A DNA stretch of 64,000 bases from Escherichia coli (lineage in GTDB: Bacteria > Pseudomonadota > Gammaproteobacteria > Enterobacterales > Enterobacteriaceae), in NCBI RefSeq assembly GCF_029227855.1, contig NZ_CP074356.1. The stretch is one strand, 5' to 3'. This document shows, piece after piece, positions 1-64,000 of the stretch. The position numbers were made by a program, and so were the translations under genes. The stretch's first letter is position 1. The number at the start of each line of letters is the position of its first letter. The notes below the pieces were generated by a model. The model ran no database searches and had not been told where the DNA came from. It saw only the letters and a program-made list of their open reading frames with translations.

Positions 1-514
1 CGGTACCGGAGAGCTGAACCACGCCGTCGGTGGTTTCAACTTTCACATGACGGGAAGGGACGATATCGTCCGCCAGCAGTTTGGCTTTGATTTCACTGGT
101 GGTGGCGGTGTCACCCGCGTAGCCCTTCACCGAGCCTTCTTTAGCGTCGCGAACGTGCAGTTTGTCGCTGACAGAGGTCACCCCTTCAACGCCTTTCGCC
201 ACTTTCACTGCCTCTTCGGCCTGAGCCTGGCTTTCAACGAAACCGCTCAGGGTCACGACTTTTTGATCGGTTTTGACAGAGATATCGGTGCTCTTGATGT
301 TGTCATGATCCACCAGCGCCGCCTTCACTTTCGCGGTGATGGCGCTGTCATCCATGAAATTACCGACTTTATTCATAGAGCTATCGACTTTTTGCCCTGC
401 GCTTTCATTGGTAGTCTGTGCGTTGTTTTCCGCGTAGGCAGAGCCGGTCGCGACGGCAGAGGTCAACATTACAGCCAGCAGAGTTTTCGAAATCTTCAGT
501 CTTGTCATAGTCAT
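1..514 (-). CDS. osmY: Osmotically inducible periplasmic protein OsmY, N-terminal part; the C-terminus runs off the window start
   Basis: Reverse-strand translation gives [28 protein letters not shown]... and ...[18 protein letters not shown] (BON-domain protein); ATG at complement of 512-514. Confidence 0.85.
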
Positions 515-906
515 CGATTTATTCCTGTATGTTTGCTCGCAATTTGAGCCTGGCAACACGAGGTTGCATTGCTGAATAGGGAGAGACTTCACCCTCTACA
601 GAAGTCAATGGTCGCCATCACAAAAGCGATGGGTGATGAATAACGACCATTACAGCCTCTGAATCAGTTATTAATATCGGTAGAATGACAATCGACGGCT
701 TTAGATACTGATATCTACGCATTGAACGGTATTTAACGCCGCCAGAAATGTCATTACTTTGTTAAATATAGATCACAATTTTGAAACCGCTCGGGAGATC
801 AGCGAAAACATAAGCAAAAGTGAATGTTTTAAGAACATTCCGTAAGCGGCTAATAAGGAAGGGAAATTGACAGGGCGCAGCGGCTACCGCGCCCTGGAGG
901 CAAGAA

Positions 907-2496
907 TTAATGCTCGCGGGTCTGGTGGAACTGAACGTCCGGATAACGTTCCTGCGCCAGGCGCAGGTTGACCATGCTGGTAGCGATGTAAGCGAGGTTA
1001 TCGCCGCCATCAAGCGCCAGTTGGCTTTCGTTCTTACGCTTGAACTCTTCGAATTTCTTCGCGTCCGCACATTCTACCCAGCGGGCAGTGGCAACGTTGA
1101 CTGACTCATACACTGCTTCAACGTTGTATTCGCTCTTCAGACGCGCTACCACCACATCAAACTGCAGCACACCAACTGCACCAACGATCAGATCGTTGTT
1201 GGAGATCGGACGGAACACCTGCACCGCGCCCTCTTCGGAAAGCTGTACCAGCCCTTTGAGTAGCTGTTTTTGCTTCAGCGGATCTTTCAGGCGGATACGA
1301 CGGAACAGTTCTGGTGCGAAGTTCGGAATACCGGTGAACTTCATCATCTCACCCTGGGTAAAGGTGTCGCCGATCTGAATGGTGCCGTGGTTGTGCAGAC
1401 CAAGGATATCGCCAGGATACGCTTCTTCAACGTGCGAACGGTCACCCGCCATAAAGGTCAGCGCGTCGGAGATCACCACATCTTTCGCAGTGCGCACCTG
1501 GCGCAGCTTCATGCCTTTTTCATATTTACCGGATACCACGCGCATAAACGCCACGCGGTCGCGGTGTTTCGGGTCCATGTTGGCCTGAATTTTAAATACG
1601 AAGCCGGTAAATTTGTCTTCGCTCGCCTCTACGGTACGGGTATCAGTCTGACGCGGCATCGGCGCAGGGGCCCACTCCACCAGGCCATCCAGCATATGAT
1701 CAACGCCGAAGTTACCCAGCGCAGTACCGAAGAATACCGGAGTGATTTCGCCCGCAAGGAACAGCTCTTTGTCGAACTCGTTAGACGCGCCTTTCACCAG
1801 TTCCAGTTCGTCACGTAGCTGCTGTGCCAGATCTTCACCAACCGCAGCGTCGAGATCCGGGTTATTCAGCCCTTTAACAATGCGGACTTCCTGAATCGTG
1901 TGGCCTTTACCGCTCTGATAGAGATAGGTTTCATCTTTATAAAGGTGGTAAACGCCTTTAAACAGCTTGCCGCAGCCAATCGGCCAGGTGATCGGTGCGC
2001 AGCCGATTTTCAGCTCGTTCTCAACTTCATCGAGCAGCTCCATCGGGTCGCGGATATCACGGTCAAGTTTGTTCATAAAGGTGAGGATCGGCGTGTCGCG
2101 CAGACGGGTAACTTCCATCAGCTTACGGGTACGATCTTCAACACCTTTTGCAGCGTCGATAACCATCAGGCAGCAGTCCACCGCCGTCAGGGTACGATAG
2201 GTATCTTCCGAGAAGTCTTCGTGCCCCGGGGTGTCGAGCAGGTTAACCAGGCAATCGTGATACGGAAACTGCATCACAGAAGTAGTAATGGAGATCCCAC
2301 GCTGCTTTTCCATCTCCATCCAGTCCGACTTAGCGTGCTGGTTGGAACCACGGCCTTTTACTGTACCGGCGGTCTGAATGGCCTGTCCGAACAGCAGCAC
2401 CTTCTCGGTGATGGTTGTTTTACCGGCGTCCGGGTGAGAAATAATGGCAAAAGTGCGGCGCTTCGCCACCTCTTGCAAATAAGGAGACAACGTCAT
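907..2496 (-). CDS. prfC: Peptide chain release factor 3 (RF3), translational GTPase
   Basis: ORF 907..2523; known N-terminus [28 protein letters not shown] with P-loop, 529 aa from the internal Met. Confidence 0.95.
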
Positions 2497-2586
2497 AATT
2501 CTTTCTTCTTGAGTAAGCGGCATCGCGCCGCGCTTGTTGAAAACGAAAAATTGCGGCTATTTTACCCATCAACGGGGGGGAGGCAA

Positions 2587-3264
2587 TCAGTGTTTACACA
2601 GGAGCTGCTCCAGTTCGTGCAACGAAGAAACGGTCCAGGTGGGCGCGATGCCTTCTGGTTGCTCGCGATTGTGCGCATTCAGCCAGCAGGTCGCAAGCCC
2701 GGCGTTGATGCCACCGAGAATATCGGACTCAGCAGTGTCGCCAACCATCAGCACGCGTGAACGGTCAGGATTGCCCGCCTGTTCCAGCGCATAATCGAAA
2801 ATTTTCTTATTCGGTTTGGCAACGCCAACTTCTTCGGAAATCACCAGCAAATCGAAATAATCACGCAGGCCCGTGCGTTCCAGACGCACTTGCTGCAAGG
2901 CGCTAAAGCCGTTGGTGATGATGCCAATTTTAGCGTTGCCACGAATGGCGTTAAGCAGAGAAACCGCGCCCGGCAGCGGCGTACAGATTTCCGCCATCGC
3001 ATTAATAAAGGCTTCGTTGAGTTTACCCGGCTCGACGTTCAGCCGTTCGGCCCAGCTCTCAAAACGCCCGTGTTGAAGCTGTAATGAAGTGATCGCGCCG
3101 TTTTGATAATCCACCCACAGTGGCTTGTTAACGGCCTGATAGTCCTGAAAATCTTCAGCGGTAAAGGTGACGCTGTAATCAAGAAACATCCGCTGCAGGC
3201 CGGTGAATGAGTCAAATGTAAACAGCGTTTCATCGGCATCAAAGAAAATCCAGTCCCACTTCAT
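2587..3264 (-). CDS. yjjG: HAD-family pyrimidine 5'-nucleotidase YjjG
   Basis: 225 aa, [18 protein letters not shown] motif I, conserved position between prfC and rimI. Confidence 0.9.
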
Positions 3265-3278
3265 TATTCCACCTTGTC

Positions 3279-3725
3279 TTACATACTGATTGGCAACGCC
3301 ATGATGATGGCGTCTTCGCGACCGTCCGTGGTGGGGTAGTAATTGCGGCGAATCGTCGCCTCGTTAAAGCCTAAACTTTCGTACAGGGCAATGGCGGCAG
3401 CGTTTGAGGCACGGACTTCCAGCCATAGCGTCGCCACGCCGCGTTTTTCCAGTTCGTCGATCAGATGTTCCAGCAGCGCCCTTCCCAGTCCCTGACGCTG
3501 ATAGTCAGGATCGACCGCAATATTGAACAATGTAGCTTCATCCAGCACCACTTGCGTAATCGCAAACGCCGCCATTTTGCCGTTTTGCGTTAACTGAAAG
3601 TTGAGATAACGCTCGCCCTGATTACTGGCAAAGGTTTTTTCACTCCACGGAAAGGCGTGGGCGCGTTGTTCAATGTGGAAAGCCGCTGGTAAATCAGTCG
3701 TTTCGAGGGAAGAAATCGTGTTCAT
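3279..3725 (-). CDS. rimI: Ribosomal protein S18 alanine N-acetyltransferase
   Basis: 148 aa GNAT-fold protein, [13 protein letters not shown] motif; 3' end of holD overlaps its 5' end. Confidence 0.9.
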
Positions 3726-4107
3726 ATGTGCAAATTTGTTGCCATAACGCGGCGCGTGCCGTTGGGTTTGCCCGTAATTCGGTGAGCGCCGGTGATGCCA
3801 CCTGAGCGCCTTCCAGTGATAGCGGTTCGTCAGTACCCAACCGCCAGCTGTTGCAGCGACTGCCTTGCGGCAGCATCGCGATTTTTTCTGGCGTCAGTTG
3901 CAGCACTTGATCGGGGCTGACGGTTAACGCGCGCAGAACATCGCTCACTATAGGATCGGTCAGGGCGGGAAGATCGTTTGCCACCATCACCAGACGGACG
4001 TGTGCCGGGATCGCAATGGCAATCTCCCCCTGCAACGCGCCAGGGCGACGCAGCGACCACTGGGTAATGCCCAGTTGCTGTAACTGCCAGTCTCGTCGGG
4101 ATGTCAT
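3694..4107 (-). CDS. holD: DNA polymerase III psi subunit
   Basis: 137 aa MTSRRDWQLQQLGITQW...; overlaps rimI by 32 nt as in E. coli. Confidence 0.9.
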   Translation of the reverse strand: MTSRRDWQLQQLGITQWSLRRPGALQGEIAIAIPAHVRLVMVANDLPALTDPIVSDVLRALTVSPDQVLQLTPEKIAMLPQGSRCNSWRLGTDEPLSLEGAQVASPALTELRANPTARAALWQQICTYEHDFFPRND

Positions 4108-4209
4108 AGCGAATCGCTCCTGTTGTCAGGGGCGCAAATATAGCAAATTCGTCGATACCGCGCCAACATATGGCTATAATCGCCGCCAGTATCAATTGAG
4201 GAGCATTCC

Positions 4210-5241
4210 ATGTCTGCATTTACCCCGGCAAGTGAAGTCTTGCTGCGTCACAGTGATGATTTCGAACAAAGCCGTATTCTGTTTGCCGGAGACTTACAGG
4301 ATGACCTGCCCGCGCGTTTAGATACCGCGGCCAGCCGTGCTCATACCCAGCAATTCCACCACTGGCAGGTATTAAGCCGCCAGATGGGGGATAACGCCCG
4401 TTTCAGTCTGGTCGCCACGGCGGATGACGTCACAGATTGCGATACGCTGATTTACTACTGGCCGAAGAACAAACCGGAAGCCCAGTTCCAGTTGATGAAT
4501 TTACTTTCTCTGCTGCCGGTGGGCACGGATATTTTTGTCGTTGGCGAGAACCGCAGCGGCGTGCGCAGCGCCGAGCAGATGCTGGCAGATTATGCGCCGT
4601 TGAATAAAGTGGACAGCGCTCGTCGCTGTGGCCTCTATTTTGGTCGTCTGGAAAAACAGCCAGTATTTGATGCCGATAAATTCTGGGGCGAATACAGCGT
4701 CGATGGCCTGACGGTCAAAACGCTGCCGGGCGTGTTTAGCCGCGACGGTCTGGATGTCGGTAGCCAGTTACTGCTCTCGACGTTAACTCCGCACACGAAA
4801 GGTAAAGTGCTGGATGTCGGCTGTGGCGCGGGCGTGCTTTCTGTTGCCTTTGCGCGCCATTCGCCGAAAATTCGTCTCACTCTGTGCGATGTCTCTGCGC
4901 CAGCGGTAGAAGCCAGCCGCGCAACACTTGCGGCCAACGGTGTTGAAGGTGAAGTCTTTGCCAGTAACGTCTTTTCCGAGGTGAAAGGTCGTTTTGATAT
5001 GATCATCTCCAACCCGCCGTTCCACGATGGGATGCAAACCAGCCTCGATGCGGCGCAAATGCTGATTCGCGGCGCGGTGCGTCATCTTAATAGCGGCGGC
5101 GAGCTGCGAATTGTAGCGAACGCCTTCCTGCCTTATCCGGACGTGCTGGATGAGACATTTGGCTTCCACGAAGTGATCGCGCAAACCGGGCGCTTCAAGG
5201 TGTATCGCGCCATTATGACCCGCCAGGCGAAGAAAGGTTAA
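4210..5241 (+). CDS. rsmC: 16S rRNA (guanine1207-N2)-methyltransferase
   Basis: 343 aa, SAM-binding [11 protein letters not shown] and NPPFH motifs; divergent from holD. Confidence 0.9.
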
Positions 5242-5371
5242 GTATCTGATATCTGTCGCCGCATACCGTGTCGGATGCGGCGTACACGACTTCTCTGACC
5301 GACAAACGAATTATCCACAATCCGCTGATGGACATTTTTCCAGCAATTACACCTCCGGCGATAATTAACTA

Positions 5372-5399
5372 TTGACGAAAAGCTGAAAACCACTAGAAT
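5372..5399 (+). promoter_or_regulatory. Sigma70 promoter of the tRNA-Leu operon (TTGACG -35, 16-nt spacer, TAGAAT -10, GC-rich discriminator)
   Basis: ttgacgaaaagctgaaaaccactagaat followed by gcgcctccg about 40 nt upstream of the first tRNA; AT-rich tract upstream. Confidence 0.55.
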
Positions 5400-5440
5400 G
5401 CGCCTCCGTGGTAGCAATTCTTTTTAAGAATTGATGGTAT

Positions 5441-5527
5441 GCGAAGGTGGCGGAATTGGTAGACGCGCTAGCTTCAGGTGTTAGTGTCCTTACGGACGTG
5501 GGGGTTCAAGTCCCCCCCCTCGCACCA
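5441..5527 (+). tRNA. leuV: tRNA-Leu (anticodon CAG), copy 1 of 3
   Basis: 87-nt GCGAAGGTGGCGGAATTGGTAGACGCG...CCTCGCACCA with CTTCAGGT anticodon loop; gene name assigned by operon position only. Confidence 0.9.
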
Positions 5528-5555
5528 AAAACCACGTTGATATTGCTCGCACTGG

Positions 5556-5642
5556 GCGAAGGTGGCGGAATTGGTAGACGCGCTAGCTTCAGGTGTTAGT
5601 GTTCTTACGGACGTGGGGGTTCAAGTCCCCCCCCTCGCACCA
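5556..5642 (+). tRNA. leuP: tRNA-Leu (anticodon CAG), copy 2 of 3, with one C-to-T difference in the variable arm
   Basis: Same 87-nt sequence except GTTCTTACGGAC instead of GTCCTTACGGAC. Confidence 0.9.
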
Positions 5643-5676
5643 AACGAGGCGATATCAAAAAAAGTAAGATGACTGT

Positions 5677-5763
5677 GCGAAGGTGGCGGAATTGGTAGAC
5701 GCGCTAGCTTCAGGTGTTAGTGTCCTTACGGACGTGGGGGTTCAAGTCCCCCCCCTCGCACCA
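5677..5763 (+). tRNA. leuQ: tRNA-Leu (anticodon CAG), copy 3 of 3
   Basis: Identical to copy 1. Confidence 0.9.
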
Positions 5764-5801
5764 ATTATCTTTACTTCCTTTCTTGTTTCTTCCCTGTTTT
5801 A

Positions 5802-6038
5802 TCATCCCTGATTCAAATTCATTAGCATCAGCATGATGCCAGCACTAAGCGCCAGGCACGATGGCAGCAAAACGTAATGCCGCAACTGTTTGTGATACAG
5901 CATCACCGGCGTCAATATTAATCCCATCAGAATGACAATCCGCCACTGATCCGGCGATAAATCCGCATACATCAGCCCTGCAATCAGCAATCCCGGCAGC
6001 AACACTCCCCAGCCACTGCCCAGCGTACGTTGCAACAT
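5802..6038 (-). CDS. yjjZ: Small inner-membrane protein YjjZ
   Basis: ORF 5802..6149; the 78-aa form MLQRTLGSGWGVLLPGLLIAGL... starts at an internal Met; divergent from fhuF. Confidence 0.5.
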   Translation of the reverse strand: MLQRTLGSGWGVLLPGLLIAGLMYADLSPDQWRIVILMGLILTPVMLYHKQLRHYVLLPSCLALSAGIMLMLMNLNQG

Positions 6039-6049
6039 GGTTTCATCTC

Positions 6050-6178
6050 TTTCATTGATAATGATAACTAATATCATATGATAATTTTTATCATTTGCAA
6101 GCCAGAGAAATCCCTTGCTATCGGGTAAACCTATCGCTAGGATTAGCAATCATTATCATTTAGATTACTATCACGATT
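6050..6178. promoter_or_regulatory. yjjZ-fhuF divergent promoter region with Fur-box-like GATAAT/ATCATT repeats
   Basis: tgataatgataactaatatcatatgataatttttatcatttgc and gcaatcattatcatttagattactatcac resemble the Fur consensus GATAATGATAATCATTATC. Confidence 0.4.
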
Positions 6179-6967
6179 ATGGCCTATCGTTCCGCACCGC
6201 TCTATGAAGATGTTATCTGGCGAACGCATCTCCAGCCGCAGGATGCTGGGCTTGCACAAGCCGTACGGGCGACGATCGCCGAACATCGTGAACATTTGCT
6301 CGAGTTTATCCGCCTGGATGAACCCGCTCCGCTTAACGCCATGACGCTGGCGCAATGGTCATCACCGAATACGCTAAGTTCTCTACTGGCGGTCTATTCC
6401 GATCATATCTACCGCAACCAACCCTTGATGATCCGCGAGAACAAACCGCTGATCTCACTATGGGCGCAATGGTATATCGGCCTGATGGTGCCACCATTAA
6501 TGTTGGCGCTGCTGACGCAGGAAAAAGCATTAGATGTGTCGCCGGAACATTTCCACGTTGAGTTTCACGAAACCGGACGCGCCGCCTGTTTCTGGGTCGA
6601 TGTGTGTGAAGATAAAAACGCAACACTACATTCGCCGCAGCAGCGAATGGAAACGTTAATCAGTCAGGCGCTTGTTCCGGTAGTGCAGGCATTAGAAGCA
6701 ACGGGAGAGATCAACGGCAAACTTATCTGGAGCAATACCGGTTATTTGATCAACTGGTATCTGACTGAGATGAAACAGCTGCTCGGCGAGGCGACGGTTG
6801 AATCGCTGCGCCATGCCCTCTTTTTTGAGAAAATGCTCACGAACGGTGAAGATAATCCACTCTGGCGTACCGTGGTACTGCGCGACGGCCTGCTGGTGCG
6901 CCGCACTTGCTGTCAGCGTTATCGCTTACCGGATGTGCAGCAATGTGGCGATTGTACGCTGAAATGA
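6179..6967 (+). CDS. fhuF: Ferric-siderophore reductase FhuF (2Fe-2S protein)
   Basis: 262 aa; C-terminal C-C-x10-C-x2-C motif (CCQRYRLPDVQQCGDC). Confidence 0.9.
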   Translation: MAYRSAPLYEDVIWRTHLQPQDAGLAQAVRATIAEHREHLLEFIRLDEPAPLNAMTLAQWSSPNTLSSLLAVYSDHIYRNQPLMIRENKPLISLWAQWYIGLMVPPLMLALLTQEKALDVSPEHFHVEFHETGRAACFWVDVCEDKNATLHSPQQRMETLISQALVPVVQALEATGEINGKLIWSNTGYLINWYLTEMKQLLGEATVESLRHALFFEKMLTNGEDNPLWRTVVLRDGLLVRRTCCQRYRLPDVQQCGDCTLK

Positions 6968-7004
6968 AAGCACTGCCGGGGAAGTAAACCCGGCATCATG
7001 CGGA

Positions 7005-7682
7005 TTAATAGGGATGCAACACATTACTTGCTTCGCAATGCCGCATACATAACAGAATATCTGCGGCCTCCAACAACCCTGCATCAGAACTGACGCCCAG
7101 TTTCGACATCACATTAAATTTATGTGCACGGATCGTTTTGATATTGCGTTTAAGCTGCTCGGCAATTTGTGTCATTGAGTAGCCACGCGACATAAAGCGC
7201 AATATTTCTCTCTCCGTCGGGCTTAGCGTTCGGCTTTGATTAATGTACCACTGATTGTTCAGTCGGTCGGTCGCCTGACGTACACCATTTAATGACAAAA
7301 AGAGTTCCTGATGAAAAATCTCCAGCGTTGACGCTTTACTTAATACACCGTCCAACGGTGATGGCGACAAAGAACCAATCAGCCGAGCTTCAATATCATC
7401 ATCCGCAATAACTAAACGCCGGGTACGCGGAAACTTAATCGCCAGTTCAGTCAGGCAAGATAATCCCTCTCTGCGCTCACTTCTCATGGCAGAAAAAGAA
7501 AAAATGACCGCCGCAAACGAGATCCGCGACATGGCATCCTGAAATGACTCCTGACTGGTATAGGTATGGAGCTTATAAGGGTTACCCGCAAACTTTCTGA
7601 ATAAACTCTCAATACCGATACTACTCATGACGCATTTTTCTATGAGTGCGACATTTCTCTTCTTAATTCGGCTGTGTTCCAT
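7005..7682 (-). CDS. bglJ: LuxR-family transcriptional activator BglJ
   Basis: 225 aa with C-terminal LuxR-type HTH ([24 protein letters not shown]); overlaps yjjQ. Confidence 0.85.
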
Positions 7683-8365
7683 TCTGCGGCATCTCCATAA
7701 ACAGAAGGCAAGTTAAGTTCTCTTGCACCCTGCGCGCTATTTATCCATGCATACATTTCAGCGTTGCTGTGAATTGCCAGTCGACGCATCGCACTGTTTT
7801 TTTGGGCGCTGATAGTTTTATTACTTTTCTTAAGCAATGAAGCTATCTGGTTGATGCCCCATCCTTTACCTAATAGCCGCAGTACCTTGCGCTCTGAAAG
7901 AGTGAGAATGACGGAGCGATAGCTAAAATCATGAGTTTCAGTCATTGCCGGAGAGGTCAGCATGGCGCTGATACGCTCTGCGTGCGTATTGCCGGAACGT
8001 ACGGTCTTGACCAGATTCTCAATGGGTTCAACATCAGACAATAACGTCGCCGTAGGGCACATGAGCAATTCTACTGCCTGGGAATACCAGGAGCGTGACA
8101 CCATGAAAACCCAGTGAATTTCCCGATATTGCGAGATTAAAGAATAATAATGTTCACAAACAGAACGTGGATCTTCACTTTCACCGGCTAAATCAGCAAT
8201 GACTAATCCGGAACGACGTAATTGTAATAAGGTAAGGTCCTCCGCAGAGGCGCTGGATATTATTTCATATTCAGGGAAGTGAGTCCTCATGACCTCTTTT
8301 AACCCTGCTTGCATAACAGGTATTTTACTGATAACAATTCCATTTTTGCAGCATCCTGGCAACAT
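7640..8365 (-). CDS. yjjQ: LuxR-family regulator YjjQ
   Basis: 241 aa with C-terminal LuxR HTH ([23 protein letters not shown]); upstream of and overlapping bglJ. Confidence 0.85.
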
Positions 8366-8983
8366 ATTTCCTCCACATCCACTGTCTAAAAATCATGATG
8401 GTTTATTCAGGATATTCATTCCTTAAATGTTTCCAGCAAATTAATAGATTAAGCGAATAAATTATCCTTAGCATTCACTTTCATATCAGCATACTCCTGC
8501 TGCACAACAACTCCACTGCATGTGTCAGAAGGTTAGCATCAAATGATAACCTGGTGAAATAGCCTGGAGACATTTAAAATATCTACATTAAGTTGTTAGA
8601 AATACTTAATGAAAAACAGAATTCTCATTCATTTAATTTATAATTAACTGATATCCCTTCCCGCAGAATGCAAAATCACACAATCAATATTTATTCAATA
8701 AAATCTGATAGTTTTAACTTGTAAAAATTAAAAAACGCGCCCAGTTATCTTTTATCCTGATTCGTAAAGGCTAAACAATAAATTCATTATAGTGATAATA
8801 TTCATGTGATAATTTGTTTGCGACGAGAGATAATTCGCTTTTTATCACCGAGCTTCTCCTGATAACCAGGATTAATCAGCGCAATTTTGATCTTAACCTA
8901 CCGCAAAACAACCGTGCTTCATGATACAAATGGATTCTCATTATCTGAACAATACGCAGCACGTCTATGACAAAGGGCGAGTT
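8366..8983. promoter_or_regulatory. AT-rich divergent yjjQ-bglJ / yjjP control region, probably H-NS-silenced
   Basis: About 600 nt of very AT-rich non-coding DNA between divergent genes; H-NS silencing of yjjQ-bglJ is recalled from K-12. Confidence 0.4.
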
Positions 8984-9754
8984 ATGCAAACTGAGCAACA
9001 GCGAGCCGTAACACGGCTTTGTATCCAGTGTGGATTATTTCTTTTGCAACATGGTGCGGAAAGCGCGTTGGTTGATGAGCTTTCCTCACGACTGGGTCGG
9101 GCGTTGGGAATGGACAGCGTCGAAAGTTCTATCTCTTCGAACGCCATAGTGCTGACAACCATCAAAGATGGGCAATGCCTGACATCGACACGAAAAAATC
9201 ACGATCGCGGCATTAATATGCATGTGGTGACTGAAGTCCAGCACATTGTGATTCTGGCGGAGCATCATCTGCTGGATTACAAAGGTGTAGAGAAACGATT
9301 TAGCCAAATTCAGCCATTACGTTACCCGAGATGGCTGGTAGCCTTAATGGTCGGCCTTTCTTGCGCCTGTTTCTGTAAACTCAATAAAGGTGGCTGGGAT
9401 GGTGCCGTCATCACCTTCTTTGCCAGTACGGTCGCGATGTATATCCGCCAGCTGCTGGCACAACGTCATCTTCATCCACAGATCAACTTTTGCCTCACCG
9501 CTTTCGCCGCCACCACCATTTCCGGTTTGCTTTTGCAACTTCCCACTTTCAGCAATACACCCACTATCGCGATGGCCGCCAGCGTTCTGCTGCTGGTGCC
9601 GGGCTTTCCGTTGATTAATGCCGTCGCCGATATGTTTAAAGGCCACATCAATACCGGACTGGCACGCTGGGCGATCGCCAGTCTGCTGACACTGGCTACC
9701 TGCGTCGGCGTAGTGATGGCACTGACGATTTGGGGGCTACGCGGATGGGTGTGA
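8984..9754 (+). CDS. yjjP: ThrE-family exporter subunit YjjP
   Basis: ORF 8921..9754; the 256-aa form starts MQTEQQRAV. Confidence 0.8.
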
Positions 9755-10218
9755 TCGAATTTCTGTTAGCGTTGGCGCAGGATATGATCCTCGCCGCCAT
9801 TCCTGCGGTCGGCTTTGCGATGGTGTTCAACGTTCCCGTGCGGGCGTTACGCTGGTGTGCGCTGCTTGGCTCGATAGGTCATGGTTCCCGAATGATCTTA
9901 ATGACCAGCGGGCTGAATATTGAGTGGTCAACTTTTATGGCTTCTATGCTGGTCGGCACCATTGGTATTCAATGGTCGCGCTGGTATCTGGCGCATCCGA
10001 AAGTGTTTACCGTGGCGGCTGTTATTCCTATGTTCCCTGGCATATCGGCTTATACCGCAATGATTTCGGCGGTAAAAATCAGCCAGCTAGGTTACAGCGA
10101 ACCGTTGATGATTACCCTGTTAACCAACTTTCTTACAGCTTCATCAATTGTTGGTGCGTTATCCATCGGTCTTTCCATTCCTGGATTATGGTTGTACCGC
10201 AAGCGCCCTCGCGTATAA
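9745..10218 (+). CDS. yjjB: ThrE-family exporter subunit YjjB
   Basis: ORF 9730..10218; the 157-aa membrane protein starts [13 protein letters not shown]; overlaps yjjP. Confidence 0.8.
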
Positions 10219-10324
10219 AATTGCCTCGCTTAAGCACACGGATGAGAGACAGCCTCCTCTCCTCCGTGTGTTACTATAAAAGTTATCTCCCTTCTCGTTC
10301 ATCGTTCCATATTTGAGAAACAGT

Positions 10325-10864
10325 ATGTCTTCCAGAGTTTTGACCCCGGACGTCGTTGGTATTGACGCCCTGGTACACGATCACCAAACCGTTCTGGCAA
10401 AAGCTGAAGGCGGTGTGGTTGCCGTATTTGCTAACAATGCCCCGGCGTTTTATGCCGTCACGCCTGCACGCCTGGCTGAACTGCTGGCGCTGGAAGAAAA
10501 GCTGGCGCGTCCGGGAAGCGATGTCGCTCTGGACGATCAACTCTATCAGGAACCGCAAGCCGCTCCCGTTGCTGTACCCATGGGGAAATTCGCCATGTAT
10601 CCGGACTGGCAACCCGATGCCGACTTTATCCGCCTGGCGGCGCTATGGGGCGTGGCACTAAGAGAGCCGGTGACCACCGAAGAACTGGCCTCATTCATTG
10701 CCTACTGGCAGGCGGAAGGTAAAGTCTTTCACCATGTGCAGTGGCAACAAAAACTGGCGCGCAGCCTGCAAATCGGCCGTGCCAGCAACGGCGGACTGCC
10801 GAAACGAGATGTGAATACGGTCAGCGAACCTGACAGTCAAATTCCACCAGGATTCAGAGGGTAA
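10325..10864 (+). CDS. dnaT: Primosomal protein DnaT
   Basis: 179 aa [17 protein letters not shown]...; immediately upstream of dnaC. Confidence 0.9.
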
Positions 10865-10866
10865 CG

Positions 10867-11604
10867 ATGAAAAACGTTGGCGACCTGATGCAACGCCTGC
10901 AAAAAATGATGCCTGCCCATATCAAACCTGCATTCAAAACGGGTGAAGAGCTACTGGCCTGGCAGAAAGAACAAGGGGCGATCCGCTCCGCCGCTCTCGA
11001 ACGTGAAAATCGGGCGATGAAAATGCAGCGCACCTTTAACCGCTCCGGTATTCGTCCACTGCATCAGAACTGCTCCTTTGAGAACTATCGCGTTGAGTGT
11101 GAAGGGCAGATGAATGCGTTAAGCAAAGCGCGCCAGTATGTCGAAGAGTTTGACGGCAACATCGCCAGCTTCATCTTTTCTGGCAAGCCAGGAACCGGCA
11201 AAAACCATCTGGCGGCGGCAATCTGCAACGAACTGCTGCTACGCGGTAAATCCGTATTGATTATCACCGTGGCCGATATTATGTCGGCGATGAAAGATAC
11301 CTTCAGGAATAGCGGTACCAGCGAAGAACAACTGCTTAACGATCTGAGCAACGTTGATCTGCTGGTGATCGATGAGATCGGCGTGCAAACCGAATCGAAA
11401 TACGAAAAAGTGATCATCAACCAGATCGTCGATCGCCGCTCTTCTTCCAAACGCCCAACCGGGATGCTGACCAACAGTAATATGGAAGAGATGACCAAGT
11501 TGCTGGGCGAACGCGTGATGGACCGTATGCGCCTGGGTAACAGTTTGTGGGTGATCTTCAACTGGGATAGCTACCGTAGCCGGGTAACGGGTAAAGAGTA
11601 TTAA
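10867..11604 (+). CDS. dnaC: Helicase loader DnaC
   Basis: 245 aa with Walker A GKPGTGKNHLAAAI and DEIG Walker B. Confidence 0.95.
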   Translation: MKNVGDLMQRLQKMMPAHIKPAFKTGEELLAWQKEQGAIRSAALERENRAMKMQRTFNRSGIRPLHQNCSFENYRVECEGQMNALSKARQYVEEFDGNIASFIFSGKPGTGKNHLAAAICNELLLRGKSVLIITVADIMSAMKDTFRNSGTSEEQLLNDLSNVDLLVIDEIGVQTESKYEKVIINQIVDRRSSSKRPTGMLTNSNMEEMTKLLGERVMDRMRLGNSLWVIFNWDSYRSRVTGKEY

Positions 11605-11649
11605 TCCCCGTTTCTGGCGGTATACTGCGACACAATTCCACCTTGAGTA

Positions 11650-12147
11650 ATGATGATGAAAACTGTTAAACATCTTCTGTGCTGTGCCATTGCCGCCAGC
11701 GCATTAATTTCCACCGGGGTGCATGCTGCGTCCTGGAAAGATGCGCTCTCCAGCGCCGCCAGCGAACTTGGCAACCAAAACAGCACGACACAGGAAGGCG
11801 GTTGGTCGCTCGCGTCATTAACTAACTTGCTTAGCAGCGGGAACCAGGCCTTAAGCGCAGATAACATGAACAATGCCGCAGGCATTCTGCAATACTGCGC
11901 GAAGCAAAAGCTGGCTTCGGTAACCGATGCCGAAAACATCAAGAATCAGGTACTGGAAAAACTGGGCCTGAACAGTGAAGAGCAAAAAGAAGACACCAAC
12001 TATCTGGATGGCATTCAGGGTTTGCTGAAAACCAAAGATGGTCAGCAACTCAATCTGGATAATATTGGAACGACTCCGCTGGCAGAAAAGGTGAAAACCA
12101 AAGCCTGCGATCTGGTGTTAAAGCAGGGGCTGAACTTCATTTCCTGA
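11650..12147 (+). CDS. yjjA: Secreted protein YjjA
   Basis: 164-165 aa with signal peptide MMMKTVKHLLCCAIAASALISTGVHA. Confidence 0.75.
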   Translation: MMMKTVKHLLCCAIAASALISTGVHAASWKDALSSAASELGNQNSTTQEGGWSLASLTNLLSSGNQALSADNMNNAAGILQYCAKQKLASVTDAENIKNQVLEKLGLNSEEQKEDTNYLDGIQGLLKTKDGQQLNLDNIGTTPLAEKVKTKACDLVLKQGLNFIS

Positions 12148-12400
12148 ACCGCGAAACGCCGCGTTTTAGCTGTTACCCGGCTGACGCGGCTCTCTCCTGC
12201 CCTTTTCCCTGCTCCTGGACGGTTTTCCCCCTGTTACACAGGAAGCGACCGCGATCAAAAAAGTCTGTTTATAAACTAATTCCTAACAACATCGCATTTT
12301 TTTGACACTAGAATTGCAGCAATATGGCGACGCCATTACATTGTGCTTCTCAAAAAGCTTAAACGTTGGCTAAACGGCCCGGTTTAGTGAGGATCGCCCG

Positions 12401-14692
12401 TTGTCAGAACTACTCTCTTTCGCCCTTTTTCTCGCCTCTGTGCTGATTTACGCATGGAAAGCGGGACGTAACACCTGGTGGTTTGCAGCCACATTAACGG
12501 TACTGGGGCTATTTGTCGTTTTAAATATCACCCTGTTTGCCAGCGACTATTTTACTGGCGATGGTATTAACGACGCGGTTCTCTATACCTTAACCAACAG
12601 CCTGACCGGTGCTGGTGTCAGTAAATACATCCTGCCTGGTATCGGCATTGTGCTGGGGCTGACGGCGGTGTTCGGTGCGCTGGGCTGGATCCTGCGCCGT
12701 CGTCGCCATCATCCGCACCATTTTGGTTACAGCCTGCTGGCACTCTTACTGGCGCTGGGTTCAGTGGATGCCAGCCCGGCATTTCGTCAGATAACGGAAC
12801 TAGTGAAATCCCAGTCACGCGACGGCGACCCGGACTTTGCGGCTTATTATAAAGAGCCGTCGAAAACTATCCCTGACCCGAAACTCAACCTGGTTTATAT
12901 CTACGGCGAAAGTCTCGAGCGGACCTATTTTGATAACGAGGCTTTCCCGGATCTCACGCCTGAACTGGGCGCGTTGAAAAATGAAGGCCTGGATTTCAGC
13001 CACACGCAGCAGCTGCCGGGAACAGATTACACGATTGCGGGCATGGTGGCTTCTCAGTGTGGCATTCCGCTTTTTGCCCCCTTTGAAGGCAACGCCTCCG
13101 CTTCTGTTTCCAGCTTCTTCCCGCAGAACATCTGTCTGGGCGATATCCTGAAAAACTCGGGTTATCAGAACTATTTCGTGCAGGGCGCGAATCTGCGTTT
13201 TGCCGGTAAAGATGTGTTCCTGAAGTCGCATGGCTTCGACCACTTATACGGCTCAGAAGAGCTGAAAAGCGTGGTGGCCGACCCGCACTATCGCAACGAC
13301 TGGGGATTCTACGACGATACCGTTCTCGATGAAGCGTGGAAAAAGTTTGAAGAGCTTTCCCGCTCAGGTCAGCGATTCTCACTGTTTACCCTGACAGTCG
13401 ATACCCATCACCCGGATGGTTTTATCTCGCGTACCTGTAACCGCAAAAAATATGATTTTGACGGTAAGCCGAATCAGTCATTCAGCGCGGTAAGTTGCAG
13501 CCAGGAGAATATCGCGACGTTTATCAACAAAATCAAAGCGTCACCGTGGTTTAAAGATACTGTTATCGTCGTCTCTTCTGACCATTTAGCGATGAACAAC
13601 ACGGCGTGGAAATACCTTAATAAGCAGGATCGCAATAACCTGTTTTTTGTCATTCGTGGCGACAAGCCGCAGCAAGAGACGCTGGCAGTGAAGCGTAACA
13701 CGATGGATAACGGCGCGACGGTGCTGGACATTCTCGGTGGCGATAACTATCTCGGACTTGGTCGTAGCAGTTTATCCGGGCAGTCGATGTCGGAAATCTT
13801 CCTCAATATCAAAGAGAAAACATTGGCGTGGAAGCCGGATATCATCCGCCTGTGGAAATTCCCTAAAGAGATGAAAGAGTTCACCATCGACCAGCAGAAA
13901 AACATGATTGCCTTCTCGGGTAGCCATTTCCGTTTGCCGCTGCTGTTGCGGGTTTCAGACAAGCGCGTAGAACCGCTGCCGGAAAGTGAATACTCAGCAC
14001 CGCTGCGTTTCCAGCTGGCCGATTTCGCTCCACGCGACAATTTCGTCTGGGTTGACCGTTGCTATAAGATGGCACAACTCTGGGCTCCGGAACTGGCACT
14101 TTCCACCGACTGGTGTGTCTCGCAAGGGCAGCTTGGCGGTCAGCAAATTGTCCAGCATGTTGATAAAACAACATGGAAGGGCAAAACGGCATTTAAAGAT
14201 ACGGTCATCGACATGGCGCGTTACAAAGGCAATGTCGATACGCTGAAGATTGTTGATAACGATATTCGCTACAAAGCCGACAGTTTCATCTTTAACGTCG
14301 CCGGTGCGCCAGAAGAGGTGAAACAGTTTAGCGGGATTTCCCGTCCGGAGTCGTGGGGCCGCTGGTCCAACGCTCAGCTGGGCGATGAAGTAAAAATCGA
14401 GTACAAGCATCCGCTGCCGAAGAAATTTGACCTGGTGATTACCGCCAAAGCATACGGCAATAACGCCAGCCGTCCTATTCCGGTACGCGTAGGCAATGAA
14501 GAACAAACCCTTGTGCTGGGCAATGAAGTGACCACCACCACGCTGCATTTCGATAACCCAACCGATGCCGACACGCTGGTAATTGTGCCGCCGGAACCTG
14601 TCTCAACCAACGAAGGGAATATCCTCGGACACTCGCCGCGTAAGCTCGGGATCGGCATGGTGGAAATTAAAGTGGTAGAACGTGAAGGGTAA
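12401..14692 (+). CDS. opgB: Phosphoglycerol transferase I (osmoregulated periplasmic glucan biosynthesis)
   Basis: 763 aa; N-terminal membrane spans plus sulfatase-like domain; conserved position. Confidence 0.9.
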
Positions 14693-14699
14693 TTCCTGA

Positions 14700-14762
14700 C
14701 TGATGTGTAGGTCGCATAAGGTGCGACCTACACGCCTTCTCCGGCCTACAACACACTATTAA
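14700..14762. repeat. REP-like palindromic element / terminator after opgB
   Basis: tgtaggtcgcataaggtgcgacctaca inverted repeat followed by ccggcctacaa. Confidence 0.5.
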
Positions 14763-14830
14763 GAAACAGAAAAAAACAGCGCCCAACACTTCCCCGGACG
14801 CTGCATGGCAACTTTAATAATCTCGCCTTA

Positions 14831-15853
14831 TCAGAAAGTAATTACACCCTTAATCAACTCACGATTGTTAATCACATCGCGCTCGTAGGTTTCTGCCAGC
14901 GTGGCGAACGGATAGCGATGGGTTAACATCATGTCGGCAGTGATTTTCCCTTCCGCCATCAGTCGACCGACTTTAGCGAAATCTTCCGGCGTGGCGTTGC
15001 GGCTGCCCATCATCGTCGTTTCTTTTTTATGGAATTCCGGATCGGAGAACTGCAACTCACCTTTAAACAGGCCGACAAATACCACCGTGCCGCCGTGACG
15101 AATCAGGTTCACGGTGTTATTCATCGCATGTTGATTACCTGTCGCGTCGATCACTTTCTGCGCCAGAGAACCACCAAACTGCGCCCGCAGCTGCGCGTCA
15201 AAATCTTCGGCTGACGGGTCCAGTACAGGTAATTCCAGACGCGTTGCCACATGTTCACGGCGCGCCGGACTGGTATCCGCCACCACCACCTGTGCGCCAT
15301 CGGCTTTAGCGATTGCCGCCGCGCCCAGACCGATTGGCCCCGCCCCGACCACCAGCACCTGCTCGCCGGGAGCAATGGCTGCGCGACGCACCGCATGAGC
15401 GCTAATAGCGAAAGGTTCAATCAATGCTGCCGCCTGCGGGTCAATACCATCTGCGGGCAAAATGTTCGCCACCGGCACGCTCAAATACTCACTAAAACCG
15501 CCATCCTGATGCACGCCAATGACTGAAATTTTTTCACAGCAATTGGTACGCCCGCTTTTACACGCCGGGCATTGCTGACAGGCAACATAAGGGATCACCG
15601 CTACTTGCTGTCCATTTTTAAGATTTGCAATATTTTTACCCAGCCCAACAATCTCCCCACATATTTCATGGCCTAAAACGCGTGGATAACTAAAAAATGG
15701 TTGATTTCCACCCCAGGCATGAATATCGGTACCGCAAATCCCGACAGACTTAATTTTTATTAATGCTTCATTGTCACCCGGAATAGGTATCTCGCGTTGT
15801 TTCCAGACTAATTCTTTCGGCTGCTGGCAAATTAAAACATTCATCGTAGACAT
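14831..15853 (-). CDS. lgoD: L-galactonate 5-dehydrogenase (Zn-dependent alcohol dehydrogenase family)
   Basis: ORF 14831..15868; MSTMNVLICQQPKEL..., GHEICGEIVGLG zinc-binding motif. Confidence 0.85.
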   Translation of the reverse strand: MSTMNVLICQQPKELVWKQREIPIPGDNEALIKIKSVGICGTDIHAWGGNQPFFSYPRVLGHEICGEIVGLGKNIANLKNGQQVAVIPYVACQQCPACKSGRTNCCEKISVIGVHQDGGFSEYLSVPVANILPADGIDPQAAALIEPFAISAHAVRRAAIAPGEQVLVVGAGPIGLGAAAIAKADGAQVVVADTSPARREHVATRLELPVLDPSAEDFDAQLRAQFGGSLAQKVIDATGNQHAMNNTVNLIRHGGTVVFVGLFKGELQFSDPEFHKKETTMMGSRNATPEDFAKVGRLMAEGKITADMMLTHRYPFATLAETYERDVINNRELIKGVITF

Positions 15854-15991
15854 GATTCGGCTCTCCATTTTTTGTTGCCTTAGATATCAATGAAAATGAA
15901 AAATGGCAGCGGAACGGAAAATCTGTTTTGTGAAAACACACGCATAAAAATGTTTTAAATCGGGTTTTAATGGACTCACAAGGAGGAAAAT

Positions 15992-16906
15992 ATGAGTCGT
16001 TCACAAAATTTACGCCACAATGTGATTAACCAGGTCATTGATGATATGGCGCGGGGTCATATCCCTTCCCCACTTCCATCGCAAAGTGCGCTGGCGGAAA
16101 TGTACAACATCAGCCGCACTACAGTGCGTCATATTCTCAGCCACTTACGCGAATGCGGCGTCTTAACGCAGGTTGGAAACGACTATGTTATTGCGCGTAA
16201 ACCTGACCATGATGACGGTTTCGCCTGTACTACCGCTTCAATGAGTGAACAAAACAAAGTGTTTGAGCAGGCTTTTTTCACGATGATAAACCAGCGTCAG
16301 TTACGCCCTGGGGAAACTTTTTCTGAACTGCAACTGGCTCGGGCCGCGGGTGTCAGCCCGGTGGTTGTAAGAGAATATCTTTTAAAATTCGGCCGTTATA
16401 ATCTTATTCAAAGCGAAAAGCGCGGCCAGTGGAGCATGAAGCAATTCGATCAATCCTACGCCGAGCAGCTGTTTGAGCTACGCGAAATGCTCGAAACACA
16501 TTCACTTCAGCACTTTCTCAACCTGCCTGATCATGATCCCCGCTGGCTGCAGGCGAAAACCATGCTCGAACGTCATCGGCTACTGCGTGACAACATCGGC
16601 AATAGCTTTCGCATGTTCTCGCAACTTGACAGAGATTTTCACTCCTTACTGCTTTCAGCTGCCGACAATATCTTTTTTGATCAATCGCTTGAGATCATCT
16701 CAGTCATCTTTCATTTTCACTATCAATGGGACGAAAACGATCTTAAACAGCGCAATATCATTGCCGTCGATGAACATATGACCATTCTCAGTGCTCTGAT
16801 TTGCCGCAGTGACCTGGATGCCACCCTTGCGCTCCGTAACCATTTGAATTCAGCTAAACAATCAATGATTCGATCCATTAATGAGAACACGCGTTATGCT
16901 CATTAA
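15992..16906 (+). CDS. lgoR: GntR-family regulator of L-galactonate catabolism
   Basis: 304 aa; N-terminal winged-helix region (ALAEMYNISRTTVRHIL). Confidence 0.8.
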   Translation: MSRSQNLRHNVINQVIDDMARGHIPSPLPSQSALAEMYNISRTTVRHILSHLRECGVLTQVGNDYVIARKPDHDDGFACTTASMSEQNKVFEQAFFTMINQRQLRPGETFSELQLARAAGVSPVVVREYLLKFGRYNLIQSEKRGQWSMKQFDQSYAEQLFELREMLETHSLQHFLNLPDHDPRWLQAKTMLERHRLLRDNIGNSFRMFSQLDRDFHSLLLSAADNIFFDQSLEIISVIFHFHYQWDENDLKQRNIIAVDEHMTILSALICRSDLDATLALRNHLNSAKQSMIRSINENTRYAH

Positions 16907-17120
16907 GTACGGATTAAAAACAGCAAACTATTAGCGGGTGCACGGTTTTATCAAAAGATAAATACCGGGAAATTCCCGCTTACCTATGCTCACAATCAGT
17001 CGACTAAAAATGTTTTTGTGAGCGGTAGTAAAGTCCTAAAACTTTAACCTGCCGTTAATGTCAACCTTGCGTAATGCACAATTACGTAAACAATTAAAAT
17101 TATAAATACAGGAGTCCGGC

Positions 17121-18482
17121 GTGGAAAAAGAAAATATCACCCTCGATCCGCGTTCTTCATTTACTCCATCTTCGTCGGCAGATATTCCCGTGCCACCAGA
17201 TGGATTAGTTCAACGCAGTACCCGAATTAAACGCATTCAAACCACCGCCATGTTGTTATTATTTTTTGCGGCGGTAATCAATTATCTCGACCGCAGTTCG
17301 CTGTCGGTAGCAAATTTAACGATTCGTGAAGAATTGGGATTAAGTGCCACCGAAATCGGCGCTTTGCTCTCCGTGTTTTCACTCGCTTACGGGATTGCGC
17401 AACTTCCTTGCGGCCCACTATTGGATCGTAAAGGCCCACGCCTGATGCTGGGACTGGGGATGTTCTTCTGGTCACTGTTCCAGGCCATGTCTGGCATGGT
17501 GCACAGCTTTACGCAGTTCGTGTTGGTGCGTATTGGTATGGGGATTGGTGAAGCGCCGATGAACCCATGCGGTGTAAAAGTCATTAACGACTGGTTCAAC
17601 ATCAAAGAGCGCGGACGCCCGATGGGCTTCTTCAACGCAGCTTCTACCATTGGCGTTGCCGTAAGCCCACCGATTCTTGCGGCGATGATGCTGGTGATGG
17701 GCTGGCGCGGGATGTTTATTACCATTGGTGTACTGGGGATTTTTCTCGCCATCGGCTGGTATATGCTCTATCGCAACCGCGAGCACGTAGAACTGACTGC
17801 CGTTGAACAAGCTTATCTCAATGCAGGTAGCGTCAATGCCCGCCGAGATCCGCTCAGTTTTGCCGAATGGCGCAGCCTGTTCCGTAACCGCACAATGTGG
17901 GGAATGATGCTCGGATTCAGTGGCATCAACTACACTGCGTGGCTGTATCTGGCCTGGCTTCCTGGTTACCTGCAAACAGCCTATAACCTGGATTTAAAAA
18001 GCACAGGGTTGATGGCGGCTATCCCTTTCCTGTTTGGGGCTGCCGGGATGCTGGTCAACGGTTACGTTACTGACTGGCTGGTCAAAGGGGGAATGGCTCC
18101 GATTAAAAGCCGTAAGATCTGCATTATTGCCGGGATGTTCTGTTCTGCCGCCTTTACGCTGGTCGTACCGCAAGCGACAACATCCATGACAGCGGTTCTG
18201 CTGATTGGCATGGCACTGTTTTGTATTCACTTTGCCGGAACATCCTGCTGGGGCTTGATCCACGTCGCAGTTGCTTCTCGCATGACTGCGTCGGTGGGCA
18301 GTATCCAGAACTTTGCCAGCTTCATCTGCGCCTCTTTTGCGCCGATCATTACTGGTTTTATTGTTGATACCACCCACTCATTCCGTCTGGCACTAATCAT
18401 CTGCGGTTGCGTCACCGCGGCGGGTGCACTGGCGTACATCTTCCTGGTTCGTCAGCCGATCAACGACCCGCGTAAAGATTAA
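17121..18482 (+). CDS. lgoT: MFS L-galactonate:H+ symporter
   Basis: 453 aa, 12 predicted membrane spans, GTG start. Confidence 0.8.
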   Translation: MEKENITLDPRSSFTPSSSADIPVPPDGLVQRSTRIKRIQTTAMLLLFFAAVINYLDRSSLSVANLTIREELGLSATEIGALLSVFSLAYGIAQLPCGPLLDRKGPRLMLGLGMFFWSLFQAMSGMVHSFTQFVLVRIGMGIGEAPMNPCGVKVINDWFNIKERGRPMGFFNAASTIGVAVSPPILAAMMLVMGWRGMFITIGVLGIFLAIGWYMLYRNREHVELTAVEQAYLNAGSVNARRDPLSFAEWRSLFRNRTMWGMMLGFSGINYTAWLYLAWLPGYLQTAYNLDLKSTGLMAAIPFLFGAAGMLVNGYVTDWLVKGGMAPIKSRKICIIAGMFCSAAFTLVVPQATTSMTAVLLIGMALFCIHFAGTSCWGLIHVAVASRMTASVGSIQNFASFICASFAPIITGFIVDTTHSFRLALIICGCVTAAGALAYIFLVRQPINDPRKD

Positions 18483-18530
18483 TCTCCCTATGCCCGATAA
18501 CATTTTGCTTATCGGGCATTTTTATGGCGA

Positions 18531-20195
18531 TTAAAACGTTTCCCAGTTCTCCCCGCTATCTGCCACGGCCATTTTACGCGGCGCAGCTGGCGTCACGGTT
18601 TTTACCACAGCCGATGTTTCACGCTGCTGTTGCTGCTGTTGCTGAATCCGGAACACTGCCACAGCTTCGGTCAGGCGACTGGCCTGCTCTTCCAGCGCGG
18701 CAGCGGCGGCGGCAGATTCTTCCACCAGTGCGGCGTTCTGTTGAGTTACCCGGTCCATCTCAGCAACCGCTAATCCAACCTGATCGATACCACGGCTCTG
18801 CTCATCAGAAGCAGAAGCAATTTCGCCCATAATGTCCGTCACGCGGGTCACGGCACTGACAATCTCCGCCATTGTTTCCCCTGCGCTTTCGACCAGCGTA
18901 GAGCCAACATCCACTTTCCCCACCGAGTCTTCAATCAGGCTTTTAATTTCACGAGCCGCCTGGGCGCTGCGCTGGGCCAGATTACGCACTTCTCCCGCGA
19001 CCACCGCAAAACCGCGCCCTTGCTCACCCGCACGCGCAGCCTCAACCGCCGCGTTCAAAGCCAGAATATTGGTCTGGAAGGCAATGCCGTCAATTACGCT
19101 GATAATATCGGCGATTTTCTGCGAACTGGTGGAGATATCGCGCATAGTCTGCACCACGTTATCTACCACTTTGCCGCCGCGTTGCGCCGTTTCAGAAGCA
19201 CTTAACGCCAGATGGCTGGCCTGACGCGCATTCTCGGCGTTCTGTTTCACCGTTGCGGTCAGTTGCTCCATGCTGGCTGCCGTCTCTTCCAGCGAAGCGG
19301 CCTGTTGCTCGGTGCGCGAAGAGAGATCGTTATTGCCGGTGGCGATTTCGCTGGCACCGCTATAAATGGCATTGGCCCCGTTGCGCACATCACCGACGGT
19401 ACGCATCAGCTCTCCCTGCATATGGCGCAAACTCTCTGCCAGTTGCCCCATCTCATTAGAGCCATCCACCTCAATCGGTTTCACCAGATCGCCGCCTGCA
19501 ATATGACGAATGCTGTCAATCAGGCGATTCATTGGCGCTACCAACGAGGCTTTAATACCGAACCAGACGGCGAAGATGACCGCCAGTACGACGATCATCA
19601 CGCCCACCAGGATCCACATCGCCTGGCTGTAGGAGGCATTATTATCGCTGACGGCGATATCATAGAGCCGATCGTTTTGCTCCATGTAAGCCACATACTG
19701 CTTCTCGAAACCGTCCTGATATCCCTGGGTCGGCTGATCAAAGAACTCGTTGATTTTGCCTGCACCTAACAGTTGGATCAGCTCCGCCAGCGCATTGTGA
19801 TAAATATCGTAATTACGTTTGATCTCTGCCGCTGCGGCGGTGCTCTGACGCGGGTCACGCGGCAACGCTTCGTAATCCGCCCAGTTTTTTTCCGCCTGTT
19901 TCAGCGAAATACTGGCACTCTGCATCAGCTCAGCAACGGTTGAACCGCTACCAATATTATTCTGATCCATCATGTAGCGGATACCCGCGCGGTTGAGGGT
20001 GTTACGCGTCTGCAACAACGCGACCCAGCTGCCATTCAGCGTGGATTGCTGCTGGCGAATGGTTTGTAAAACAGTGAAATTTTCTTTGTCATTCTTTAAG
20101 GCATTAAAGAACAGACCGCCTGATGTCAGTTGTAAAAGGCCAAAAACGGCCAAAACCAGCAGTAAGCTGGTCACAATTTTGATACGTTTTAACAT
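18531..20195 (-). CDS. tsr: Methyl-accepting chemotaxis protein I (serine chemoreceptor)
   Basis: 554 aa; conserved MCP signalling domain, [15 protein letters not shown]-terminal NWETF pentapeptide; QQQQQQQ run before RETS. Confidence 0.95.
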
Positions 20196-20225
20196 GTTTT
20201 CTCTTTCCTGTGGACCGATGCAAGA

Positions 20226-20252
20226 TTTTCGGCCTGGAAAGGAAAAACTTTA
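20226..20252 (-). promoter_or_regulatory. Sigma28 (FliA) class-3 promoter of tsr
   Basis: Reverse strand reads TAAAGTTT-N11-GCCGAAAA about 30 nt upstream of the tsr start (consensus TAAAGTTT-N11-GCCGATAA). Confidence 0.55.
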
Positions 20253-20313
20253 TGAAAAGGTGTAACCCGCCATCCATGGAAAAACCAGGCGCTGGTTATC
20301 AGATATTAAAAAG

Positions 20314-20760
20314 TTATTCATTATCGCCCGGGATGTCTTCTTGTCGGGAATTACCCAGAGCAATAAATTCCTCTAACAGATGGGTTAACTGTTGCATTTT
20401 CTCGGCAGTAAACTGAGCTTCAATCTGCCGATAGGCCTCTTCAATCTGTGTCTGAGCGCGGTTATACAGCGCCTGCCCCTCTTTGGTCAGCGAGATATAG
20501 AGCTTCCGCTGATCATTGATCGGCTTTAATCGCAACACTAAACCGTCGCGTTCCATCCGCGTAAGGATCCCGGTCAGGCTTGGGCGCAAAATGCAGGCGC
20601 GATACGCCAGATCGTGAAAATCCATTGATGGGCTTTCCGCCAGAATACGCACGATGCGCCACTGTTGCTCAGTCAAATTATGCCGTTTAACGATTGGGCG
20701 AAAATAACTCATCGCCGCTTCTCGCGCCTGGAGCAACGCAATGGTTAGAGAGTCGTGCAT
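20314..20760 (-). CDS. hpaR: MarR-family repressor of the hpa meta-cleavage operon
   Basis: ORF 20314..20841; the 148-aa form starts MHDSLTIALLQAREAAMSYF; divergent from hpaG. Confidence 0.85.
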   Translation of the reverse strand: MHDSLTIALLQAREAAMSYFRPIVKRHNLTEQQWRIVRILAESPSMDFHDLAYRACILRPSLTGILTRMERDGLVLRLKPINDQRKLYISLTKEGQALYNRAQTQIEEAYRQIEAQFTAEKMQQLTHLLEEFIALGNSRQEDIPGDNE

Positions 20761-21031
20761 TATCTTTCCCCTGAAAAATTCAAAATCATTAATATAGAAA
20801 CAGTTAATCATCACGTTACCGGGACTGCGCTGCCCCTGCAATTCTTCATTTTATCAAAATTGAGCATGTTTTGTTAACTTGCTGATATTTAATATTTTAT
20901 TATCTTTAAATGTAAATAGTTTGTTAATTAGATCACATTTACATCACTTACTTTTGCCAAACTACGCAATCGGGAATAAAAGTAATCATTAACATATTAA
21001 TGATTAAGATGATCGAATCCGAGGAGTGGTA

Positions 21032-22321
21032 ATGAAAGGCACTATCTTCGCCGTAGCGTTGAACCATCGCAGCCAGCTTGATGCATGGCAGGAAGCGTTC
21101 CAGCAATCCCCCTACAAAACCCCGCCTAAAACTGCGGTCTGGTTTATTAAACCGCGCAATACGGTGATTGGTTGCGGTGAACCGATTCCCTTTCCACAGG
21201 GTGAAAAAGTACTGAGCGGTGCGACTGTTGCGCTGATTGTGGGGAAAACGGCGACGAAAGTACGTGAAGAAGATGCGGCAGAGTACATCGCCGGATATGC
21301 GCTGGCTAACGACGTCAGCCTGCCGGAAGAGAGCTTTTACCGCCCGGCAATCAAAGCAAAATGTCGTGATGGATTCTGCCCCATTGGCGAAACCGTGGCT
21401 CCCAGCAATGTCGATAATCTGACTATCTATACCGAGATCAACGGGCGTCCTGCCGATCATTGGAACACCGCCGATTTACAACGTAACGCCGCGCAGTTGC
21501 TGAGCGCTCTGAGCGAATTTGCCACGCTGAATCCAGGCGATGCCATTCTGCTCGGCACGCCACAGGCGCGCGTGGAAATACAGCCAGGCGATCGCGTGCG
21601 TGTTCTCGCAGAAGGTTTCCCGCCACTGGAAAATCCGGTAGTGGACGAACGTGAAGTGACCACGCGCAAGAGCTTCCCAACGCAGCCACACCCGCACGGC
21701 ACGCTGTTTGCCCTCGGCCTGAACTACGCCGACCACGCCAGCGAACTGGAATTTAAGCCACCGGAAGAACCGCTGGTGTTCCTGAAAGCGCCGAATACCC
21801 TCACTGGCGATAACCAGACCTCCGTGCGCCCGAACAATATTGAATACATGCACTACGAAGCGGAGCTGGTGGTAGTTATTGGCAAGCAGGCGCGTAACGT
21901 CAGCGAAGCCGATGCCATGGATTATGTCGCGGGCTACACCGTGTGTAACGACTACGCCATTCGCGACTATCTGGAAAACTACTACCGCCCTAACCTGCGG
22001 GTAAAAAGCCGCGACGGACTGACGCCGATGCTTTCAACCATCGTGCCGAAAGAGGCGATCCCGGACCCGCATAATCTGACCCTTCGCACCTTCGTCAACG
22101 GCGAGTTACGCCAGCAAGGCACCACCGCCGATCTGATCTTCAGCGTGCCCTTCCTGATCGCCTACTTAAGCGAATTTATGACCCTGAATCCGGGCGACAT
22201 GATCGCCACCGGCACACCAAAAGGCTTATCTGACGTGGTGCCTGGCGATGAAGTAGTGGTGGAAGTAGAAGGCGTGGGCCGCCTGGTGAACCGAATTGTG
22301 AGTGAGGAAACAGCGAAATGA
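21032..22321 (+). CDS. hpaG: Bifunctional 5-oxopent-3-ene-1,2,5-tricarboxylate decarboxylase / 2-hydroxyhepta-2,4-diene-1,7-dioate isomerase
   Basis: About 429 aa with two tandem FAH-fold halves; first gene of the hpaGEDFHI order. Confidence 0.85.
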   Translation: MKGTIFAVALNHRSQLDAWQEAFQQSPYKTPPKTAVWFIKPRNTVIGCGEPIPFPQGEKVLSGATVALIVGKTATKVREEDAAEYIAGYALANDVSLPEESFYRPAIKAKCRDGFCPIGETVAPSNVDNLTIYTEINGRPADHWNTADLQRNAAQLLSALSEFATLNPGDAILLGTPQARVEIQPGDRVRVLAEGFPPLENPVVDEREVTTRKSFPTQPHPHGTLFALGLNYADHASELEFKPPEEPLVFLKAPNTLTGDNQTSVRPNNIEYMHYEAELVVVIGKQARNVSEADAMDYVAGYTVCNDYAIRDYLENYYRPNLRVKSRDGLTPMLSTIVPKEAIPDPHNLTLRTFVNGELRQQGTTADLIFSVPFLIAYLSEFMTLNPGDMIATGTPKGLSDVVPGDEVVVEVEGVGRLVNRIVSEETAK

Positions 22322-23784
22322 AAAAAGTAAATCATTGGATCAACGGCAAAAATGTTGCAGGTAACGACTACTTCCAGACCACCAATCCGGCAACGGGTGA
22401 AGTGCTGGCAGATGTGGCCTCCGGCGGTGAAGCGGAGATCAATCAGGCGGTAGCGGCAGCGAAAGAGGCGTTCCCGAAATGGGCCAATCTGCCGATGAAA
22501 GAGCGTGCGCGCCTGATGCGCCGTCTGGGCGATCTGATCGACCAGAACGTGCCTGAGATCGCCGCGATGGAAACCGCGGACACGGGCCTGCCGATCCATC
22601 AGACCAAAAATGTATTGATCCCACGCGCTTCTCACAACTTTGAATTTTTCGCGGAAGTCTGCCAGCAGATGAACGGCAAGACCTATCCGGTTGACGACAA
22701 GATGCTCAACTACACGCTGGTGCAACCGGTAGGCGTTTGTGCGCTGGTATCGCCGTGGAACGTGCCGTTTATGACCGCCACATGGAAGGTCGCGCCGTGT
22801 CTGGCGCTGGGCAATACCGCGGTGTTGAAAATGTCGGAACTCTCCCCGCTGACCGCTGACCGCCTGGGTGAGCTGGCGCTGGAAGCCGGTATTCCGGCGG
22901 GCGTGCTGAACGTGGTACAGGGCTACGGCGCAACCGCAGGCGATGCGCTGGTTCGTCATCATGACGTACGTGCCGTGTCGTTCACCGGCGGTACGGCCAC
23001 CGGGCGCAACATCATGAAAAACGCCGGGCTGAAAAAATACTCCATGGAACTGGGCGGTAAATCGCCGGTGCTGATTTTTGAAGATGCCGATATTGAACGC
23101 GCGCTGGACGCTGCCCTGTTCACCATCTTCTCGATCAACGGCGAGCGCTGCACCGCCGGTTCGCGCATCTTTATTCAGCAAAGCATCTACCCGGAATTCG
23201 TTAAACGCTTTGCCGAACGCGCCAACCGTCTGCGCGTGGGCGATCCGAACGATCCGAATACCCAGGTTGGGGCGCTTATCAGCCAGCAACACTGGGAAAA
23301 AGTCTCCGGCTATATTCGTCTCGGCATTGAAGAAGGCGCAACCCTGCTAGCGGGCGGTCCGGATAAACCGTCCGACCTGCCTGCGCACCTGAAAGGCGGC
23401 AACTTCCTGCGCCCAACGGTGCTGGCTGACGTTGATAACCGTATGCGCGTCGCCCAGGAAGAGATTTTCGGGCCGGTCGCCTGTCTGCTGCCGTTTAAAG
23501 ACGAAGCTGAAGGTCTGCGCCTGGCAAATGACGTGGAGTATGGCCTCGCGTCGTACATCTGGACGCAGGATGTCAGCAAAGTGTTACGCCTGGCGCGTGG
23601 CATTGAAGCAGGCATGGTGTTCGTCAACACCCAGAACGTGCGCGACCTGCGCCAGCCGTTTGGCGGCGTAAAAGCCTCCGGCACCGGGCGTGAAGGCGGT
23701 GAGTACAGCTTCGAAGTGTTCGCGGAAATGAAGAACGTCTGCATTTCCATGGGCGACCATCCAATTCCGAAATGGGGAGTCTGA
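22318..23784 (+). CDS. hpaE: 5-carboxymethyl-2-hydroxymuconate semialdehyde dehydrogenase
   Basis: 488 aa aldehyde dehydrogenase (catalytic Cys region GERCTAGSR); start overlaps hpaG stop. Confidence 0.9.
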   Translation: MKKVNHWINGKNVAGNDYFQTTNPATGEVLADVASGGEAEINQAVAAAKEAFPKWANLPMKERARLMRRLGDLIDQNVPEIAAMETADTGLPIHQTKNVLIPRASHNFEFFAEVCQQMNGKTYPVDDKMLNYTLVQPVGVCALVSPWNVPFMTATWKVAPCLALGNTAVLKMSELSPLTADRLGELALEAGIPAGVLNVVQGYGATAGDALVRHHDVRAVSFTGGTATGRNIMKNAGLKKYSMELGGKSPVLIFEDADIERALDAALFTIFSINGERCTAGSRIFIQQSIYPEFVKRFAERANRLRVGDPNDPNTQVGALISQQHWEKVSGYIRLGIEEGATLLAGGPDKPSDLPAHLKGGNFLRPTVLADVDNRMRVAQEEIFGPVACLLPFKDEAEGLRLANDVEYGLASYIWTQDVSKVLRLARGIEAGMVFVNTQNVRDLRQPFGGVKASGTGREGGEYSFEVFAEMKNVCISMGDHPIPKWGV

Positions 23785-23785
23785 T

Positions 23786-24637
23786 ATGGGTAAGTTAGCG
23801 TTAGCCGCCAAAATCACGCACGTACCGTCGATGTATCTCTCTGAACTACCAGGGAAAAACCACGGTTGCCGCCAGGGTGCGATCGACGGGCATAAAGAGA
23901 TCAGCAAGCGTTGCCGGGAAATGGGCGTCGATACCATTATCGTTTTCGATACTCACTGGCTGGTCAACAGTGCTTATCACATCAACTGTGCAGACCATTT
24001 TGAAGGCGTCTACACCAGCAACGAGCTGCCGCATTTTATTCGTGACATGACCTACAACTACGAGGGCAACCCGGAGTTGGGGCAGCTTATTGCCGATGAA
24101 GCCTTAAAACTCGGCGTGCGGGCAAAAGCGCACAACATTCCCAGCCTGAAACTGGAATACGGCACGCTGGTGCCAATGCGCTACATGAATGAAGACAAGC
24201 ACTTCAAAGTGGTCTCCATTTCGGCTTTCTGCACGGTTCACGATTTTGCCGACAGCCGCAAGCTTGGCGAAGCGATTTTGAAAGCAATCGAACAGTACGA
24301 CGGCACCGTGGCGGTCCTTGCCAGCGGTTCGTTATCGCACCGCTTTATTGACGATCAGCGTGCGGAAGAAGGGATGAACAGCTACACCCGCGAGTTCGAC
24401 CGCCAGATGGACGAGCGCGTGGTGAAGCTGTGGCGCGAAGGCCAGTTCAAAGAGTTCTGCAATATGCTGCCGGAGTACGCCGACTACTGCTACGGCGAAG
24501 GCAATATGCACGACACGGTGATGCTGCTGGGGATGCTCGGCTGGGATAAATACGACGGCAAGGTGGAGTTTATCACCGAGCTGTTCCCAAGCTCCGGTAC
24601 TGGTCAGGTTAACGCTGTTTTCCCGCTTCCCGCGTAA
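23786..24637 (+). CDS. hpaD: 3,4-dihydroxyphenylacetate 2,3-dioxygenase (extradiol)
   Basis: 283 aa, LigB-type extradiol dioxygenase, cluster context. Confidence 0.85.
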   Translation: MGKLALAAKITHVPSMYLSELPGKNHGCRQGAIDGHKEISKRCREMGVDTIIVFDTHWLVNSAYHINCADHFEGVYTSNELPHFIRDMTYNYEGNPELGQLIADEALKLGVRAKAHNIPSLKLEYGTLVPMRYMNEDKHFKVVSISAFCTVHDFADSRKLGEAILKAIEQYDGTVAVLASGSLSHRFIDDQRAEEGMNSYTREFDRQMDERVVKLWREGQFKEFCNMLPEYADYCYGEGNMHDTVMLLGMLGWDKYDGKVEFITELFPSSGTGQVNAVFPLPA

Positions 24638-24646
24638 GGACGTTTT

Positions 24647-25027
24647 ATGCCGCACTTTATCGTTGAATGTACTGAAAATATTCGTGAAGAAGCCCGCTTA
24701 CCTGAGCTGTTTGCCAGTGTTAACACTGCACTGGCGGCGACGGGGATTTTTCCGCTTGGGGGAATACGTAGCCGGGCGCACTGGATCGATACCTGGCAAA
24801 TGGCTGATGGCAAGCACGATTACGCCTTTGTGCATATGACGCTAAAAATCGGCAGCGGGCGCAGTCTGGAAAGCCGTCAGGAAGTGGGCGAAATGGTGTT
24901 TGATCTGATTAAAACGCACTTCGCCTCACTGATGGAGAGCCGTTACCTGGCGCTTTCATTTGAGATTGCAGAGCTGCACCCGACGTTGAATTTCAAACAG
25001 AACAACGTACACGCGTTGTTTAAATAA
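24647..25027 (+). CDS. hpaF: 5-carboxymethyl-2-hydroxymuconate isomerase
   Basis: 126 aa [16 protein letters not shown]... Confidence 0.85.
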
Positions 25028-25094
25028 ATTTGTACCAGCTTCCAGGCCGGATGATAAGGCGCAGCCGCATCCGGCAATGCCACAGGATATCGCC

Positions 25095-25898
25095 ATGTTC
25101 GATAAACACACCCACACCCTGATCGCCCAGCGTCTGGATCAGGCAGAAAAACAGCGCGAACAGATCCGCGCGATCTCGCTGGATTACCCGGAGATCACCA
25201 TCGAAGATGCCTACGCCGTACAGCGCGAATGGGTCCGCCTGAAAATTGCCGAAGGCCGTACGCTGAAAGGCCACAAAATCGGCCTGACCTCGAAAGCGAT
25301 GCAGGCCAGCTCACAAATCAGCGAACCGGATTACGGCGCGCTGCTGGACGACATGTTCTTCCACGATGGCAGCGATATCCCGACCGATCGCTTTATCGTG
25401 CCGCGCATTGAAGTGGAGCTGGCTTTCGTGCTGGCAAAACCGCTGCGTGGGCCAAACTGCACGCTGTTCGACGTTTACAACGCCACGGACTATGTGATCC
25501 CGGCGCTGGAGCTGATCGACGCTCGCTGCCACAACATCGATCCGGAAACCCAGCGCCCGCGTAAAGTGTTCGACACCATTTCTGATAACGCCGCCAATGC
25601 CGGGGTGATCCTCGGTGGTCGTCCCATTAAGCCCGATGAGTTGGATCTGCGTTGGATCTCCGCCCTGATGTATCGTAATGGCGTGATTGAAGAAACTGGC
25701 GTCGCCGCTGGCGTGCTGAATCACCCGGCAAACGGCGTGGCCTGGCTGGCGAACAAACTCGCACCGTATGACGTACAACTGGAAGCCGGGCAAATCATTC
25801 TCGGCGGTTCGTTTACCCGCCCGGTTCCGGCGCGTAAGGGCGACACCTTCCACGTCGATTACGGCAACATGGGCTCCATTAGCTGCCGCTTTGTTTAA
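25095..25898 (+). CDS. hpaH: 2-oxo-hept-4-ene-1,7-dioate hydratase
   Basis: ORF 25077..25898; the 267-aa form starts [20 protein letters not shown]. Confidence 0.85.
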
Positions 25899-25908
25899 GG
25901 AGAGAACG

Positions 25909-26697
25909 ATGGAAAACAGTTTTAAAGCGGCGCTGAAAGCAGGCCGCCCGCAGATCGGATTATGGCTGGGGCTAAGTAGCAGCTACAGCGCAGAGTTACT
26001 GGCCGGAGCAGGATTCGACTGGTTATTGATCGACGGTGAGCACGCGCCGAATAACGTGCAAACCGTGCTCACCCAGCTACAGGCGATTGCGCCCTACCCC
26101 AGCCAGCCGGTAGTACGTCCATCGTGGAACGATCCGGTGCAAATCAAACAACTGCTGGACGTCGGCACACAAACCTTACTGGTGCCGATGGTACAAAACG
26201 CCGACGAAGCCCGTGAAGCGGTACGCGCCACCCGTTATCCCCCCGCCGGTATTCGCGGTGTGGGCAGTGCGCTGGCTCGCGCCTCGCGCTGGAATCGCAT
26301 TCCTGATTACCTGCAAAAAGCCAACGATCAAATGTGCGTGCTGGTGCAAATCGAAACGCGTGAGGCAATGAAGAACTTACCGCAGATTCTGGACGTGGAA
26401 GGGGTCGACGGCGTGTTTATCGGCCCGGCGGATCTGAGCGCCGATATGGGTTATGCCGGTAATCCGCAGCACCCGGAAGTACAGGTCGCCATTGAGCAGG
26501 CGATCGTGCAGATCCGCGAAGCGGGCAAAGCGCCGGGGATCCTGATCGCCAATGAGCAACTGGCAAAACGCTATCTGGAACTGGGCGCGCTATTTGTCGC
26601 CGTCGGCGTTGACACCACCCTGCTCGCCCGCGCCGCCGAAGCGCTGGCAGCACGGTTTGGCGCGCAGGCCACGACCGTTAAGCCCGGCGTGTATTAA
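25909..26697 (+). CDS. hpaI: 4-hydroxy-2-oxo-heptane-1,7-dioate aldolase
   Basis: 262 aa from [22 protein letters not shown]; class II aldolase family. Confidence 0.85.
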
Positions 26698-26806
26698 TGT
26701 CGATCCGGCCTACACGCGCACTAAACCATAGGCTGGATAAGACGTTTACGCCGCATCCGCCATAAACCTTGTCGTACCCTACAAAAATCCCATTAGAGGA
26801 AGAAAA

Positions 26807-28183
26807 ATGAGCGACACCTCACCTGCCATACCGGAGAGTATCGATCCGGCGAATCAGCATAAAGCGCTGACTACCGGACAACAGGCGGTTATTAAGAAGC
26901 TGTTTCGCCGCCTGATCGTCTTTCTGTTCGTGCTGTTTATCTTCTCGTTCCTTGATCGCATCAACATCGGCTTTGCCGGGCTAACGATGGGACGCGACCT
27001 CGGTCTGAGCGCCACCATGTTTGGCCTCGCCACCACCCTGTTCTATGCCGCTTATGTCATCTTCGGCATTCCCAGCAACATTATGCTGAGTATTGTCGGT
27101 GCGCGGCGCTGGATCGCCACCATCATGGTGCTCTGGGGCATCGCCTCTACGGCCACCATGTTTGCCACTGGCCCCACCAGCTTATACGTACTGCGTATAC
27201 TGGTTGGCATTACCGAAGCCGGCTTTCTGCCTGGCATTCTGCTGTATTTAACCTTCTGGTTTCCGGCCTATTTCCGCGCCCGTGCCAACGCCTTGTTTAT
27301 GGTAGCAATGCCGGTAACGACAGCGCTGGGATCGATCGTTTCCGGCTACATTTTGTCGCTGGATGGCGTAATGGCATTAAAAGGCTGGCAGTGGCTGTTT
27401 TTGCTGGAAGGCTTCCCGTCGGTATTACTCGGCGTCATGGTGTGGTTCTGGCTTGATGACTCACCGGACAAAGCTAAGTGGCTGACGAAAGAAGACAAAA
27501 AATGCCTGCAAGAGATGATGGATAACGATCGTCTGACGCTGGTTCAGCCAGAGGGAGCCATCAGTCACCACGCCATGCAACAACGCAGCATGTGGCGGGA
27601 GATCTTCACTCCGGTGGTGATGATGTATACCCTGGCGTATTTCTGCCTGACCAACACACTTAGTGCAATCAGCATCTGGACACCGCAGATCCTACAAAGC
27701 TTTAATCAGGGCAGCAGTAATATCACCATCGGCCTGCTGGCCGCCGTACCGCAGATTTGTACCATTCTCGGGATGATCTACTGGAGCCGTCACTCAGATC
27801 GCCGCCAGGAACGAAGGCATCACACCGCCCTTCCTTATTTGTTCGCTGCCGCTGGTTGGTTACTGGCTTCGGCAACTGATCACAACATGATCCAGATGCT
27901 GGGGATCATTATGGCTTCGACCGGATCATTCAGCGCAATGGCGATTTTCTGGACAACACCGGATCAGTCCATCAGCCTGCGGGCACGAGCGATCGGTATT
28001 GCGGTGATCAACGCCACTGGCAACATTGGTTCAGCGTTAAGTCCGTTTATGATCGGCTGGTTGAAAGATCTGACCGGCAGCTTTAACAGTGGATTGTGGT
28101 TTGTTGCCGCGCTGCTGGTGATTGGTGCGGGGATTATCTGGGCAATTCCAATGCAGTCCTCCCGTCCGCGAGCGACCCCGTAA
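26807..28183 (+). CDS. hpaX: MFS 4-hydroxyphenylacetate transporter
   Basis: 458 aa, 12 predicted membrane spans, between hpaI and hpaA. Confidence 0.85.
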   Translation: MSDTSPAIPESIDPANQHKALTTGQQAVIKKLFRRLIVFLFVLFIFSFLDRINIGFAGLTMGRDLGLSATMFGLATTLFYAAYVIFGIPSNIMLSIVGARRWIATIMVLWGIASTATMFATGPTSLYVLRILVGITEAGFLPGILLYLTFWFPAYFRARANALFMVAMPVTTALGSIVSGYILSLDGVMALKGWQWLFLLEGFPSVLLGVMVWFWLDDSPDKAKWLTKEDKKCLQEMMDNDRLTLVQPEGAISHHAMQQRSMWREIFTPVVMMYTLAYFCLTNTLSAISIWTPQILQSFNQGSSNITIGLLAAVPQICTILGMIYWSRHSDRRQERRHHTALPYLFAAAGWLLASATDHNMIQMLGIIMASTGSFSAMAIFWTTPDQSISLRARAIGIAVINATGNIGSALSPFMIGWLKDLTGSFNSGLWFVAALLVIGAGIIWAIPMQSSRPRATP

Positions 28184-28192
28184 GGAACGACG

Positions 28193-29083
28193 ATGTGTGA
28201 CCGTCAGATTGCCAATATTGATATCAGCAAAGAGTACGATGAAAGCCTGGGCACGGACGATGTGCATTATCAGTCCTTCGCCCGCATGGCGGCCTTTTTT
28301 GGCCGCCATATGCTGCCACATCGCCACGAACAGTACTTTCAGATGCATTTCCTCAATAGCGGACAGATTGAGCTACAGCTTGACGATCATCGCTACTCGG
28401 TGGAAGCGCCCCTGTTTGTCCTGACGCCGCCGTCAGTACCTCATGCGTTTATTACGGAGTCTGACGCCGACGGTCATGTGTTGACGGTACGGGAAGATCT
28501 GATCTGGCCCCTGCTGGAAGTTCTTTATCCGGGCACTCGGGAAACCTTCGGCCTGCCGGGGATTTGCCTGTCACTGGCAGATAAACCCGACGAACTGGCG
28601 GCGCTGGAACACTATTGGCAACTGATAGAGCGGGAATCGGTGGAACAACTGCCTGGACGGGAACACACCCTGACGCTACTGGCACAGGCAGTGTTCACCC
28701 TACTGCTGCGTAACGCAAAACTCGACGACCATGCCGCCAGCGGAATGCGCGGAGAATTAAAACTGTTCCAGCGTTTTCATATGCTGATTGAAAGCCATTT
28801 TCACCAGCACTGGACAGTACCGGATTACGCTAACGAACTGCATATCACCGAATCACGCCTCACGGACATCTGCCGCCGCTTTGCCAACCGTCCGCCAAAA
28901 CGGTTGATTTTCGACAGGCAGCTGCGAGAAGCCAAGCGGCTGCTGCTGTTTTCTGATAACGCCGTGAACAATATTGCCTGGCAACTCGGTTTTAAGGATC
29001 CGGCTTATTTTGCGCGCTTTTTTAATCGTTTAGTCGGTTGCTCGCCCAGTGCTTACCGTGCCAAAAAAGTACCTGTGACGTGA
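28193..29083 (+). CDS. hpaA: AraC/XylS-family activator of hpaBC
   Basis: 296 aa with C-terminal AraC-type HTH (NIAWQLGFKDPAYFARFF). Confidence 0.85.
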   Translation: MCDRQIANIDISKEYDESLGTDDVHYQSFARMAAFFGRHMLPHRHEQYFQMHFLNSGQIELQLDDHRYSVEAPLFVLTPPSVPHAFITESDADGHVLTVREDLIWPLLEVLYPGTRETFGLPGICLSLADKPDELAALEHYWQLIERESVEQLPGREHTLTLLAQAVFTLLLRNAKLDDHAASGMRGELKLFQRFHMLIESHFHQHWTVPDYANELHITESRLTDICRRFANRPPKRLIFDRQLREAKRLLLFSDNAVNNIAWQLGFKDPAYFARFFNRLVGCSPSAYRAKKVPVT

Positions 29084-29333
29084 AAATCCCTTAGCCTTAA
29101 CGGGAAACCAGGCATCACCTGCTATTCCTCTTTCTCCGCCTGGAGCAAGGGGATTTAGTAACGTCAAAAATAGCTAAAAGCGACCTCGATCACAAAACCG
29201 TACCCGACCTGAAAAGTACCAGCCATTGTCCCAAAAGTGTCTTCCCGTAATCGCCCCTGCAAGCTTCAATTGAATAACAAAAACAACACACAAAATTAAC
29301 AATCGTATTCCGATTAATACTGTAGAGGTCGAC

Positions 29334-30896
29334 ATGAAACCAGAAGATTTCCGCGCCAGTACCCAACGTCCGTTCACCGGGGAAGAGTATCTGAAAAGCC
29401 TGCAGGATGGTCGCGAGATCTATATCTATGGCGAGCGAGTGAAAGACGTCACCACTCATCCGGCATTTCGTAATGCGGCAGCGTCTGTTGCCCAACTGTA
29501 CGACGCGCTGCACAAACCGGAGATGCAGGACTCTCTGTGTTGGAACACCGACACCGGCAGCGGCGGCTATACCCATAAATTCTTCCGCGTGGCGAAAAGT
29601 GCCGACGACCTGCGCCAGCAACGCGACGCCATCGCTGAGTGGTCACGCCTGAGCTATGGCTGGATGGGCCGTACCCCAGACTACAAGGCTGCTTTCGGTT
29701 GCGCACTGGGCGCGAATCCGGGCTTTTACGGTCAGTTCGAGCAGAACGCCCGTAACTGGTACACCCGTATTCAGGAAACTGGCCTCTACTTTAACCACGC
29801 GATTGTTAACCCACCGATCGATCGTCATTTGCCGACCGATAAAGTGAAAGACGTTTACATCAAGCTGGAAAAAGAGACTGACGCCGGGATTATCGTCAGC
29901 GGTGCGAAAGTGGTTGCCACCAACTCGGCGCTGACTCACTACAACATGATTGGCTTCGGCTCGGCACAAGTGATGGGCGAAAACCCGGACTTCGCACTGA
30001 TGTTCGTTGCGCCAATGGATGCCGATGGCGTGAAATTAATCTCCCGCGCCTCTTATGAGATGGTCGCGGGTGCTACCGGCTCCCCGTACGACTACCCGCT
30101 CTCCAGCCGCTTCGATGAGAACGATGCGATTCTGGTGATGGATAACGTGCTGATCCCATGGGAAAACGTGCTGATCTACCGCGATTTTGATCGCTGCCGT
30201 CGCTGGACGATGGAAGGCGGTTTCGCCCGTATGTATCCGCTGCAAGCCTGTGTACGCCTGGCAGTGAAACTCGACTTCATTACGGCACTGCTGAAAAAAT
30301 CACTCGAATGTACCGGCACCCTGGAGTTCCGTGGTGTGCAGGCCGATCTCGGTGAAGTGGTGGCGTGGCGCAACACCTTCTGGGCATTGAGTGACTCGAT
30401 GTGTTCAGAAGCGACACCATGGGTCAACGGTGCTTATTTACCGGATCATGCCGCACTGCAAACCTATCGCGTACTGGCACCAATGGCCTACGCGAAGATC
30501 AAAAACATTATCGAACGCAACGTTACCAGTGGCCTGATCTATCTCCCTTCCAGTGCCCGTGACCTGAACAATCCGCAGATCGACCAGTATCTGGCGAAGT
30601 ATGTGCGCGGTTCGAATGGTATGGATCACGTCCAGCGCATCAAGATCCTCAAACTGATGTGGGATGCCATTGGCAGCGAGTTTGGTGGTCGTCACGAGCT
30701 GTATGAAATCAACTACTCCGGTAGCCAGGATGAGATTCGCCTGCAGTGTCTGCGCCAGGCACAAAGCTCCGGCAATATGGACAAGATGATGGCGATGGTT
30801 GATCGCTGCCTGTCGGAATACGACCAGAACGGCTGGACTGTGCCGCACCTGCACAACAACGACGATATCAACATGCTGGATAAGCTGCTGAAATAA
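29334..30896 (+). CDS. hpaB: 4-hydroxyphenylacetate 3-monooxygenase, oxygenase component
   Basis: 520 aa MKPEDFRASTQRPFTGEEYLKSLQDGREIYIYGERVKDVTTHPAFRN. Confidence 0.9.
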   Translation: MKPEDFRASTQRPFTGEEYLKSLQDGREIYIYGERVKDVTTHPAFRNAAASVAQLYDALHKPEMQDSLCWNTDTGSGGYTHKFFRVAKSADDLRQQRDAIAEWSRLSYGWMGRTPDYKAAFGCALGANPGFYGQFEQNARNWYTRIQETGLYFNHAIVNPPIDRHLPTDKVKDVYIKLEKETDAGIIVSGAKVVATNSALTHYNMIGFGSAQVMGENPDFALMFVAPMDADGVKLISRASYEMVAGATGSPYDYPLSSRFDENDAILVMDNVLIPWENVLIYRDFDRCRRWTMEGGFARMYPLQACVRLAVKLDFITALLKKSLECTGTLEFRGVQADLGEVVAWRNTFWALSDSMCSEATPWVNGAYLPDHAALQTYRVLAPMAYAKIKNIIERNVTSGLIYLPSSARDLNNPQIDQYLAKYVRGSNGMDHVQRIKILKLMWDAIGSEFGGRHELYEINYSGSQDEIRLQCLRQAQSSGNMDKMMAMVDRCLSEYDQNGWTVPHLHNNDDINMLDKLLK

Positions 30897-30913
30897 CGCA
30901 GCAGGAGGTTAAG

Positions 30914-31426
30914 ATGCAATTAGATGAACAACGCCTGCGCTTTCGTGACGCGATGGCCAGCCTGTCGGCAGCGGTAAATATTATCACCACCGAGGGCGAC
31001 GCCGGACAATGCGGGATTACGGCAACGGCCGTCTGCTCGGTCACGGATACACCACCATCGCTGATGGTGTGCATTAACGCCAACAGTGCGATGAACCCGG
31101 TTTTTCAGGGCAACGGCAAGTTGTGCGTCAACGTCCTCAACCATGAGCAGGAACTGATGGCACGCCACTTCGCGGGCATGACGGGCATGGCGATGGAAGA
31201 GCGTTTTAGCCTCTCATGCTGGCAAAAAGGTCCGCTGGCGCAGCCGGTGCTGAAAGGTTCGCTGGCCAGTCTTGAAGGTGAGATCCGCGATGTGCAGGCA
31301 ATTGGCACACATCTGGTGTATCTGGTGGAGATTAAAAACATCATCCTCAGTGCAGAAGGTCACGGACTTATCTACTTTAAACGCCGTTTCCATCCGGTGA
31401 TGCTGGAAATGGAAGCTGCGATTTAA
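30914..31426 (+). CDS. hpaC: 4-hydroxyphenylacetate 3-monooxygenase, flavin reductase component
   Basis: 170 aa MQLDEQRLRFRDAMASLSAAVNIITTEG. Confidence 0.9.
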   Translation: MQLDEQRLRFRDAMASLSAAVNIITTEGDAGQCGITATAVCSVTDTPPSLMVCINANSAMNPVFQGNGKLCVNVLNHEQELMARHFAGMTGMAMEERFSLSCWQKGPLAQPVLKGSLASLEGEIRDVQAIGTHLVYLVEIKNIILSAEGHGLIYFKRRFHPVMLEMEAAI

Positions 31427-31432
31427 GCTCCA

Positions 31433-31468
31433 GCCCCTTCACGCATTCGTCGAAGGGGCATTTTTATT
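31433..31468 (+). terminator. Rho-independent terminator after hpaC
   Basis: ccccttcacgcattcgtcgaagggg hairpin followed by catttttatt. Confidence 0.6.
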
Positions 31469-31511
31469 GTGATCTCAATCACATATCCACCCGATGAATA
31501 ATTCTTGCCCA

Positions 31512-31539
31512 ACCGCTCACCGCCATTCCTGACCGCTTA
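31512..31539 (+). promoter_or_regulatory. Candidate BtsR (YehT) operator: direct repeat ACCGCTCA ... ACCGCTTA upstream of btsT
   Basis: Two ACC(G/A)CT(C/T)A copies with a 12-nt spacer about 280 nt upstream of the btsT start; site assignment from memory of the yjiY promoter. Confidence 0.4.
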
Positions 31540-31818
31540 CGTCCCTAAAATAACCACTCAGTTATTTACCTTACTTTACGCGCGCGTAACTCTGGCAACA
31601 TCACTGCAGGATAGCGGTCAATTTACCTCCTCAAACGCAACGCAAACCTAGAACGGCTTCGGCCTATGATTAACAAATTACTCTATGGATTTTGGTTTGC
31701 AGGAAGGCAGCAAGTGAGTGAATCCCCGGGAGCTTACAACAGTAAGTGACAGGGGTGAACGAACGCAGCTGCCGCACCTGTAAGCCAAAAGACGACGAGT
31801 AAAATGCCAGGTTTTACT

Positions 31819-33969
31819 ATGGATACGAAAAAACTATTCAAGCACATACCCTGGGTGATTCTCGGAATCATCGGTGCATTCTGCCTCGCGGTAGTTGCAT
31901 TACGTCGGGGGGAGCACGTCAGCGCCCTGTGGATCGTGGTCGCCTCTGTGTCGGTGTATCTGGTGGCGTATCGCTACTACAGTCTGTACATCGCCCAGAA
32001 GGTGATGAAACTCGACCCCACGCGCGCGACGCCTGCGGTTATTAACAACGACGGTCTGAACTACGTTCCGACCAACCGTTACGTGTTGTTTGGTCACCAC
32101 TTCGCCGCTATCGCCGGTGCTGGTCCGCTGGTCGGTCCGGTTCTCGCCGCACAGATGGGCTACCTGCCTGGCACGCTGTGGCTGCTGGCGGGGGTAGTGC
32201 TGGCCGGTGCGGTACAGGACTTTATGGTGCTGTTTATCTCCTCTCGCCGTAACGGCGCATCTCTCGGTGAGATGATCAAAGAAGAGATGGGACCAGTACC
32301 GGGGACTATCGCGCTGTTTGGCTGTTTCTTAATCATGATCATCATCCTCGCCGTTCTGGCGCTGATTGTGGTTAAAGCCCTGGCCGAAAGTCCGTGGGGT
32401 GTCTTCACCGTTTGCTCAACCGTACCAATTGCGCTGTTTATGGGTATCTACATGCGCTTTATCCGTCCGGGGCGTGTGGGTGAAGTCTCTGTCATTGGTA
32501 TCGTGCTGCTGGTTGCCTCTATCTACTTCGGTGGCGTGATTGCTCACGATCCGTACTGGGGTCCGGCACTGACCTTTAAAGACACCACCATTACCTTCGC
32601 GCTGATTGGCTATGCGTTTGTTTCCGCGCTGCTGCCGGTGTGGCTGATCCTCGCACCACGCGACTATCTGGCAACCTTCCTGAAAATCGGCGTTATCGTC
32701 GGCCTGGCGCTGGGTATCGTGGTGCTGAACCCGGAACTGAAAATGCCTGCGATGACCCAGTACATTGACGGTACTGGCCCGCTGTGGAAAGGCGCTCTGT
32801 TCCCGTTCCTGTTCATCACCATCGCCTGTGGTGCGGTATCTGGCTTCCACGCACTGATCTCTTCCGGTACGACGCCGAAACTGCTGGCTAACGAAACCGA
32901 CGCGCGTTTCATTGGCTACGGCGCAATGCTGATGGAGTCCTTCGTGGCGATTATGGCGCTGGTTGCTGCGTCCATCATCGAACCGGGTCTTTACTTCGCG
33001 ATGAACACCCCGCCTGCTGGCCTTGGCATCACCATGCCTAACCTGCATGAAATGGGTGGCGAGAACGCGCCGATCATCATGGCGCAGCTGAAAGACGTTA
33101 CCGCACACGCGGCAGCGACCGTCAGCTCCTGGGGCTTCGTGATTTCGCCAGAGCAGATCCTGCAAACCGCGAAAGACATTGGTGAGCCTTCTGTCCTGAA
33201 CCGTGCAGGTGGTGCGCCGACGCTGGCGGTAGGTATCGCTCACGTGTTCCACAAAGTGCTGCCGATGGCTGACATGGGCTTCTGGTATCACTTCGGTATT
33301 CTGTTCGAAGCCCTGTTCATCCTGACCGCGCTGGATGCGGGTACTCGTTCTGGCCGCTTTATGCTGCAAGACCTGCTGGGTAACTTCATCCCGTTCCTGA
33401 AAAAAACCGACTCTCTGGTTGCTGGTATCATCGGTACTGCGGGCTGTGTGGGTCTGTGGGGCTACCTGCTGTATCAGGGCGTGGTCGATCCGCTGGGCGG
33501 CGTTAAGAGCCTGTGGCCGCTGTTCGGTATCTCCAACCAGATGCTGGCAGCCGTGGCGCTGGTACTGGGTACCGTTGTGCTGATTAAGATGAAGCGCATC
33601 CAATACATCTGGGTAACTGTTGTTCCGGCTGTATGGCTGCTTATCTGCACCACCTGGGCGCTGGGTCTGAAACTGTTCAGTACCAACCCGCAGATGGAAG
33701 GCTTCTTCTACATGGCAAGCCAGTACAAAGAGAAGATTGCTAACGGTACTGACCTGACGGCGCAGCAGATTGCCAACATGAACCACATCGTTGTGAACAA
33801 CTACACCAACGCAGGCCTGAGTATTCTGTTCCTGATTGTGGTGTACAGCATCATCTTCTACGGTTTCAAAACTTGGCTTGCGGTGCGTAACAGCGACAAA
33901 CGTACTGACAAAGAAACACCGTACGTTCCAATCCCGGAAGGCGGCGTGAAGATCTCTTCGCACCACTAA
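31819..33969 (+). CDS. btsT: CstA-family pyruvate/H+ symporter
   Basis: ORF 31804..33969; the 716-aa form starts MDTKKLFKHIPWVILG; multi-span membrane protein. Confidence 0.9.
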   Translation: MDTKKLFKHIPWVILGIIGAFCLAVVALRRGEHVSALWIVVASVSVYLVAYRYYSLYIAQKVMKLDPTRATPAVINNDGLNYVPTNRYVLFGHHFAAIAGAGPLVGPVLAAQMGYLPGTLWLLAGVVLAGAVQDFMVLFISSRRNGASLGEMIKEEMGPVPGTIALFGCFLIMIIILAVLALIVVKALAESPWGVFTVCSTVPIALFMGIYMRFIRPGRVGEVSVIGIVLLVASIYFGGVIAHDPYWGPALTFKDTTITFALIGYAFVSALLPVWLILAPRDYLATFLKIGVIVGLALGIVVLNPELKMPAMTQYIDGTGPLWKGALFPFLFITIACGAVSGFHALISSGTTPKLLANETDARFIGYGAMLMESFVAIMALVAASIIEPGLYFAMNTPPAGLGITMPNLHEMGGENAPIIMAQLKDVTAHAAATVSSWGFVISPEQILQTAKDIGEPSVLNRAGGAPTLAVGIAHVFHKVLPMADMGFWYHFGILFEALFILTALDAGTRSGRFMLQDLLGNFIPFLKKTDSLVAGIIGTAGCVGLWGYLLYQGVVDPLGGVKSLWPLFGISNQMLAAVALVLGTVVLIKMKRIQYIWVTVVPAVWLLICTTWALGLKLFSTNPQMEGFFYMASQYKEKIANGTDLTAQQIANMNHIVVNNYTNAGLSILFLIVVYSIIFYGFKTWLAVRNSDKRTDKETPYVPIPEGGVKISSHH

Positions 33970-33977
33970 CCGTGTTT

Positions 33978-34005
33978 AGCCCCGCTTCGGCGGGGCTTTG
34001 TTCTT
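33978..34005 (+). terminator. Rho-independent terminator after btsT
   Basis: agccccgcttcggcggggct hairpin followed by ttgttctt. Confidence 0.6.
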
Positions 34006-34018
34006 ATCAGAGTGAACT

Positions 34019-34222
34019 ATGTTTGGTAACTTAGGACAGGCAAAAAAATATCTCGGCCAGGCGGCGAAGATGTTGATTGGCATTCCAGACTACGACAACT
34101 ACGTCGAGCATATGAAGACCAACCATCCCGACAAGCCGTACATGAGCTATGAAGAATTCTTCCGCGAACGCCAGAATGCACGCTACGGCGGCGATGGTAA
34201 AGGCGGTATGCGCTGTTGTTAA
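34019..34222 (+). CDS. yjiX: Small conserved protein YjiX
   Basis: 67 aa [48 protein letters not shown]. Confidence 0.8.
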
Positions 34223-34231
34223 TGGAGAGAG

Positions 34232-35189
34232 CATGAACCCGATTGCAGTTACCCTACTCACCGGTTTTTTAGGCGCGGGCAAAACCACCCTGCTGCGCCA
34301 TATTCTTAACGAACAACACGGCTACAAGATTGCCGTGATTGAAAACGAATTCGGCGAAGTCTCCGTTGATGATCAACTGATTGGCGACCGCGCCACGCAG
34401 ATCAAAACGCTGACCAACGGCTGCATCTGCTGTTCGCGCTCCAACGAGCTGGAAGACGCACTACTCGACCTGCTGGATAATCTCGACAAGGGCAATATTC
34501 AGTTCGACCGTCTGGTCATTGAATGCACCGGCATGGCCGATCCCGGCCCGATTATTCAGACCTTTTTCTCCCATGAGATTTTATGCCAGCGTTACCTGCT
34601 GGACGGTGTGATTGCGCTGGTGGATGCGGTACATGCCGACGAGCAGATGAACCAGTTCACCATCGCCCAGTCCCAGGTTGGCTACGCCGACCGTATTCTG
34701 CTGACCAAAACCGACGTCGCAGGCGAAGCAGAAAAACTGCGTGAACGCCTGGCGCGCATCAACGCCCGTGCACCGGTCTACACCGTCACCCACGGCGACA
34801 TCGACCTGGGCCTGCTGTTCAACACCAACGGTTTTATGCTGGAAGAGAACGTCGTCAGCACCAAACCGCGTTTCCACTTTATCGCGGATAAACAAAACGA
34901 TATTTCGTCGATTGTGGTAGAACTGGATTACCCGGTAGATATCAGCGAAGTTTCCCGGGTGATGGAAAACCTGCTTCTGGAATCGGCAGATAAACTGCTG
35001 CGTTACAAAGGGATGCTGTGGATTGACGGCGAACCTAACCGCCTGCTGTTCCAGGGCGTCCAGCGCCTCTACAGCGCCGACTGGGACCGCCCGTGGGGCG
35101 ATGAAAAACCACATAGCACAATGGTGTTTATCGGGATTCAGTTGCCGGAGGAAGAGATTCGGGCAGCGTTTGCGGGGTTGAGGAAGTAA
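34232..35189 (+). CDS. yjiA: CobW/G3E-family GTPase YjiA
   Basis: 318 aa with P-loop GFLGAGKTTLL and CICC metal-binding motif. Confidence 0.9.
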
Positions 35190-35200
35190 TTTTGGATGAT

Positions 35201-35234
35201 GGCCGCCATGTGGCGGCCTGAATTATTTTTTGTT
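35201..35234 (+). terminator. Terminator hairpin between convergent yjiA and brnA
   Basis: ggccgccatgtggcggcc inverted repeat followed by tgaattattttttg. Confidence 0.5.
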
Positions 35235-35525
35235 CTGATCGCGCAGCATCGCTTCACGTAAAATTGCGTTCAGGCGAGTTTGATAGCCTTTACCTGGTCG
35301 CTTCAACCATTCCATCACATCAGCATCAATACGCACCGAAGCCTGAGTTTTCAATGGCCGATAAAACTTACCGCGTTCGGCGTTAGACCATTGCTCATCG
35401 CTGGAAGGTGGGATATCACTGTAATCAATATCTTCGTCGGATTTATTCGTCAGCGCCTTCAGTTCGGCCTCATGCTGCACATCGAGTGTAGAGGAGGTCC
35501 CTCGTTTATGTTTAACCATGCTCAT
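35223..35525 (-). CDS. brnA: BrnA-like antitoxin (DUF4415-type small DNA-binding protein)
   Basis: ORF 35223..35666; about 100 aa from MSMVKHKRG...; C-terminus ...RIDADVMEWLKRPGKGYQTRLNAILREAM matches the BrnA family; start overlaps brnT stop. Confidence 0.7.
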   Translation of the reverse strand: MSMVKHKRGTSSTLDVQHEAELKALTNKSDEDIDYSDIPPSSDEQWSNAERGKFYRPLKTQASVRIDADVMEWLKRPGKGYQTRLNAILREAMLRDQNKK

Positions 35526-35808
35526 AGCGATTCCTCTCTTTACGATCTGCTTTTCGTGCACTGATGATTCGAATAATTTCATTTCCGCTTTCGAAACGGA
35601 TGGTATGCGCAACCAGAATAACCACGATGCCGTAAACCAGGCCGATTGTCTGCCAGCGATACTCACCGTTTTCTATGCGTTCTTGCTGTGACAAATGTTG
35701 TGGATCATCAAACAATAACACCGCATCTTCAAAGCGGATGCCATGTTTCACCCGATTACTTTTGGCCTTGTTTTCATCCCATTCAAACTCCATTGGCATA
35801 ATTGCCAT
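35512..35808 (-). CDS. brnT: BrnT-like toxin (DUF497, RelE-fold ribonuclease)
   Basis: ORF 35512..35826 (TTG start); from first ATG: MAIMPMEFEWDENKAKSNRVKHGIRFEDA...IRIISARKADRKERNRYE, the BrnT signature. Confidence 0.7.
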   Translation of the reverse strand: MAIMPMEFEWDENKAKSNRVKHGIRFEDAVLLFDDPQHLSQQERIENGEYRWQTIGLVYGIVVILVAHTIRFESGNEIIRIISARKADRKERNRYEHG

Positions 35809-35997
35809 CCCTAATTGTATATACAAAAATGTATCTACAATTATTCTGCAATTATAGCGTTGATGTTGGAAATAGCATCACGTTTCGAATAATCAACCAT
35901 GAAATTGACAATGAGTAAGTTGGACTTGATTCATCCAATAGAATTTCTCGCCTGACATGGCACACTAAACACCTCGCTGTCGGGTAATGACTCCAAC

Positions 35998-36500
35998 TTA
36001 CTGATAGTGTTTTATGTTCAGATAATGCCCGATGACCTTGTCATGCAGCTCCACCGATTTTGAGAACGACAGTGACTTCCGTCCCAGCCTTGCCAGATGT
36101 TGTCTCAGATTCAGATTATGTCGCTCAATGCGCTGAGTGTAACGCTTGCTGATAACGTGCAGCTTTCCCTTCAGGCGTGATTCATACAGCGGCCAGCCAT
36201 CCGTCATCTATACTACGACCTCAAAGGCCGACAGCAGGCTCAGAAGACGCTCCAGTGTGGCCAGAGTGCGTTCACCGAAGACGTGGCCACAACCGTCTTC
36301 CGAAGCCTGTCATACGCGTAAAACAGCCAGCGCTGGCGCGATTTAGCCCCGACATAGCCCCACTGTTCGTCCATTTCCGCGCAGATAATCACATCACTGC
36401 CCGGTTGTATGCGCGAGGTTACCGACTGCGGCCTGAGTTTTTTAAGTGACGTAAAACCGTGTTGAGGCCAACGCCCATAATGCGTGCACTGGCGCGACAT
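35998..36500 (-). pseudogene. insB: IS1 insB frame, disrupted (1-nt deletion relative to copy 2 gives a premature stop; split into two ORFs)
   Basis: Track ORFs 36240..36500 and 35998..36207; protein diverges from InsB after ...[12 protein letters not shown] and stops; direct comparison with copy 2 shows a 1-nt gap. Confidence 0.6.
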
Positions 36501-36694
36501 CCGACGCCATTCATGGCCATATCAATGATTTTCTGGTGCGTACCGGGCTGAGAGGCGGTGTAAGTGAACTGCAGTTGCCATGTTTTACGGCAATGAGAGC
36601 AGAGATAGCGCTGATGTCCGGCAGTGCTTTTGCCGTTACGCACCACGCCTTCAGTAGCGGAGCAGGAAGGACATCTGATGGAAATGGAAGCCAC
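36419..36694 (-). CDS. insA: IS1 InsA
   Basis: 91 aa [43 protein letters not shown]. Confidence 0.9.
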
Positions 36695-37007
36695 GCAAGC
36701 ACCTTAAAATCACCATCATACACTAAATCAGTAAGTTGGCAGCATTACCAAATTTTAATTACACTTAAGGTGTATATTTTCTATGCAAGCCATCAATTAA
36801 AGAGGTGTAATGTGCTGATGACTATTTGTAATCGTTATACATTCTGACCTGGAGTCAGAAGGTATTTCTCTGTCTGTGTATTCGCAGGCAGTGTGGTTGA
36901 TTACATGAAATTCAGTACATTTGTCCTTCTCGCCTGCCTTTCGTCATTACCGACGGTATTGAATTTCGTTTTCCCCATTGGGTTCTCCGGACAAGGAGTT
37001 GTTTGTT

Positions 37008-38240
37008 ATGCCACGTTTTTTTGCCCGCCATGCCGCCACGCTGTTTTTCCCGATGGCGTTGATTTTGTATGACTTTGCTGCGTATCTGTCGACGGACCTG
37101 ATCCAGCCAGGGATCATTAATGTGGTCCGTGATTTTAATGCCGATGTCAGTCTGGCCCCGGCTGCCGTCAGTCTCTATCTCGCTGGAGGCATGGCATTGC
37201 AGTGGCTGCTGGGGCCGCTTTCCGACAGGGTTGGCCGCAGGCCGGTGCTGATTACCGGGGCGCTAATATTTACCCTTGCCTGCGCTGCGACAATGTTCAC
37301 AACGTCTATGACACAGTTTCTTATCGCGCGTGCAATTCAGGGCACCAGTATCTGTTTTATTGCCACCGTTGGTTATGTCACGGTGCAGGAGGCGTTCGGA
37401 CAGACAAAAGGGATCAAGTTGATGGCGATTATCACCTCCATCGTACTGATTGCGCCGATTATTGGCCCGCTTTCCGGCGCAGCTCTGATGCACTTTGTGC
37501 ACTGGAAAGTCCTTTTTGCCATCATTGCGGTTATGGGTTTTATCTCATTTGTTGGCTTACTGCTGGCGATGCCAGAGACGGTGAAGCGCGGCGCGGTTCC
37601 ATTTAGCGCCAAAAGCGTCTTGCGCGATTTTCGTAATGTCTTTTGCAATCGGCTGTTCCTCTTTGGCGCAGCAACCATCTCTTTAAGCTATATCCCCATG
37701 ATGAGTTGGGTGGCTGTCTCGCCGGTGATCCTGATCGACGCGGGCGGCTTAACAACTTCGCAGTTCGCCTGGACACAGGTTCCGGTGTTCGGCGCGGTGA
37801 TTGTCGCGAATGCCATCGTGGCGCGTTTCGTTAAAGATCCGACCGAACCGCGCTTTATCTGGCGTGCCGTACCCCTTCAACTGGTTGGCCTCGCGCTGTT
37901 GATTATCGGCAATCTGCTGTCACCGCACGTCTGGCTGTGGTCGGTGCTGGGCACCAGTCTGTATGCTTTCGGGATTGGTTTGATTTTCCCGACCTTATTC
38001 CGCTTTACGCTGTTTTCCAATAACTTACCGAAAGGGACCGTCTCCGCATCGCTGAATATGGTGATCCTGATGGTGATGTCTGTCTCGGTCGAAATCGGCC
38101 GCTGGCTGTGGTTTAACAGCGGTCGCTTGCCGTTTCATCTGTTAGCCGTTGTGGCAGGCGTTATCGTCGTTTTCACCCTGGCCGGATTGCTTAATCGCGT
38201 GCGCCAACATCAGGCTGCCGAGCTGGCGGAGGAGCGGTGA
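37008..38240 (+). CDS. mdtM: MFS multidrug efflux protein MdtM
   Basis: ORF 36978..38240; the 410-aa form starts [23 protein letters not shown]. Confidence 0.85.
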
Positions 38241-38280
38241 TTTTTGCGCGATCCTGCCGTCAGGCTCTATTCTTAACATT

Positions 38281-39561
38281 ATGAATAAACTCATTGAACT
38301 CAGACGCGCCAAAATGTTGGCGCTCTCTTTACTGCTTATCGCCGCTGCTACCTTTGTCGTTACGCTGTTTTTGCCGCCCAATTTTTGGGTGAGCGGCGTG
38401 AAGGCGATTGCTGAAGCGGCGATGGTCGGCGCGCTGGCGGACTGGTTTGCGGTGGTGGCGCTGTTTCGCCGCGTGCCGATTCCGATCATTTCTCGTCATA
38501 CGGCGATTATTCCGCGTAATAAAGACCGGATTGGCGAAAATCTCGGCCAGTTCGTGCAGGAAAAATTTCTCGATACCCAATCGCTGGTGGCATTGATTCG
38601 ACGTCACGAACCGGCGTTGTTGATTGGCAACTGGTTTAGTCAGCCAGAAAACGCCCGCCGCGTTGGTCAGCATCTGTTGCAGATCATGAGCGGTTTTCTT
38701 GAACTAACCGATGATGCGCGTATTCAGCGCCTGCTTAAGCGCGCGGTCCACCGGGCGATTGATAAAGTCGATCTTTCTGGCACCAGTGCGTTGATGCTGG
38801 AGAGTATGACTAAAAACGATCGTCATCAGGTGCTGCTGGATACGCTGATCGCACAGTTGATCGCCCTTCTCCAGCGCGATAAATCGCGCAAGTTTATTGC
38901 CCAGCAAATTGTTCGCTGGCTGGAGAGCGAGCATCCACTGAAAGCCAAAATTTTGCCCACTGAATGGCTGGGCGAACATAGCGCGGAGTTGGTTTCTGAC
39001 GCGGTGAATTCTTTGCTTGATGATATCAGCCGCGATCGTGCGCATCAGATCCGCCATGCGTTTGATCGCGCTACCTTCGCCCTGATCGAGAAACTGAAAA
39101 ACGATCCGGAAATGGCGGCGCGAGCCGATGCCGTAAAAAGCTATCTGAAAGAAGATGAAGCTTTTAACCGCTATCTCAGTGAATTGTGGGGGGATTTACG
39201 GGAATGGCTGAAAGCGGATATCAACAGTGAAGATTCTCGTGTGAAAGAACGTATCGCGCGGGCTGGTCAATGGTTTGGCGAAACGTTAATTGCCGATGAT
39301 GCCTTGCGGGCGTCGTTAAATGGTCATCTGGAACAAGCCGCACACCGCATTGCGCCTGAGTTTTCCGCATTCCTGACTCGCCATATCAGCGACACGGTAA
39401 AAAGCTGGGACGCACGGGACATGTCGCGGCAAATCGAGTTAAATATCGGCAAAGATCTCCAGTTTATCCGTGTCAACGGTACGCTGGTTGGCGGTTGTAT
39501 TGGACTTATTTTGTATTTGCTGTCGCAGCTCCCGGCCTTGTTCCCCCTCGGCAATTTATAG
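38281..39561 (+). CDS. yjiN: DUF445 membrane-associated protein YjiN
   Basis: ORF 38149..39561; the 426-aa form starts [19 protein letters not shown]. Confidence 0.8.
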
Positions 39562-39676
39562 AAATCCATGAAAAACTAAGTGGCTAACCGCGAGAGAGAT
39601 CAAATAAACCACACTAAAAGAATGGTAATAATGTGGCCTCTTTTCATTATCTCCCGTGGTACGGGGAAGGAAAATC

Positions 39677-41605
<1,929 letters not shown>

Positions 41606-41776
41606 AAGAGTATCTGTTTTTATTTCACTCCACGGTCGGCGTCATACAAACCCGCAAGGCGTTGCAGGCAGCGGGCATGACTTTTCGCGTCAGCGATATT
41701 CCCCGTGATTTACGCGGCGGCTGCGGGTTATGCATTTGGCTGACCTGTCCGCCTGGCGAGGAAATTCAATGGGTGA

Positions 41777-42784
<1,008 letters not shown>

Positions 42785-42851
42785 CAGGCTGGCATGTTTC
42801 ACCTTTTTGTTATTAACTTGTTAACAACAAAAATGACAAACAAGGTTAAAC

Positions 42852-44030
42852 ATGCCTTCGCCCTCGCATCCCGTAGAACGCTTTTCTTTCAGCACCGCGC
42901 TTTTCGGGATGCTGGTTCTGACCTTAGGTATGGGTTTAGGCCGCTTCCTTTATACGCCTATGTTGCCCGTCATGATGGCGGAAGGATCGTTTTCATTTAG
43001 CCAGCTCTCGTGGATTGCCAGCGGCAACTATGCGGGGTATCTGGCTGGCAGTCTGCTATTTTCGTTTGGCGCATTTCACCAGCCATCGCGCCTGCGCCCA
43101 TTTCTGTTGGCTTCTGCCCTGGCGAGCGGGTTGTTGATCCTCGCAATGGCATGGTTGCTGCCATTTATTCTGGTGTTATTGATTCGCGTCCTGGCGGGTG
43201 TCGCCAGCGCCGGTATGCTGATTTTTGGTTCGACGCTGATTATGCAGCACACGCGCCATCCTTTTGTGCTGGCAGCTTTGTTTTCTGGCGTTGGCATTGG
43301 CATCGCACTGGGCAATGAATATGTTCTGGCAGGCCTGCATTTTGACCTCTCCTCGCAAACGTTATGGCAAGGCGCCGGGGCGCTTTCTGGCATGATGCTG
43401 ATTGCACTTACGCTTTTAATGCCCTCGAAAAAACACGCCATCACACCAATGCCATTGGCAAAAACGGAGCAACAGATAATGAGCTGGTGGTTACTGGCTA
43501 TTCTGTACGGCCTGGCGGGATTTGGTTATATCATCGTCGCGACTTACCTGCCGCTCATGGCGAAAGATGCAGGCTCACCATTGTTAACCGCCCATCTCTG
43601 GACGTTAGTCGGCTTATCAATTGTGCCTGGTTGCTTTGGCTGGCTATGGGCAGCAAAACGTTGGTGGGCTTTGCCCTGCCTGACGGCGAATTTGCTGGTG
43701 CAGGCTATCTGTGTGCTGCTTACTCTCGCCAGCGACTCGCCTCTCTTGCTTATCATCAGCAGTCTTGGTTTTGGCGGTACCTTTATGGGCACGACATCTC
43801 TGGTGATGACTATCGCCCGCCAACTGAGCGTACCGGGAAATCTCAATCTTTTAGGCTTTGTGACGCTCATTTACGGCATTGGACAAATCCTCGGCCCGGC
43901 GCTGACCAGTATGCTCGGCAATGGAACATCGGCGCTTGCCGGCGCCACTCTCTGCGGCGCGGCGGCGTTGTTTATTGCTGCGCTTATCAGCACAGTACAA
44001 TTATTTAAGCTGCAAGTGGTCACTTCATGA
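42852..44030 (+). CDS. yjiJ: MFS-type membrane protein YjiJ
   Basis: 392 aa multi-span membrane protein. Confidence 0.8.
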
Positions 44031-44042
44031 GGAGTGTTTCCC

Positions 44043-44597
44043 TTACCACTCAAGAAATTCGACCGCAACCGTTGATGTCAGCCAGACCCCGTTTTCCGCT
44101 TGCCAGAAAGGGAGGCCTCGTTTCGCCATTTCCTGTGCTTTGACGGTTAAAATAACCGGCGATCCGTGTCTTGCTCCCACTTTGCGTGCCGTTGCTTCAT
44201 CAGCAGAGAGATGTACGTAGTGACGCTCACCTGCAATCAGCCCCTGTTTTTTTATCTCGTCAAGGAAACGGCTTGCCGTACCGTGGTAGAGAAACTGTGG
44301 CGGTGTTTTTTCGGCAAAGGAAATAGCGACCTGCGAAGTCGAATGCCCCTGAACCGCGCGGATGCACCTACCATCACTGGAATAACTAAAACGCTTTTTA
44401 TCGCTGGTGGCAACCACGGTATCCAGCAATGCACGGGTTAACCGCTTGCCCGCTTTTTGGGCACAAAGTATGAGCTTATCGATATCCGCCCATCCTTCAC
44501 GGTCCAGTACGATACCAATCGCCTCCGGTTTGTGTCGGAGGACAAAACTTAAAAACTTGCTCGTATCCGCCAGCTCTTTTTCGTTGTACTTTGCCAT
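44043..44597 (-). CDS. kptA: RNA 2'-phosphotransferase (Tpt1 family)
   Basis: 184 aa [42 protein letters not shown]. Confidence 0.9.
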
Positions 44598-44846
44598 CGC
44601 GTTTTCGTCCCTGGATTATCTGTTTTTTATTTACTATGTCATTGTCACTGGGTTTATGAATTTTCTGCAACTCAATCCTGCGTAGAACCTTTTCCACACA
44701 GCGTAATTTTACCGCTATGCAAAAAACGCATAGTCAGAAACATACTTGCATTTTCCCCATACCCACATCGCTGATAAGGTTTTTCAGCTCCAGGAATTTT
44801 CCTGGCTCAAGCAACACACAAACACAAAAAAACAATGGGGATTGTT

Positions 44847-45530
44847 ATGACACAACAAGGGGATGCTGTAGCCGGGGAGCTGGCGACAGAAAAAGTGGGC
44901 ATTAAAGGGTATCTGGCTTTTTTTCTCACCATAATCTTTTTTTCCGGTGTTTTTTCCGGGACAGACAGTTGGTGGCGCGTTTTTGATTTTTCCGTTCTGA
45001 ACGGATCGTTTGGGCAACTGCCTGGTGCGAACGGAGCCACCACCTCGTTTCGCGGCGCGGGTGGCGCGGGGGCTAAAGATGGCTTTCTCTTTGCGCTGGA
45101 GCTGGCACCGTCAGTCATTCTCTCTCTGGGGATTATTTCAATTACCGATGGTCTTGGCGGATTACGCGCCGCGCAGCAGTTAATGACGCCAGTGCTAAAA
45201 CCGTTGTTGGGCATTCCAGGGATCTGCTCGCTGGCGCTGATCGCTAACCTGCAAAACACCGATGCCGCCGCAGGTATGACCAAAGAGCTGGCGCAGGAAG
45301 GTGAAATTACCGAACGCGATAAAGTGATTTTCGCCGCATATCAAACCAGCGGTAGCGCCATTATCACCAACTACTTCTCTTCCGGCGTCGCGGTGTTTGC
45401 CTTTCTGGGCACGTCCGTAATCGTACCTTTAGCAGTCATCCTGGTGTTTAAATTTGTCGGAGCCAACATTTTGCGCGTCTGGCTTAACTTCGAAGAACGT
45501 CGCAACCCAACGCAAGGAGCGCAAGCATGA
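44847..45530 (+). CDS. yjiH: Inner-membrane protein YjiH
   Basis: ORF 44835..45530; likely start MTQQGDAVAGELA; overlaps yjiG start. Confidence 0.75.
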   Translation: MTQQGDAVAGELATEKVGIKGYLAFFLTIIFFSGVFSGTDSWWRVFDFSVLNGSFGQLPGANGATTSFRGAGGAGAKDGFLFALELAPSVILSLGIISITDGLGGLRAAQQLMTPVLKPLLGIPGICSLALIANLQNTDAAAGMTKELAQEGEITERDKVIFAAYQTSGSAIITNYFSSGVAVFAFLGTSVIVPLAVILVFKFVGANILRVWLNFEERRNPTQGAQA

Positions 45531-45988
45531 CAACTCAGGTCCGCAAAAACATCATGGATATGTTTATCGATGGTGCGCGCCGTGGCTTTACTATCGCCAC
45601 GACCAACCTGCTGCCAAACGTGGTGATGGCGTTTGTCATCATTCAGGCGCTGAAAATTACCGGCCTGCTCGACTGGGTGGGGCATATCTGTGAACCCGTA
45701 ATGGCGCTGTGGGGATTACCCGGTGAAGCGGCAACCGTCCTTTTAGCCGCATTAATGAGTATGGGTGGCGCAGTCGGTGTTGCCGCCAGTCTGGCAACCG
45801 CTGGCGCATTAACCGGTCACGATGTCACCGTTTTACTGCCCGCGATGTATTTAATGGGCAACCCGGTGCAAAATGTCGGTCGCTGCCTGGGGACAGCCGA
45901 AGTGAATGCCAAATATTACCCGCATATCATTACGGTCTGCGTGATTAACGCATTGCTGTCGATCTGGGTTATGCAGCTTATTGTTTAA
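45527..45988 (+). CDS. yjiG: Inner-membrane protein YjiG
   Basis: 153 aa MTTQVRKNIMDMFIDGARRGFTIATT. Confidence 0.8.
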   Translation: MTTQVRKNIMDMFIDGARRGFTIATTNLLPNVVMAFVIIQALKITGLLDWVGHICEPVMALWGLPGEAATVLLAALMSMGGAVGVAASLATAGALTGHDVTVLLPAMYLMGNPVQNVGRCLGTAEVNAKYYPHIITVCVINALLSIWVMQLIV

Positions 45989-46000
45989 CAAGGAGTTACC

Positions 46001-47173
46001 ATGATTGATTATACCGCAGCCGGTTTTACCCTGCTGCAGGGAGCGCATTTGTATGCGCCGGAAGATCGGGGAATTTGCGATGTCCTCGTCGCTAACGGCA
46101 AAATTATCGCCGTTGCCAGTAATATCCCTTCTGACATTGTACCGGACTGCACGGTTGTCGATCTCAGCGGGCAGATCCTCTGCCCAGGTTTTATTGATCA
46201 ACACGTCCATTTGATTGGCGGTGGCGGCGAAGCAGGTCCCACGACGCGCACGCCGGAAGTGGCGTTAAGTCGTCTGACGGAAGCAGGCGTCACGTCAGTG
46301 GTTGGTCTGCTGGGCACCGACTCTATCTCTCGCCACCCGGAATCCCTGCTCGCCAAGACCCGTGCGCTCAATGAAGAAGGCATCAGCGCCTGGATGCTGA
46401 CCGGCGCTTATCATGTCCCTTCCCGCACTATTACGGGTTCCGTGGAAAAAGACGTGGCGATTATCGATCGCGTGATTGGCGTGAAATGCGCCATCTCTGA
46501 TCACCGTTCTGCCGCACCGGACGTTTATCACCTGGCTAATATGGCGGCGGAATCCCGCGTTGGCGGTTTGCTCGGCGGTAAACCTGGCGTCACCGTGTTC
46601 CACATGGGCGACAGCAAAAAGGCGTTACAGCCTGTCTATGACCTGCTGGAAAACTGCGATGTGCCGATTAGCAAGTTGCTGCCGACCCACGTTAACCGCA
46701 ACGTTCCGTTGTTTGAGCAGGCGCTGGAGTTCGCGCGCAAAGGCGGCACCATCGATATCACCAGCAGCATTGACGAACCAGTCGCCCCTGCCGAAGGTAT
46801 TGCCCGCGCCGTTCAGGCGGGTATTCCGCTGGCACGCGTCACCCTCAGCTCCGACGGCAACGGTAGCCAGCCGTTCTTCGATGACGAAGGGAATTTAACC
46901 CATATCGGTGTTGCCGGTTTTGAAACGTTGCTGGAAACCGTGCAGGTGCTGGTCAAAGATTATGATTTCAGTATCAGCGATGCCCTGCGCCCGCTCACCA
47001 GTAGCGTAGCCGGTTTCCTTAACCTGAGCGGGAAAGGCGAAATTCTGCCAGGCAATGACGCAGACTTACTGGTCATGACGCCAGAATTACGCATTGAGCA
47101 GGTATACGCTCGCGGCAAGCTGATGGTCAAAGACGGCAAAGCCTGCGTGAAAGGAACGTTTGAAACGGCATAA
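46001..47173 (+). CDS. iadA: Isoaspartyl dipeptidase (amidohydrolase superfamily)
   Basis: 390 aa with metal-binding HVHLIGGGGE motif. Confidence 0.9.
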   Translation: MIDYTAAGFTLLQGAHLYAPEDRGICDVLVANGKIIAVASNIPSDIVPDCTVVDLSGQILCPGFIDQHVHLIGGGGEAGPTTRTPEVALSRLTEAGVTSVVGLLGTDSISRHPESLLAKTRALNEEGISAWMLTGAYHVPSRTITGSVEKDVAIIDRVIGVKCAISDHRSAAPDVYHLANMAAESRVGGLLGGKPGVTVFHMGDSKKALQPVYDLLENCDVPISKLLPTHVNRNVPLFEQALEFARKGGTIDITSSIDEPVAPAEGIARAVQAGIPLARVTLSSDGNGSQPFFDDEGNLTHIGVAGFETLLETVQVLVKDYDFSISDALRPLTSSVAGFLNLSGKGEILPGNDADLLVMTPELRIEQVYARGKLMVKDGKACVKGTFETA

Positions 47174-47237
47174 ACGGTTGTCAGCCGCCCGAATGGACGT
47201 AGAATGCCCGCAAGGGCGGCTGACAGAGTAAAACGTA

Positions 47238-48149
47238 ATGGATGACTGTGGTGCGGTTTTGCATAATATTGAAACTAAATGGCTTTATGATTTTCTGACC
47301 CTGGAAAAATGCCGCAATTTTTCCCAGGCAGCAGTCAGTCGCAACGTCTCGCAACCGGCATTCAGCCGCCGCATCCGTGCGCTGGAACAGGCGATTGGCG
47401 TTGAATTGTTTAACCGCCAGGTGACGCCGCTGCAACTCTCGGAACAAGGTAAAATATTCCATTCGCAGATCCGCCATCTGTTGCAACAGTTAGAGAGCAA
47501 CCTTGCAGAACTCCGTGGTGGCAGCGATTACGCGCAACGCAAAATTAAAATAGCCGCTGCACACTCTCTTTCCCTCGGGCTGTTACCGTCCATTATCAGC
47601 CAGATGCCGCCGCTCTTTACCTGGGCAATTGAAGCTATTGATGTCGATGAAGCGGTCGATAAACTGCGTGAAGGGCAAAGTGACTGTATTTTTTCCTTTC
47701 ACGACGAAGATTTGCTGGAAGCGCCGTTTGACCACATTCGCTTATTTGAATCTCAATTGTTCCCCGTTTGCGCCAGTGACGAACACGGAGAAGCACTTTT
47801 TAACCTCGCGCAGCCACACTTTCCGTTACTGAATTACAGCCGCAACTCCTACATGGGGCGATTGATTAATCGCACCCTGACGCGCCACAGTGAGTTAAGT
47901 TTCAGCACCTTTTTTGTCTCTTCGATGAGCGAGCTTTTAAAGCAGGTTGCCCTCGACGGCTGTGGGATTGCCTGGCTACCGGAATACGCCATCCAACAAG
48001 AAATTCGCAGCGGGCAGCTCGTTGTACTGAATCGGGACGAACTGGTGATCCCGATTCAGGCCTATGCATACCGGATGAATACCCGCATGAATCCAGTTGC
48101 CGAACGCTTCTGGCGTGAACTGCGCGAGCTGGAGATTGTGCTTAGCTGA
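47238..48149 (+). CDS. hypT: LysR-family hypochlorite-responsive regulator HypT (YjiE)
   Basis: 303 aa with N-terminal LysR HTH. Confidence 0.85.
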
Positions 48150-48534
48150 CATTCTCCAGCGTCGCACTGCGCCAACCGCCATTATCCCAGACCAGATCAA
48201 ACGTTAGCGATTCATCGTCGTGATACAGCATTATCTCAAGGCTGATCGCCAGAGTGTGGCAGTACGCTTCTTTCAAATTAACCTGCAACGCCGCAATCCG
48301 TGGCTCATGAAATAACAGTGCAGAACGCAGCTGACGGCAATACCAGCTCTGGAGATGTTTGTCGCTCGGGTTATGCACTTGCCACTCGGGCATGCCTGAA
48401 ACAAGTAATGACGGTAATGCCGAATGAGGAGAATTAAAAAGAGTGAGGAGATCGCTGCATACTGATTTACGCAGCGGTGACGTTTTATTGCCTGAAATTT
48501 CAGGTAAAACAGCCTGAAGTGATTGGCGCATCAT
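48142..48534 (-). CDS. iraD: Anti-adaptor protein IraD (stabilises RpoS)
   Basis: ORF 48142..48543; the 130-aa form starts [25 protein letters not shown]. Confidence 0.8.
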
Positions 48535-49316
48535 TTTGCGCACTCCTGACGTTTAGCAACATATGCGGCTTGCCCTGAACACCGGGCACCACTGTATTGA
48601 TGCTCATTTTCCATAGCCATTCCCTTTTGTTCATTACATCCATGTCAGTCTGAGACAGGCCTGAATCCTGTCAGCAAAGTATAAAACCTTACTTGCCTAT
48701 GAATATCTACTGACTTTTCAGGAAAAAAGTCATGATTTGATAAAAATCATCAAACTCAAAAAAAAACCGCTAGTATATTCTGAATATTCCGAATAGTTAC
48801 GTAGATGAAAATACTTGTCACCACCGCTACTTAATTCCGGTGGGAAATTATTTATTTCCGCATAATCAGCTATGTATTATTTAAAACAATTAGTTTGTAA
48901 ATAATATAAATTGATAACATATCAAATACATCAAAAATACCATTCACAGGCATTATTAATATAGACATCAATATAGCAACATCAAATTCCAATTAGTAAT
49001 AAGATATGCTTTTAAATTGCATGCAAATAATTTTAAATGAGCGTTTTTTGATACTTTAGAGTGTTTCCCACCATTTAATATCACTGTGTAGAGTTGATAT
49101 CACTACAACAGAAACATGCATGTCATTTGTTTACTTCTCTTTTTACTACAGAAAAATTTATCTATTTTTCTAAGCATCAGTGAAATACTCATAAAGGTAA
49201 CTATTATGTCTATGCCATTAAGCAATGCCCTTCAGAGTTAAATTATTACAGATAATCACTTCCTTCATCATCCAAAAGTCGACAGTGAGTTAACACGTAA
49301 ACATGAACGTGCACGC

Positions 49317-49895
49317 ATGGATACGGAAAATATCTATCTTCCGCCTCTTGCTCGTGGCAATAACCATAATTACGATGGAAAAAGCGTTGTCGAAATTAGA
49401 AAACTTGATATTAGTAAAGAGTCCTGGCCATTTAATTATGTGACAGAAACATGCAGAGAATTCAATGGTATTACAACAACAGGACGTATGCTCTATCGAA
49501 ACTTGAAAATCACCTCAGCTTTAGACGAAATATATGGTGGTATATGTAAAAAGGCGCATGCTGCCACAGAGTTAGCAAAAGGATTACGGCTAAATTTATT
49601 TATGAAAGGCCCTTTCGATCCTGTTGAGGACTATACAGTTCATGAAATAACATTAGGCCCTGGTTGCAATGTTCCTGGTTATGCCGGAACCACGATAGGA
49701 TATATTTCAACCCTTCCAGCTTCTCAGGCAAAAAGATGGACCAATGAGCAGCCAAGGATTGATATCTATATTGATCAGATAATGACGGTAACAGGGGTAG
49801 CAAATTCTTCCGGATTCGCCCTTGCCGCATTACTTAATGCTAATATTGAGTTGGGTAATGACCCAATAATTGGTATAGAAGCCTATCCCGGGTGA
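49317..49895 (+). CDS. Hypothetical protein in the AT-rich iraD-uxuR interval (the position yjiC occupies in K-12)
   Basis: 192-aa ORF, ATG start with in-frame stop 75 nt upstream; preceded by about 770 nt of very AT-rich DNA; identity not recognised. Confidence 0.45.
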   Translation: MDTENIYLPPLARGNNHNYDGKSVVEIRKLDISKESWPFNYVTETCREFNGITTTGRMLYRNLKITSALDEIYGGICKKAHAATELAKGLRLNLFMKGPFDPVEDYTVHEITLGPGCNVPGYAGTTIGYISTLPASQAKRWTNEQPRIDIYIDQIMTVTGVANSSGFALAALLNANIELGNDPIIGIEAYPG

Positions 49896-50092
49896 TGAAA
49901 ATGCACCACTCAAACGTATGACTCTGCAACCGTCATCTCTTCCAGAACTGTTTGAATTAAAAAATGGTGAATGGAATTATATTGGTAAATAACTACCAGG
50001 AAGAATGAGTACTAACATTCAGGTTATACAGATAGCTAAACAATCCCCTGCAATTTACAAAGTAATACTCATTGCGACTTCTTAATTTAAGA

Positions 50093-50121
50093 AAGCGCAA
50101 GGAACGTTTACCCTTGCGCTT
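50093..50121 (-). terminator. Hairpin downstream of uxuR
   Basis: aagcgcaagg aacgtttac ccttgcgctt inverted repeat just past the uxuR stop. Confidence 0.4.
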
Positions 50122-50132
50122 ATTATAATAAG

Positions 50133-50906
50133 TCAGGCGTCGCCTTTATCCAGCGGCCATGAATCAAACAGATAGCCATCAAAATAAATATCGTCAACGT
50201 TCGAGAATTCCAGCAGACGTTGCTTAACGTTTTCCAGATGCTGCCACATTGCCAGCTTCGCCGCTCGGGCATCTTTTTTGATTAACGCGGCGAGGATCTG
50301 TTTGTGATCGCCCAACCACTCTTTGCGATACAGGCTGTCATCCAGATGGCTGTGCAACTGGATCCACATTGGATTGTTTTCCCGCCACTGCCAGGACTGA
50401 CGGAACAGCTCCACCAGCATGCTGTTATGCGTTGCTTCGGCAATAGCGAGATGGAACTGCATGTCACCGCTTTCGCTGCTGCCCGGCGCACTGGAAGCCA
50501 GTTCACGCTCTTCCAGTTGCAATGCCTGACGCATTTTGACGATATCTTCGCGGGTAGCCTGCAGGGCGGCAAACTCGGCGATGTTGCTCTCAAGAAGCTG
50601 TCGCGCCTGCAACAGCTCAAAAGGACCCGCATCATTGCAAACGTTGGCATCCGGACTGTCTGTGTTGTGGCTGCCTGAGCTATCAAGAACATAGATACCG
50701 GCACCCCGGCGCACTTCCACCAGCCCTTTGATCTCCAGCATGATCAGCGCTTCACGTACCACCGTCCGCGTGACATCAAGCATTTCTGCAATTTCACGCT
50801 CCGGCGGCAACCGTTCGCCAGGATTGTACGGCGTCTTTATGATCAGATCGCGGATCATCGCCCCGACTTCCTGGTAAGGTCTTTGCGCAGAGGTGGCAGA
50901 TTTCAT
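50133..50906 (-). CDS. uxuR: GntR/FadR-family repressor UxuR
   Basis: 257 aa MKSATSAQRPYQEVGAMIRDLIIKTPYNPGERLPPEREIAEMLDVTRTVVREAL. Confidence 0.9.
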   Translation of the reverse strand: MKSATSAQRPYQEVGAMIRDLIIKTPYNPGERLPPEREIAEMLDVTRTVVREALIMLEIKGLVEVRRGAGIYVLDSSGSHNTDSPDANVCNDAGPFELLQARQLLESNIAEFAALQATREDIVKMRQALQLEERELASSAPGSSESGDMQFHLAIAEATHNSMLVELFRQSWQWRENNPMWIQLHSHLDDSLYRKEWLGDHKQILAALIKKDARAAKLAMWQHLENVKQRLLEFSNVDDIYFDGYLFDSWPLDKGDA

Positions 50907-50939
50907 GGTGTTGTGTCCGTTAGGTGCGGTTAATCAAAT

Positions 50940-50985
50940 TTTTGCCGGATGCGGCGTGAACGCCTTATCCGGCCTACAACGGGCA
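50940..50985. repeat. REP element
   Basis: gccggatgcggcgtgaacgccttatccggcctacaa. Confidence 0.6.
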
Positions 50986-51120
50986 ATTTTACGGCACCCG
51001 TTAATCTCAAACTATACCATTAGCACTGGAAGTTGGCACGTACAGGTGGGCAAAAAAACGAAAACTGGTCAACCAAATATCAGTTTGATTGACCAGTAAG
51101 TCTGTAGGGTAATCAGTTAG

Positions 51121-52581
51121 TTACAGCGCAGCCACACACTCGCGCGCACCGCGTTCGCACAGCTGCTGATATGCCGCCGTCACCGCGCCAACAAAGTCGG
51201 CATTCTGCGGCAGATCATCGGCAAAAATACCGCTCAGGCCCAGCAGCGCTTTCACGCGGTCTGCGCCCTGATACTGCGCGTTAATCTTCTGGAACTCGGC
51301 CAGCATCGGGTCGACCACGTCAATGGCATTACCCTGCTCATCCACGCCCTGGGTGTAACGCATCCAGCCAGCCACGCCCAGCGCCAGGTGACGCCAGCTG
51401 CCGCCGTTTTGCAGGTGCAGACGCACCGGATCCAGCAGACGCTGCGGTAACTTCTGGCTGCCGTCCATCGCAATCTGCCAGGTACGGTGACGCAGAGACG
51501 GGTTGCTGAAACGCTCGATCAGCAGCGTCGCATAGGCGTTCAGGTCCGTACCTTCCGGCATCGACAGCGTTGGCGCTTGTTCCTGCATCATCAGGGCAAA
51601 GGCCGCTTTGCGATAATCCGGGTTAGTCATGGTGTCGGCAATAGTTTCATAGCCGCCGAGGTAACCGAGGTATGCCAGGAAAGAGTGGCTGCCGTTCAGC
51701 ATACGCAGCTTCATCATTTCGAACGGCACAACGTCTGCAACGAACTGTGCGCCCACTTTATCCCAGTCCGGACGACCATTAACGAAGTTATCTTCAATCA
51801 CCCACTGACGGAACGGTTCGCAGGCAATGGCGCACGGGTCATAAACACCCAGCTGGTCAGCAATTTCCTGTAAGGTTTCTGGCGTCGCCGCCGGAACGAT
51901 GCGGTCAACCATGGTGCACGGGAAGGTGACGTTCTCTTCAATCCATGCCGCCAGCTGCGGGTCACGCGCCTGAGCCAGCCCCAGTACCGCGACCTTCGCC
52001 ACATGACCGTTTTCACGCACGTTATCGCAGGACATCACCGTAAACGCTTTCAGCCCTTTTTCACGACGCAGACGCAGGGCTTCGACGATGTAACCAATCG
52101 CAGACTTCGGCGCAGTCGGGTTTTCCAGATCGTGCTTGATCAGCGGGTTATTGAGATCCAACTGACCGCTTGCCGCATCAGCGCAGTAGCCTTTTTCCGT
52201 GACCGTCAGAGAGACAATCGCCGTCTGCGGACGCGCCATCGCGTTGAGAATACCTTCGCAGCCGTCGATTTCCGGATGCAGCGCTTCTTTCATCGAACCG
52301 ATAATTTTCAGTTCGGTGCTTTCCGCGCCTTTTTCCGCCACGGTGTACAGCAGTTGCTGTTTTTTCAGGTTTTCAATCAGCACACGGTCGTTACCTGGCA
52401 TCAGGTTAACTTCGCAGATACCCCAGTCGCTGTCGGTACTTTCCAGCAGATGATGGGTATACAGCGCCTGGTGCGCGCGGTGAAACGCCCCGCAACCGAG
52501 ATGCACAATGCGTGATTCCAGACGAGAATGCACCCATGACGGGCGGGCAACCGGCAGATTGCTGTCAACAATAGTAGTCAT
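51121..52581 (-). CDS. uxuB: D-mannonate oxidoreductase
   Basis: 486 aa MTTIVDSNLPVARPSWVHSRLESRIVHLGCGAFHRAHQA. Confidence 0.9.
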   Translation of the reverse strand: MTTIVDSNLPVARPSWVHSRLESRIVHLGCGAFHRAHQALYTHHLLESTDSDWGICEVNLMPGNDRVLIENLKKQQLLYTVAEKGAESTELKIIGSMKEALHPEIDGCEGILNAMARPQTAIVSLTVTEKGYCADAASGQLDLNNPLIKHDLENPTAPKSAIGYIVEALRLRREKGLKAFTVMSCDNVRENGHVAKVAVLGLAQARDPQLAAWIEENVTFPCTMVDRIVPAATPETLQEIADQLGVYDPCAIACEPFRQWVIEDNFVNGRPDWDKVGAQFVADVVPFEMMKLRMLNGSHSFLAYLGYLGGYETIADTMTNPDYRKAAFALMMQEQAPTLSMPEGTDLNAYATLLIERFSNPSLRHRTWQIAMDGSQKLPQRLLDPVRLHLQNGGSWRHLALGVAGWMRYTQGVDEQGNAIDVVDPMLAEFQKINAQYQGADRVKALLGLSGIFADDLPQNADFVGAVTAAYQQLCERGARECVAAL

Positions 52582-52661
52582 CGTAAACTCCAGAATCCGT
52601 CTTCAGAGAGTGACGGCAAGGAAGAAGGAACCGGCACGGCGCGCAGCCATGCCGGTGGATA

Positions 52662-53846
52662 TTAACGGCTAAAGAAAGCGCGCTGGATCGCCAGTTCGAC
52701 ACCGCGAACTTCGGCCAGGCCTTTCAGACGACCAATTGCGGAGTAACCTGGGTTAGTTTTCTTCTTCAGGTCGTCCAGCATCTGATGACCGTGGTCCGGA
52801 CGCATCGGGATCAGGTCTTCTTTGCCTTCCGCTTTACGACGGTGTTCTTCTTCAACAATCGCTTTCACCACTTCGTACATATCAACGTCACCGTTCAGGT
52901 GCGCCGCTTCGTGGAAGGTTTTCGGGTTATCTTCACGCATGGTGGAGCGCAGATGGGTGAAGTAAATACGCGGACCGAACTGCTTGATCATATCAACCAG
53001 ATCGTTGTCAGCACGCACGCCGTAGGAACCGGTGCACATGGTGAAACCGTTCGCCATGCTATTTACGGTATCAACCATCCACTGCATATCTTCAATGGTA
53101 GAAACAATGCGCGGCAGGCCGAGGATTGGGCGCGGCGGATCGTCCGGGTGAACAGCCATACGCACGCCAACTTCTTCGGCAACCGGAATAATCGCCTTCA
53201 GGAAGACGGCAAAGTTTTCGCGCAGTTTGGCTTTGTCGATATCTTTGTACAGCTCCAGGTGCTTACGGAACTGGTCGAGGGTGTACCCTTCTTCCGCGCC
53301 CGGCAGACCGGCAATGATGTTACGGGTCAGACGCGCTTTGTCTTCGTCGCTCATAGTGGCGAAGCGTTCAGCTGCCTGAGCAATTTCTTCTTCGGTGTAA
53401 TCCGCTTCCGCACCTGGGCGTTTCAGGATATGCATTTCGAATGCAGCGAATTCGATCTGGTCGAAGCGCAGAGCTTTGGAGCCGTCTGGCAGCACGTATT
53501 CGAGGTCAGTACGGGTCCAGTCGAGCACCGGCATGAAGTTGTAGCACACGGTGCGAATACCGCACTGCGCCAGGTTGCGCAGAGTCTGCTGATAGTTAGC
53601 GATCCACTGCTCATAGTTGCCAGTGTGGGTTTTGATATCTTCGTGAATTGGCACGCTTTCTACGACAGACCACACCAGGCCTGCATCTTCAACGATAGCC
53701 TTGCGTTTGAGGATCTCTTCTACGGACCATACTTCACCGTTCGGGATATGGTGCAAAGCGGTAACCACGCCAGTCGCGCCCGCCTGACGGACATCAGCTA
53801 AAGAAACCGGATCGTTTGGGCCGTACCAGCGCCAGGTCTGTTCCAT
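52662..53846 (-). CDS. uxuA: D-mannonate dehydratase
   Basis: ORF 52662..53882; the 394-aa form starts [28 protein letters not shown]. Confidence 0.9.
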
Positions 53847-54008
53847 GATTTTTCCTCTTTCACATAGTGGGTTCCACAGCAAAGAGACGCGGAACCCTGG
53901 AGTTGTTTAGGTATCCGGATGAACAACCAGACCGCAGCCGTGGCGTTGCATCGGATGAGATGGCGTATAAGTTCTACCTTTTGGTAAGACATGTCAACCC
54001 GAATTCTG

Positions 54009-54025
54009 AAATTGGTTAACCACAT
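54009..54025. promoter_or_regulatory. Candidate UxuR/ExuR operator in the uxuA-gntP divergent region
   Basis: aaattggttaaccacat, close to the palindromic AAATTGGTATACCAATTT-type operator. Confidence 0.45.
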
Positions 54026-54185
54026 CACAAGAATTTCACTCTCCTGGTTGTTGCTGCAAATTGCAGCAAAAGGTAATCGATGGTTATTGATCAGAGGATG
54101 TGACATTCATCGCAACAATGGTTGACCAATTTACATAACATATCGCCCAAAATAACAACGGTTCAACCAGGTAAGGTAAAACGTT

Positions 54186-55529
54186 ATGCATGTGCTTAAC
54201 ATTCTCTGGGTGGTATTCGGCATTGGTCTGATGCTGGTACTGAATTTGAAGTTCAAAATCAATTCAATGGTGGCCTTGTTGGTGGCGGCGCTGTCCGTCG
54301 GGATGCTGGCGGGCATGGATTTGATGTCGCTGCTGCACACCATGAAAGCGGGCTTCGGCAACACGCTGGGGGAACTGGCTATCATCGTGGTGTTCGGTGC
54401 GGTCATCGGTAAATTGATGGTCGACTCCGGCGCGGCTCACCAGATAGCGCATACGCTGCTGGCACGTCTCGGTCTGCGTTATGTACAGCTGTCGGTGATT
54501 ATCATCGGCCTGATTTTCGGTCTGGCGATGTTCTATGAAGTGGCCTTTATCATGTTAGCACCGCTGGTTATTGTTATTGCCGCCGAAGCTAAAATTCCGT
54601 TCCTGAAACTGGCGATCCCGGCAGTAGCAGCTGCCACTACCGCACATTCACTGTTCCCACCGCAGCCGGGTCCGGTGGCGCTGGTGAATGCTTATGGCGC
54701 GGATATGGGGATGGTTTATATCTATGGCGTACTGGTGACGATCCCAAGTGTCATCTGCGCAGGTCTGATCCTGCCGAAGTTCCTCGGCAATCTTGAGCGC
54801 CCAACGCCATCATTCCTGAAAGCAGATCAACCGGTAGATATGAATAATCTGCCCTCTTTCGGCGTTTCGATTCTGGTGCCGTTGATCCCGGCGATCATTA
54901 TGATCTCTACCACCATCGCCAATATCTGGCTGGTAAAAGATACCCCTGCGTGGGAAGTGGTTAACTTTATCGGTTCCTCGCCGATTGCAATGTTTATTGC
55001 GATGGTGGTTGCATTCGTACTCTTTGGCACCGCGCGCGGGCACGATATGCAGTGGGTAATGAACGCTTTTGAAAGCGCGGTGAAAAGCATTGCAATGGTG
55101 ATTCTGATCATCGGTGCAGGTGGCGTGCTGAAGCAGACCATCATCGACACCGGCATCGGCGACACCATCGGCATGCTGATGTCCCACGGCAATATCTCGC
55201 CCTACATCATGGCATGGCTGATCACCGTACTGATTCGTCTGGCGACGGGTCAGGGTGTGGTTTCAGCGATGACCGCCGCCGGGATTATCAGTGCAGCAAT
55301 CCTTGATCCAGCAACTGGTCAGCTGGTTGGCGTGAATCCGGCGCTGCTGGTACTGGCGACGGCTGCGGGTTCCAACACCCTCACCCACATTAACGATGCC
55401 TCATTCTGGTTGTTCAAAGGTTACTTTGACCTGTCAGTAAAAGACACGTTGAAAACCTGGGGTCTGCTGGAGCTGGTCAACTCCGTGGTTGGGCTGATTA
55501 TTGTGCTGATTATTAGCATGGTAGCGTAA
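54186..55529 (+). CDS. gntP: GntP-family fructuronate/gluconate transporter
   Basis: 447 aa [32 protein letters not shown]. Confidence 0.9.
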
Positions 55530-55539
55530 AAGAGCACCT

Positions 55540-55568
55540 GAGCCTGCCATTGGCAGGCTCTGTTCGGA
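55540..55568 (+). terminator. Terminator hairpin between convergent gntP and fimH
   Basis: gagcctgccattggcaggctc inverted repeat followed by tgttcgg. Confidence 0.55.
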
Positions 55569-55701
55569 TTGTCGGTAAAGTGCGCTTTGTTTATGCCAGA
55601 TGCGACGCTGACGCGTCTTATCTGGCCTACAAAGGGCTAACGTGCAGGTTTTAGCTTCAGGTAATATTGCGTACCTGCATTAGCAATGCCCTGTGATTTC
55701 T

Positions 55702-56604
55702 TTATTGATAAACAAAAGTCACGGCAATAATCGATTGCACATTCCCTGCAGTCACCTGCCCTCCGGTACGTGCGTAATTTGCCGTTAATCCCAGACTTAC
55801 CGCCGAAGTCCCTACTGCTCCTAACGATACCGTGTTATTCGCTGGAATAATCGTACCGTTGCGCGTCAACTGTACGCCGACGCCCTGTGCAGGTGAAAAC
55901 GACGCGGTATTGGTGAAAATCGAGTTGCCCGCATCTGCGGTTGTGCCGGAGAGGTAATACCCCAGGTTTTGGCTTTTCGCACAATAAACGGTAAGAGGAA
56001 TCGGCACTGAACCAGGGTAGTCCGGCAGAGTAACGGTGACATCACGAGCAGAAACATCGCAGCCGCCAGTGGGCACCACCACATCATTATTGGCGTAAAT
56101 ATTCCACACAAACTGGAAATCATCGCTGTTATAGTTGTTGGTCTGTCGCAAAATAAGCACGGCAATTAATGAGCCAGCTTTAATCACCACCACGCCCGCA
56201 CTGCTCACAGGCGTCAAATAAAGCGCCACCGGCCACGGCTTATCCGTTCTCGAATTATAAACAACCCGCGGCGTTTCACTGGTGGTCGGAAATGGATAGC
56301 TACTGCCACTATATTTTACGGTCCCGGAAAAATTAGATAACACGCCGCCATAAGCCGAGCCTCGTTGCAGTGTGACATAATCTGTAATGGTTTCCGGGTA
56401 ATCGTTATGGCAAAAGATTTGCGTCGAAAGATCCACGACCAGGTTTTGCCCCACATTCACGGCGGGCGCAAGGTTTACATAAACATTGGCGCTGCCACCG
56501 CCAATAGGGATAGCGGTGCCATTGGCGGTTTTACAGGCGAATGACCAGGCATTTACCGACCAGCCCATCAGCAGTACAGCAAACAGGTTAATAACTCGTT
56601 TCAT
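55702..56604 (-). CDS. fimH: Type 1 fimbrial mannose-binding adhesin FimH
   Basis: ORF 55702..56613; MKRVINLFAVLLMGWSVNAWSFACKTANGTAIPIGGGSANVYVNLAP. Confidence 0.95.
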   Translation of the reverse strand: MKRVINLFAVLLMGWSVNAWSFACKTANGTAIPIGGGSANVYVNLAPAVNVGQNLVVDLSTQIFCHNDYPETITDYVTLQRGSAYGGVLSNFSGTVKYSGSSYPFPTTSETPRVVYNSRTDKPWPVALYLTPVSSAGVVVIKAGSLIAVLILRQTNNYNSDDFQFVWNIYANNDVVVPTGGCDVSARDVTVTLPDYPGSVPIPLTVYCAKSQNLGYYLSGTTADAGNSIFTNTASFSPAQGVGVQLTRNGTIIPANNTVSLGAVGTSAVSLGLTANYARTGGQVTAGNVQSIIAVTFVYQ

Positions 56605-56623
56605 TACAATCATCTCTTCGGCT

Positions 56624-57127
56624 TCAGCTGTAGGTATAGGTGATGCTAATCACTGCCTGAATGGTTCCCTGAGTGGCTCCGCCATTTACCGTCAATGCTC
56701 TGACCTGTAACGGGAAGTGCGCTGATTGTGAGGAATCATCCACCTGAACTGTTTTGGTTGCGCCACTATTCAATGTGTTGCCACTGTCATCCTGTAGCTC
56801 TAACTGGATGTTTTGCGCGGTCCCCTGGTTTTTATAATATCCGGTACTGTCGGCTGCCCCGCTGAAGCTGGCAGTGACCCTCGACGTTCCCACCGGACAA
56901 TTAGTCAACTCAAGCGCAACATCATGCCAGGCCGATGCCGCCCCGGCAGACATCAGACTGAAAGAATAAAGATCGCCGAGATCTACCGTGGCATTGGTGG
57001 TGGAAACCGTGCACGGTTTGGCGACGACCTTACCGTTCACCGTGATGGTGACATCGGCTGCCTGTATCGTCGCACTTGCGAGCGCCAATATTGCCGCCAA
57101 TACATACCCACGTTTGCACCATTTCAT
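56624..57127 (-). CDS. fimG: Type 1 fimbrial minor subunit FimG
   Basis: ORF 56624..57133; MKWCKRGYVLAAILALASATIQAADVTITVNGKVVAKPCTVST. Confidence 0.9.
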   Translation of the reverse strand: MKWCKRGYVLAAILALASATIQAADVTITVNGKVVAKPCTVSTTNATVDLGDLYSFSLMSAGAASAWHDVALELTNCPVGTSRVTASFSGAADSTGYYKNQGTAQNIQLELQDDSGNTLNSGATKTVQVDDSSQSAHFPLQVRALTVNGGATQGTIQAVISITYTYS

Positions 57128-57139
57128 GAGCATCTCCAG

Positions 57140-64000: not shown

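What the first reader, a model, noticed from the sequence alone, without database searches (positions are those of the whole stretch)
5441..5763. Tandem triplet of tRNA-Leu(CAG) genes with one variant copy
Three 87-nt tRNA-Leu genes sit 28-34 nt apart behind a strong stringent-type promoter. The middle copy has a single C-to-T change in the variable-arm stem (GTCC to GTTC), converting a G-C pair to G-U, which is presumably tolerated. Tandem identical tRNAs are recombination-prone and copy number can vary between strains.
Basis: seen in the sequence. Interest (0 to 1): 0.2.

Follow-up and report, generated by a model that had tools for sequence, protein, structure and literature searches.

The report
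Known E. coli leuQ-leuP-leuV tRNA operon
This is the well-studied E. coli operon of three tandem leucine-tRNA genes (leuQ-leuP-leuV); the one-base difference in the middle gene is the normal, ancient leuP allele, so the finding is correct but ordinary.

Summary
Three 87-nt tRNA-Leu(CAG) genes lie at 5441-5527, 5556-5642 and 5677-5763, with 28- and 34-nt spacers. The only difference is C->T at gene position 48 (window 5603) in the middle copy, turning a variable-arm G-C pair into G-U. The locus is the rsmC / leuQ-leuP-leuV / yjjZ-fhuF region of E. coli. K-12 MG1655 has the same C-T-C pattern, and the leuP difference is already published. The T allele occurs in 4,852 of 5,426 complete E. coli genomes. 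Copy number does vary: about 92% of genomes have at least 2 tandem copies and about 8% have one (mostly O157:H7). Rarer arrays (C-C-C, C-T-T, T-T-C, T-C, C-C, single T) show both gene conversion and unequal crossover. The promoter (TTGACG-16-TAGAAT plus GCGCCTCC discriminator) is conserved out to Morganellaceae and matches the literature on the FIS-activated, stringently controlled leuV promoter. The one mildly new result is that C-T-C is the ancestral, prevailing state across Enterobacteriaceae genera (49 of 59 arrays in an allele-blind sample). Each tRNA is also bracketed by conserved flank pairings in the precursor. Verdict: real, already known, low interest.

The parts
5333..5347 (+). Conserved upstream block CATTTTTCCAGCAAT, about -75 to -61 from the inferred start site; candidate FIS site
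   Evidence: The block is conserved across Enterobacteriaceae genera in the upstream alignment. [quoted passage not shown] Assigning this block to FIS is an inference.
5363..5371 (+). A/T-rich block AATTAACTA directly upstream of the -35 hexamer (UP-element-like)
   Evidence: Nearly invariant in Enterobacteriaceae. Its function is inferred.
5372..5377 (+). -35 hexamer TTGACG
   Evidence: Promoter scan. TGACG is invariant from Escherichia to Morganella.
5394..5399 (+). -10 hexamer TAGAAT, with a 16-bp spacer from the -35
   Evidence: Conserved as TAGAAT or TAAAAT across genera.
5400..5407 (+). G+C-rich discriminator GCGCCTCC, as in stringently controlled stable-RNA promoters
   Evidence: Sequence, conserved across genera. 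Titles of the leuV promoter papers cited in held papers describe growth-rate and stringent control.
5408..5440 (+). 33-nt 5' leader, with the inferred +1 at G5408
   Evidence: PMC2965240 describes the leuV fragment as -112 to +33, with +1 to +33 being the natural leader. The start position in the window is inferred from that.
5415..5433 (+). Leader hairpin CAAUUCUU-UUU-AAGAAUUG
   Evidence: 94.7% of cells pair, against 29-55% for slid controls. Two pairs show compensatory double changes, and 0 of 500 shuffles reach the observed score. It is present in the unconstrained fold of the transcript.
5441..5527 (+). tRNA-Leu(CAG) copy 1 = leuQ (promoter-proximal), C at position 48
   Evidence: K-12 gene names and order come from NC_000913.
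5528..5555 (+). Spacer 1 (28 nt), CCA followed by AAAACC with no U
   Evidence: Identical to K-12. 71-100% conserved across genera.
5556..5642 (+). tRNA-Leu(CAG) copy 2 = leuP, T at position 48 (window 5603), giving a G-U pair in the variable-arm stem
   Evidence: The difference is published for K-12.
5643..5676 (+). Spacer 2 (34 nt)
5677..5763 (+). tRNA-Leu(CAG) copy 3 = leuV, C at position 48
5764..5850 (+). Pyrimidine-rich, G-poor trailer with no hairpin terminator; the presumed Rho-dependent termination zone, running antisense into the 3' end of yjjZ
   Evidence: No + strand intrinsic terminator was found. Composition of 5764-5800 is C9 G2 T23 A3. PMC2190699 reports Rho-dependent termination and trailer removal by PNPase and RNase II.
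4210..5241 (+). rsmC, the upstream flanking gene (context only)
   Evidence: ORF. Annotation of matching genomes.
5802..6038 (-). yjjZ, the convergent downstream gene (context only)
   Evidence: Coordinates inferred from the K-12 spacing and the ORF ending at 5802. Annotated in all matches.

Best explanation
The region is the E. coli leuQ-leuP-leuV operon, which supplies three of the four genes for the major leucine tRNA, tRNA-Leu1 (anticodon CAG, reading CUG). A strong stable-RNA promoter drives one tricistronic transcript that starts at about G5408. The promoter has a -35 TTGACG, a 16-bp spacer, a -10 TAGAAT and a GC-rich discriminator, and is activated by FIS from an upstream site. According to published experiments on K-12, RNase P alone separates the three tRNAs and creates their 5' ends. 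Transcription ends Rho-dependently in the unstructured, C/U-rich trailer, which exonucleases trim back to the encoded CCA. The middle gene, leuP, encodes an isodecoder with U instead of C in the third pair of the variable-arm stem (G-U instead of G-C). This is the normal allele, inherited from the ancestor of the Enterobacteriaceae, and not a lesion. Because the three genes are near-identical 87-bp direct repeats, unequal crossover and gene conversion occasionally change copy number or move the marker base. That produces the minority arrays seen in other strains. Shown here: gene identity, the variant, synteny, promoter conservation, and population and cross-genus distributions. Taken from the literature: FIS activation, RNase P dependence and Rho-dependent termination. 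Inferred: that both isodecoders are charged and used equivalently.
For: Synteny with rsmC, yjjZ and fhuF holds in 5,425 of 5,426 genomes, and K-12 annotates leuQ, leuP and leuV in this order. K-12 has the same C-T-C alleles, 8-C runs and 28/34-nt spacers. The T allele is in 4,852 of 5,426 genomes, usually once per genome. The C allele is in 5,425 genomes with a median of 3 copies. At least 2 tandem copies are present in 4,998 genomes. Alternative arrays were read directly: O157:H7 LSU61 has C; strain 5132 has T-C; Z1323CEC0010 has C-C; W444 has T-T-C; Nissle 1917 has C-T-T; O55:H7 CB9615 has C-C-C; O157:H7 TR01 has C-C; EcPNK004 has T. Across genera, the array is rsmC-linked with the pattern '= | C48T | =' in many genera. 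An allele-blind scan gave 49 of 59 C-T-C, including 19 of 26 arrays whose RsmC is only 84-91% identical. Literature support: RNase P-only processing and Rho-dependent termination (PMC2190699; PMC7049720); a single-nucleotide LeuP difference (PMC12472396); leuP listed apart from leuQ/leuT/leuV; the FIS site and promoter fragment.
Against: Nothing contradicts the identification. There are weak points. Expression and charging of the leuP isodecoder were not measured here. The Rfam model cannot score the variable arm. Single-sequence thermodynamic folding does not recover the cloverleaf for any copy, and it predicts a lower variable-stem probability for the U form, 0.22 against 0.95. The primary promoter papers could not be read, so regulation rests on citing papers and titles.
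Confidence: 0.97

Rival explanations
1. The middle copy is a decaying or pseudogene copy whose weakened variable arm makes it non-functional.
For: The G-U pair costs 2.9 kcal/mol in the cloverleaf. In silico it lowers the variable-stem pairing probability from 0.95 to 0.22.
Against: The copy has the same covariance-model score as the others and is called by ARAGORN. The rest of the 87 nt is intact. The allele is kept in 89% of E. coli genomes, in the same gene position across many genera, and is the only form at the leuT-type locus of most other genera. In Enterobacter-type arrays all three copies carry one G-U in this stem. A pseudogene would accumulate further changes, and none are seen.
Confidence: 0.02
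2. The C-to-T difference is a private mutation of this strain or a sequencing error.
For: None beyond it being a single base.
Against: A query that can only seed on the T allele matches 4,852 of 5,426 genomes. K-12 MG1655 carries it, and it is published.
Confidence: 0.01
3. The T in the middle gene is a selectively neutral relic. It persists only because gene conversion between 87-bp repeats is rare, and it has no functional or structural role.
For: E. coli lineages without any T allele are viable and successful, notably O157:H7 (about 8% of genomes) and O55:H7 with C-C-C. The marker does move (T-T-C, C-T-T, C-C-T) in a few percent of arrays. My own knowledge, not tested here, is that E. coli LeuRS does not read the variable-arm sequence.
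Against: Unconstrained DNA upstream of about -80 cannot be aligned between these genera, so neutral sites are saturated. Yet in the allele-blind sample, 19 of 21 native-layout spacer haplotypes keep T48 in the middle copy. None has T48 in copy 1, and 4 have it in copy 3. If C were simply better, T in copy 2 should have been replaced. If C and T were equivalent, copies 1 and 3 should have drifted. All homogeneous arrays in that sample are restructured arrays with spacer 2 repeated.
Confidence: 0.45

Closest known systems
E. coli K-12 leuQ-leuP-leuV operon (b4370-b4369-b4368), also called the leuV or tRNA-Leu1 operon
   Same: Same flanking genes, gene order, tRNA sequences, C-T-C alleles, spacer lengths and sequences, and promoter hexamers.
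   Different: Essentially nothing differs. The 1.4-kb region is 96-97% identical to K-12-type genomes and 99.9% identical to strain JNEC-KY178. The differences lie outside the tRNA genes.
argX-hisR-leuT-proM operon, which holds the fourth tRNA-Leu(CAG) gene
   Same: It encodes the same tRNA-Leu1. In E. coli leuT has the C form.
   Different: It is a mixed four-tRNA operon elsewhere on the chromosome and is processed by RNase E. In most other genera its Leu gene carries the T form.
Other RNase P-dependent tandem tRNA operons, such as valV-valW
   Same: These are also tandem near-identical tRNAs with short U-poor spacers, Rho-dependent termination, and separation by RNase P alone.
   Different: Different tRNA species and copy number. 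The flank-pairing architecture seen here was not examined for them.

Membership tests
tRNA (Rfam RF00005), class II tRNA-Leu(CAG) | Cloverleaf scoring above the curated threshold | tested here: met
   48.5 bits against a gathering score of 29 for all three copies. ARAGORN calls all three.
tRNA (Rfam RF00005), class II tRNA-Leu(CAG) | Anticodon CAG | tested here: met
   ARAGORN places anticodon cag at position 35 in all three copies.
tRNA (Rfam RF00005), class II tRNA-Leu(CAG) | Long variable arm with a base-paired stem | tested here: met
   A 15-nt arm with a 4-bp stem. The third pair is C-G in copies 1 and 3 and U-G in copy 2. Across 44 sequences all four pairs stay standard pairs.
tRNA (Rfam RF00005), class II tRNA-Leu(CAG) | Discriminator A73 and encoded 3' CCA | tested here: met
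   Each gene ends ...TCGC-A-CCA. The role of A73 in LeuRS identity comes from my own knowledge.
tRNA (Rfam RF00005), class II tRNA-Leu(CAG) | Aminoacylation with leucine and use in translation | not testable with these tools
   This needs charging assays or isodecoder-resolved tRNA-seq.
E. coli leuQ-leuP-leuV operon | Location between rsmC and yjjZ-fhuF | tested here: met
E. coli leuQ-leuP-leuV operon | Three tandem genes with a single-base difference in the middle gene | tested here: met
   Published in PMC12472396.
E. coli leuQ-leuP-leuV operon | RNase P-dependent, RNase E-independent separation, and Rho-dependent termination | not testable with these tools
   The sequence is consistent. There is no U directly after the CCA of copies 1 and 2 (CCAAAAACC, CCAAACGAG), and no hairpin terminator.
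Stable-RNA promoters under growth-rate and stringent control with FIS activation | Near-consensus hexamers with a 16-bp spacer and a G+C-rich discriminator | tested here: met
   TTGACG, 16 bp, TAGAAT, GCGCCTCC, conserved across genera.
Stable-RNA promoters under growth-rate and stringent control with FIS activation | Upstream FIS site or A/T-rich UP-like element | tested here: inconclusive
   Conserved blocks lie at 5333-5347 and 5363-5371, and the literature places a FIS site about 70 nt upstream. No binding-site model was run.
Stable-RNA promoters under growth-rate and stringent control with FIS activation | Inhibition by ppGpp/DksA and growth-rate dependence | not testable with these tools
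   Only titles of the primary papers were reachable.

The most novel reading that the evidence does not exclude
The alternating C-T-C arrangement is not a tolerated blemish. It is a selectively maintained feature dating back at least to the Enterobacteriaceae ancestor. There are two candidate reasons. The cell may benefit from keeping both isodecoders, or a single mismatch between neighbouring 87-bp repeats may protect the array from recombinational or slippage collapse. For the second idea, every homogeneous array in the allele-blind sample was restructured, and the O55:H7 C-C-C lineage gave rise to the collapsed O157:H7 arrays. Alongside this, conserved pairings between the flanks of each tRNA organise the tricistronic precursor for RNase P-only processing.
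Probability: 0.35. Interest if true: 0.4.

Novelty: already known. Interest (0 to 1): 0.15.

Why it matters
The finding itself is textbook. These genes supply the tRNA for CUG, the most used codon in E. coli, and the operon is a classic model for stable-RNA promoters and RNase P processing. The useful outcome is a clean negative: the variant copy is the standard leuP allele, so no annotation or biological alarm is warranted. Two by-products could interest specialists in tRNA genes. First, the one-base heterogeneity and its position in the middle gene are conserved across genera whose neutral DNA is saturated. That gives a natural test case for how tandem tRNA arrays escape homogenisation or collapse. 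Second, the spacers, leader and trailer form conserved, partly covarying helices bracketing each tRNA. This may explain why the operon is processed by RNase P alone.

Tried and rejected
(1) Unconstrained folding of each 87-nt tRNA did not return the cloverleaf and gave weak z-scores. I replaced it with energies evaluated on the cloverleaf.

(2) The Rfam score cannot serve as a pseudogene test, because the variable arm is an insertion in RF00005 and all copies score the same.

(3) The junction queries J1 and J2 were meant to count spacer 1 and spacer 2 separately, but each aligns across the other spacer at about 83% identity. I therefore reinterpreted the coverage count of 4,998 as 'at least 2 tandem copies', and the 80-90% identity bands as arrays lacking one spacer type.

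(4) The query for T in the last copy is confounded by trailer divergence, since 817 genomes fall below 80% coverage. Only a lower bound of about 25 genomes, in the Nissle 1917 / ATCC 25922 group, is claimed.

I corrected this with an allele-blind metagenome scan.

(6) The primary papers (Duester 1981, Ross 1999, Pokholok 1999) are not held.

(7) Protein-level tools, structure prediction and the phage and plasmid collections were not used, because nothing protein-coding or mobile is involved. The short ORFs overlapping the tRNAs are artefacts of the ORF listing.

Full report
OBSERVATION. ARAGORN finds exactly three tRNA genes in the window. All are tRNA-Leu(CAG), 87 nt, on the + strand, at 5441-5527, 5556-5642 and 5677-5763. 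Rfam's tRNA model scores each at 48.5 bits against a threshold of 29. Aligning the three copies shows one variable column, position 48, which reads C, T, C; the T is window base 5603. The spacers are 28 and 34 nt.

IDENTITY. A 1.4-kb query around the genes matches 5,425 of 5,426 complete E. coli genomes. The annotated neighbours are always rsmC upstream and yjjZ-fhuF downstream. In K-12 MG1655 the three genes are leuQ (next to the promoter), leuP and leuV. K-12 carries the same C-T-C alleles, the same 8-C runs and the same 28- and 34-nt spacers. The single-base leuP difference is already in the literature. [quoted passage not shown] A tRNA-seq preprint lists (leuP) apart from (leuQ leuT leuV). 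An older processing paper treats the genes as identical.

IS THE VARIANT A DEFECT? The Rfam model cannot tell, because it treats the variable arm as an insertion. On the cloverleaf, the U form is 2.9 kcal/mol less stable (-27.1 against -30.0) but keeps a standard G-U pair. Population data settle the question. I used a 55-nt query centred on the variant, so that every 28-base megablast seed must contain it. The T form is found in 4,852 of 5,426 genomes (89.4%), usually once per genome. The C form is found in 5,425 genomes with a median of three copies, which correspond to leuQ, leuV and leuT. The variant is therefore the normal leuP allele.

COPY NUMBER AND RECOMBINATION. Spacer-junction queries show at least 2 tandem copies in 4,998 genomes (92.1%). 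A local check showed that either query aligns across either spacer, so this count means 'at least two copies'. About 427 genomes (7.9%) have a single copy at the locus, and the sampled cases are mostly O157:H7. Twenty-two records lack a spacer-1 junction and 14 lack a spacer-2 junction.

Allele-by-position queries give T in the first copy in 61 records. C follows spacer 1 in about 108 records, calculated as 561 minus 453 partial matches. T is in the last copy in at least 25 records.

Loci read directly show these arrays:
- C-T-C in K-12 and the window
- C-T-T in Nissle 1917
- C-C-C in O55:H7 CB9615 and in one MG1655 assembly
- T-T-C in W444
- T-C in strain 5132
- C-C in Z1323CEC0010 and in O157:H7 TR01
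- a single C in O157:H7 LSU61
- a single T in EcPNK004
.

Arrays with unchanged spacers but a moved marker indicate gene conversion or point change. Arrays that lost one spacer indicate unequal crossover on one or the other side of position 48. A laboratory deletion of all three genes is viable but costly in rich medium (PMC9981150). The 8-C run in these genes is a documented indel hotspot in mismatch-repair-deficient lines (PMC8510543). This probably explains the 86- and 88-nt copies seen in some assemblies.

PROMOTER, LEADER AND TERMINATION. The scan finds TTGACG, 16 bp, then TAGAAT at 5372-5399, followed by GCGCCTCC. I aligned the 140 nt upstream of the first tRNA from 18 taxa. The -35, the -10, the discriminator, an A/T-rich block at 5363-5371 and a block at 5333-5347 are all conserved, while sequence further upstream is unalignable. 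Held papers describe the leuV fragment from -112 to +33 as a stable-RNA promoter with an upstream FIS element that enhances initiation (PMC2965240). They also describe a FIS site about 70 nt upstream of the leuQ start (PMC9122604). Titles of the primary papers name FIS activation and growth-rate and stringent control, but those papers could not be read. The 33-nt leader places +1 at G5408. No intrinsic terminator follows the third gene on the + strand. The first 37 nt of trailer contain 9 C and 2 G. This matches the published Rho-dependent termination, with the trailer removed by PNPase and RNase II and RNase P alone separating the tRNAs (PMC2190699; PMC7049720).

BEYOND E. COLI. I scanned one genome per species for the T-allele motif. 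In Enterobacteriaceae the rsmC-linked array is typically three genes identical to E. coli's except for C48T in the middle one. This holds in Escherichia albertii, Salmonella enterica arizonae, Citrobacter, Klebsiella, Raoultella, Kosakonia, Pseudocitrobacter, Phytobacter and others. Rare exceptions are C-C-T and T-T-C arrays. The solitary Leu(CAG) gene in the argX-hisR-leuT-proM-type operon carries the T form in most of these genera, including Escherichia whittamii, whereas E. coli's leuT carries C. Morganellaceae have rsmC-linked two-copy arrays with one T and one C copy.

That scan could only find arrays containing a T. I therefore ran an allele-blind pattern for any triple array against metagenome contigs. 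Of 59 arrays, 49 are C-T-C. These include 27 of 29 Escherichia-like arrays and 19 of 26 arrays whose RsmC is only 84-91% identical to the window's. Grouped by spacer haplotype, 19 of 21 native-layout haplotypes keep T48 in the middle copy. None has T48 in copy 1. One has the neighbouring C49T in the middle copy instead. The three homogeneous arrays all repeat a spacer-2-type spacer, so they are contracted and re-expanded arrays.

The inference is that C-T-C is ancestral and unusually stable. If G-C were simply better, the middle T should have been replaced. If the two were equivalent, copies 1 and 3 should have drifted. Some form of selection on the arrangement is therefore plausible. It is not proven, because the sequences are related by descent and T-less E. 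coli lineages thrive.

SIDE OBSERVATIONS ON THE PRECURSOR. The spacers are 71-100% identical across genera. An 8-bp leader hairpin at 5415-5433 pairs in 94.7% of cells, against 29-55% when the partners are slid. It shows A-U to U-A and G-C to A-U double changes. Each tRNA is also bracketed by pairing of its flanks:
- 5408-5412 with 5531-5535
- 5539-5549 with 5645-5656
- 5665-5672 with 5765-5772

On 67 distinct precursors the four helices together pair in 95.3% of cells, against 29-54% for slid controls. The covariation score is 0.174 against a shuffled mean of 0.101, with 0 of 500 shuffles as high. Six pairs show double changes, three of them in the third bracket. RNAalifold and an unconstrained fold of the whole transcript recover these helices independently. 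Support is good for the leader hairpin and the third bracket. For the first two brackets it rests mostly on conservation and one-sided changes.

VERDICT. The feature is real, exactly as described, and already known: it is the leuQ-leuP-leuV operon with its standard leuP allele. Interest is low. The only mildly new points are the deep, position-specific conservation of the one-base heterogeneity and the conserved flank pairings.

Noticed in passing
window 5415-5433: The 5' leader contains a conserved 8-bp hairpin (CAAUUCUU-UUU-AAGAAUUG) ending 7 nt before the RNase P site. Its sequence changes in a compensatory way between genera (A-U to U-A in 30 of 67 precursors, G-C to A-U in 15). Morganellaceae have a different hairpin at the same place.
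   Followed up: yes
window 5408-5412 with 5531-5535; 5539-5549 with 5645-5656; 5665-5672 with 5765-5772: Each of the three tRNAs is bracketed by pairing between its 5' and 3' flanks. The spacers are 71-100% conserved across genera, which is unexpected for intergenic DNA. Covariation is clear for the third bracket and mostly one-sided for the other two. I did not find this described in the papers read.
   Followed up: partly
window 5445/5519, 5560/5634, 5681/5755 (tRNA positions 5 and 79): All three copies have an A-C mismatch at acceptor-stem pair 5:79, flagged by cmscan. The same pair is G-U in Morganellaceae. In Enterobacter/Lelliottia-type arrays it is C-C or A-U. It is never simply fixed to a G-C pair.
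   Followed up: partly
L128 (O55:H7 CB9615), L129 (O157:H7 TR01), L002 (O157:H7 LSU61): The O55:H7 strain has a homogenised C-C-C array. One O157:H7 strain has C-C and typical O157:H7 strains have a single C. This looks like loss of the marker followed by stepwise collapse along one lineage.
   Followed up: partly
L141, L178, L145 (metagenome contigs): The only homogeneous arrays in the allele-blind sample (C-C-C, C-C-C, C-C-C-C) carry the spacer-2-type spacer at every junction. The array therefore contracted and then re-expanded by duplicating one unit.
   Followed up: partly
L008, L037, L059, L121 and about 40 other loci: In most Enterobacterales other than E. coli, the Leu(CAG) gene of the argX-hisR-leuT-proM-type operon carries the T form. 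These genera therefore encode the two isodecoders 2:2, against 1:3 in E. coli.
   Followed up: partly
L005 (W444, third copy 86 nt), L127 (MG1655 CP025268, third copy with 9 C), L063, L073, L104: Some assemblies show one C more or fewer in the 8-C run of a copy. This run is a published indel hotspot, so these may be real mutations or homopolymer sequencing errors.
   Followed up: no
window 5244-5325: The intergenic stretch between rsmC and the promoter contains a REP-like palindrome (GCCGCATACCGTGTCGGATGCGGCG, about 5259-5283). In about 1,290 genomes the alignment starts only at window 5244, 5263 or 5325, so this stretch varies between strains.
   Followed up: no

What the first reader, a model, noticed from the sequence alone, without database searches (positions are those of the whole stretch)
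6050..6178. Fur-box-like repeats in the yjjZ-fhuF divergent promoter
GATAAT/ATCATT hexamer arrays occur on both sides of the short intergenic region, consistent with iron (Fur) repression of fhuF and possibly yjjZ. This fits known biology and is unremarkable apart from being readable directly in the sequence.
Basis: partly seen in the sequence, partly recalled or inferred. Interest (0 to 1): 0.15.

Follow-up and report, generated by a model that had tools for sequence, protein, structure and literature searches.

The report
Known Fur operators between yjjZ and fhuF
The repeats are the already-footprinted binding sites of the iron-sensing repressor Fur in the E. coli yjjZ-fhuF spacer, one cluster on each gene's promoter, so the finding is correct but ordinary.

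Summary
The window is E. coli, with yjjZ at 5802-6038 (-) and fhuF at 6179-6967 (+). A Fur weight matrix built here from 15 MG1655 Fur sites, none from fhuF, puts its four best hits in the whole 64 kb inside the 140-bp spacer. The left cluster is 6054-6095 (16.9, 20.3 and 21.8 bits). The right cluster is 6142-6166 (18.8 and 8.5 bits). None of 20,000 dinucleotide shuffles of the spacer gives four sites of at least 15 bits. The spacer has no indels against K-12, so the published DNase I footprints (Chen et al. 2007) map to 6050-6102 (high affinity) and 6132-6185 (low affinity). The left cluster covers the yjjZ promoter (published TSS maps to 6065). The right cluster covers the fhuF -10 and TSS (6148/6149). 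Both genes are published members of the core Fur regulon. One modest addition comes from 52 Enterobacteriaceae loci. Each cluster stays with its own gene, and in most genera a GGDEF gene separates them by about 1.4 kb. Escherichia lost that gene, which left the two Fur-controlled promoters back to back. Novelty: already known. Interest: low.

The parts
5802..6038 (-). yjjZ coding sequence (78 aa, DUF1435, function unknown)
   Evidence: ORF; Pfam PF07256 at E=8e-36; annotated yjjZ in RefSeq E. coli genomes.
6050..6102 (.). Published high-affinity Fur DNase I footprint 'fhuF1', mapped from K-12
   Evidence: NC_000913.2 coordinates 4603763-4603815 (PMC2189734). Conversion: window position = 4609865 minus the K-12 coordinate. 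The conversion is valid because the spacer has no indels against MG1655.
6054..6095 (.). Left Fur-box cluster: three overlapping 19-bp sites (6054-6072, 6060-6078, 6077-6095). This is the yjjZ operator.
   Evidence: PWM scores of 16.9, 20.3 and 21.8 bits, close to the published 16.1, 20.8 and 22.3 bits. Two tandem 17-nt palindromic units lie within a 46-bp near-palindrome at 6055-6100. A site is kept at a fixed distance from the yjjZ ATG in 49 of 49 loci that have yjjZ.
6065..6100 (-). yjjZ sigma-70 promoter: -35 TTGCAA at 6100..6095, 16-nt spacer, -10 TATGAT at 6078..6073, TSS at 6065
   Evidence: Promoter scan. Published TSS at NC_000913.3 4,605,777, which maps to 6065, with delta-fur derepression (PMC10301672). 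TTGCAA-16-TATGAT was also predicted from RpoD genomic SELEX (PMC3946193).
6098..6113 (.). Poorly conserved junction between the yjjZ-side and fhuF-side homology blocks; inferred scar of the GGDEF-gene deletion
   Evidence: Per-column identity to 44-47 non-Escherichia species collapses here; alignments.
6115..6149 (+). fhuF sigma-70 promoter: -35 TTGCTA at 6115-6120, 17-nt spacer, -10 TAGGAT at 6138-6143, TSS at 6148/6149
   Evidence: Published fhuF transcription starts at 4603717/4603716 (PMC2189734) map to 6148/6149. The hexamers were read from the sequence. CTTGC and TAGGAT are at least 90% conserved across genera.
6120..6156 (.). Candidate OxyR-like site over the fhuF core promoter (weak evidence)
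   Evidence: 13 of 20 specified positions of ATAGnTnnnAnCTAT-n7-ATAGnTnnnAnCTAT. Ten positions in the 64-kb window score 13 or more, and this is one of them. OxyR repression of fhuF is reported in the literature (PMC8115020). The footprint paper could not be read.
6142..6166 (.). Right Fur-box cluster: two overlapping sites (6142-6160, 6148-6166). This is the fhuF operator.
   Evidence: PWM scores of 18.8 and 8.5 bits; published 14.6 and 9.3 bits. One perfect half-site (ATTATCA) and one poor half-site (TAGCAAT). A site of at least 17.4 bits lies 25-37 nt upstream of the fhuF ATG in 52 of 52 loci.
6132..6185 (.). Published low-affinity Fur DNase I footprint 'fhuF2', mapped from K-12
   Evidence: NC_000913.2 coordinates 4603680-4603733 (PMC2189734); mapping as above.
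6179..6967 (+). fhuF coding sequence (262 aa, siderophore-iron reductase with a 2Fe-2S centre)
   Evidence: ORF; NCBIfam equivalog NF007932 at 477 bits against a cutoff of 300; Pfam FhuF and FhuF_C.

Best explanation
The 140-bp yjjZ-fhuF spacer holds two back-to-back sigma-70 promoters, each with its own Fur operator. When iron is sufficient, holo-Fur dimers bind overlapping 19-bp sites offset by 6 or 17 bp. The left cluster (6054-6095, three strong sites) spans about -30 to +11 of the yjjZ promoter (TSS 6065, minus strand). It covers the spacer, the -10 hexamer and the start site, so RNA polymerase is excluded and yjjZ is tightly repressed. The right cluster (6142-6166, one good and one weak site) spans about -7 to +18 of the fhuF promoter (TSS 6148/6149). 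It blocks the downstream edge of the -10 hexamer and the start site, but with lower affinity, so fhuF is derepressed at milder iron limitation. Iron starvation releases Fur and both genes are transcribed divergently. Shown in published work: Fur protection of both regions, both transcription start sites, and Fur- or iron-dependent expression of both genes. Shown here: site positions, scores, statistics and conservation. Inferred: promoter occlusion as the mechanism, and the assignment of one cluster to one gene.
For: The locus is E. coli yjjZ-fhuF. An independent PWM puts its four best window-wide hits in the spacer, and 0 of 20,000 spacer shuffles match this. The spacer has no indels against K-12, so the published footprints map to 6050-6102 and 6132-6185 and the fhuF TSS to 6148/6149. 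The yjjZ TSS maps to 6065, and the promoter is active only in delta-fur or in vitro. Both yjjZ and fhuF are in the core Fur pan-regulon. yjjZ is also Fur-regulated in UPEC and is iron-repressed in Salmonella. An fhuF::lacZ fusion is the reporter of the Fur titration assay. Phylogenetic footprinting supports the assignment: the fhuF-proximal site is present in 52 of 52 Enterobacteriaceae loci, and the yjjZ-proximal cluster is present in 49 of 49 loci with yjjZ at a fixed distance from its ATG, even where the two genes are 1.4 kb apart. The Fur boxes and the -10 and -35 elements are the most conserved non-coding columns. The spacer is present in 5424 of 5426 complete E. coli genomes at 90% identity or better.
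Against: No binding or expression experiment was done on this strain's allele, which differs from K-12 at 5 spacer positions. One of these (6069) lies inside the left cluster, at a nearly non-informative centre position, and one (6140) lies in the fhuF -10. My PWM scores the fhuF-proximal site (18.8 bits) nearly as high as the left sites, although the footprint shows it is weaker; affinity therefore also depends on cooperativity between overlapping sites, which the PWM does not capture. The published authors labelled both footprints as fhuF promoter sites, so a role for the left cluster at fhuF is not excluded.
Confidence: 0.95

Rival explanations
1. The two clusters act together on fhuF. In this reading the high-affinity left cluster is an auxiliary upstream operator. 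It would act either through Fur polymerisation or looping to the proximal site 65 bp away, or by repressing a second, upstream fhuF promoter (P2) that reads rightward out of the left cluster. This is not exclusive with the best explanation for yjjZ.
For: The published work names both footprints fhuF1 and fhuF2. A plus-strand promoter-like match, TTGATA-16-TATGAT at 6055-6082, lies inside the left cluster. Shimada et al. predicted TTGATA-19-GATAAT as the fhuF promoter. The left cluster is a 46-bp near-palindrome with promoter-like hexamers on both strands.
Against: The only mapped fhuF starts are 6148/6149, downstream of the right-hand core promoter. In 39 loci from other genera the left cluster lies 1.4 kb from fhuF and stays with yjjZ, while fhuF keeps its own proximal site, so fhuF control does not need the left cluster. 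The plus-strand -35 TTGATA is not conserved even within Escherichia: CTGATA in the GTDB E. coli representative and CGATAA in E. albertii. The use of fhuF as a sensitive titration reporter fits control by a weak operator (inference).
Confidence: 0.25
2. The repeats are chance similarity in AT-rich promoter DNA (-10-like TATAAT/GATAAT words, UP-element-like tracts) and are not specific repressor sites.
For: The spacer is 69% A+T. Other AT-rich spacers in the window give moderate PWM hits: 15.2 bits at 59486 and about 13 bits at 20778 and 20978.
Against: 0 of 20,000 composition-matched shuffles reproduce the cluster. 170 other AT-rich 140-bp windows score 15.2 bits at most. The boxes are conserved base for base across genera while the flanking spacer is not. 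Fur footprints are published on the same DNA.
Confidence: 0.01
3. The sites are mainly used by another metal or redox regulator (for example Zur, MntR or OxyR) rather than Fur.
For: In Salmonella the PyjjZ reporter was less fully restored by iron add-back, and the authors suggest possible responsiveness to other metals. OxyR is reported to repress fhuF, and an OxyR-like match lies at 6120-6156.
Against: The arrays match the Fur matrix at 17-22 bits. Fur deletion derepresses yjjZ. Fur ChIP-exo places both genes in the core regulon. The OxyR-like match scores only 13 of 20 and occupies mostly different bases, so it is an additional input at fhuF rather than an alternative.
Confidence: 0.03

Closest known systems
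The K-12 fhuF promoter Fur sites fhuF1 and fhuF2 (Chen, Lewis, ..., Storz, Schneider 2007, NAR 35:6762) and the EcoCyc/RegulonDB yjjZ promoter
   Same: It is the same locus. The spacer length (140 bp) is identical, and 135 of 140 spacer positions are identical (5 substitutions). All five predicted sites, both footprints and both TSSs map without indels.
   Different: This strain has five substitutions. T instead of C at 6069 falls at the centre of one left site. G instead of T at 6140 makes the fhuF -10 TAGGAT rather than K-12's TATGAT. TAGGAT appears to be the majority E. coli and cross-genus form: the exact K-12 44-mer is found in only 416 of 4976 genomes.
Divergent Fur-controlled promoter regions of the enterobactin cluster (fepA-fes, fepB-entC, fepD-entS)
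   Same: Short spacers with divergent sigma-70 promoters, repressed by arrays of overlapping GATAAT-type Fur sites placed over the -10 and TSS. The footprinted coordinates are listed, and the sites were used in my PWM.
   Different: Here the two genes do not share a pathway (yjjZ has no known function). Each promoter also has its own spatially separate operator, with centres 65-88 bp apart. The arrangement is a lineage-specific fusion, not an ancestral divergent unit.
Extended Fur operators built from hexamer arrays, as in the aerobactin iucA promoter (Escolar, Perez-Martin, de Lorenzo model)
   Same: Three or more contiguous NAT(A/T)AT hexamers in either orientation, overlapping sites at 6-bp offsets, and footprints longer than one dimer site (about 53 bp).
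   Different: The arrays are shorter than the iucA operator. No evidence was gathered here for polymerisation beyond the mapped footprints.

Membership tests
E. coli Fur operator (Fur box array) | Match to the 19-bp palindromic consensus, or at least three contiguous GATAAT-like hexamers, at a score typical of proven sites | tested here: met
   Sites of 16.9-21.8 bits fall within the 12.7-28.1 bit range of the 15 training sites. The consensus match is 16/19 at 6057-6075.
E. coli Fur operator (Fur box array) | More sites than chance allows in DNA of the same composition | tested here: met
   0 of 20,000 dinucleotide shuffles of the spacer give 4 sites of at least 15 bits. Whole-window shuffles give a mean of 0.28 such sites, against 5 observed.
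E. coli Fur operator (Fur box array) | Position overlapping core promoter elements or the TSS, as repression by occlusion requires | tested here: met
   The left cluster spans -30 to +11 of the yjjZ TSS at 6065. The right cluster spans -7 to +18 of the fhuF TSS at 6148/6149. The TSSs are taken from the literature; the positions were computed here.
E. coli Fur operator (Fur box array) | Direct binding by Fur protein | not testable with these tools
   Published for the K-12 allele by gel shift and DNase I footprinting at 50 nM Fur (PMC2189734) and by ChIP-exo in nine strains (PMC10164565). This strain's allele was not itself assayed.
E. coli Fur operator (Fur box array) | Fur- and iron-dependent expression of the adjacent genes | not testable with these tools
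   Published: yjjZ is derepressed in delta-fur; both genes are in the core regulon and upregulated on fur deletion; fhuF::lacZ is the Fur titration reporter; PyjjZ is repressed by iron in Salmonella.
E. coli Fur operator (Fur box array) | Conservation of the sites in orthologous promoters | tested here: met
   The fhuF-proximal site is present in 52 of 52 loci and the yjjZ-proximal cluster in 49 of 49. The box columns are 80-99% identical across 44-47 non-Escherichia species, while neighbouring spacer columns are not.
OxyR binding site (four ATAG-type elements at 10-11 bp spacing) | Match to ATAGnTnnnAnCTAT-n7-ATAGnTnnnAnCTAT over the regulated promoter | tested here: inconclusive
   The best match, 6120-6156, scores 13 of 20. 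Ten positions in the window score 13 or more, and 13 is far from a full match. The primary OxyR footprint paper is not held.
Shared-operator divergent Fur promoters (fepA-fes type) | One Fur-protected region controlling both divergent promoters | tested here: not met
   There are two separate protected regions (6050-6102 and 6132-6185), each over one promoter. In most genera they lie 1.4 kb apart.

The most novel reading that the evidence does not exclude
The compact divergent Fur-controlled spacer is a fusion product specific to the Escherichia lineage. Deletion of a roughly 354-aa GGDEF (diguanylate cyclase) gene and its flanks joined two ancestrally separate Fur-regulated promoter regions to within 14 bp of each other's -35 hexamers. 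On this reading the high-affinity footprint traditionally called fhuF1 is really the yjjZ operator and plays little or no part in fhuF control. Its plus-strand promoter-like half may be a relic of the lost gene's Fur-controlled promoter. Leclercia and Silvania appear to have made a similar deletion independently.
Probability: 0.6. Interest if true: 0.22.

Novelty: already known. Interest (0 to 1): 0.1.

Why it matters
It matters little beyond confirmation. fhuF is a classic Fur target and the reporter of the Fur titration assay, and yjjZ is a recognised core Fur-regulon gene of unknown function. The check shows that a tool-less reader can recover a footprinted operator to within a few bases. 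Two small points may be useful. First, the strong cluster historically attached to fhuF belongs evolutionarily to yjjZ. That helps explain why fhuF behaves as a weakly repressed, easily titrated promoter even though a high-affinity Fur cluster lies within 100 bp of it. Second, K-12 carries an atypical -10 allele (TATGAT) at fhuF, so K-12 reporter data may overstate fhuF promoter strength relative to most natural E. coli.

Tried and rejected
- **Supplement of Chen et al. 2007.** It is not held. I therefore rebuilt a Fur PWM from MG1655 coordinates in their Tables 3 and 4, checking each site centre against gene-relative positions.
- **Zheng et al. 2001 (OxyR sites, PMC95352).** It is not held, so the OxyR site could only be approximated by a consensus count. 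That result is inconclusive.
- **First PWM script.** It failed on a file-naming assumption and was rerun.
- **Rfam.** A permissive-E-value scan of 5300-6400 found only the three tRNA-Leu genes. There is no sRNA or riboswitch in the spacer.
- **Link between the intervening GGDEF gene and Salmonella STM4551.** A literature search for STM4551 together with fhuF, yjjZ or Fur found no paper containing STM4551. NCBIfam gives only a domain-level GGDEF match with no equivalog. The STM4551 identity therefore remains an unverified recollection and is not claimed.
- **Remnant of the GGDEF gene in the window.** tblastn gave nothing better than E = 0.42.
- **Chance AT-richness.** Rejected by the shuffles and by cross-genus conservation.
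- **Other PWM hits (59486, 20778, 20978).** They lie in AT-rich spacers upstream of nanC and between hpaR and hpaG, and score 15.2 bits or less. I treated them as probable chance matches.

Full report
**Locus.** The window is an E. coli chromosome segment. It is not K-12; it is 100% identical over 1.4 kb to several clinical isolates. The local order is rsmC (4210-5241, +), three tRNA-Leu(CAG) genes (5441-5763, +), yjjZ (5802-6038, -; 78 aa, DUF1435), a 140-bp spacer (6039-6178), fhuF (6179-6967, +; 262 aa), then bglJ and yjjQ.

**Observation.** The spacer holds seven exact GATAAT, ATTATC, ATCATT or AATGAT hexamers, where about 0.23 would be expected from their window-wide frequency. The only match in 64 kb to the classical 19-bp Fur consensus with up to 3 mismatches is 6057-6075.

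I therefore built an independent matrix from 15 experimentally supported MG1655 sites, excluding fhuF. The sites are yoeA, gpmA, ryhB, sodA, fecI, entC, nohA, fadD, oppA, cirA, fepA-fes, fepB, fur, tonB and fecA.

The four best hits in the whole window are all in the spacer: 6077-6095 (21.8 bits), 6060-6078 (20.3), 6142-6160 (18.8) and 6054-6072 (16.9). A fifth site lies at 6148-6166 (8.5 bits). The next best hit anywhere scores 15.2 bits.

Dinucleotide-preserving shuffles of the 69% A+T spacer never give four sites of at least 15 bits (0 of 20,000), and give two such sites in 0.09% of trials. There are arrays on both sides, and the left one is stronger.

**What is already published.** Chen et al. 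2007 (PMC2189734) predicted two Fur clusters in the K-12 fhuF promoter region, with scores of 16.1, 20.8 and 22.3 bits and of 14.6 and 9.3 bits. They confirmed both by DNase I footprinting: a high-affinity region fhuF1 at 4603763-4603815 and a low-affinity region fhuF2 at 4603680-4603733. They place the fhuF transcription starts at 4603717/4603716.

The window's spacer aligns to MG1655 without indels and with 5 substitutions. These features therefore map to window 6050-6102, 6132-6185 and 6148/6149. My five sites coincide in position and nearly in score with theirs.

The yjjZ TSS is published at NC_000913.3 4,605,777, which maps to window 6065. It has a TTGCAA-(16)-TATGAT promoter that is silent in wild type and active in delta-fur and in vitro (PMC10301672). 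The same hexamers appear and in Shimada et al. 2014.

yjjZ and fhuF are both listed in the core Fur regulon of nine E. coli strains. yjjZ is also in the direct Fur regulon of UPEC CFT073 and is iron-repressed in Salmonella. fhuF::lacZ is the reporter of the Fur titration assay.

**Anatomy and mechanism.**
- **yjjZ promoter (minus strand).** The -35 is at 6100..6095, the -10 at 6078..6073 and the TSS at 6065.
- **Left cluster.** It spans 6054-6095, which is -30 to +11 of the yjjZ TSS. It consists of two tandem 17-nt palindromic units inside a 46-bp near-palindrome.
- **fhuF promoter (plus strand).** The -35 TTGCTA is at 6115-6120, the -10 TAGGAT at 6138-6143 and the TSS at 6148/6149.
- **Right cluster.** It spans 6142-6166, which is about -7 to +18 of the fhuF TSS. 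It has one perfect half-site (ATTATCA) and one poor half-site (TAGCAAT).

The most likely mechanism is classical promoter occlusion by holo-Fur at each promoter separately. Repression would be tight at yjjZ and weaker at fhuF. This step is an inference from position.

An OxyR-consensus-like match (13 of 20) lies at 6120-6156 over the fhuF core promoter. That agrees with reported OxyR repression of fhuF, but the evidence here is weak.

**Related sequences.** A scan of one genome per species returned 52 Enterobacteriaceae fhuF loci.
- Every one has a Fur site of at least 17.4 bits centred 25-37 nt upstream of the fhuF ATG.
- Every one of the 49 loci in which yjjZ was found has Fur sites 24-48 nt upstream of the yjjZ ATG.
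- In 39 of these, yjjZ and fhuF are about 1.4 kb apart. A roughly 354-aa membrane GGDEF gene lies between them, on the fhuF strand and divergent from yjjZ. It appears truncated or absent as an open reading frame in two of these loci.
- The two genes are adjacent only in the five Escherichia species (140 bp) and in five Leclercia or Silvania loci (155-166 bp, with different junction sequence).

Alignments show that the E. coli spacer is a yjjZ-side block (up to about 6100) joined to a fhuF-side block (from about 6106). Conservation collapses at 6098-6113. No remnant of the GGDEF gene is detectable in the window.

By parsimony, Escherichia lost the gene. The deletion left the two -35 hexamers 14 bp apart. 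This supports assigning the left cluster to yjjZ and the right cluster to fhuF, and it argues against a need for the left cluster in fhuF control. The Fur boxes, the -35 CTTGC and the -10 TAGGAT are the most conserved non-coding columns.

**Within E. coli.** The spacer is present in 5424 of 5426 complete genomes at 90% identity or better. In a sample of eight alleles the right box is invariant, and the left boxes vary only at weakly informative positions.

**Verdict.** The finding is real, correctly interpreted and already known: the sites have been footprinted, the TSSs mapped and the genes assigned to the Fur regulon. Only the evolutionary reading, a fusion of two Fur operators by loss of a GGDEF gene, goes slightly beyond what I found in the literature searched, and its importance is minor. 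Interest is low.

Noticed in passing
window 6138-6143 (position 6140): The fhuF -10 hexamer is TAGGAT in this strain and TATGAT in K-12 MG1655. TAGGAT is also the form in most other genera. The exact K-12 44-mer occurs in only 416 of 4976 matching E. coli genomes, and most of the rest differ by one base. K-12 therefore seems to carry a minority allele closer to the -10 consensus.
   Followed up: partly
window 6056-6068; L068 (NZ_CM128581 strain 700462), H37 (NZ_CP042903): About 10 of 5426 E. coli genomes carry a 6-bp duplication (an extra TGATAA) in the left Fur array, giving CATTGATAATGATAATGATAAC. This is a natural gain of one GATAAT hexamer unit. Its effect on Fur binding or on yjjZ 5'UTR spacing is unknown.
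   Followed up: partly
L017-L064 (e.g. L020:816-1880), corresponding to the junction at window ~6098-6113: In 39 of 49 Enterobacteriaceae loci a roughly 354-aa GGDEF-domain gene lies between yjjZ and fhuF (in two of these loci a full-length ORF is lacking). Escherichia species and Leclercia/Silvania lack it, apparently through independent deletions. From memory it may correspond to Salmonella STM4551, but this could not be verified.
   Followed up: partly
window 6055-6100: The left Fur cluster is a 46-bp near-palindrome with sigma-70-like hexamers on both strands: plus strand TTGATA-16-TATGAT at 6055-6082 and minus strand TTGCAA-16-TATGAT at 6100-6073. The plus-strand half could be a relic of the lost GGDEF gene's promoter or an unmapped upstream fhuF promoter.
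   Followed up: no
window 58588-59276 and 59486-59504: IS1-like insA/insB ORFs lie immediately next to the long AT-rich region upstream of nanC (nanC, nanM and nanS at 60692-63588). A 15.2-bit Fur-PWM hit (AATAATAACTCTCATCATT) lies in that region. It is probably a chance match.
   Followed up: partly
window 20400-21400: This is the hpaR-hpaG intergenic region of the 4-hydroxyphenylacetate degradation cluster, found in 2072 of 5426 E. coli genomes. It holds two weak Fur-PWM hits of about 13 bits.
   Followed up: no
window 5441-5763: Three tandem tRNA-Leu(CAG) genes, corresponding to leuQ, leuP and leuV in MG1655, lie directly downstream of yjjZ.
   Followed up: no

Follow-up and report, generated by a model that had tools for sequence, protein, structure and literature searches.

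The locus studied here lies in a stretch of 64,000 nucleotides of the Escherichia coli chromosome (hereafter the window) and consists of two divergent operons, yjjQ-bglJ and yjjPB, together with the spacer that they share. Gene coordinates were transferred onto the window from the RefSeq annotations of strain ST2747, which is 100% identical to it, and of K-12, which is 97.6% identical over 8266-9083 (818 bp). The genes and the spacer are the following:

7005-7682, minus strand: bglJ, a LuxR/GerE-type regulator (RefSeq; Pfam GerE, E=1.3e-12)
7640-8365, minus strand: yjjQ, which heads the yjjQ-bglJ operon and encodes a LuxR/GerE-type regulator (RefSeq; Pfam GerE, E=6.6e-8)
8366-8983, no strand: yjjQ/yjjP spacer, 618 bp with 33.2% GC, a divergent regulatory region (RefSeq annotation and composition)
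8984-9754, plus strand: yjjP, a ThrE-family membrane protein, putative succinate exporter subunit (RefSeq; Pfam ThrE, E=1.5e-69)
9745-10218, plus strand: yjjB, second gene of the yjjPB operon (RefSeq; Pfam ThrE_2, E=1e-32)

Since yjjQ ends at 8365 and yjjP starts at 8984, the interval 8366-8983 is exactly the whole intergenic spacer. The first-pass annotation, made from the letters of the sequence, had described divergent yjjQ-bglJ and yjjPB operons with about 600 nt between them, and RefSeq confirms this arrangement with a spacer of 618 bp in both ST2747 and K-12 (in MG1655, yjjP occupies 4602088-4602858 and yjjQ 4603477-4604202). YjjQ is annotated as a transcriptional repressor, and the partner of BglJ is RcsB. 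The RefSeq product given for YjjPB is a putative succinate exporter, a role credited to Fukui 2017 in a paper that cites it. The locus stretch was found in 5424 of 5426 complete E. coli genomes. The spacer of this strain differs from that of K-12 by 20 substitutions over its 618 bp, without any indel, its promoter-proximal flanks being nearly identical. Elsewhere in the window, indel-rich differences from K-12 occur at 4766-4900 and 5200-5400, within the interval from the 3' end of rsmC to the leu-tRNA cluster (154 gap columns), and the end position of rsmC differs between the two annotations.

Within the regulator operon, the 3' end of yjjQ overlaps bglJ over 7640-7682, so that the annotation agrees with the overlap of 43 nt first noticed in the sequence. 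The start of bglJ on which this overlap depends is sound and conserved across genera: the residues between the first and the second Met of BglJ (…RNVALIEKC…) are kept in every genus examined. The overlap measures roughly 30-55 nt in each species compared (43 nt in Escherichia, mostly 40-55 nt elsewhere), and its presence in all 70+ species suggests, from sequence comparison, that translation of the two genes may be coupled. Outside Escherichia, identity is 36-69% for BglJ, 47-74% for YjjQ and 83-91% for YjjP, the two regulators diverging much faster.

The spacer had been singled out for its very low GC content. Indeed, its GC content is 33.2%, compared with 51.0% for the window; among 618-nt windows (mean 51.0%, sd 5.4%), just 0.93% have so little GC, and the spacer thus ranks in the lowest 1%. 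The yjjQ and bglJ genes themselves have 45% GC versus 51%. The 200-nt minimum of the spacer, 25.5%, is found at 8600-8799, and the most AT-rich part can be delimited as one feature:

8599-8860, no strand: hypervariable spacer centre, 28.6% GC, the putative core for H-NS nucleation and spreading

This centre evolves fast. It contains 19 of the 20 substitutions that separate the spacer from K-12, which amounts to a divergence of 7.3%, compared with 0-0.4% in the promoter-proximal flanks and 0.4-2.5% in the neighbouring genes. The allele present here is a minority one: at least 99% identity to it is reached in just 30 of 5392 genomes, and 4667 of them (86% of matching complete genomes) are only 90-95% identical. 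Between genera the centre is not alignable, though the spacer as a whole holds 30-44% GC. The allelic diversity of the centre within E. coli (6-9%) could translate into strain-specific silencing strength. As a separate observation, comparably or more AT-rich stretches lie at ~48348-49775 and ~59206-61045 (minimum 28.5% and 34-37%, respectively, in 618-nt windows) and may be further AT-rich islands of the H-NS type.

The age of this organisation was approached through a YjjP scan of one genome per species, which yielded 80 Enterobacteriaceae loci. The yjjQ-bglJ and yjjPB operons are both present and divergent in 75 of them. A direct spacer separates the operons in 52 loci, each from a different species, with a length of 347-709 bp and a GC content of 30-44% compared with 48-56% for the locus. 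In another 23 loci (Klebsiella, Raoultella, Kluyvera, the C. amalonaticus group and others), 1.8-2.6 kb are inserted between yjjQ and yjjP: the insert is ~2.6 kb long in 22 of them (e.g. our loci L008, L024, L043, L048, L070 and L078) and 1.8 kb long in L083. In K. pneumoniae (L060, 2641-4723) it encodes a PobA-like FAD monooxygenase of 394 aa (PF01494) and an AraC-type regulator of 302 aa, the pair found between yjjQ and yjjP in Klebsiella, Raoultella, Kluyvera and the C. amalonaticus group, and what elsewhere is one shared spacer becomes two AT-rich pieces of smaller length. Because the divergent arrangement extends across the Enterobacteriaceae, it must be old rather than an island specific to E. 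coli.

Most of what is known of the function of the region comes from K-12. There, work from the Schnetz laboratory showed that yjjQ-bglJ is repressed by H-NS and activated by LeuO, H-NS being dominant under laboratory conditions and the operon being kept off (PMC3950696, PMC5025477); the LeuO-activated operon "is also repressed by H-NS" (PMC5025477). According to its title, the article of Stratmann, Madhusudan & Schnetz 2008 (J Bacteriol 190:926) reports that yjjP too is regulated by H-NS and LeuO. The U00096.2 coordinates used in the supplements of Myers et al. 2013 (PMC3688515) were converted as window = 4609865 − coordinate, a relation that we derived from IS positions. Aerobically, H-NS ChIP-chip enrichment extends over 4600344-4604525, i.e. 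window 5340-9521, and covers the whole spacer (PMC3688515 Table S3); anaerobically, it forms two blocks equivalent to window 8650-9396 and 5224-8487 (PMC3688515). The FNR ChIP-chip signal increases from 0.319 in the wild type to 0.662 in Δhns/ΔstpA, a change marked significant, and yjjQ (0.47) and bglJ (0.39) respond to O2 solely in the hns/stpA mutant (PMC3688515). A SELEX peak of the RpoD (sigma70) holoenzyme, flagged HNS, also falls in the spacer, with promoters predicted in both directions (Shimada et al., PMC3946193). Regulators documented at the spacer besides H-NS are LeuO, FNR (a ChIP peak) and BasR.

The first-pass annotation had taken yjjQ-bglJ to be silenced by H-NS in K-12, had pointed to H-NS ChIP data as the check, and had expected multiple promoters and nucleoid-protein sites in the region. 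The silencing is borne out by the repression papers (PMC3950696, PMC5025477) and by the ChIP-chip domain (PMC3688515), whose published enrichment spans the whole spacer (Table S3), and H-NS-independent expression of yjjQ-bglJ is contradicted by the same K-12 repression papers. The SELEX peak with promoters both ways and the H-NS ChIP-chip signal, again in K-12, agree with the expectation of multiple promoters and nucleoid-protein sites. A search for the H-NS high-affinity 10-mer TCGATAAATT with at most 2 mismatches gave 3 matches in the spacer, which merely reflect its AT-richness and do not discriminate; the count in the whole window, 77, is barely above that of shuffled sequences (64±7.5).

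The low GC content could also be read as a functionless remnant of the horizontal acquisition of yjjQ-bglJ, drifting towards AT and serving no selected role. The 45% GC of the two regulator genes and the very fast evolution of the centre would both fit such an origin. However, the divergent arrangement is found throughout the Enterobacteriaceae and not in E. coli alone, and both length and AT-richness are held in 52 species despite the turnover of the sequence. Moreover, published genetics and ChIP show function, and IS insertions in the spacer are positively selected in vivo (see below). We therefore regard a functionless remnant as extremely improbable.

Outside the centre, a consensus scan and the comparison of Escherichia lineages delimited several further elements, on the yjjQ side and within the AT-rich part:

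8370-8374, minus strand: Shine-Dalgarno sequence GGAGG of yjjQ, invariant in 53 species
8461-8489, minus strand: predicted yjjQ promoter CTGATA-17-GATAAT (consensus scan; same hexamers from RpoD SELEX, PMC3946193)
8536-8610, no strand: candidate regulator-binding block flanking the centre towards yjjQ; conserved in Escherichia, in part also between genera
8772-8799, plus strand: promoter-like TAAACA-16-GATAAT, a putative distal yjjP promoter or protein-binding site (consensus scan)

Both hexamers of the predicted yjjQ promoter are invariant in six Escherichia lineages. The promoter-like element at 8772-8799 overlaps a block, 8775-8806, that is conserved within Escherichia, and the sequence ATAAATTCAT recurs in 19 of 48 spacers of other genera. 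The yjjP promoter predicted from SELEX, ATGAAA-17-TTTAAT, corresponds to window 8609-8637 (PMC3946193) and is poorly conserved. The GATAAT repeats and the neighbouring fhuF gene prompted a scan for Fur boxes, the best spacer matches of which (14/19 at 8927-8945 and 13/19 at 8788-8806) are not conserved and were rejected. The same scan found matches of 16/19 and 15/19 at 6057-6098 in the yjjZ/fhuF spacer, which served as its positive control and fit the iron regulation of fhuF.

Such elements raise the question of whether the spacer conceals an unannotated gene, for a small protein or an sRNA, that would explain both its length and its conserved blocks. ORFs of 30-45 aa are indeed present on both strands, the blocks 8536-8610 and 8775-8806 are conserved within Escherichia, and the consensus scan returned 7 promoter-like sites in the spacer where 3.2±1.7 were expected. 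However, the small ORFs (8481-8573 on the minus strand, 8814-8924 on the plus strand and 8876-8998 on the minus strand) are interrupted by 1-nt indels in other Escherichia. The earlier statement that no ORFs are evident is thus right in substance, as no conserved ORF exists, and inexact to the letter, as ORFs of this size do occur. No feature is annotated in the spacer centre among 30 RefSeq genomes sampled, a scan of 7900-9400 produced no match to an Rfam family at E≤1, and a search of the spacer for intrinsic terminators found none. As to a hidden RNA, shuffled sequences fold as well as the putative leader of yjjQ (8366-8565, minus strand; z=-1.13, not significant). The short repeats of the spacer find no support in other species, and the inverted repeat 8423-8436/8564-8577 in particular is not kept by other Escherichia. 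Taken together, these results make a concealed gene very improbable. The two-copy direct repeats of the spacer are probably chance matches.

The best conserved part of the spacer lies on its yjjP side, where two elements form a module:

8887-8900, plus strand: predicted FNR-type site TTGATCTTAACCTA, an 8/10 match to TTGAT-N4-ATCAA with a near-invariant TTGATCT half
8922-8930, plus strand: predicted extended -10 TGaTACAAA of the yjjP-proximal promoter, with an expected start at ~8936-8938

When aligned globally, spacers of different genera do not align reliably over the AT-rich centre, and only alignments anchored on start codons were trusted. In these, the elements that can be aligned between genera are the yjjQ GGAGG (8370-8374), TTGATCT (8887-8893) and TGnTAnAA (8922-8929). 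The succession of TTGATCT, a fixed interval of 31-32 nt and TGnTAnAA is near-invariant, being found in 78 of 79 Enterobacteriaceae loci, and the TG, TA and AA of the extended -10 are each conserved at 95% or more across 53 species; in the Klebsiella group the extended -10 reads GGTAAAAGT instead of TGnTAnAA. The module, with TTGATC followed by T or C, stands ~75-105 nt upstream of yjjP (loci L004 to L083) within otherwise unalignable DNA, and TTGATC is kept at the same position even where pobA-like genes, and not yjjQ, adjoin upstream. A LysR-type (LTTR-like) dyad, CTGAT-N11-ATCAG, is found at 8858-8878, immediately upstream of TTGATCT; of its two arms, the left one lacks conservation beyond E. 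coli. LeuO and other LysR-family regulators use dyads of this T-N11-A type.

The module also bears on the start of yjjP. An older annotation used the in-frame ATG at 8921, giving a protein of 277 aa and a spacer of 555 bp. We rejected this start: the stretch 8936-8970 shows no conservation and is put out of frame by indels in other Escherichia, conserved sequence returns only at 8974-8984, and the ATG at 8921 overlaps the conserved -10. As the stretch 8921-8984 is unconserved and broken by such indels, the 256-aa start at 8984 is the right one. Stratmann and colleagues reportedly described, in 2008, an intergenic region of 555 bp whose centre is bound by H-NS. The figure of 555 bp matches 8366-8920, the spacer under the older yjjP start.

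The site TTGATCTTAACCTA is the only match of the spacer to the FNR consensus with at most 2 mismatches; 53 such matches exist in the 64 kb, and because this corresponds to a chance rate of about 1 per 1.2 kb, a consensus match alone is weak evidence. By-eye comparison of TTGATCT and its flanks with the IHF, sigma54, CRP, NarL and BasR consensus sequences gave no convincing match. It can be argued that anaerobic control of yjjPB is the main logic of the region, exerted in a class II-type manner at TTGATCT by FNR or another protein of the CRP/FNR family, with H-NS as a secondary overlay. The fixed distance between TTGATC and the -10, which holds in 78 of 79 species and does not depend on the gene that lies upstream, speaks for such control, and so do data from K-12. 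An FNR ChIP-seq peak is reported at 4600895/4600950, equivalent to window 8970/8915, with yjjP as the estimated target, a PatSer ln(p) of -7.95 and H-NS and BasR as co-regulators (PMC3688515). The sigma70 ChIP-seq peak at 4600950 (window 8915) rises from 163 aerobically to 907 anaerobically (PMC3688515). In the O2 comparison (aerobic/anaerobic) of the same study, the ratios are 0.49 for yjjP and 0.43 for yjjB; a ratio below 1 denotes higher anaerobic expression, since the internal controls are at 6.6 (acnB), 3.8 (lpdA) and 0.05 (hybO), and the anaerobic induction is therefore ~2-fold. An anaerobic physiology would also suit a succinate exporter. The FNR and sigma70 summits (equivalents 8915-8970) fit the extended -10 promoter and not the SELEX-predicted one at 8609-8637, and the conservation and position of TTGATCT suggest that FNR binding at the yjjP promoter acts through it.

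Other observations weigh against giving FNR the main role. In wild-type K-12, the FNR peak is not accompanied by an FNR-dependent change of expression (PMC3688515 Table S9). The right half of the FNR-type site is weak outside E. coli, only the left half being invariant, and with the -10 at 8925-8930 the centre of the site is predicted at -42.5 to -44.5 (about -43) instead of the class II position of -41.5. Control by FNR would also leave unexplained the ~500 AT-rich bp further upstream and the silencing of yjjQ-bglJ. As an account of the main logic of the spacer, we consider it rather unlikely.

Evolution experiments in the mouse gut provide a further line of evidence. IS insertions hit the spacer in 57% of wild-type mice (PMC4674774), and in the single clone tested the expression of yjjP was up ~2-fold under aerobic conditions (PMC5094792). 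The reported sites are 4600992 for IS1, 4601066 for IS2 and 4601134 for IS5, equivalent to window 8873, 8799 and 8731. All three fall just upstream of the TTGATCT/-10 module, between the centre and the module, as expected if the insertions insulate the yjjP promoter from a silencer. By analogy with the bgl operon, we infer that they probably do so.

From these data we conclude that 8366-8983 is very probably the shared regulatory spacer of yjjQ-bglJ and yjjPB and works as an H-NS silencing platform. The anatomy of the spacer, its conservation and the identity of its allele come from the present analysis, and the functional basis, namely H-NS repression, LeuO activation, occupancy by H-NS, FNR and sigma70, and IS-driven up-regulation, comes from the literature on K-12, from whose centre that of this strain differs by 7.3%. 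According to this model, H-NS would load on the AT-rich, sequence-unconstrained centre (~8599-8860), the likely place of nucleation, which would be constrained in composition and not in sequence. It would then spread or bridge over both flanking promoter regions, so that yjjQ-bglJ would be off and yjjPB damped, and LeuO, a LysR-type H-NS antagonist, would lift the silencing of yjjQ-bglJ. The yjjQ-side flank would contribute the predicted sigma70 promoter and the ribosome-binding site, and the yjjP-side flank the conserved extended -10 promoter with its FNR-type half-site ~43 bp upstream of the predicted start. An IS element that lands between the centre and the yjjP promoter would uncouple the latter from the silencer.

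A more specific extension of the silencing model can be put forward tentatively, as a possibility that falls short of being probable. The module would be the ancestral yjjPB promoter of the Enterobacteriaceae, activated anaerobically by FNR or a protein of the CRP/FNR family, and the adjoining fast-evolving centre would be an H-NS 'dimmer' that holds this promoter down. The IS elements at 8731-8873 would insulate rather than donate a promoter, and the centre alleles could set the strength of silencing.

Three known systems can be compared with this region. The K-12 yjjQ-bglJ/yjjP region is the same locus, with the same flanking genes, a 618-bp spacer in both strains and 97.6% identity over 818 bp; the difference lies in the AT-rich centre, of which this strain has a minority allele with 19 substitutions. 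The bgl operon (PMC9678765, PMC5493358) shares the AT-rich, H-NS-bound DNA flanking a promoter, the LeuO and BglJ-RcsB network, and the raised expression caused by IS1, IS2 or IS5 insertions upstream of the promoter. Unlike bgl, the present locus has one central AT-rich block for two divergent promoters, and the effect of IS on yjjP is modest (~2-fold). Finally, class II FNR sites and FNR sites occluded by H-NS (Myers et al. 2013, PMC3688515) have in common with it a TTGAT-N4-ATCAA-like site ~43 bp upstream of the predicted start and an FNR ChIP signal that is higher in K-12 when hns and stpA are deleted. In contrast to class II sites, only the left half-site is conserved here, the spacing is 1-3 bp off -41.5, and wild-type K-12 shows no FNR-dependent expression.

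The H-NS-silenced control region between yjjQ and yjjP is already known and of textbook standing, and the reading made of it from the sequence was correct. As this biology is established, the present finding mainly confirms the recognition of a known H-NS target; its small refinements are the conserved promoter module of yjjP and the hypervariable spacer centre. Through this region, two silent LuxR-type regulators are linked to a succinate exporter, and selection in the mouse gut has repeatedly favoured up-regulation of this exporter. The module and the centre could guide reporter and mutagenesis work on H-NS silencing combined with anaerobic control.

Follow-up and report, generated by a model that had tools for sequence, protein, structure and literature searches.

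The tsr gene and its surroundings

The window, i.e., the whole 64,000-nucleotide stretch of Escherichia coli DNA analysed here, contains on its minus strand an open reading frame for a protein of 554 amino acids at 18531..20195, with the stop codon included. This reading frame matched NCBIfam PRK15041, the equivalog profile for the serine chemoreceptor Tsr, with 1225 bits against a cutoff of 947, and its residues 1–554 were placed on positions 1–554 of the profile, which is itself 554 positions long. The domains PF02203, PF00672 and PF00015 (TarH, HAMP and MCP signal) are recorded for database proteins that are 100% identical to the window protein, and the C-terminus is NWETF (residues 550–554). 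By every criterion that can be tested from sequence, the gene is that of Tsr (methyl-accepting chemotaxis protein I), in agreement with the preliminary description of this DNA. A tsr annotation is present in 5,385 complete E. coli genomes. An ORF of 102 amino acids on the plus strand (18524..18832) overlaps the glutamine tract described below; it is wholly contained in tsr and was taken as spurious.

The neighbours of tsr differ among the strains. The downstream neighbour (window 17121–18482) is lgoT in the window, K-12 and HS, and TRAP-transporter permease genes are found there in LF82, RM14723 and GN05064. On the upstream side (window 20314–31434), hpaR and the hpa operon are present in the window, HS and APEC O78, and a MurR/RpiR regulator gene in 2013C-4282 and TW10598. 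The window is collinear with the closest complete genome, that of TUM1886, only over 2432–35189, with 99.1% identity. TUM1886 has a block of about 13.7 kb between yjiA and mdtM with DUF262, type I restriction-modification hsdRMS, symE and GmrSD genes; this block is missing from the window, where the interval is no longer than about 1.8 kb (35189–36978). A tyrosine-recombinase gene is also found in TUM1886 on the upstream side of yjjG, at the place where the first 2.4 kb of the window differ, and three tandem tRNA-Leu(CAG) genes are located at 5441–5763 of the window. Three tsr matches were on records classed as plasmids, and one candidate among them, NZ_AP023206.1 (404 kb, strain TUM18781), holds a full tsr; this record, which its size places among the non-chromosome records, could be a piece of a chromosome or else a secondary replicon of very large size.

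The glutamine tract and its place in Tsr

The plus strand of the window at 18624–18644 is ctgctgttgctgctgttgctg, which is read in frame on the minus strand as CAG CAA CAG CAG CAA CAG CAG and encodes Q518–Q524. The seven-Q run, its frame and its position are exactly as first described. The tract (18624..18644, minus strand) is a perfect tandem repeat of a 9-bp unit, (CAGCAACAG)x2 + CAG. The first unit, CAG CAA CAG, comprises codons 518–520 (18636..18644), the second, identical unit comprises codons 521–523 (18627..18635), and codon 524, CAG, is a partial unit (18624..18626). An alignment of the window with S17-1 and MG1655 delimited the second unit, and K-12 has a single unit where the window has units 1 and 2. 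Tandem Repeats Finder reported the tract at 18623–18644 with period 9, 2.4 copies, 100% matches and a score of 44. Two complete and identical units thus directly follow each other, as expected of a coding tandem repeat. By simple arithmetic, the expectation of a seven-Q run is about 1e-5 per 64-kb window at about 4.4% Q; the run is therefore far above chance, and the duplicated 9-bp unit explains it.

The location of the tract relative to the structured part of Tsr was examined from several sides. Residue 517 has been taken as the end of the conserved part of Tsr (PMC4692393), and the tether was counted from I517, with 30 residues in K-12 (PMC10561060). Among the structure chains, 1QU7 ends at residue 520 and the chain sequence of the cryo-EM entry 8C5V at 516; of two further entries, the crystallised construct 3ZX6 has the run of seven glutamines and 6S1K that of K-12. 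Across 30 aligned orthologs, no invariant column was found between F515 and N550 and no conservation except K541, while the pentapeptide N550, W551, E552, T553 and F554 was invariant; its codons, which specify the CheR/CheB docking site, are at 18534..18548 on the minus strand. An AlphaFold model made from the same alignment has a confident bundle helix ending at 512 and confident structure up to about 512–519, with pLDDT values below 50 throughout the C-terminal residues 520–554. The segment I517–E549 (18549..18647, minus strand), as bounded by the literature, the alignment and AlphaFold, is thus a tether of 33 residues with the properties of a pentapeptide tether, non-conserved and of low confidence or disordered, and ending in NWETF. 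From the chain ends, the literature boundary, the alignment and the model together, the Q-run is the first stretch of this tether and abuts the bundle directly after I517, not in the middle of the tether. The preliminary description had put the run in the flexible tether before NWETF; it does lie in the non-conserved segment, and its place there is the extreme N-terminal edge.

This position next to the bundle raises the reading that the Q-run has a structural role, in which it extends the C-terminal bundle helix and its length alters the stability of the helix end, the packing or the signalling bias, with the effect exerted by the helix end instead of the reach of the tether. Polyglutamine next to coiled coils can extend helices, the 1QU7 chain takes in the first three glutamines (to residue 520), AlphaFold draws a short helix over 519–527, so that the run may have some helical propensity, and the QQxQQ pattern directly after FRI is conserved in related genera. 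However, this short helix is of low confidence (pLDDT below 50) and lies apart from the bundle helix that ends at 512, the 8C5V chain sequence stops at 516, and work on single-chain Tsr treats everything after 517 as non-conserved and removable (PMC4692393). Moreover, the run lengths of 4, 7, 10 and 13 residues described in the next section would not be equally acceptable in a helix that needs to pack. We consider a structural role very unlikely.

Two further kinds of length variation were seen in tsr. One is a second in-frame variable tract, a run of six alanines at window 18696–18715 (Tsr residues 495–500), reported by TRF with period 6 as GCGGCA x3.2, which is presumably between the last two methylation sites of Tsr. 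A4 was found in TUM14664 (552 aa) and P0093, and A5 in P0064 (553 aa). Because the alanine run is inside the helical bundle, a deletion of one or two residues could shift the helix register and may outweigh the Q-run in its effect. The other is found in the E. coli Tsr variants P0028 (570 aa) and P0086 (568 aa), which are longer through internal insertions of 16 and 14 residues. The insertion points follow residue 231, in the HAMP region, and residue 295, in the first methylation helix; from their sequences these insertions look like tandem duplications.

Length alleles across E. coli and their origin

The 3' part of tsr was searched against 5,426 complete E. coli genomes, and a 111-nt query with the window tract matched 5,382 of them. 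The alleles were counted with allele-specific queries, for which the E-value limits were chosen to pass ungapped matches only. The percentages given here are not population frequencies, since the RefSeq complete set over-represents K-12/B laboratory derivatives and outbreak clones. Seven codons, recognised by the lack of a 9-bp gap against the 7Q query, were found in 4,059 genomes (75.4%), four glutamines in 1,211 (22.5%), ten in 72 (1.3%; HS, LF82, NRG 857C and O104:H21 94-3024 among them) and thirteen in three (0.06%; RM14723, A13 and Z1323HEC0355). An interrupted seven-codon tract, CAG CAA GAG CAG CAA CGC CAG (QQEQQRQ), was present in 40 genomes (0.7%), and a 1Q allele in none of the 5,382 complete genomes. 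The seven-codon state is therefore the majority, with about 76% of the 5,382 genomes. The allele counts total 5,385 against 5,382 genomes matched, an agreement within 0.1%.

MG1655, its derivative S17-1, W3110 and BL21 all have CAG CAA CAG CAG, which encodes four glutamines in a Tsr of 551 amino acids. The shorter run of K-12 and the length of 551 against 554 amino acids, which the preliminary description had given, were thus borne out, and the difference between the window and K-12 in the alignment is 9 bp, in frame and exactly one unit. K-12 is without the seven-Q run, and the tract is polymorphic in the species, as had been proposed. All 24 tsr genes that were compared have the form (CAGCAACAG)n+CAG with n=1–4, or a point variant of it, and the tract lengths of 12, 21, 30 and 39 nt give full-length, in-frame Tsr proteins of 551, 554, 557 and 560 amino acids, respectively.

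Intermediate lengths were searched with 8Q, 6Q and 5Q queries, and no genome among the 5,382 complete E. coli genomes matched at 99% or more; the genomes that matched these queries best had 7Q or 4Q tracts, and a gap of 3 bp was needed to align them. The tract is therefore polymorphic in 9-bp steps rather than 3-bp steps. It had been called a trinucleotide (CAG/CAA) microsatellite at first, and this assignment was rejected, because the repeating unit and the length step are both 9 bp: the period-3 description in Tandem Repeats Finder is weaker (78% matches, score 30), and the alleles 5Q, 6Q and 8Q that a 3-bp step would give were not detected in the genomes searched, nor in the 120 metagenome contigs described next.

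The same alleles were found outside the finished genomes. A metagenome sample was made from the first 120 contigs that matched the flanks with any 9–39 nt between them, many of which are human-gut contigs by name. Seven codons were found in 87, four in 29 and ten in 4 of the 120 matches listed, and no other tract length was present among them. In the clustered protein database, nearly all of the top 120 matches were 7Q, in a ranking that favours the query's own allele. The point variants QQQQQHQ, QQQQQQH and QQEQQRQ were spotted there. QQQQQHQ, in which the penultimate codon of the tract (window 18627–18629) is changed from CAG to CAT (Gln to His), was also seen in 9 of the 120 metagenome contigs listed.

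Short repeats can be mis-assembled in principle, and the length alleles might accordingly be ascribed to collapse or expansion of the repeat in the assemblies. Nothing specific in the present data points to such an error. The tract is only 12–39 nt, far shorter than single reads, and the alleles are reproducible over thousands of finished genomes, including independent assemblies of one strain: HS is 10Q in four of four records, LF82 is 10Q in two of two, and many K-12 records are all 4Q. The metagenome contigs, too, show the same alleles. We regard the probability of a sequencing or assembly artefact as negligible.

The direction of the length changes was judged from related bacteria. The segment corresponding to the tract is I-QQDQQKA-R in Leclercia, I-QQEQQKA-R in Enterobacter cloacae, I-QHDQQRA-R in Citrobacter werkmanii and I-QQAQQRQ-H in L031, a divergent (cryptic) Escherichia lineage that is 95% identical. 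The Tsr proteins of all four align with the window protein over this segment without a gap, and the close Tsr orthologs have 553–557 amino acids. O6:H16 strains and TW10598 are among the E. coli lineages that keep the interrupted QQEQQRQ, and the Fitch root state on the tsr gene tree is 7. Because the cryptic Escherichia lineage, Leclercia, Enterobacter and Citrobacter share a seven-residue QQxQQ[KR]x segment, seven codons is, on this sequence comparison, the length from which the others derive, and the allele of the window is the common one; the outgroups behind this polarity are one divergent Escherichia lineage and members of other genera, as the 80 loci used lacked Salmonella, E. albertii and E. 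fergusonii. The 4Q tract of K-12 is therefore a derived 9-bp deletion. The preliminary description had proposed a 9-bp in-frame expansion in the window; the arithmetic stands and the direction is reversed, since seven codons is both the majority and the outgroup length and 4Q is derived. The perfect repeat could have been formed from the interrupted one by three point substitutions, or by deletion of a unit followed by re-duplication.

We then consider how often the length has changed. A neighbour-joining tree was made from 24 tsr genes with the tract removed; it is an unbootstrapped tree of a 1.6-kb gene, with sequences picked so that rare alleles were represented. The length alleles 4, 7, 10 and 13 are mixed with one another in each of the two main groups of this tree (lgoT-adjacent and TRAP-transporter-adjacent), and Fitch parsimony on the unbootstrapped gene tree gave at least 11 length changes among the 23 chosen E. 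coli sequences. The flanks of 118 sequences were compared over 990 nt, with 900 nt taken on the upstream side of the tract and 90 nt on the downstream side, and two haplotypes, each identical over this span, were found to carry two lengths each. The Nissle-type haplotype has eight 7Q and one 4Q, and the 94-3024 haplotype has one 10Q and one 7Q. The members of these identical-flank pairs differ a little beyond the 990 nt, with 4 mismatches over 2,265 nt and 7 over 3,480 nt, and are therefore not strictly one clone. The His (CAT) marker codon is present in the 4-, 7- and 10-codon alleles. In addition, the interrupted repeat has seven codons in 40 of 40 genomes, which possibly belong to one clade. 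Taken together, the tree, the flank haplotypes, the His marker and the interrupted repeats favour slippage at the perfect repeat, by which units were added and removed time and again.

The scattered alleles on the gene tree could also have a further source in intragenic recombination, and in one reading of this kind 4Q, 10Q and 13Q each arose only once or twice, in a few ancient events, and were spread by homologous recombination of the 3' end of tsr, so that the tract would not be unusually mutable. E. coli recombines, the 3' tail of tsr is a mosaic (the QQEQQRQ allele has 15/42 of the differences from the window in the last ~110 nt), and the neighbours of tsr, lgoT versus TRAP-transporter genes, vary by lineage. 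The lengths differ, however, on near-identical local haplotypes, with identical 990-nt flanks in the two cases above, the His-marked unit is found with 4, 7 and 10 codons, and 13Q and 10Q alleles are 5–8 SNPs apart inside one clade. Furthermore, seven codons in all 40 interrupted-repeat genomes stands against 24% deviating among the perfect-repeat genomes, in a comparison that is not phylogenetically independent. We therefore consider a few ancient events with spread by recombination to be unlikely, and infer slippage as the mechanism and recurrence, rather than recombination, as the origin of the scattered alleles.

Expected effect on the tether and comparison with known systems

From these observations, we propose that an older Q-rich segment of seven residues (QQxQQ[KR]x) turned, in mainstream E. 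coli, into the perfect repeat (CAGCAACAG)2+CAG. With two identical units in place, replication slippage or unequal exchange would then add or remove whole units, giving Tsr proteins of 551, 554, 557 and 560 amino acids with 4, 7, 10 and 13 Q. The window carries the common 7Q tract of ancestral length, and K-12 a deletion of one unit. Each unit adds three uncharged residues to a flexible tether of 30–39 residues. The reading frame, the bundle, the charge pattern of the linker and the pentapeptide are unaffected, and on these grounds the variation in length is most likely tolerated and close to neutral. As a whole, an in-frame repeat-number polymorphism that is nearly neutral, arises by unit slippage and has an ancestral length of seven is the explanation that we consider probable.

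The near-neutrality of the Q-run alleles is an extrapolation from the related receptor series of Tar. With Tar tethers of 22, 29, 34 and 46 residues, each residue moves the peak of tethered CheR by 0.128 +/- 0.048 nm, from a base of about 6 nm (PMC10561060). By this measure, one Tsr unit would give about 0.38 nm of extra reach on about 10 nm, that is, about 4%. Functional receptors with the pentapeptide have linkers of 29–91 residues that share a charge pattern only and no conserved sequence (bioRxiv 10.1101/2024.03.07.583918), and glutamine residues are uncharged, so the charge pattern of the linker should be undisturbed across the 4/7/10/13-Q series. The length of the Q-run most likely changes the reach of the adaptation enzymes little, if at all.

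An adaptive role, in line with the suggestion in the preliminary description that the tract length could tune the reach of the adaptation enzymes, was also weighed, in which the number of units is selected as a tuning knob because the length of the tether sets the reach of CheR and CheB, and strains thereby fit the speed or precision of serine adaptation, or the size of the assistance neighbourhood, to their niche. The tether length of Tar measurably shifts the CheR concentration profile and the precision of adaptation (PMC10561060). The four length alleles persist, with 4Q in as many as 22.5% of the genomes of the RefSeq complete set, the length changes appear recurrent, and the 7Q tether of 33 residues is close to the 34 of Tar, while that of K-12 has 30. 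Against this, the estimated shift per unit, about 0.38 nm on a reach of about 10 nm, is far below the effect of the experimental changes of 5–12 residues, and natural functional linkers already span 29–91 residues. Mutation pressure alone predicts recurrent change at a perfect repeat, and no clear ecological division is seen among the hosts and sources listed, with humans, livestock, water and soil all represented in 4Q, 7Q and 10Q. Selection of the unit number as a tuning knob is accordingly improbable in our judgement. The more specific proposal, that E. coli keeps a series of Tsr tethers of 30, 33, 36 and 39 residues by means of a mutable 9-bp repeat and that this series is selected for the speed and precision of serine adaptation, is likewise improbable. 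If it were true, the K-12 reference would be a short-tether minority type with adaptation kinetics unlike those of most E. coli.

In the body of literature covered by the search, no paper describing polymorphism of the Tsr Q-run was found; the only match to the peptide was the tether table in PMC10561060. The tract is a minor example of a well-known kind of variation, with no new system or mechanism. It illustrates on a small scale how a Q-rich segment, once turned into a perfect repeat, begins to vary in length.

Among known systems, the tract may be compared with the phase-variable contingency loci, with which it shares repeat-driven mutation, presumably by slipped-strand mispairing. The unit of the Tsr tract is, in contrast, a multiple of 3, and the alleles are all full-length, so that it would be a modulator of length at most and no on/off switch. 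Because every allele stays in frame (Tsr of 551, 554, 557 or 560 aa), assignment to the phase-variable loci was rejected. The bacterial in-frame coding VNTRs used in MLVA are more similar, in that they are perfect short intragenic repeats with whole-unit alleles and apparent homoplasy; the Tsr tract differs from them in its very low copy number (1.3–4.3) and in having four alleles only. To our knowledge, it is not among the published E. coli MLVA loci.

The engineered Tar tether series is the only quantitative model for a tether-length change of this kind (PMC10561060), and in both cases it is the number of residues between the end of the bundle and NWETF that is altered. The Tar series consists of laboratory constructs in another receptor, with changes of 5–12 residues near the pentapeptide end, whereas the Tsr alleles are natural and change in steps of three glutamines at the bundle-proximal end. 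The natural 4/7/10/13-Q series offers ready-made alleles for testing the tethered-enzyme model of adaptation in Tsr.

The closest comparison is with Tsr of K-12 (551 aa), which has the same gene, the same domain order (TarH, HAMP and MCP signal) and the same pentapeptide, and a tether sequence equal to that of the window apart from the Q-run and G548 of the window (E545 in K-12). The K-12 protein differs in having four glutamines and a tether of 30 residues from a minority, derived allele, against seven glutamines and 33 residues in the window. Quantitative studies of Tsr have nearly all been made with the K-12 protein, and thus with a tether that is three residues below the ancestral length and below that of about three quarters of sequenced E. 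coli. The practical value of the tract for chemotaxis researchers lies in these two points, that the K-12 reference is a short derived minority allele and that a natural four-step tether series exists.

Follow-up and report, generated by a model that had tools for sequence, protein, structure and literature searches.

The window, a stretch of 64,000 nucleotides from an Escherichia coli genome (contig NZ_CP074356.1), contains a complete 4-hydroxyphenylacetate (hpa) catabolic cluster (Table 1). The coordinates of the flanking tsr and btsT genes make 20196-31818 exactly the interval between them, and this interval carries eleven intact genes arranged as hpaR / hpaGEDFHI-hpaX-hpaA-hpaBC. All eleven Hpa proteins matched their own NCBIfam equivalog models over the full length and above the curated cut-offs. 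These matches confirmed what a first-pass annotation of the same DNA had proposed, namely a complete 11-gene set in this order and orientation that includes a two-component flavin monooxygenase, a meta-cleavage pathway, a transporter and two regulators. The six genes of hpaGEDFHI are co-oriented, overlap or are separated by short spacers, and constitute a complete homoprotocatechuate meta-cleavage operon. The divergent hpaR (MarR family) is located upstream of hpaG, hpaX and hpaA (AraC family) sit between both operons, and the two components of the flavin monooxygenase, HpaB and HpaC, are both present at full length.

Table 1. Features of the tsr-btsT interval and its flanks (window positions; bits are scores against the NCBIfam models named).
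Feature	Position	Strand	Evidence
tsr, serine chemoreceptor, conserved left flank	18531..20195	-	NF011615 matched 1-554/554; PGAP in identical record
Variable segment vs K-12, 11.2 kb	20257..~31467	.	blastn of K-12 tsr-btsT interval vs window
hpaR, MarR-family repressor of meta-cleavage operon	20314..20760	-	TIGR02337 1-130/130, 200 bits (cut-off 121); PGAP start; protein identical to E. coli B HpaR
Divergent hpaR/hpaG regulatory region	20761..21031	.	sequence
hpaG, bifunctional isomerase/decarboxylase	21032..22321	+	NF011750 1-429/429, 974 bits
hpaE, 5-carboxymethyl-2-hydroxymuconate semialdehyde dehydrogenase	22318..23784	+	TIGR02299, 739 bits (cut-off 638)
hpaD, 3,4-dihydroxyphenylacetate 2,3-dioxygenase, extradiol ring cleavage	23786..24637	+	TIGR02298, 550 bits
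hpaF, 5-carboxymethyl-2-hydroxymuconate isomerase	24647..25027	+	NF011605 1-126/126
REP element, hpaF-hpaH spacer, GGCCGGATGATAAGGCGCAGCCGCATCCGGCA	25045..25076	.	sequence; hairpin -17 kcal/mol
hpaH, 2-oxo-hept-4-ene-1,7-dioate hydratase	25095..25898	+	TIGR02312 1-267/267; PGAP start
hpaI, 4-hydroxy-2-oxoheptanedioate aldolase	25909..26697	+	TIGR02311 1-248/249; PGAP start
Degenerate REP pair (BIME-like), hpaI-hpaX spacer	26698..26761	.	sequence, fold, E. coli B comparison
hpaX, MFS 4-hydroxyphenylacetate permease	26807..28183	+	TIGR02332 1-412/412, 894 bits
hpaA, AraC-family activator of hpaBC	28193..29083	+	TIGR02297, 387 bits (cut-off 275)
hpaA-hpaB intergenic region, expected HpaA-dependent hpaBC promoter (predicted)	29084..29333	.	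sequence; role from PMC7180172
hpaB, oxygenase component of two-component flavin monooxygenase	29334..30896	+	TIGR02310 1-519/519, 1110 bits
hpaC, NADH:flavin reductase component	30914..31426	+	NF012030 1-170/170; protein identical to E. coli B HpaC
Intrinsic-terminator-like hairpin and T-run 3' of hpaC	31433..31466	+	fold -18 kcal/mol, then UUUUUAUU
CRP-like site TGTGA-N6-TCACA, upstream of btsT	31468..31483	.	sequence; weak blast match to K-12
ERIC/IRU dispersed repeat in btsT leader, 15 bp before ATG	31677..31803	.	absent in K-12; multi-copy; long hairpin
btsT (yjiY), pyruvate/H+ symporter, conserved right flank	31819..33969	+	PGAP; CstA-family match

Re-translation of all eleven genes, the check for frameshifts and stops that the first-pass annotation had called for, revealed no internal stops, and each protein is equal in length to its E. 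coli B counterpart. Full-length model coverage together with the absence of stops rules out pseudogenization. The corresponding record of E. coli JNEC-KY178 (NZ_AP045174.1) is 100% identical to the window, and PGAP calls the same 11 genes there with no pseudogene flags. The Hpa proteins of E. coli B are 98.5-100% identical to those of the window, four of them identical. The 26 nucleotide differences in hpaD are synonymous and leave the protein unchanged, and the 24 in hpaH cause no amino acid difference either, a synonymous/nonsynonymous pattern that indicates strong purifying selection on the hpa genes. A few amino acids differ from those of E. coli B (among them HpaG L124P, HpaI L217Q and HpaA N196H), and the REP pair after hpaI is degenerate and has a 14-bp deletion. 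From these features one could argue that the cluster is cryptic or does not function here, for instance because its regulation is defective or because missense changes have inactivated a protein. This is very improbable: all genes are full length and score above the curated cut-offs, the substitution pattern is that of purifying selection, the same allele recurs at an identity of at least 99.3% in ten other complete genomes, and the sequence confirmed that the catalytically relevant Arg at HpaB residue 379 is kept. R379 is required for the use of 3-HPA (PMC7201708). Because the genes are intact and R379 is present, a strain with this cluster is predicted to grow on 3-HPA and 4-HPA.

Established knowledge of these protein families suggests how the pathway would operate. 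HpaX would import 4-HPA or 3-HPA, HpaC would reduce flavin with NADH, and HpaB would hydroxylate the substrate with O2 and the flavin so reduced, yielding 3,4-dihydroxyphenylacetate. After extradiol ring cleavage by HpaD, the product would be turned into pyruvate and succinic semialdehyde by HpaE, HpaF, HpaG, HpaH and HpaI. According to the literature, hpaBC would be switched on by HpaA when HPA is present, and hpaGEDFHI would be repressed by HpaR. The motif of the HpaR site is TTAA-N4-TTAA (PMC7180172), and a palindrome with this core, AATCATTAA-CATA-TTAATGATT, found at 20984-21005 in the hpaR/hpaG region, is a candidate HpaR operator. The palindrome recurs in related form (repeat family D17) 200 bp upstream, at 20784-20807. 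At the opposite end of the cluster, the CRP-like site is retained in hpa+ and K-12 haplotypes alike and is a putative target of CRP. Scans for consensus promoters and terminators gave numbers at or below chance (7 vs 8.6 and 12 vs 13.0, respectively) and missed the hpaC terminator. The REP core pattern occurs 9 times in the window vs 1.8 expected by chance. The REP elements that had been noticed after hpaF and after hpaI were both recovered, the latter in degenerate form. The 67-bp hpaF-hpaH spacer shows one difference from E. coli B, located outside the REP, and the first REP of the hpaI-hpaX pair lacks 14 bp that E. coli B has.

The hpa cluster, its enzymes and regulators, and its absence from K-12 are already known and have been described since the 1990s. 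The cluster of E. coli W was reportedly described by Prieto, Diaz and Garcia in 1996. Its order, hpaRGEDFHIXABC (GenBank Z37980; PMC7180172), equals that found here, as the first-pass annotation had recognized. The clusters of E. coli W and B (BL21) share with the window the 11 genes, their order, orientation and chromosomal position, and the REPs in the same two intergenic spacers; the window differs from E. coli B in carrying a divergent allele (~2% at the nucleotide level) and the deletion in the REP pair. The hpc operon of E. coli C (hpcR/hpcECBDGH; Roper et al. 1993) encodes this meta-cleavage pathway and repressor too and differs in nomenclature only, its gene names being older; HpaR has been reported to be identical to HpcR of E. 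coli C (PMC7180172). The paa (phenylacetate) cluster of E. coli K-12 and W is likewise a strain-variable cluster for aromatic acid catabolism (PMC3446290, PMC3032704), but its chemistry, a CoA-dependent epoxidation, is unrelated, it occupies another locus, and it has no genes in common with hpa.

In K-12, as anticipated, tsr lies directly beside btsT, at a distance of 377 bp and with no gene between them. When the two tsr-btsT intervals were aligned using blastn, homology to K-12 stopped at 20256, was weak again at 31468-31483 and became firm from 31513. The variable segment is thus 20257-~31467, and K-12 has in its place ~133 bp of unrelated filler. The idea that this filler is what remains of a former hpa sequence was discarded, since blastn detected no similarity beyond the CRP-like site. 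The ERIC element is an indel separate from the hpa segment.

The cluster was found in 2,073 of 5,426 complete E. coli genomes (38%) and is absent from ~62%, which bears out its description as accessory and strain-variable. In all 2,063 genomes checked for location, those with at least 80% coverage of a query spanning both flanks, it resides between tsr and btsT, and it occupies the same place in E. coli B. A common allele, found in E. coli B, HS and the majority of hpa+ complete genomes, differs from that of the window at ~2% of nucleotides. Genomes at least 99% identical to the window's allele number only 14 of the 5,426, and further alleles are found at 98.4-98.9%. The sharers include MS 69-1 and NRZ14408 and probably belong to phylogroup D. 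The K-12-type empty allele, which is 90-100% identical among 2,753 genomes, is old. In an O157-type allele, the filler measures 771 bp and contains an orphan ORF of 180 aa for which there was no Pfam match, and a further allele is a mosaic carrying an extra MBL-fold gene. In strain BS-04, an hpaR remnant is joined straight to the region upstream of btsT and is a deletion scar.

The region had originally been labeled an island, with the remark that neither an integrase nor repeat-bounded ends were visible. This remark was correct. No integrase, recombinase or transposase is encoded within 20196-31818, because every ORF of at least 80 aa is an hpa gene or lies inside or antisense to one. A repeat search of 20100-31900 detected no direct (att) or inverted repeats pairing 20257 with ~31467, only short, low-identity, chance-level pairs inside coding regions. 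Rfam at the gathering threshold was blank across the hpa interval, with no adjacent tRNA or tmRNA; the only tRNAs that it reported in the window are three tRNA-Leu at 5441-5763, 14.5 kb away. The base composition of the cluster is not atypical with respect to its neighbors (GC of 54.5% vs 54.3% for tsr and 56.0% for btsT; window mean, 51.0%). The cluster is 98.0% identical to that of E. coli B, and the flanks are 98.5-98.7% identical.

The hpa clusters of Enterobacter, Klebsiella, Raoultella, Citrobacter and Pseudocitrobacter have the same gene content and order, with nucleotide identities of 71-96%, and share the btsT-yjiX-yjiA neighborhood in many species and the tsr neighborhood in some. 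Among 51 informative loci of other species, 23 have hpaC followed by btsT-yjiX-yjiA, a junction common to all of these genera. Of 36 loci informative on the other side, 8 have tsr before hpaR: seven of these belong to Enterobacter or Citrobacter species, and one to a divergent representative genome labeled E. coli. Identity to those genera is ~71-89% for the hpa genes and alike for the flanks (tsr, 77-80%; btsT/yjiA, 81-89%); hpaX falls into two allelic classes, at ~70% and ~81-83%. In Salmonella arizonae, the order is rearranged and the location is different.

The identity and intactness of the genes, the shared synteny, the flank-like GC content and divergence, the BS-04 remnant and the absence of mobility signals lead us to conclude that the window very probably holds the canonical intact E. 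coli hpa (homoprotocatechuate) cluster of strains W, B and C as an old, non-mobile tsr-btsT block that has been lost or replaced in many lineages. The block would already have occupied the tsr-btsT position before several genera of Enterobacteriaceae diverged. Within E. coli, its presence or absence would be a long-standing polymorphism, the absences having arisen through deletion or replacement by alternative alleles. Lineages probably exchange the alleles through homologous recombination between their conserved flanks, a route that would account for the lack of an integrase, att site and bounding repeat. The view of an old resident has already been put forward (PMC7201708, which cites Diaz et al. 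2001). Against it count the age of the K-12-type empty allele, by which either state may be ancestral within E. coli, the 28 of 51 loci in which btsT does not follow hpaC, many species holding hpa elsewhere, and the hpaG-E-D and hpaH-I segments of Pseudocitrobacter, which are 91-96% identical to those of the window vs 85-87% for the flanks. This unusually high similarity suggests that some inter-genus exchange has occurred. A scan of one representative genome per species detected no hpaB in the named Escherichia species apart from E. coli, among them E. albertii and E. fergusonii; the cluster may have been lost in an Escherichia ancestor and then re-acquired by E. coli.

Some of these observations would also fit a genomic island that some E. 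coli lineages gained by horizontal transfer and insertion at the tsr-btsT site, with K-12 representing the ancestral empty site: the cluster is carried by only part of the species, hpaB is missing from the other Escherichia representatives scanned, many genomes have the K-12-type filler, which has itself diverged, GC is slightly over the window mean, and parts of the meta operon are unusually near Pseudocitrobacter. We nevertheless consider such an insertion unlikely, as the integrase, flanking repeats and adjacent tRNA are missing, both the btsT-side and the tsr-side junctions occur in other genera, GC equals that of the flanking genes, within-species divergence resembles that of the flanks, and a deletion remnant persists in BS-04. 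Therefore, the island label stands insofar as it means strain variability but not insertion, and the region is better treated as an ancestral, syntenic, deletion-prone block. An extension of the old-block reading that we regard as possible rather than probable is that the tsr-btsT interval is an ancient multi-allelic polymorphism of E. coli (full hpa, K-12-type 133-bp filler, O157-type 771-bp filler, hpaR-remnant deletions and MBL-fold mosaic), kept across phylogroups and shuffled via homologous recombination in the flanks, with occasional exchange between genera such as that with Pseudocitrobacter.

HpaBC is widely used in biocatalysis, and 3-HPA and 4-HPA arise in the gut from tyrosine and dietary flavonoids. 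The cluster is of value for strain annotation in that this clinical-type E. coli is predicted to use both compounds, a trait that separates lineages, for example APEC of phylogroup C from those of B2 and G (PMC12444784).

The 127-bp ERIC just upstream of btsT had been overlooked in the first-pass annotation. In 5,425 E. coli genomes, its sequence is present at a median of 9 sites each; it folds into a long imperfect hairpin (MFE -61.7 kcal/mol, z = -7.5) and appears to match the published ERIC core sequence. In the btsT leader, it has so far been seen only on some hpa or hpa-remnant haplotypes, where it might change btsT expression.

The open reading frames across 17-35 kb were listed, and the eleven found between tsr and btsT were each scanned against NCBIfam with the curated cut-offs. 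All eleven matched their own hpa equivalog model over approximately the whole model length and well above the cut-off (see the table). At 100% identity, the window matches the chromosome of the Japanese clinical isolate E. coli JNEC-KY178, on which PGAP annotated the same eleven genes and flagged none as a pseudogene. Re-translation from the PGAP starts produced no internal stops in the hpa proteins, and all eleven lengths were equal to those in E. coli B. These results confirmed the first-pass annotation of a complete eleven-gene hydroxyphenylacetate (HPA) cluster, and the search for frameshifts or stops was negative. The genes, their order (described as W-type from the outset), the REP positions, and the locus are all as in the E. 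coli W, B, and C clusters. K-12 is known to lack the hpa cluster (PMC3032704, PMC3446290), whose presence differs by phylogroup (PMC12444784). The cluster in the window is already known, and only allelic variation sets its sequence apart from the described system.

Features of the window, with the NCBIfam models matched and the model span covered or score
Feature	Position	Strand	Model	Span, score, or remark
Three tandem tRNA-Leu genes	5441-5763			between rsmC and yjjZ; same Rfam scores
tsr	18531-20195	-	NF011615	full length; left flank
hpaR			TIGR02337	1-130/130
Palindrome	20984-21005			just upstream of hpaG
hpaG			NF011750	1-429/429
hpaE			TIGR02299	739 bits
hpaD			TIGR02298	550 bits
hpaF			NF011605	1-126/126
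REP	25045-25076			clean palindrome, hpaF-hpaH spacer
hpaH			TIGR02312	1-267/267
hpaI			TIGR02311	1-248/249
hpaX			TIGR02332	1-412/412
hpaA			TIGR02297	387 bits
hpaB			TIGR02310	1-519/519
hpaC			NF012030	1-170/170
ERIC/IRU element	31677-31803			127 bp; 15 bp upstream of btsT ATG
btsT				right flank; CstA-family symporter match; named BtsT by PGAP
mrr-hsdR-hsdM-hsdS-symE	35235-43620			immigration-control region
DEAD/DEAH-box helicase gene	43663-50007	-		intact; 2,114 aa
yjiT	50020-53310	-		1,096 aa
Pentapeptide-repeat-containing protein gene	62389-64000			cut by window end

As had been stated, tsr and btsT are neighbours in K-12; the 377-bp spacer between them was aligned to the window to set the boundaries. 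Homology to K-12 ends at 20256, a point 61 bp upstream from the start codon of tsr. On the far side, a conserved TGTGA-N6-TCACA site (31468-31483) gives a weak match, and firm homology begins again at 31513; the variable segment therefore extends from 20257 to approximately 31467 (11.2 kb, of which 10.4 kb are coding). Between its homologous ends K-12 has about 133 bp of filler unrelated to the window. The REPs noted after hpaF and hpaI were both found, the second as a degenerate pair with a 14-bp deletion in its first REP, whereas both REPs are intact in the same spacer of E. coli B. Matches to the REP core pattern number 9 in the window, an enrichment over the 1.8 expected. The reported lack of an integrase and of repeat-bounded ends held: neither the ORF listing nor the PGAP annotation included an integrase-like ORF in the interval, and a repeat search detected no direct or inverted repeats bracketing the segment. 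The nearest tRNAs, the three tRNA-Leu genes, are 14.5 kb away.

The gene annotation was correct, and the term "island" is misleading in view of the synteny found in other genera and the flank-like GC content and divergence. A scan of species-representative genomes for HpaB yielded 66 loci, onto which the window proteins were mapped. Of 51 informative loci, 23 have btsT-yjiX-yjiA directly after hpaC, among them loci of Enterobacter spp., Raoultella, Citrobacter, Pseudocitrobacter, Lelliottia, and Pseudenterobacter, as well as Klebsiella michiganensis, K. grimontii, and K. spallanzanii. tsr precedes hpaR in 8 of the 36 loci informative for that side (Enterobacter spp., one Citrobacter species, and one divergent E. 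coli-labelled representative with hpa genes 94-96% identical to those of the window). Nucleotide identity of hpa to these genera is about 71-89%, comparable to that of the flanks (tsr, 77-80%; btsT/yjiA, 81-89%), and the GC content of the segment (54.5%) is close to that of tsr (54.3%) and btsT (56.0%). Identity to E. coli B is 98.0% for the segment and 98.5-98.7% for tsr, btsT, and lgoT. The substitutions are overwhelmingly synonymous; hpaD and hpaH differ at 26 and 24 nucleotides, respectively, and at no amino acid. Taken together, the shared junctions, the resemblance to the flanks in identity, GC content, and divergence, and the mostly synonymous substitutions point to hpa as a syntenic block that is old and under selection, not newly inserted. 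Its absence would then be due to deletion or to replacement by another allele, for which homologous recombination in the flanks is the simplest route; this would also explain the lack of mobility signatures. Loss of an ancestral hpa cluster by K-12 has already been proposed (PMC7201708, citing Diaz et al. 2001). Three caveats apply to the old-block reading. The first two are that the species-representative scan recovered no hpaB in representatives of other named Escherichia species and that the K-12-type empty allele is likewise old. The third is that in Pseudocitrobacter vendiensis, hpaG-E-D and hpaH-I (locus positions 1409-7200, window 21032-26697) are 91-96% identical to the window versus 85-87% for the btsT and yjiA flanks, and therefore some inter-genus recombination within the meta-cleavage operon is suggested; for hpaR, hpaF, hpaX, hpaA, and hpaC, identity is about 81-82%.

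A survey of 5,426 complete E. coli genomes showed that the tsr-btsT interval is multi-allelic, in agreement with the strain variability first proposed. The hpa segment is carried by 2,073 genomes (38%), the 133-bp K-12-type filler by 2,753 (51%; 90-100% identity among its carriers), and a 771-bp O157:H7-type filler by 363 (7%). This last filler includes an orphan 180-aa ORF with no Pfam match. About 240 genomes, by difference, have other alleles, among them a mosaic one and a deletion that left an hpaR remnant. With a query spanning both flanks and at least 80% coverage, hpa was located at this locus in 2,063 genomes. In strain BS-04, a remnant of hpaR with the adjoining hpaR-hpaG spacer (84% identity) is joined to the btsT upstream region, clearly a deletion derivative. 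In ST2747 (locus positions 8978-12198), hpaX-hpaA is swapped for an approximately 69% identical allele resembling the Enterobacter/Raoultella class, and an additional gene, for an MBL-fold metallo-hydrolase, separates hpaA from hpaB. The hpa allele of the window is 97.3-98.4% identical to that of most hpa-positive genomes and at least 99% identical to only 14; its carriers include MS 69-1 and NRZ14408, which are probably phylogroup D.

According to family knowledge and published work (PMC7201708, PMC12444784, PMC7180172), HpaX would import 3-HPA or 4-HPA, and HpaB, fed reduced flavin by the NADH:flavin reductase HpaC, would hydroxylate HPA to 3,4-dihydroxyphenylacetate. Extradiol ring cleavage by HpaD would be followed by the action of HpaE (dehydrogenase), HpaF (isomerase), HpaG (decarboxylase/isomerase), HpaH (hydratase), and HpaI (aldolase) to generate pyruvate and succinic semialdehyde. 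HpaA would activate hpaBC on HPA, and HpaR would repress hpaGEDFHI. The perfect palindrome AATCATTAA-CATA-TTAATGATT includes TTAA-N4-TTAA, a motif reported for HpaR sites (PMC7180172), and is a candidate HpaR site; a second, related copy is found 200 bp further upstream, close to the start of hpaR. hpaC is followed by a terminator hairpin identified by folding, and residue 379 of HpaB is Arg, shown to be necessary for 3-HPA use (PMC7201708). These three features agree with the scheme.

The comparison with K-12 also revealed a 127-bp insertion in the btsT leader, a difference separate from the hpa segment and missing from the first-pass annotation. When folded it forms a long hairpin (-61.7 kcal/mol, z = -7.5), and across 5,425 E. 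coli genomes the median number of places with this sequence is 9 per genome. This dispersed repeat is an ERIC/IRU element, recognised by its match to the published ERIC core sequence. E. coli B and BS-04 carry the element but K-12, O157, and ST2747 do not; it could influence the structure or stability of the btsT mRNA. On the other side of the segment, Tsr is 554 aa long, whereas the K-12 and E. coli B proteins have 551 aa, and a 9-base indel lies within the 18248-18747 part of the alignment. Downstream, the helicase gene and yjiT come after the immigration-control region, and no mcrBC is annotated in 35235-43620 or 43663-53310.

Follow-up and report, generated by a model that had tools for sequence, protein, structure and literature searches.

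What became of the immigration control region in the Escherichia coli strain studied here? In a K-12-lineage genome, the interval between yjiA and mdtM measures about 19.4 kb and is annotated with mrr, hsdR, hsdM, hsdS, symE, mcrB, mcrC, yjiV/T remnants, yjiS, yjiR and rpn, which is the content that an earlier note on this DNA had given for K-12. In the DNA analysed here, a stretch of 64,000 nucleotides from contig NZ_CP074356.1 (hereafter the window, to which all positions refer unless another locus is named), only 1.8 kb separate the end of yjiA (35189) from the start of mdtM (37008), and this space contains only brnA, brnT and a copy of the insertion sequence IS1. Here we report which island preceded this arrangement, where its ends lie, how widely the arrangement is distributed among complete E. 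coli genomes, and by which route it may have arisen.

The variability of the island was reviewed in 2025 over 8,424 enterobacterial loci, of which only 36% contain type I systems (PMC12707154); a state free of restriction-modification genes is therefore common. The arrangement in the window is real but ordinary: it results routinely from known processes, and the annotations of hundreds of public genomes already include it.

Gene content of the interval

The left conserved anchor of the region is yjiA (34233-35189, plus strand), which encodes a CobW-family GTPase; it matches the NF008578 equivalog model over its full length (683 bits) and is named yjiA in identical RefSeq loci. The right conserved anchor is yjiN (38281-39561, plus strand; DUF445), whose position was transferred from the identical E24377A annotation and whose role as an anchor follows PMC12707154. 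The first gene to the right of the collapsed island is mdtM (37008-38240, plus strand), which encodes a multidrug efflux transporter of the MFS type and was identified by a full-length match to the NF011932 equivalog model (855 bits) and by the RefSeq annotation. Its open reading frame opens at an in-frame TTG at 36978, upstream of the ATG at 37008; the end coordinate of the interval in the earlier note, 36977, is one base before this TTG. The flanks follow the gene order of annotated genomes (btsT-yjiX-yjiA on the left, mdtM-yjiN-yjiM on the right), and the interval lies between the anchors yjiA and yjiN that mark the immigration control region (PMC12707154).

The type I and/or type IV restriction genes that characterize such a region are absent from positions 35190-37007. 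All open reading frames of at least 40 amino acids in this interval represent brnA, brnT, fragments of insA/insB or overlapping shadow frames; no hsd, mrr or mcr gene is among them. The coordinates, the list of open reading frames and the profile matches thus agree with what the earlier note had described, namely a gap of about 1.8 kb that contains only brnTA and IS1 and lacks restriction genes of type I and type IV. Rfam models matched three tRNAs in the whole window and no RNA in the yjiA-mdtM interval. In E24377A and 042, the DNA is 100% identical, and RefSeq lists only BrnA, BrnT and an IS1 pseudogene between yjiA and mdtM. The identity of E24377A to the window extends over 2.4 kb, with 35 differing sites over 11.5 kb, and an 11.5-kb hpa cluster located between tsr and btsT in the window is absent from E24377A. 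For positions 19000-43000 as a whole, the best match among complete genomes does not exceed 97.7%.

The toxin-antitoxin pair is encoded on the minus strand and consists of brnT (35512-35799; predicted ribonuclease-type toxin, 95 aa) and brnA (35223-35525; type II antitoxin, 100 aa). The toxin gene is located upstream of the antitoxin gene on the same strand, and the two overlap by 14 nt, which is the small, overlapping, toxin-first layout of a two-gene system. Both proteins match their Pfam family models over the full model length (BrnT: PF04365 BrnT_toxin, 1-77/77, E = 4.7e-24; BrnA: PF14384 BrnA_antitoxin, 1-68/68, E = 3.1e-17), and RefSeq names them 'BrnT family toxin' (WP_001297643.1) and 'BrnA antitoxin family protein' (WP_000063160.1). 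No NCBIfam or PADLOC model matched either protein. The brnAT pair is named, together with symE/symR and rpn, among the resident toxin-antitoxin systems of the yjiA-yjiN island (PMC12707154).

The insertion sequence

The remainder of the interval is dominated by a decayed insertion sequence of the IS1F type (35983-36749, minus strand; 767 bp), which was characterized by alignment to an intact IS1F from O157:H7, by the RefSeq note, by profile matches of insA and by the list of open reading frames. Its termini, GGTAATGACTCCAACTTACTGAT and ATCAGTAAGTTGGCAGCATTACC, are both identical to the ends of the intact element, and its length and intact terminal inverted repeats fit the IS1 family (about 768 bp, with imperfect repeats of about 23 bp). 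Over its whole length, the copy is about 98% identical to intact IS1F. The substitutions are clustered inside the element and, in this alignment, look like conversion patches; gene conversion among IS1 copies evidently occurs, to judge from this clustering.

The insA gene is open (36419-36694) and matches model NF050000 above its cut-off and model NF033558 below its cut-off. The insB gene has acquired a TGG-to-TAG stop and lost 1 bp, so that only fragments at 36240-36500 and 35998-36207 remain, and RefSeq flags the IS1 in identical loci as 'frameshifted; internal stop'. The element lacks the intact insA/insB pair that is expressed as InsAB' by a programmed -1 frameshift, and its reading frames mark it as an IS1F-type relic, a pseudogene without autonomy.

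The 9 bp to the left of the element read TCGCTGTCG and the 9 bp to its right read AAATTTTAA. The two have essentially nothing in common, so that the missing target-site duplication reported in the earlier note is indeed missing, as expected for a deletion derivative.

The lost island and its endpoints

Loci that carry brnTA next to a complete island are present in the B2 strain O6:K2:H1 C 691-04A and in strain R12, and were used as intact comparison loci. Their gene order is yjiA-brnA-brnT-(Mrr-like type IV gene)-hsdMSR-symE-yjiS-yjiR-rpn-mdtM. In C 691-04A, mdtM follows the Rpn gene; in R12, yjiN comes next after the Rpn gene, and no mdtM is annotated. The block formed by yjiA, brnA, brnT and the brnT upstream region is collinear with the inspected intact loci of the B2 type and 97-98% identical to them up to the IS1 end.

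In blastn alignments with one of the comparison loci (L004), window positions 31804-35982 correspond to L004 16615-20793, and window positions 36749-45478 correspond to L004 32063-40793. The IS1 stands in place of L004 20794-32062, that is, of 11,269 bp, and the homology of the flanks to intact brnTA loci ends exactly at both IS1 ends. On the left, the retained upstream region of brnT (35800-35982) can be aligned collinearly with the B2 and R12 loci as far as ...CTCGCTGTCG, where the IS1 sequence takes over; in intact loci, the Mrr-like gene has its GTG start 13 nt beyond this endpoint (35982). On the right, the native upstream region of mdtM (36750-37007) is a remnant of the divergent rpn-mdtM intergenic region, and its alignment to B2 and K-12-like loci starts at CAAATTTTAATTAC. 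The right endpoint (36749/36750, where the base C at 36749 is common to IS1 and flank) is 258 bp upstream of mdtM and falls at an AT-rich site within the rpn-mdtM intergenic region.

According to RefSeq, the lost segment contains genes for a restriction endonuclease of 388 aa, hsdM, hsdS, hsdR, symE, yjiS, yjiR and Rpn. By PADLOC models, the first gene of the intact segment encodes a type IV mREase/Mrr-like protein, and those that follow include genes for a type I MTase and REase. The systems at the immigration control locus of CFT073, O157 and A0 34/86 (EcoAO83I) are of type IB (PMC2481252); this literature and the M-S-R gene order indicate that hsdMSR of comparison loci L004 and L005 is probably of type IB as well.

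The progenitor was a brnTA-bearing haplotype with an Mrr-like gene and hsdM-hsdS-hsdR, as in B2 strains, and not the K-12 island. The earlier note had used the K-12-type island as its comparator. This choice holds for the chromosomal slot and its neighbours, but fails for the progenitor; since K-12 has no brnTA, it is the wrong comparator for the island that was lost.

Distribution among complete genomes

The junctions were surveyed in 5426 complete E. coli genomes. The left junction, between the brnT flank and IS1, was present in identical form in 1112 of them. The right junction of the window, between IS1 and the position 258 bp upstream of mdtM, was found in 447 genomes (about 8%), including E24377A and 042, and a second right junction in 664. 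The two classes together (447 + 664 = 1111) account for essentially all of the 1112 left junctions, which leaves no room for a simple-insertion intermediate. A BLAST artefact was considered as the reason for the low count of the right junction (447 versus 1004/1112) and rejected, since the junctions of three aligned loci are identical; the cause is the second junction class. A synthetic query in which yjiA-brnTA was joined to the mdtM upstream region with no IS1 in between matched none of the 5426 genomes, nor did the same set contain an island that was intact except for an IS1 with its 9-bp duplication.

In the second class, which is represented, for example, by NCTC9966 and WEM25, the left junction is the same as that of the window. 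The IS1 there adjoins a copy of about 270 bp that comprises the 3' end of yghX, the intergenic region and the 5' end of yghW. This patch continues in frame into mdtM at about codon 6, where the join shows a microhomology, and it provides mdtM with a new 5' end and upstream region. The yghX-yghW locus is also present elsewhere in nearly all genomes, and in K-12 it is located far away. A 'dienelactone hydrolase' fragment in this class was considered as a piece of another island haplotype, but this was rejected because it is a copy of the yghX-yghW locus. The structure is not a plain adjacent deletion. The TGG-to-TAG stop is common to the IS1 copies of both classes, which places them in one element lineage.

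The 793-bp flank that extends from yjiA to the IS1 edge and includes brnTA is present in 2112 of the 5426 genomes, with at least 99% identity in 1088 genomes and 95-99% identity in 1023. The number of genomes in the upper band is close to that of the IS1 carriers (1112), and the intact B2-type loci that were inspected are found in the lower band; from these matching counts, we infer that the upper band represents IS1-bearing loci and the lower band intact ones. The distribution suggests a single origin of the IS1-bearing haplotype. The deletion is an inherited haplotype that is not private to the strain of the window but is present in 447 genomes, or in 1112 if the sister variant is included. 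Carriers also include several ETEC and STEC strains. We presume that E24377A, 042 and the ETEC and STEC carriers belong to different phylogroups; if so, recombination would have contributed to the spread of the haplotype in addition to descent.

Rearrangement by a window-type element in strain 720632

Strain 720632 has two copies of the 767-bp IS1 pseudogene in inverted orientation, one at each side of an inverted segment with mdtM, yjiN, yjiM, yjiL, ytiA and yjiK. The yjiJ gene is split, and the IS1 copies have an inverted 9-bp duplication in their flanks (GCAATCCAC / GTGGATTGC). These features identify the inversion as an intramolecular replicative transposition by the window-type IS1 pseudogene. 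The inversion with its inverted 9-bp duplication therefore shows that the dead IS1 can be mobilized in trans. Inversion and deletion are alternative outcomes of intramolecular replicative transposition.

Origin of the deletion

Whatever the route, it is very likely that IS1 is causally tied to the deletion of the brnTA-type island. The explanation that we consider probable is an inherited IS1 adjacent deletion, anchored beside brnTA at the brnT-side junction. In this scheme, an IS1 would have inserted beside the Mrr-like gene, immediately upstream of the promoter region of brnT. The mdtM-proximal end of the element would then have attacked, within the same molecule, the AT-rich site located 258 bp before mdtM, and both the DNA in between and one of the two copies of the duplication made by the insertion would have disappeared. 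The 11.3 kb that were lost included the genes for the Mrr-like type IV endonuclease, hsdM, hsdS, hsdR, symE, yjiS, yjiR and rpn. The precursor with a single IS1 is predicted to read IS1 end + TCGCTGTCG + TTAAGGGATTACCGTG. The element would have decayed to a pseudogene afterwards, and the haplotype would have spread by descent and recombination and been inherited by the strain of the window.

The constant IS1 junction, the loss of DNA up to an AT-rich target, the missing duplication and the occurrence of intramolecular transposition make adjacent deletion the best supported explanation. By what is established about IS1, the rearrangements that it promotes should leave one IS1 end fixed and the DNA past the opposite end variable. 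We infer the order of events and, as their cause, transposition rather than recombination between two IS1 copies.

Recombination between IS1 copies would nevertheless yield exactly the observed structure, an IS1 without a duplication, if two direct copies (one upstream of the Mrr-like gene, the other upstream of mdtM) had excised the cassette by homologous recombination and left a hybrid element. The genomes of E. coli are rich in IS1 (the median genome has about 10-11 places that match it), and the clustered substitutions within the element are as expected if copies exchange sequence. However, none of the 5426 genomes has a precursor with two IS1 copies or an IS1 inserted on the right in the absence of the left junction, and a fixed, outward-acting element accounts better than two independent pairs of insertions for the finding that one left junction is combined with another right junction unrelated to the first; we therefore regard this route as possible but unlikely. 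More improbable still is homology-facilitated illegitimate recombination, in which imported DNA would have been anchored by its IS1 on the resident IS1 and joined illegitimately at the other end, without transposase, so that the island was replaced. Such events are suggested by the sister class, with its microhomology join between yghW' and codon 6 of mdtM and its duplicated 270-bp patch from a distant locus, and the region is known for recombinational replacement (PMC12707154; PMC4498929). In the window, however, the right join lies at the exact terminal base of IS1 and at an AT-rich site, as an end-join by transposition, but not a random illegitimate join, would produce, and no donor configuration was found.

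A simple insertion of IS1 into a natively short yjiA-brnTA-mdtM locus, whose 9-bp duplication was later lost by mutation, is barely credible. Apart from the presence of an IS1, nothing speaks for it. In intact relatives, the two flanks are separated by 11,269 bp, and their homology stops exactly at the IS1 ends, which argues for an IS1-associated deletion; moreover, the empty joint occurs in 0 of 5426 genomes, and the flanking 9-mers (TCGCTGTCG and AAATTTTAA) are essentially unalike. Within the collection of 5426 genomes, simple insertion is refuted, and the preference of the earlier note for an IS1-associated deletion is borne out.

Points that weigh against the adjacent deletion are that no intermediate was found among the 5426 genomes, that recombination between two direct IS1 copies would give an identical product, that the second class has a structure of another kind, and that both junction classes share the stop codon. 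The shared stop has one of two explanations: either the second rearrangement took place after the death of the element, with transposase provided in trans, or the stop spread by gene conversion. As a tentative extension, which we hold to be rather doubtful, the IS1F relic next to brnTA might be a recurrent engine of rearrangements driven in trans, which made the deletion in the window, the variant in 664 genomes and at least one inversion, with the addictive brnTA pair limiting the extent of deletions.

Significance

For users of the strain, the locus shows that type I and type IV restriction systems are absent from the classical hsd/mcr site, which matters for transformation and for work with phages. 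The locus is also a clean natural example of a defence island that was erased by an insertion sequence while the adjacent toxin-antitoxin pair was spared. The variability of the island, its states without restriction-modification genes and the resident brnAT pair have already been reviewed, and no new question is opened by the present case. A search of the literature found no paper that derives the brnTA-IS1 haplotype.

Comparison with known systems

The toxin-antitoxin pair of the window resembles the BrnT/BrnA prototype of Brucella abortus, as far as sequence comparison goes, in the Pfam families of its proteins, in the position of the toxin gene in front of the antitoxin gene and in the overlap of the two genes. 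Like the classical adjacent deletions caused by IS1, the window has a single IS1 at a fixed junction, a loss of DNA on one side up to a new target, and no flanking duplication. In contrast to the classical cases, the element in the window is now a pseudogene, so that any recent activity would need transposase from other IS1 copies, and the deletion is a historical one that is read from sequence alone. IS1-promoted inversions are recognized by a doubling of the IS1 and an inverted 9-bp repeat, both of which are seen for the window-type element in strain 720632.

With respect to the island itself, the immigration control region of K-12 (98.6 min) occupies the same chromosomal slot as that of the window and has the same conserved neighbours, but it consists of about 19.4 kb with type IA and type IV systems and yji genes and has no brnTA, whereas the window contains 1.8 kb with brnTA and IS1. 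Restriction-less islands have been described for E. coli C, W and Crooks/ATCC 8739 (Sibley & Raleigh 2004, cited in PMC12707154; PMC3032704). In E. coli C, a DUF262 gene and an hsdR fragment precede yjiS-yjiR-rpn; ATCC 8739 has DUF262, IS3, a truncated hsdM, hsdS, symE and GmrSD-like genes; and E. coli W carries pac at the island (PMC3032704). None of the three has the brnTA-IS1 arrangement, and E. coli C and ATCC 8739, which were considered as matches to the window, were rejected because their structures differ. Nevertheless, E. coli C, W and Crooks/ATCC 8739 are, like the strain of the window, natural strains without a complete type I system at the island. Another known system close to the window is the haplotype with brnTA, the Mrr-like gene and hsdMSR, whose flanks are collinear with those of the window and which differs from it by the 11,269 bp that the window has lost and by the IS1F relic that the window has in their place.

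A second IS1 is located at the fim locus of the window (58573-59331; ranges noted with it, 57680-58540 and 59332-61417), with 98.6% identity to IS1A and open insA and insB frames. Compared with a K-12-lineage genome, it replaces approximately 6.7 kb, comprising the 5' two-thirds of fimD together with fimC, fimI, fimA, fimE, and fimB, and the replacement joins the C-terminal remnant of fimD to the nanC side. No target duplication was present around the element, which is flanked by CGTTTTTCG and TCGAACGTT. This is another IS1-associated deletion in the window, 22 kb from that between brnT and mdtM, and type 1 fimbriae are expected to be missing from this strain.

The dead IS1 next to mdtM contains two clusters of substitutions. 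At 36285-36386, nine clustered substitutions and a 1-bp deletion separate it from intact IS1F, and at 36386-36457, it has 9 differences in 72 bp from the locus of strain STN0717-20, to which it is otherwise identical. The sequence comparisons suggest that both clusters are gene-conversion patches exchanged between IS1 variants. The same element is present in two mutually inverted copies in strain 720632 (L008, the locus of this strain, 5760-13563), where, bordered by an inverted 9-bp duplication (GCAATCCAC), they enclose an inverted 6.3-kb segment from mdtM to yjiK; the target is the equivalent of window positions 43010-43018, in yjiJ. This structure is an intramolecular replicative transposition of the pseudogene IS, mobilised in trans.

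A sister haplotype, found in 664 of 5426 complete E. coli genomes, shares the brnT-IS1 junction of the window. Here, a duplicated piece of yghX-yghW of approximately 270 bp (L009 4848-5104 and L010 15738-15994, two loci of this haplotype) adjoins the IS1, the original yghX-yghW locus being distant, and is joined to mdtM at a short microhomology. The piece also supplies a new region upstream of mdtM, and the N-terminus of MdtM is replaced (MAGLKATHAA...). In the island of strain R12, mdtM is absent, while brnTA, the Mrr-like gene, and hsdMSR are intact; yjiN comes immediately after the Rpn gene (L005, the R12 locus, 30926-33312), and mdtM itself therefore belongs to the variable region.

Between tsr and btsT, the window carries an 11.5-kb cluster for 4-hydroxyphenylacetate catabolism (hpa; 20257-31803) with approximately 98% identity to the hpa cluster of E. 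coli C; E24377A, 042, and the B2 locus lack this cluster. The best match to window positions 19000-43000 among the complete E. coli genomes did not exceed 97.7%, and the strain that the window comes from is therefore not one of these genomes. The three tandem tRNA genes at 5441-5760 (84 nt each), which are all annotated as tRNA-Leu in the collinear locus of 042, are an ordinary leuQPV-type cluster.

Follow-up and report, generated by a model that had tools for sequence, protein, structure and literature searches.

[quoted passage not shown]

The locus described here lies in a window of 64,000 nucleotides of Escherichia coli DNA (contig NZ_CP074356.1) and is very probably a chromosomal BrnT/BrnA operon, a functional toxin-antitoxin system of type II that is autorepressed and works by the standard BrnTA mechanism. 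Most likely it is an addictive resident that preserves itself where the immigration control region (ICR) of Enterobacteriaceae borders yjiA, and not a demonstrated defence system. As an earlier note on this DNA had described, two overlapping genes are found on the minus strand. The upstream gene, brnT (35512-35799, minus strand), has its ATG at 35799 and its TAA stop at 35512-35514, and encodes a predicted ribonuclease toxin of 95 residues belonging to the BrnT family (DUF497, RelE-like fold); the downstream gene, brnA (35223-35525, minus strand), encodes an antitoxin of 100 residues belonging to the BrnA family (DUF4415). The peptide motifs from which the pair had been recognised are indeed present, FEWD.NK...KHG..F...IRIISARKA..ER..YE in the upstream ORF and DADVMEWLKRPGKGYQTRLNAILREAM in the downstream one, and the proposed check against the DUF497 and DUF4415 profiles gives a significant match for both proteins: Pfam PF04365 (BrnT_toxin) matches BrnT over model positions 1-77 of 77 with an E-value of 5.3e-24, and PF14384 (BrnA_antitoxin) matches residues 37-93 of BrnA over model positions 1-68 of 68 with an E-value of 3.1e-17. 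Moreover, BrnT is identical to RefSeq WP_001297643.1, named "BrnT family toxin", and BrnA is identical to WP_000063160.1, named "BrnA antitoxin family protein", so that Pfam, the RefSeq names of identical proteins and a solved toxin-antitoxin complex with an 84%-identical toxin, to be discussed below, all agree with the family identity that the note had given. The NCBIfam models match neither BrnT nor BrnA at E-values up to 0.01, and the brnTA annotation hence rests on Pfam-level families.

The arrangement of the two genes is also as previously claimed, with the toxin gene first and a short overlap. As read from the sequence, the last 14 nt of brnT are also the first 14 nt of brnA (35512-35525, minus strand), and the Shine-Dalgarno sequence of brnA, GAGAGGA, is located just upstream of brnA and within brnT. 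The overlap suggests that translation of the two genes is coupled, and the same 14 nt are shared in the RefSeq annotation and in the loci of Salmonella, Citrobacter, Enterobacter and Kosakonia. With two small, co-oriented and overlapping genes and a candidate operator at the promoter, the locus has the layout of a type II toxin-antitoxin operon, and its reading as a brnT/brnA operon of this type with the toxin first is supported. As for its extent, the interval 35223-35826 proposed in the note holds at its lower limit, while its upper limit is simply the first TTG of a mechanically delimited ORF, and the supported start of brnT is at 35799. This TTG at 35826 was considered as the start codon of brnT and rejected, as it sits inside the conserved palindromes upstream of the gene, and the Met encoded at 35799, or a residue shortly after it, is the first residue of the RefSeq protein, of the orthologues and of the crystallised protein. 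More specifically, the N-terminus of WP_001297643.1 is MPMEFEWD, the orthologues in five other genera begin at this Met or two codons after it, and chain A of PDB 7VD7 starts at Pro2, which fits the ATG at 35799.

As for protein structure, BrnT is 84% identical to the toxin in PDB 7VD7 (chain A) over the full length, with 94 residues aligned, and residues 14-57 of BrnA match the 44-residue antitoxin chain of the same complex with an E-value of 4.9e-16. A second match is to BrnT of Brucella abortus (PDB 3U97 chain A), the founding member of the family, with an E-value of 1.6e-4 and an identity of 34% in the alignment. It is by these two sequence matches that the RelE-like fold, a four-stranded antiparallel sheet on short helices, is assigned to the E. 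coli toxin. The Brucella BrnT/BrnA pair belongs to the same Pfam families and has the same toxin-first bicistronic order as the E. coli pair, though its toxin is only 34% identical and is without the region of an 8-residue insertion in E. coli BrnT. According to PMC5086665, the ribonuclease activity of Brucella BrnT requires D6, E7, K9, R41 and E78. These residues align with D8, E9, K11, R48 and E88 of E. coli BrnT, in which all five are therefore present. Four of them, D8, K11, R48 and E88, are invariant across our alignment of six BrnT sequences, while the position of Brucella E7 is occupied by Ala or Thr in Salmonella, Citrobacter, Enterobacter and Kosakonia; because of this substitution, E9 may not be essential in the enterobacterial clade. 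In addition, a K-H-G motif and F30 have been found important in an Acidovorax relative of BrnT (PMC10714953), and both K18-H19-G20 and F30 are invariant in the six-sequence alignment.

The antitoxin appears to be divided into two parts. From its match to the antitoxin chain of 7VD7, the segment of residues ~14-57 would be the toxin-binding part of BrnA, and residues ~58-100 are putatively a DNA-binding domain of the ribbon-helix-helix type. Between Salmonella, Citrobacter and Kosakonia the last 43 residues of BrnA hardly vary. In a single-sequence AlphaFold2 model of BrnA, residues 61-67 are extended and residues 68-74 and 79-98 are helical. A strand-helix-helix layout would agree with this, though the mean pLDDT of the model, 59.6, is too low for a fold search. 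When the C-terminal 49 residues were compared with the PDB by sequence, only chance-level matches were returned and no solved structure was found for this part.

The mechanism that we propose is drawn by analogy from the Brucella pair and the 7VD7 complex, from which ribonuclease activity, neutralisation by binding and autorepression are inferred for the E. coli proteins. As summarised in PMC5086665 and PMC10714953, the Brucella work is that of Heaton et al. (2012, J Biol Chem 287:12098), and in the former summary Brucella BrnTA is described as a 2:2 complex with repressor activity on its own promoter, with BrnT as a RelE-like ribonuclease that inhibits translation. The E. coli pair is expected to share this mechanism in its three aspects, namely the 2:2 complex, the autorepression and the translation-inhibiting ribonuclease. 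In such a scheme brnT and brnA would be co-transcribed from a promoter just upstream of brnT, and translation of the overlapping brnA, coupled to that of brnT, would supply BrnA. Free BrnT, a small ribonuclease of RelE-like fold, would degrade RNA and thereby bring translation and growth to a stop, unless the middle segment of BrnA (~14-57) wraps around the toxin and blocks it. The C-terminal domain of BrnA, probably a ribbon-helix-helix, would dimerise and bind two TGTAnATACA palindromes that follow the -10 box and precede the ribosome-binding site, such that the BrnTA complex would repress its own operon; and BrnT would be released whenever BrnA is depleted, whether through proteolysis, blocked gene expression or loss of brnA.

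The regulatory sequences upstream of brnT merit a closer description. The candidate BrnA operator (35816-35839) is composed of two 10-bp palindromes, TGTATATACA (35816-35825) and TGTATCTACA (35830-35839), both of the form TGTAnATACA, separated by 4 T/A and having their centres 14 bp apart, and they are located between a TATAAT box and the ribosome-binding site of brnT, AGGGA. Allowing at most one mismatch, a search of the 64-kb window with TGTATATACA gives only these two matches, and the block also shows up as an inverted repeat (I2). In an alignment of the upstream regions of E. coli (two alleles), Salmonella, Citrobacter, Enterobacter and Kosakonia, a single block, TTGTAtATAC-TTTT-TGTATATACAAT, stands upstream of brnT and is invariant across six genera, while the remaining intergenic sequence diverges, and in Enterobacter and Kosakonia the sequence upstream of the palindromes diverges completely. 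The tandem palindromes are therefore likely to be the operator of BrnA, a reading drawn from sequence conservation that fits the near-invariance of the C-terminal 43 residues of BrnA across genera.

The promoter is assigned less firmly. A perfect TATAAT at 35851-35856 on the minus strand, read from the sequence and accompanied by a poor -35 region, was chosen by eye as the -10 box of brnTA, and this assignment is tentative because our consensus promoter scan gave no minus-strand promoter for brnTA at its threshold. The box is kept in E. coli, Salmonella and Citrobacter and is absent in Enterobacter and Kosakonia; an alternative is another promoter within the palindromes. At the other end of the operon a GC-rich hairpin (35201-35218), with a 7-bp stem and a 4-nt loop, lies between the convergent stops of yjiA (35189) and brnA (35223). 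It was matched by the terminator scan on the plus strand and folds as RNA with -16.5 kcal/mol (z -4.8), with its T-run on the yjiA side, and it is likely a terminator shared by yjiA and brnA. In E. coli K-12, which has no brnTA, homology to the window ends precisely with the stop codon of yjiA, and the hairpin is hence part of the brnTA segment. As for RNA families, Rfam finds nothing in or near brnTA, and its only matches in the window are three tRNA-Leu genes.

The distribution of the two genes among genomes gives a further view of their function. By megablast at a coverage of at least 80%, about one in three complete E. coli genomes has the intact pair (1780 of 5426); with one exception the matches are chromosomal and single-copy, and the records listed bear the names "BrnT family toxin" and "BrnA antitoxin family protein" beside yjiA. 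Of these complete genomes, 2110 have an intact brnA and 1780 an intact brnT. About 330 genomes, or ~16% of those bearing brnA, hence keep brnA with brnT disrupted, while apparently none has brnT alone; these figures come from genomes that are not phylogenetically independent, and they take the 1780 with brnT and the 1780 with the pair to be the same genomes because the counts are equal. Two structurally distinct deletions of brnT explain the examples inspected, and both spare brnA: the first removes 158 bp inside brnT and leaves its first 34 codons, and the second, of ~290 bp, takes away the 5' three-quarters of brnT together with the palindromes and the -10 box. The occurrence of orphan antitoxins without orphan toxins is the pattern expected if BrnT is active and cannot be tolerated without BrnA. 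The same tendency to lose the toxin is known in the homologous loci of Pseudomonas putida brnTA (PP_4530-4529), where 23% have lost it (PMC7280312). The P. putida pair is also chromosomal, though it resides in another genomic context, and its toxin is mild in experiments, with no effect on the growth rate when the antitoxin is deleted (PMC7280312); chromosomal BrnT toxins can hence be mild.

Such observations might alternatively be read as signs of decay, with the locus being a decaying or domesticated remnant in which BrnT is barely toxic and BrnA is kept mainly as a small transcription factor. In favour of this can be quoted the growth-neutral toxin of P. putida, the deletion of brnT in ~16% of brnA-bearing genomes without apparent harm, and a dN/dS of 0.43 for brnT within E. 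coli, a value which comes from only 8 substitutions. Between genera, however, the comparison with Salmonella and Citrobacter yields dN/dS values of 0.025-0.05 for brnT and about 0.05 for brnA, ratios which indicate strong purifying selection on both genes and which, like the Pfam E-values, place the pair well outside chance, and all the catalytic residues of BrnT are intact. The imbalance of about 330 antitoxin-only genomes against apparently no toxin-only ones is, moreover, what an active toxin predicts. We therefore regard the remnant explanation as very improbable and retain the reading of a functional operon.

The divergence of the pair between genera deserves an observation of its own. 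Compared with Salmonella or Citrobacter, dS of the E. coli brnT and brnA is saturated at 1.7-3.8, while that of the adjacent yjiA is 0.63-0.70 despite the conserved synteny. The small size and the codon usage of the genes may contribute to this saturation; deep allelic lineages, or exchange of the pair together with the variable region, are both possible explanations. The comparison bears also on the complex 7VD7, whose chains are deposited only as 'toxin' and 'antitoxin', and for which our literature search returned no publication and one unrelated paper only. Because its toxin shares 98% of its residues with a Salmonella enterica BrnT, the complex can be inferred to be of Salmonella origin. 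The S. enterica loci with that BrnT carry hsdM, hsdR, mrr, brnT, brnA, yjiA, yjiX, btsT and tsr, and agree with E. coli in neighbourhood, gene lengths and overlap. The E. coli toxin nevertheless differs from the 7VD7/Salmonella BrnT in 16% of its residues, with dS of 1.7-3.8 against 0.7 for yjiA, and since synonymous sites are saturated, the E. coli and Salmonella brnTA would be deeply diverged alleles and not recent orthologues.

We now consider the genomic context, which is essential for any role beyond self-preservation. The order brnT-brnA-yjiA is conserved in Salmonella, Citrobacter and Kosakonia, and the Enterobacter pair adjoins yjiN. The earlier note had placed the pair in a defence-island slot, and the location in the variable slot between yjiA and mdtM/yjiN is right; in the window, however, this slot has no defence genes, the only occupants between yjiA and mdtM being brnTA and a dead IS1. 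The degenerate IS1 (35983-36750, minus strand, 768 bp) is 183 bp upstream of brnT, with mdtM beyond it. Its inverted-repeat ends are intact and insB is interrupted, and RefSeq labels it 'IS1 family transposase, frameshifted; internal stop'. On its two sides stand different 9-bp sequences, TCGCTGTCG and AAATTTTAA, so that a target duplication is absent. In the comparison with strain Ecol_AZ162 the homology extends to 35982 and resumes at 36749 after 11.3 kb of that strain are skipped, and the skipped segment holds a restriction endonuclease gene, hsdM, hsdS, hsdR, symE, yjiS, yjiR and an rpn gene. Most simply, this cargo was lost by an IS1-mediated adjacent deletion or by recombination between two IS1 copies. 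The resulting brnT-IS1 haplotype is common, since the junction is present in 1112 of the 5426 complete E. coli genomes. Elsewhere in the window, an 11.5-kb block absent from strain 042 (20256-31804) was considered as a defence island and rejected, as it is an ordinary hpa catabolic cluster.

Does the operon then stabilise the locus? By post-segregational-style killing, the pair could guard the ICR cargo, or the yjiA-side boundary, from deletion. Several features would suit such a role. The IS1-associated deletion of 11.3 kb ends 183 bp short of brnT and leaves the operon, the palindromes and the -10 box intact, although a single deletion end-point is anecdotal; and the deletions which do enter the module take brnT and spare brnA. 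Toxin-antitoxin pairs on plasmids typically serve plasmid maintenance. Relatives of the pair with 72% identity are found on 5.4-kb plasmids of Klebsiella and Citrobacter, and many distant ones on plasmids of Acinetobacter, which is consistent with the usual addiction behaviour of the family. On the other hand, the cargo has been lost in this lineage, and 1112 genomes have the brnT-IS1 junction; the loss of the cargo while brnTA stayed means that any protection reaches no further than the module itself. Moreover, K-12 and more than half of E. coli are without the pair and yet keep the ICR cargo. A stabilising role for the locus at large thus seems unlikely to us, and the preferred reading remains that of an addictive module which preserves itself.

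A role in phage defence was the other suggestion of the note. By abortive infection, the shut-off of host expression by a phage would deplete the labile BrnA, and the BrnT set free would destroy RNA and abort the infection. The setting of the pair in other strains lends this some appeal, for in many genomes it directly adjoins Mrr-like, type I restriction-modification, GmrSD or Fic genes in the yjiA-yjiN hotspot; brnAT is grouped with the other ICR toxin-antitoxin systems in a review (PMC12707154); and abortive infection is a known activity of other toxins in the RelE/ParE superfamily (PMC11980606). However, none of the models of PADLOC-DB v2.0.0 matches BrnT or BrnA at E-values up to 0.1, and no report of phage protection by any BrnTA was found in the literature searched. 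The neighbours in the window, yjiA, the dead IS1 and mdtM, do not make a defence-gene neighbourhood, and the pair stands alone after the deletion of the defence cargo here and in about 1100 other genomes. Instead of being exchangeable cargo, it is a fixed syntenic resident by yjiA across genera, and the phage genomes give only 4 matches, one of which is a Salmonella contig. Abortive infection by this pair is accordingly quite improbable in our opinion. With no PADLOC match, and with the adjoining restriction cargo lost while brnTA stayed, neither of the two roles proposed in the note found support.

A combined role can also be conceived, in which brnTA is no passive selfish module and would be a conserved 'gatekeeper' of the ICR, acting through an abortive-infection ribonuclease that phage shut-off triggers or holding the yjiA-side boundary of the hypervariable defence slot in place as a barrier to deletion. 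We give this little credence, but if true it could explain the synteny of brnTA across genera while the sequence beyond turns over, and the saturated dS relative to yjiA could then reflect allelic lineages maintained for a long time. What we consider most likely is still the addictive resident of the ICR edge described at the outset.

In the prior literature the pair is by no means new. The proteins WP_001297643.1 and WP_000063160.1 are each on at least 1000 contigs, including those of E. fergusonii, E. albertii and cryptic Escherichia clades, and PGAP names brnTA in thousands of genomes. A 2025 EcoSal Plus review on restriction-modification biology describes the yjiA-yjiN immigration control region ("hotspot 36") and lists brnAT among its toxin-antitoxin systems (PMC12707154), and the references attached to this passage concern Rpn and not brnAT. 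Two other systems listed there together with brnAT for the same hotspot, symE/symR and Rpn, belong to protein families and mechanisms unrelated to brnTA, and both are absent in the window, lost with the IS1-associated deletion. In the main text of the hotspot paper of Hochhauser et al., yjiA and mdtM are not mentioned. The note had known of no characterisation of the pair at this E. coli locus. This holds insofar as our search of the literature on brnTA in the E. coli and Salmonella ICR found no experimental study of either and no wet-lab test of the E. coli pair, whereas the pair itself had already been recognised in RefSeq/PGAP and in the review. In other words, brnTA beside yjiA is an already known, ordinary module.

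As a discovery, therefore, the operon matters little, being named in RefSeq, present in about one third of complete E. coli genomes, related to a close homologue with a solved complex, and listed as an ICR resident. A phage-defence phenotype, if real, would be of moderate interest, and the present results point to none. For the biology of the family, the two TGTAnATACA palindromes provide a concrete candidate operator for work on the regulation of enterobacterial BrnTA, and the ~330 orphan antitoxins against apparently zero orphan toxins offer cheap evidence that BrnT is active in vivo. For the organism, this strain type is wholly without hsd, mrr and mcr, the classical restriction locus of E. 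coli, and an IS1 scar stands in its place, which bears on transformability and phage sensitivity.

In the immigration control region (ICR), the variable slot between yjiA and yjiN for restriction genes, the window carries a degenerate IS1 (35983-36750) whose insB is split by an internal stop. By comparison with strain Ecol_AZ162, this element stands in place of about 11.3 kb of cargo, and the genes thereby missing from the window are those of a restriction endonuclease, hsdMSR, symE, yjiS, yjiR and rpn; the strain is therefore of a type without hsd, mrr and mcr at the classical locus. The 9-mers flanking the IS1, TCGCTGTCG and AAATTTTAA, are unequal and thus form no target duplication. The junction of the IS1 on the brnT side is found in 1112 of the 5426 complete E. 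coli genomes compared, whereas that on the mdtM side is found in only about 450, and such a mismatch may come from IS1-mediated rearrangements or from undercounting.

As for the toxin-antitoxin pair adjoining yjiA, brnT and brnA (35223-35799) show saturated dS values of 1.7-3.8 between E. coli and Salmonella/Citrobacter (loci L006 and L010), while yjiA, their syntenic neighbour, gives only 0.63-0.70 in the same comparison. This excess may reflect deep allelic lineages, or else exchange with the variable region. Moreover, brnT has been lost through two distinct small deletions, both of which leave brnA intact, namely in E. coli SA186 (locus L004, 10304-10441) and at a second locus (L016, 6304-6419). 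The SA186 deletion also takes away the putative -10 box (TATAAT, at 35851-35856 in the window) and the two tandem palindromes, candidate BrnA operator sites, and therefore brnA there would need read-through from the upstream Fic-family gene.

The type 1 fimbrial operon is cut short at a second IS1 (58570-59331), with the nanC/nanM region beyond it. What remains of the operon, on the minus strand at 55702-58540, is fimH, fimG and fimF together with a 3' piece of fimD, and fimB, fimE, fimA, fimI and fimC are absent from it (55702-59331). In strain 042 the same nanC-side junction is occupied by an IS1, but the deletion there is larger and leaves a fimH remnant alone.

Rfam and ARAGORN matched nothing over the window except leuQPV, a cluster of three tandem tRNA-Leu(CAG) genes (5441-5763). 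The 11.5-kb block between tsr and btsT (20256-31804) was considered as a defence candidate and rejected, as it is the hpa gene cluster for 4-hydroxyphenylacetate catabolism, an ordinary accessory metabolic trait. It is absent from strain 042, and 2019 of the 5426 genomes match at least 80% of a 12-kb query containing it.

When the stretches 20000-32000 and 34000-37000 were compared with strain JNEC-KY178 (NZ_AP045174.1), the hpa region was 100% identical, yet the ICR of that strain is K-12-like (mrr, hsdRMS, symE and others) and has no brnTA directly after yjiA. From these alignments the window looks mosaic, and an identical hpa region beside a different ICR implies a recombination breakpoint near yjiA, which fits the reputation of the ICR as a "bastion of polymorphism".
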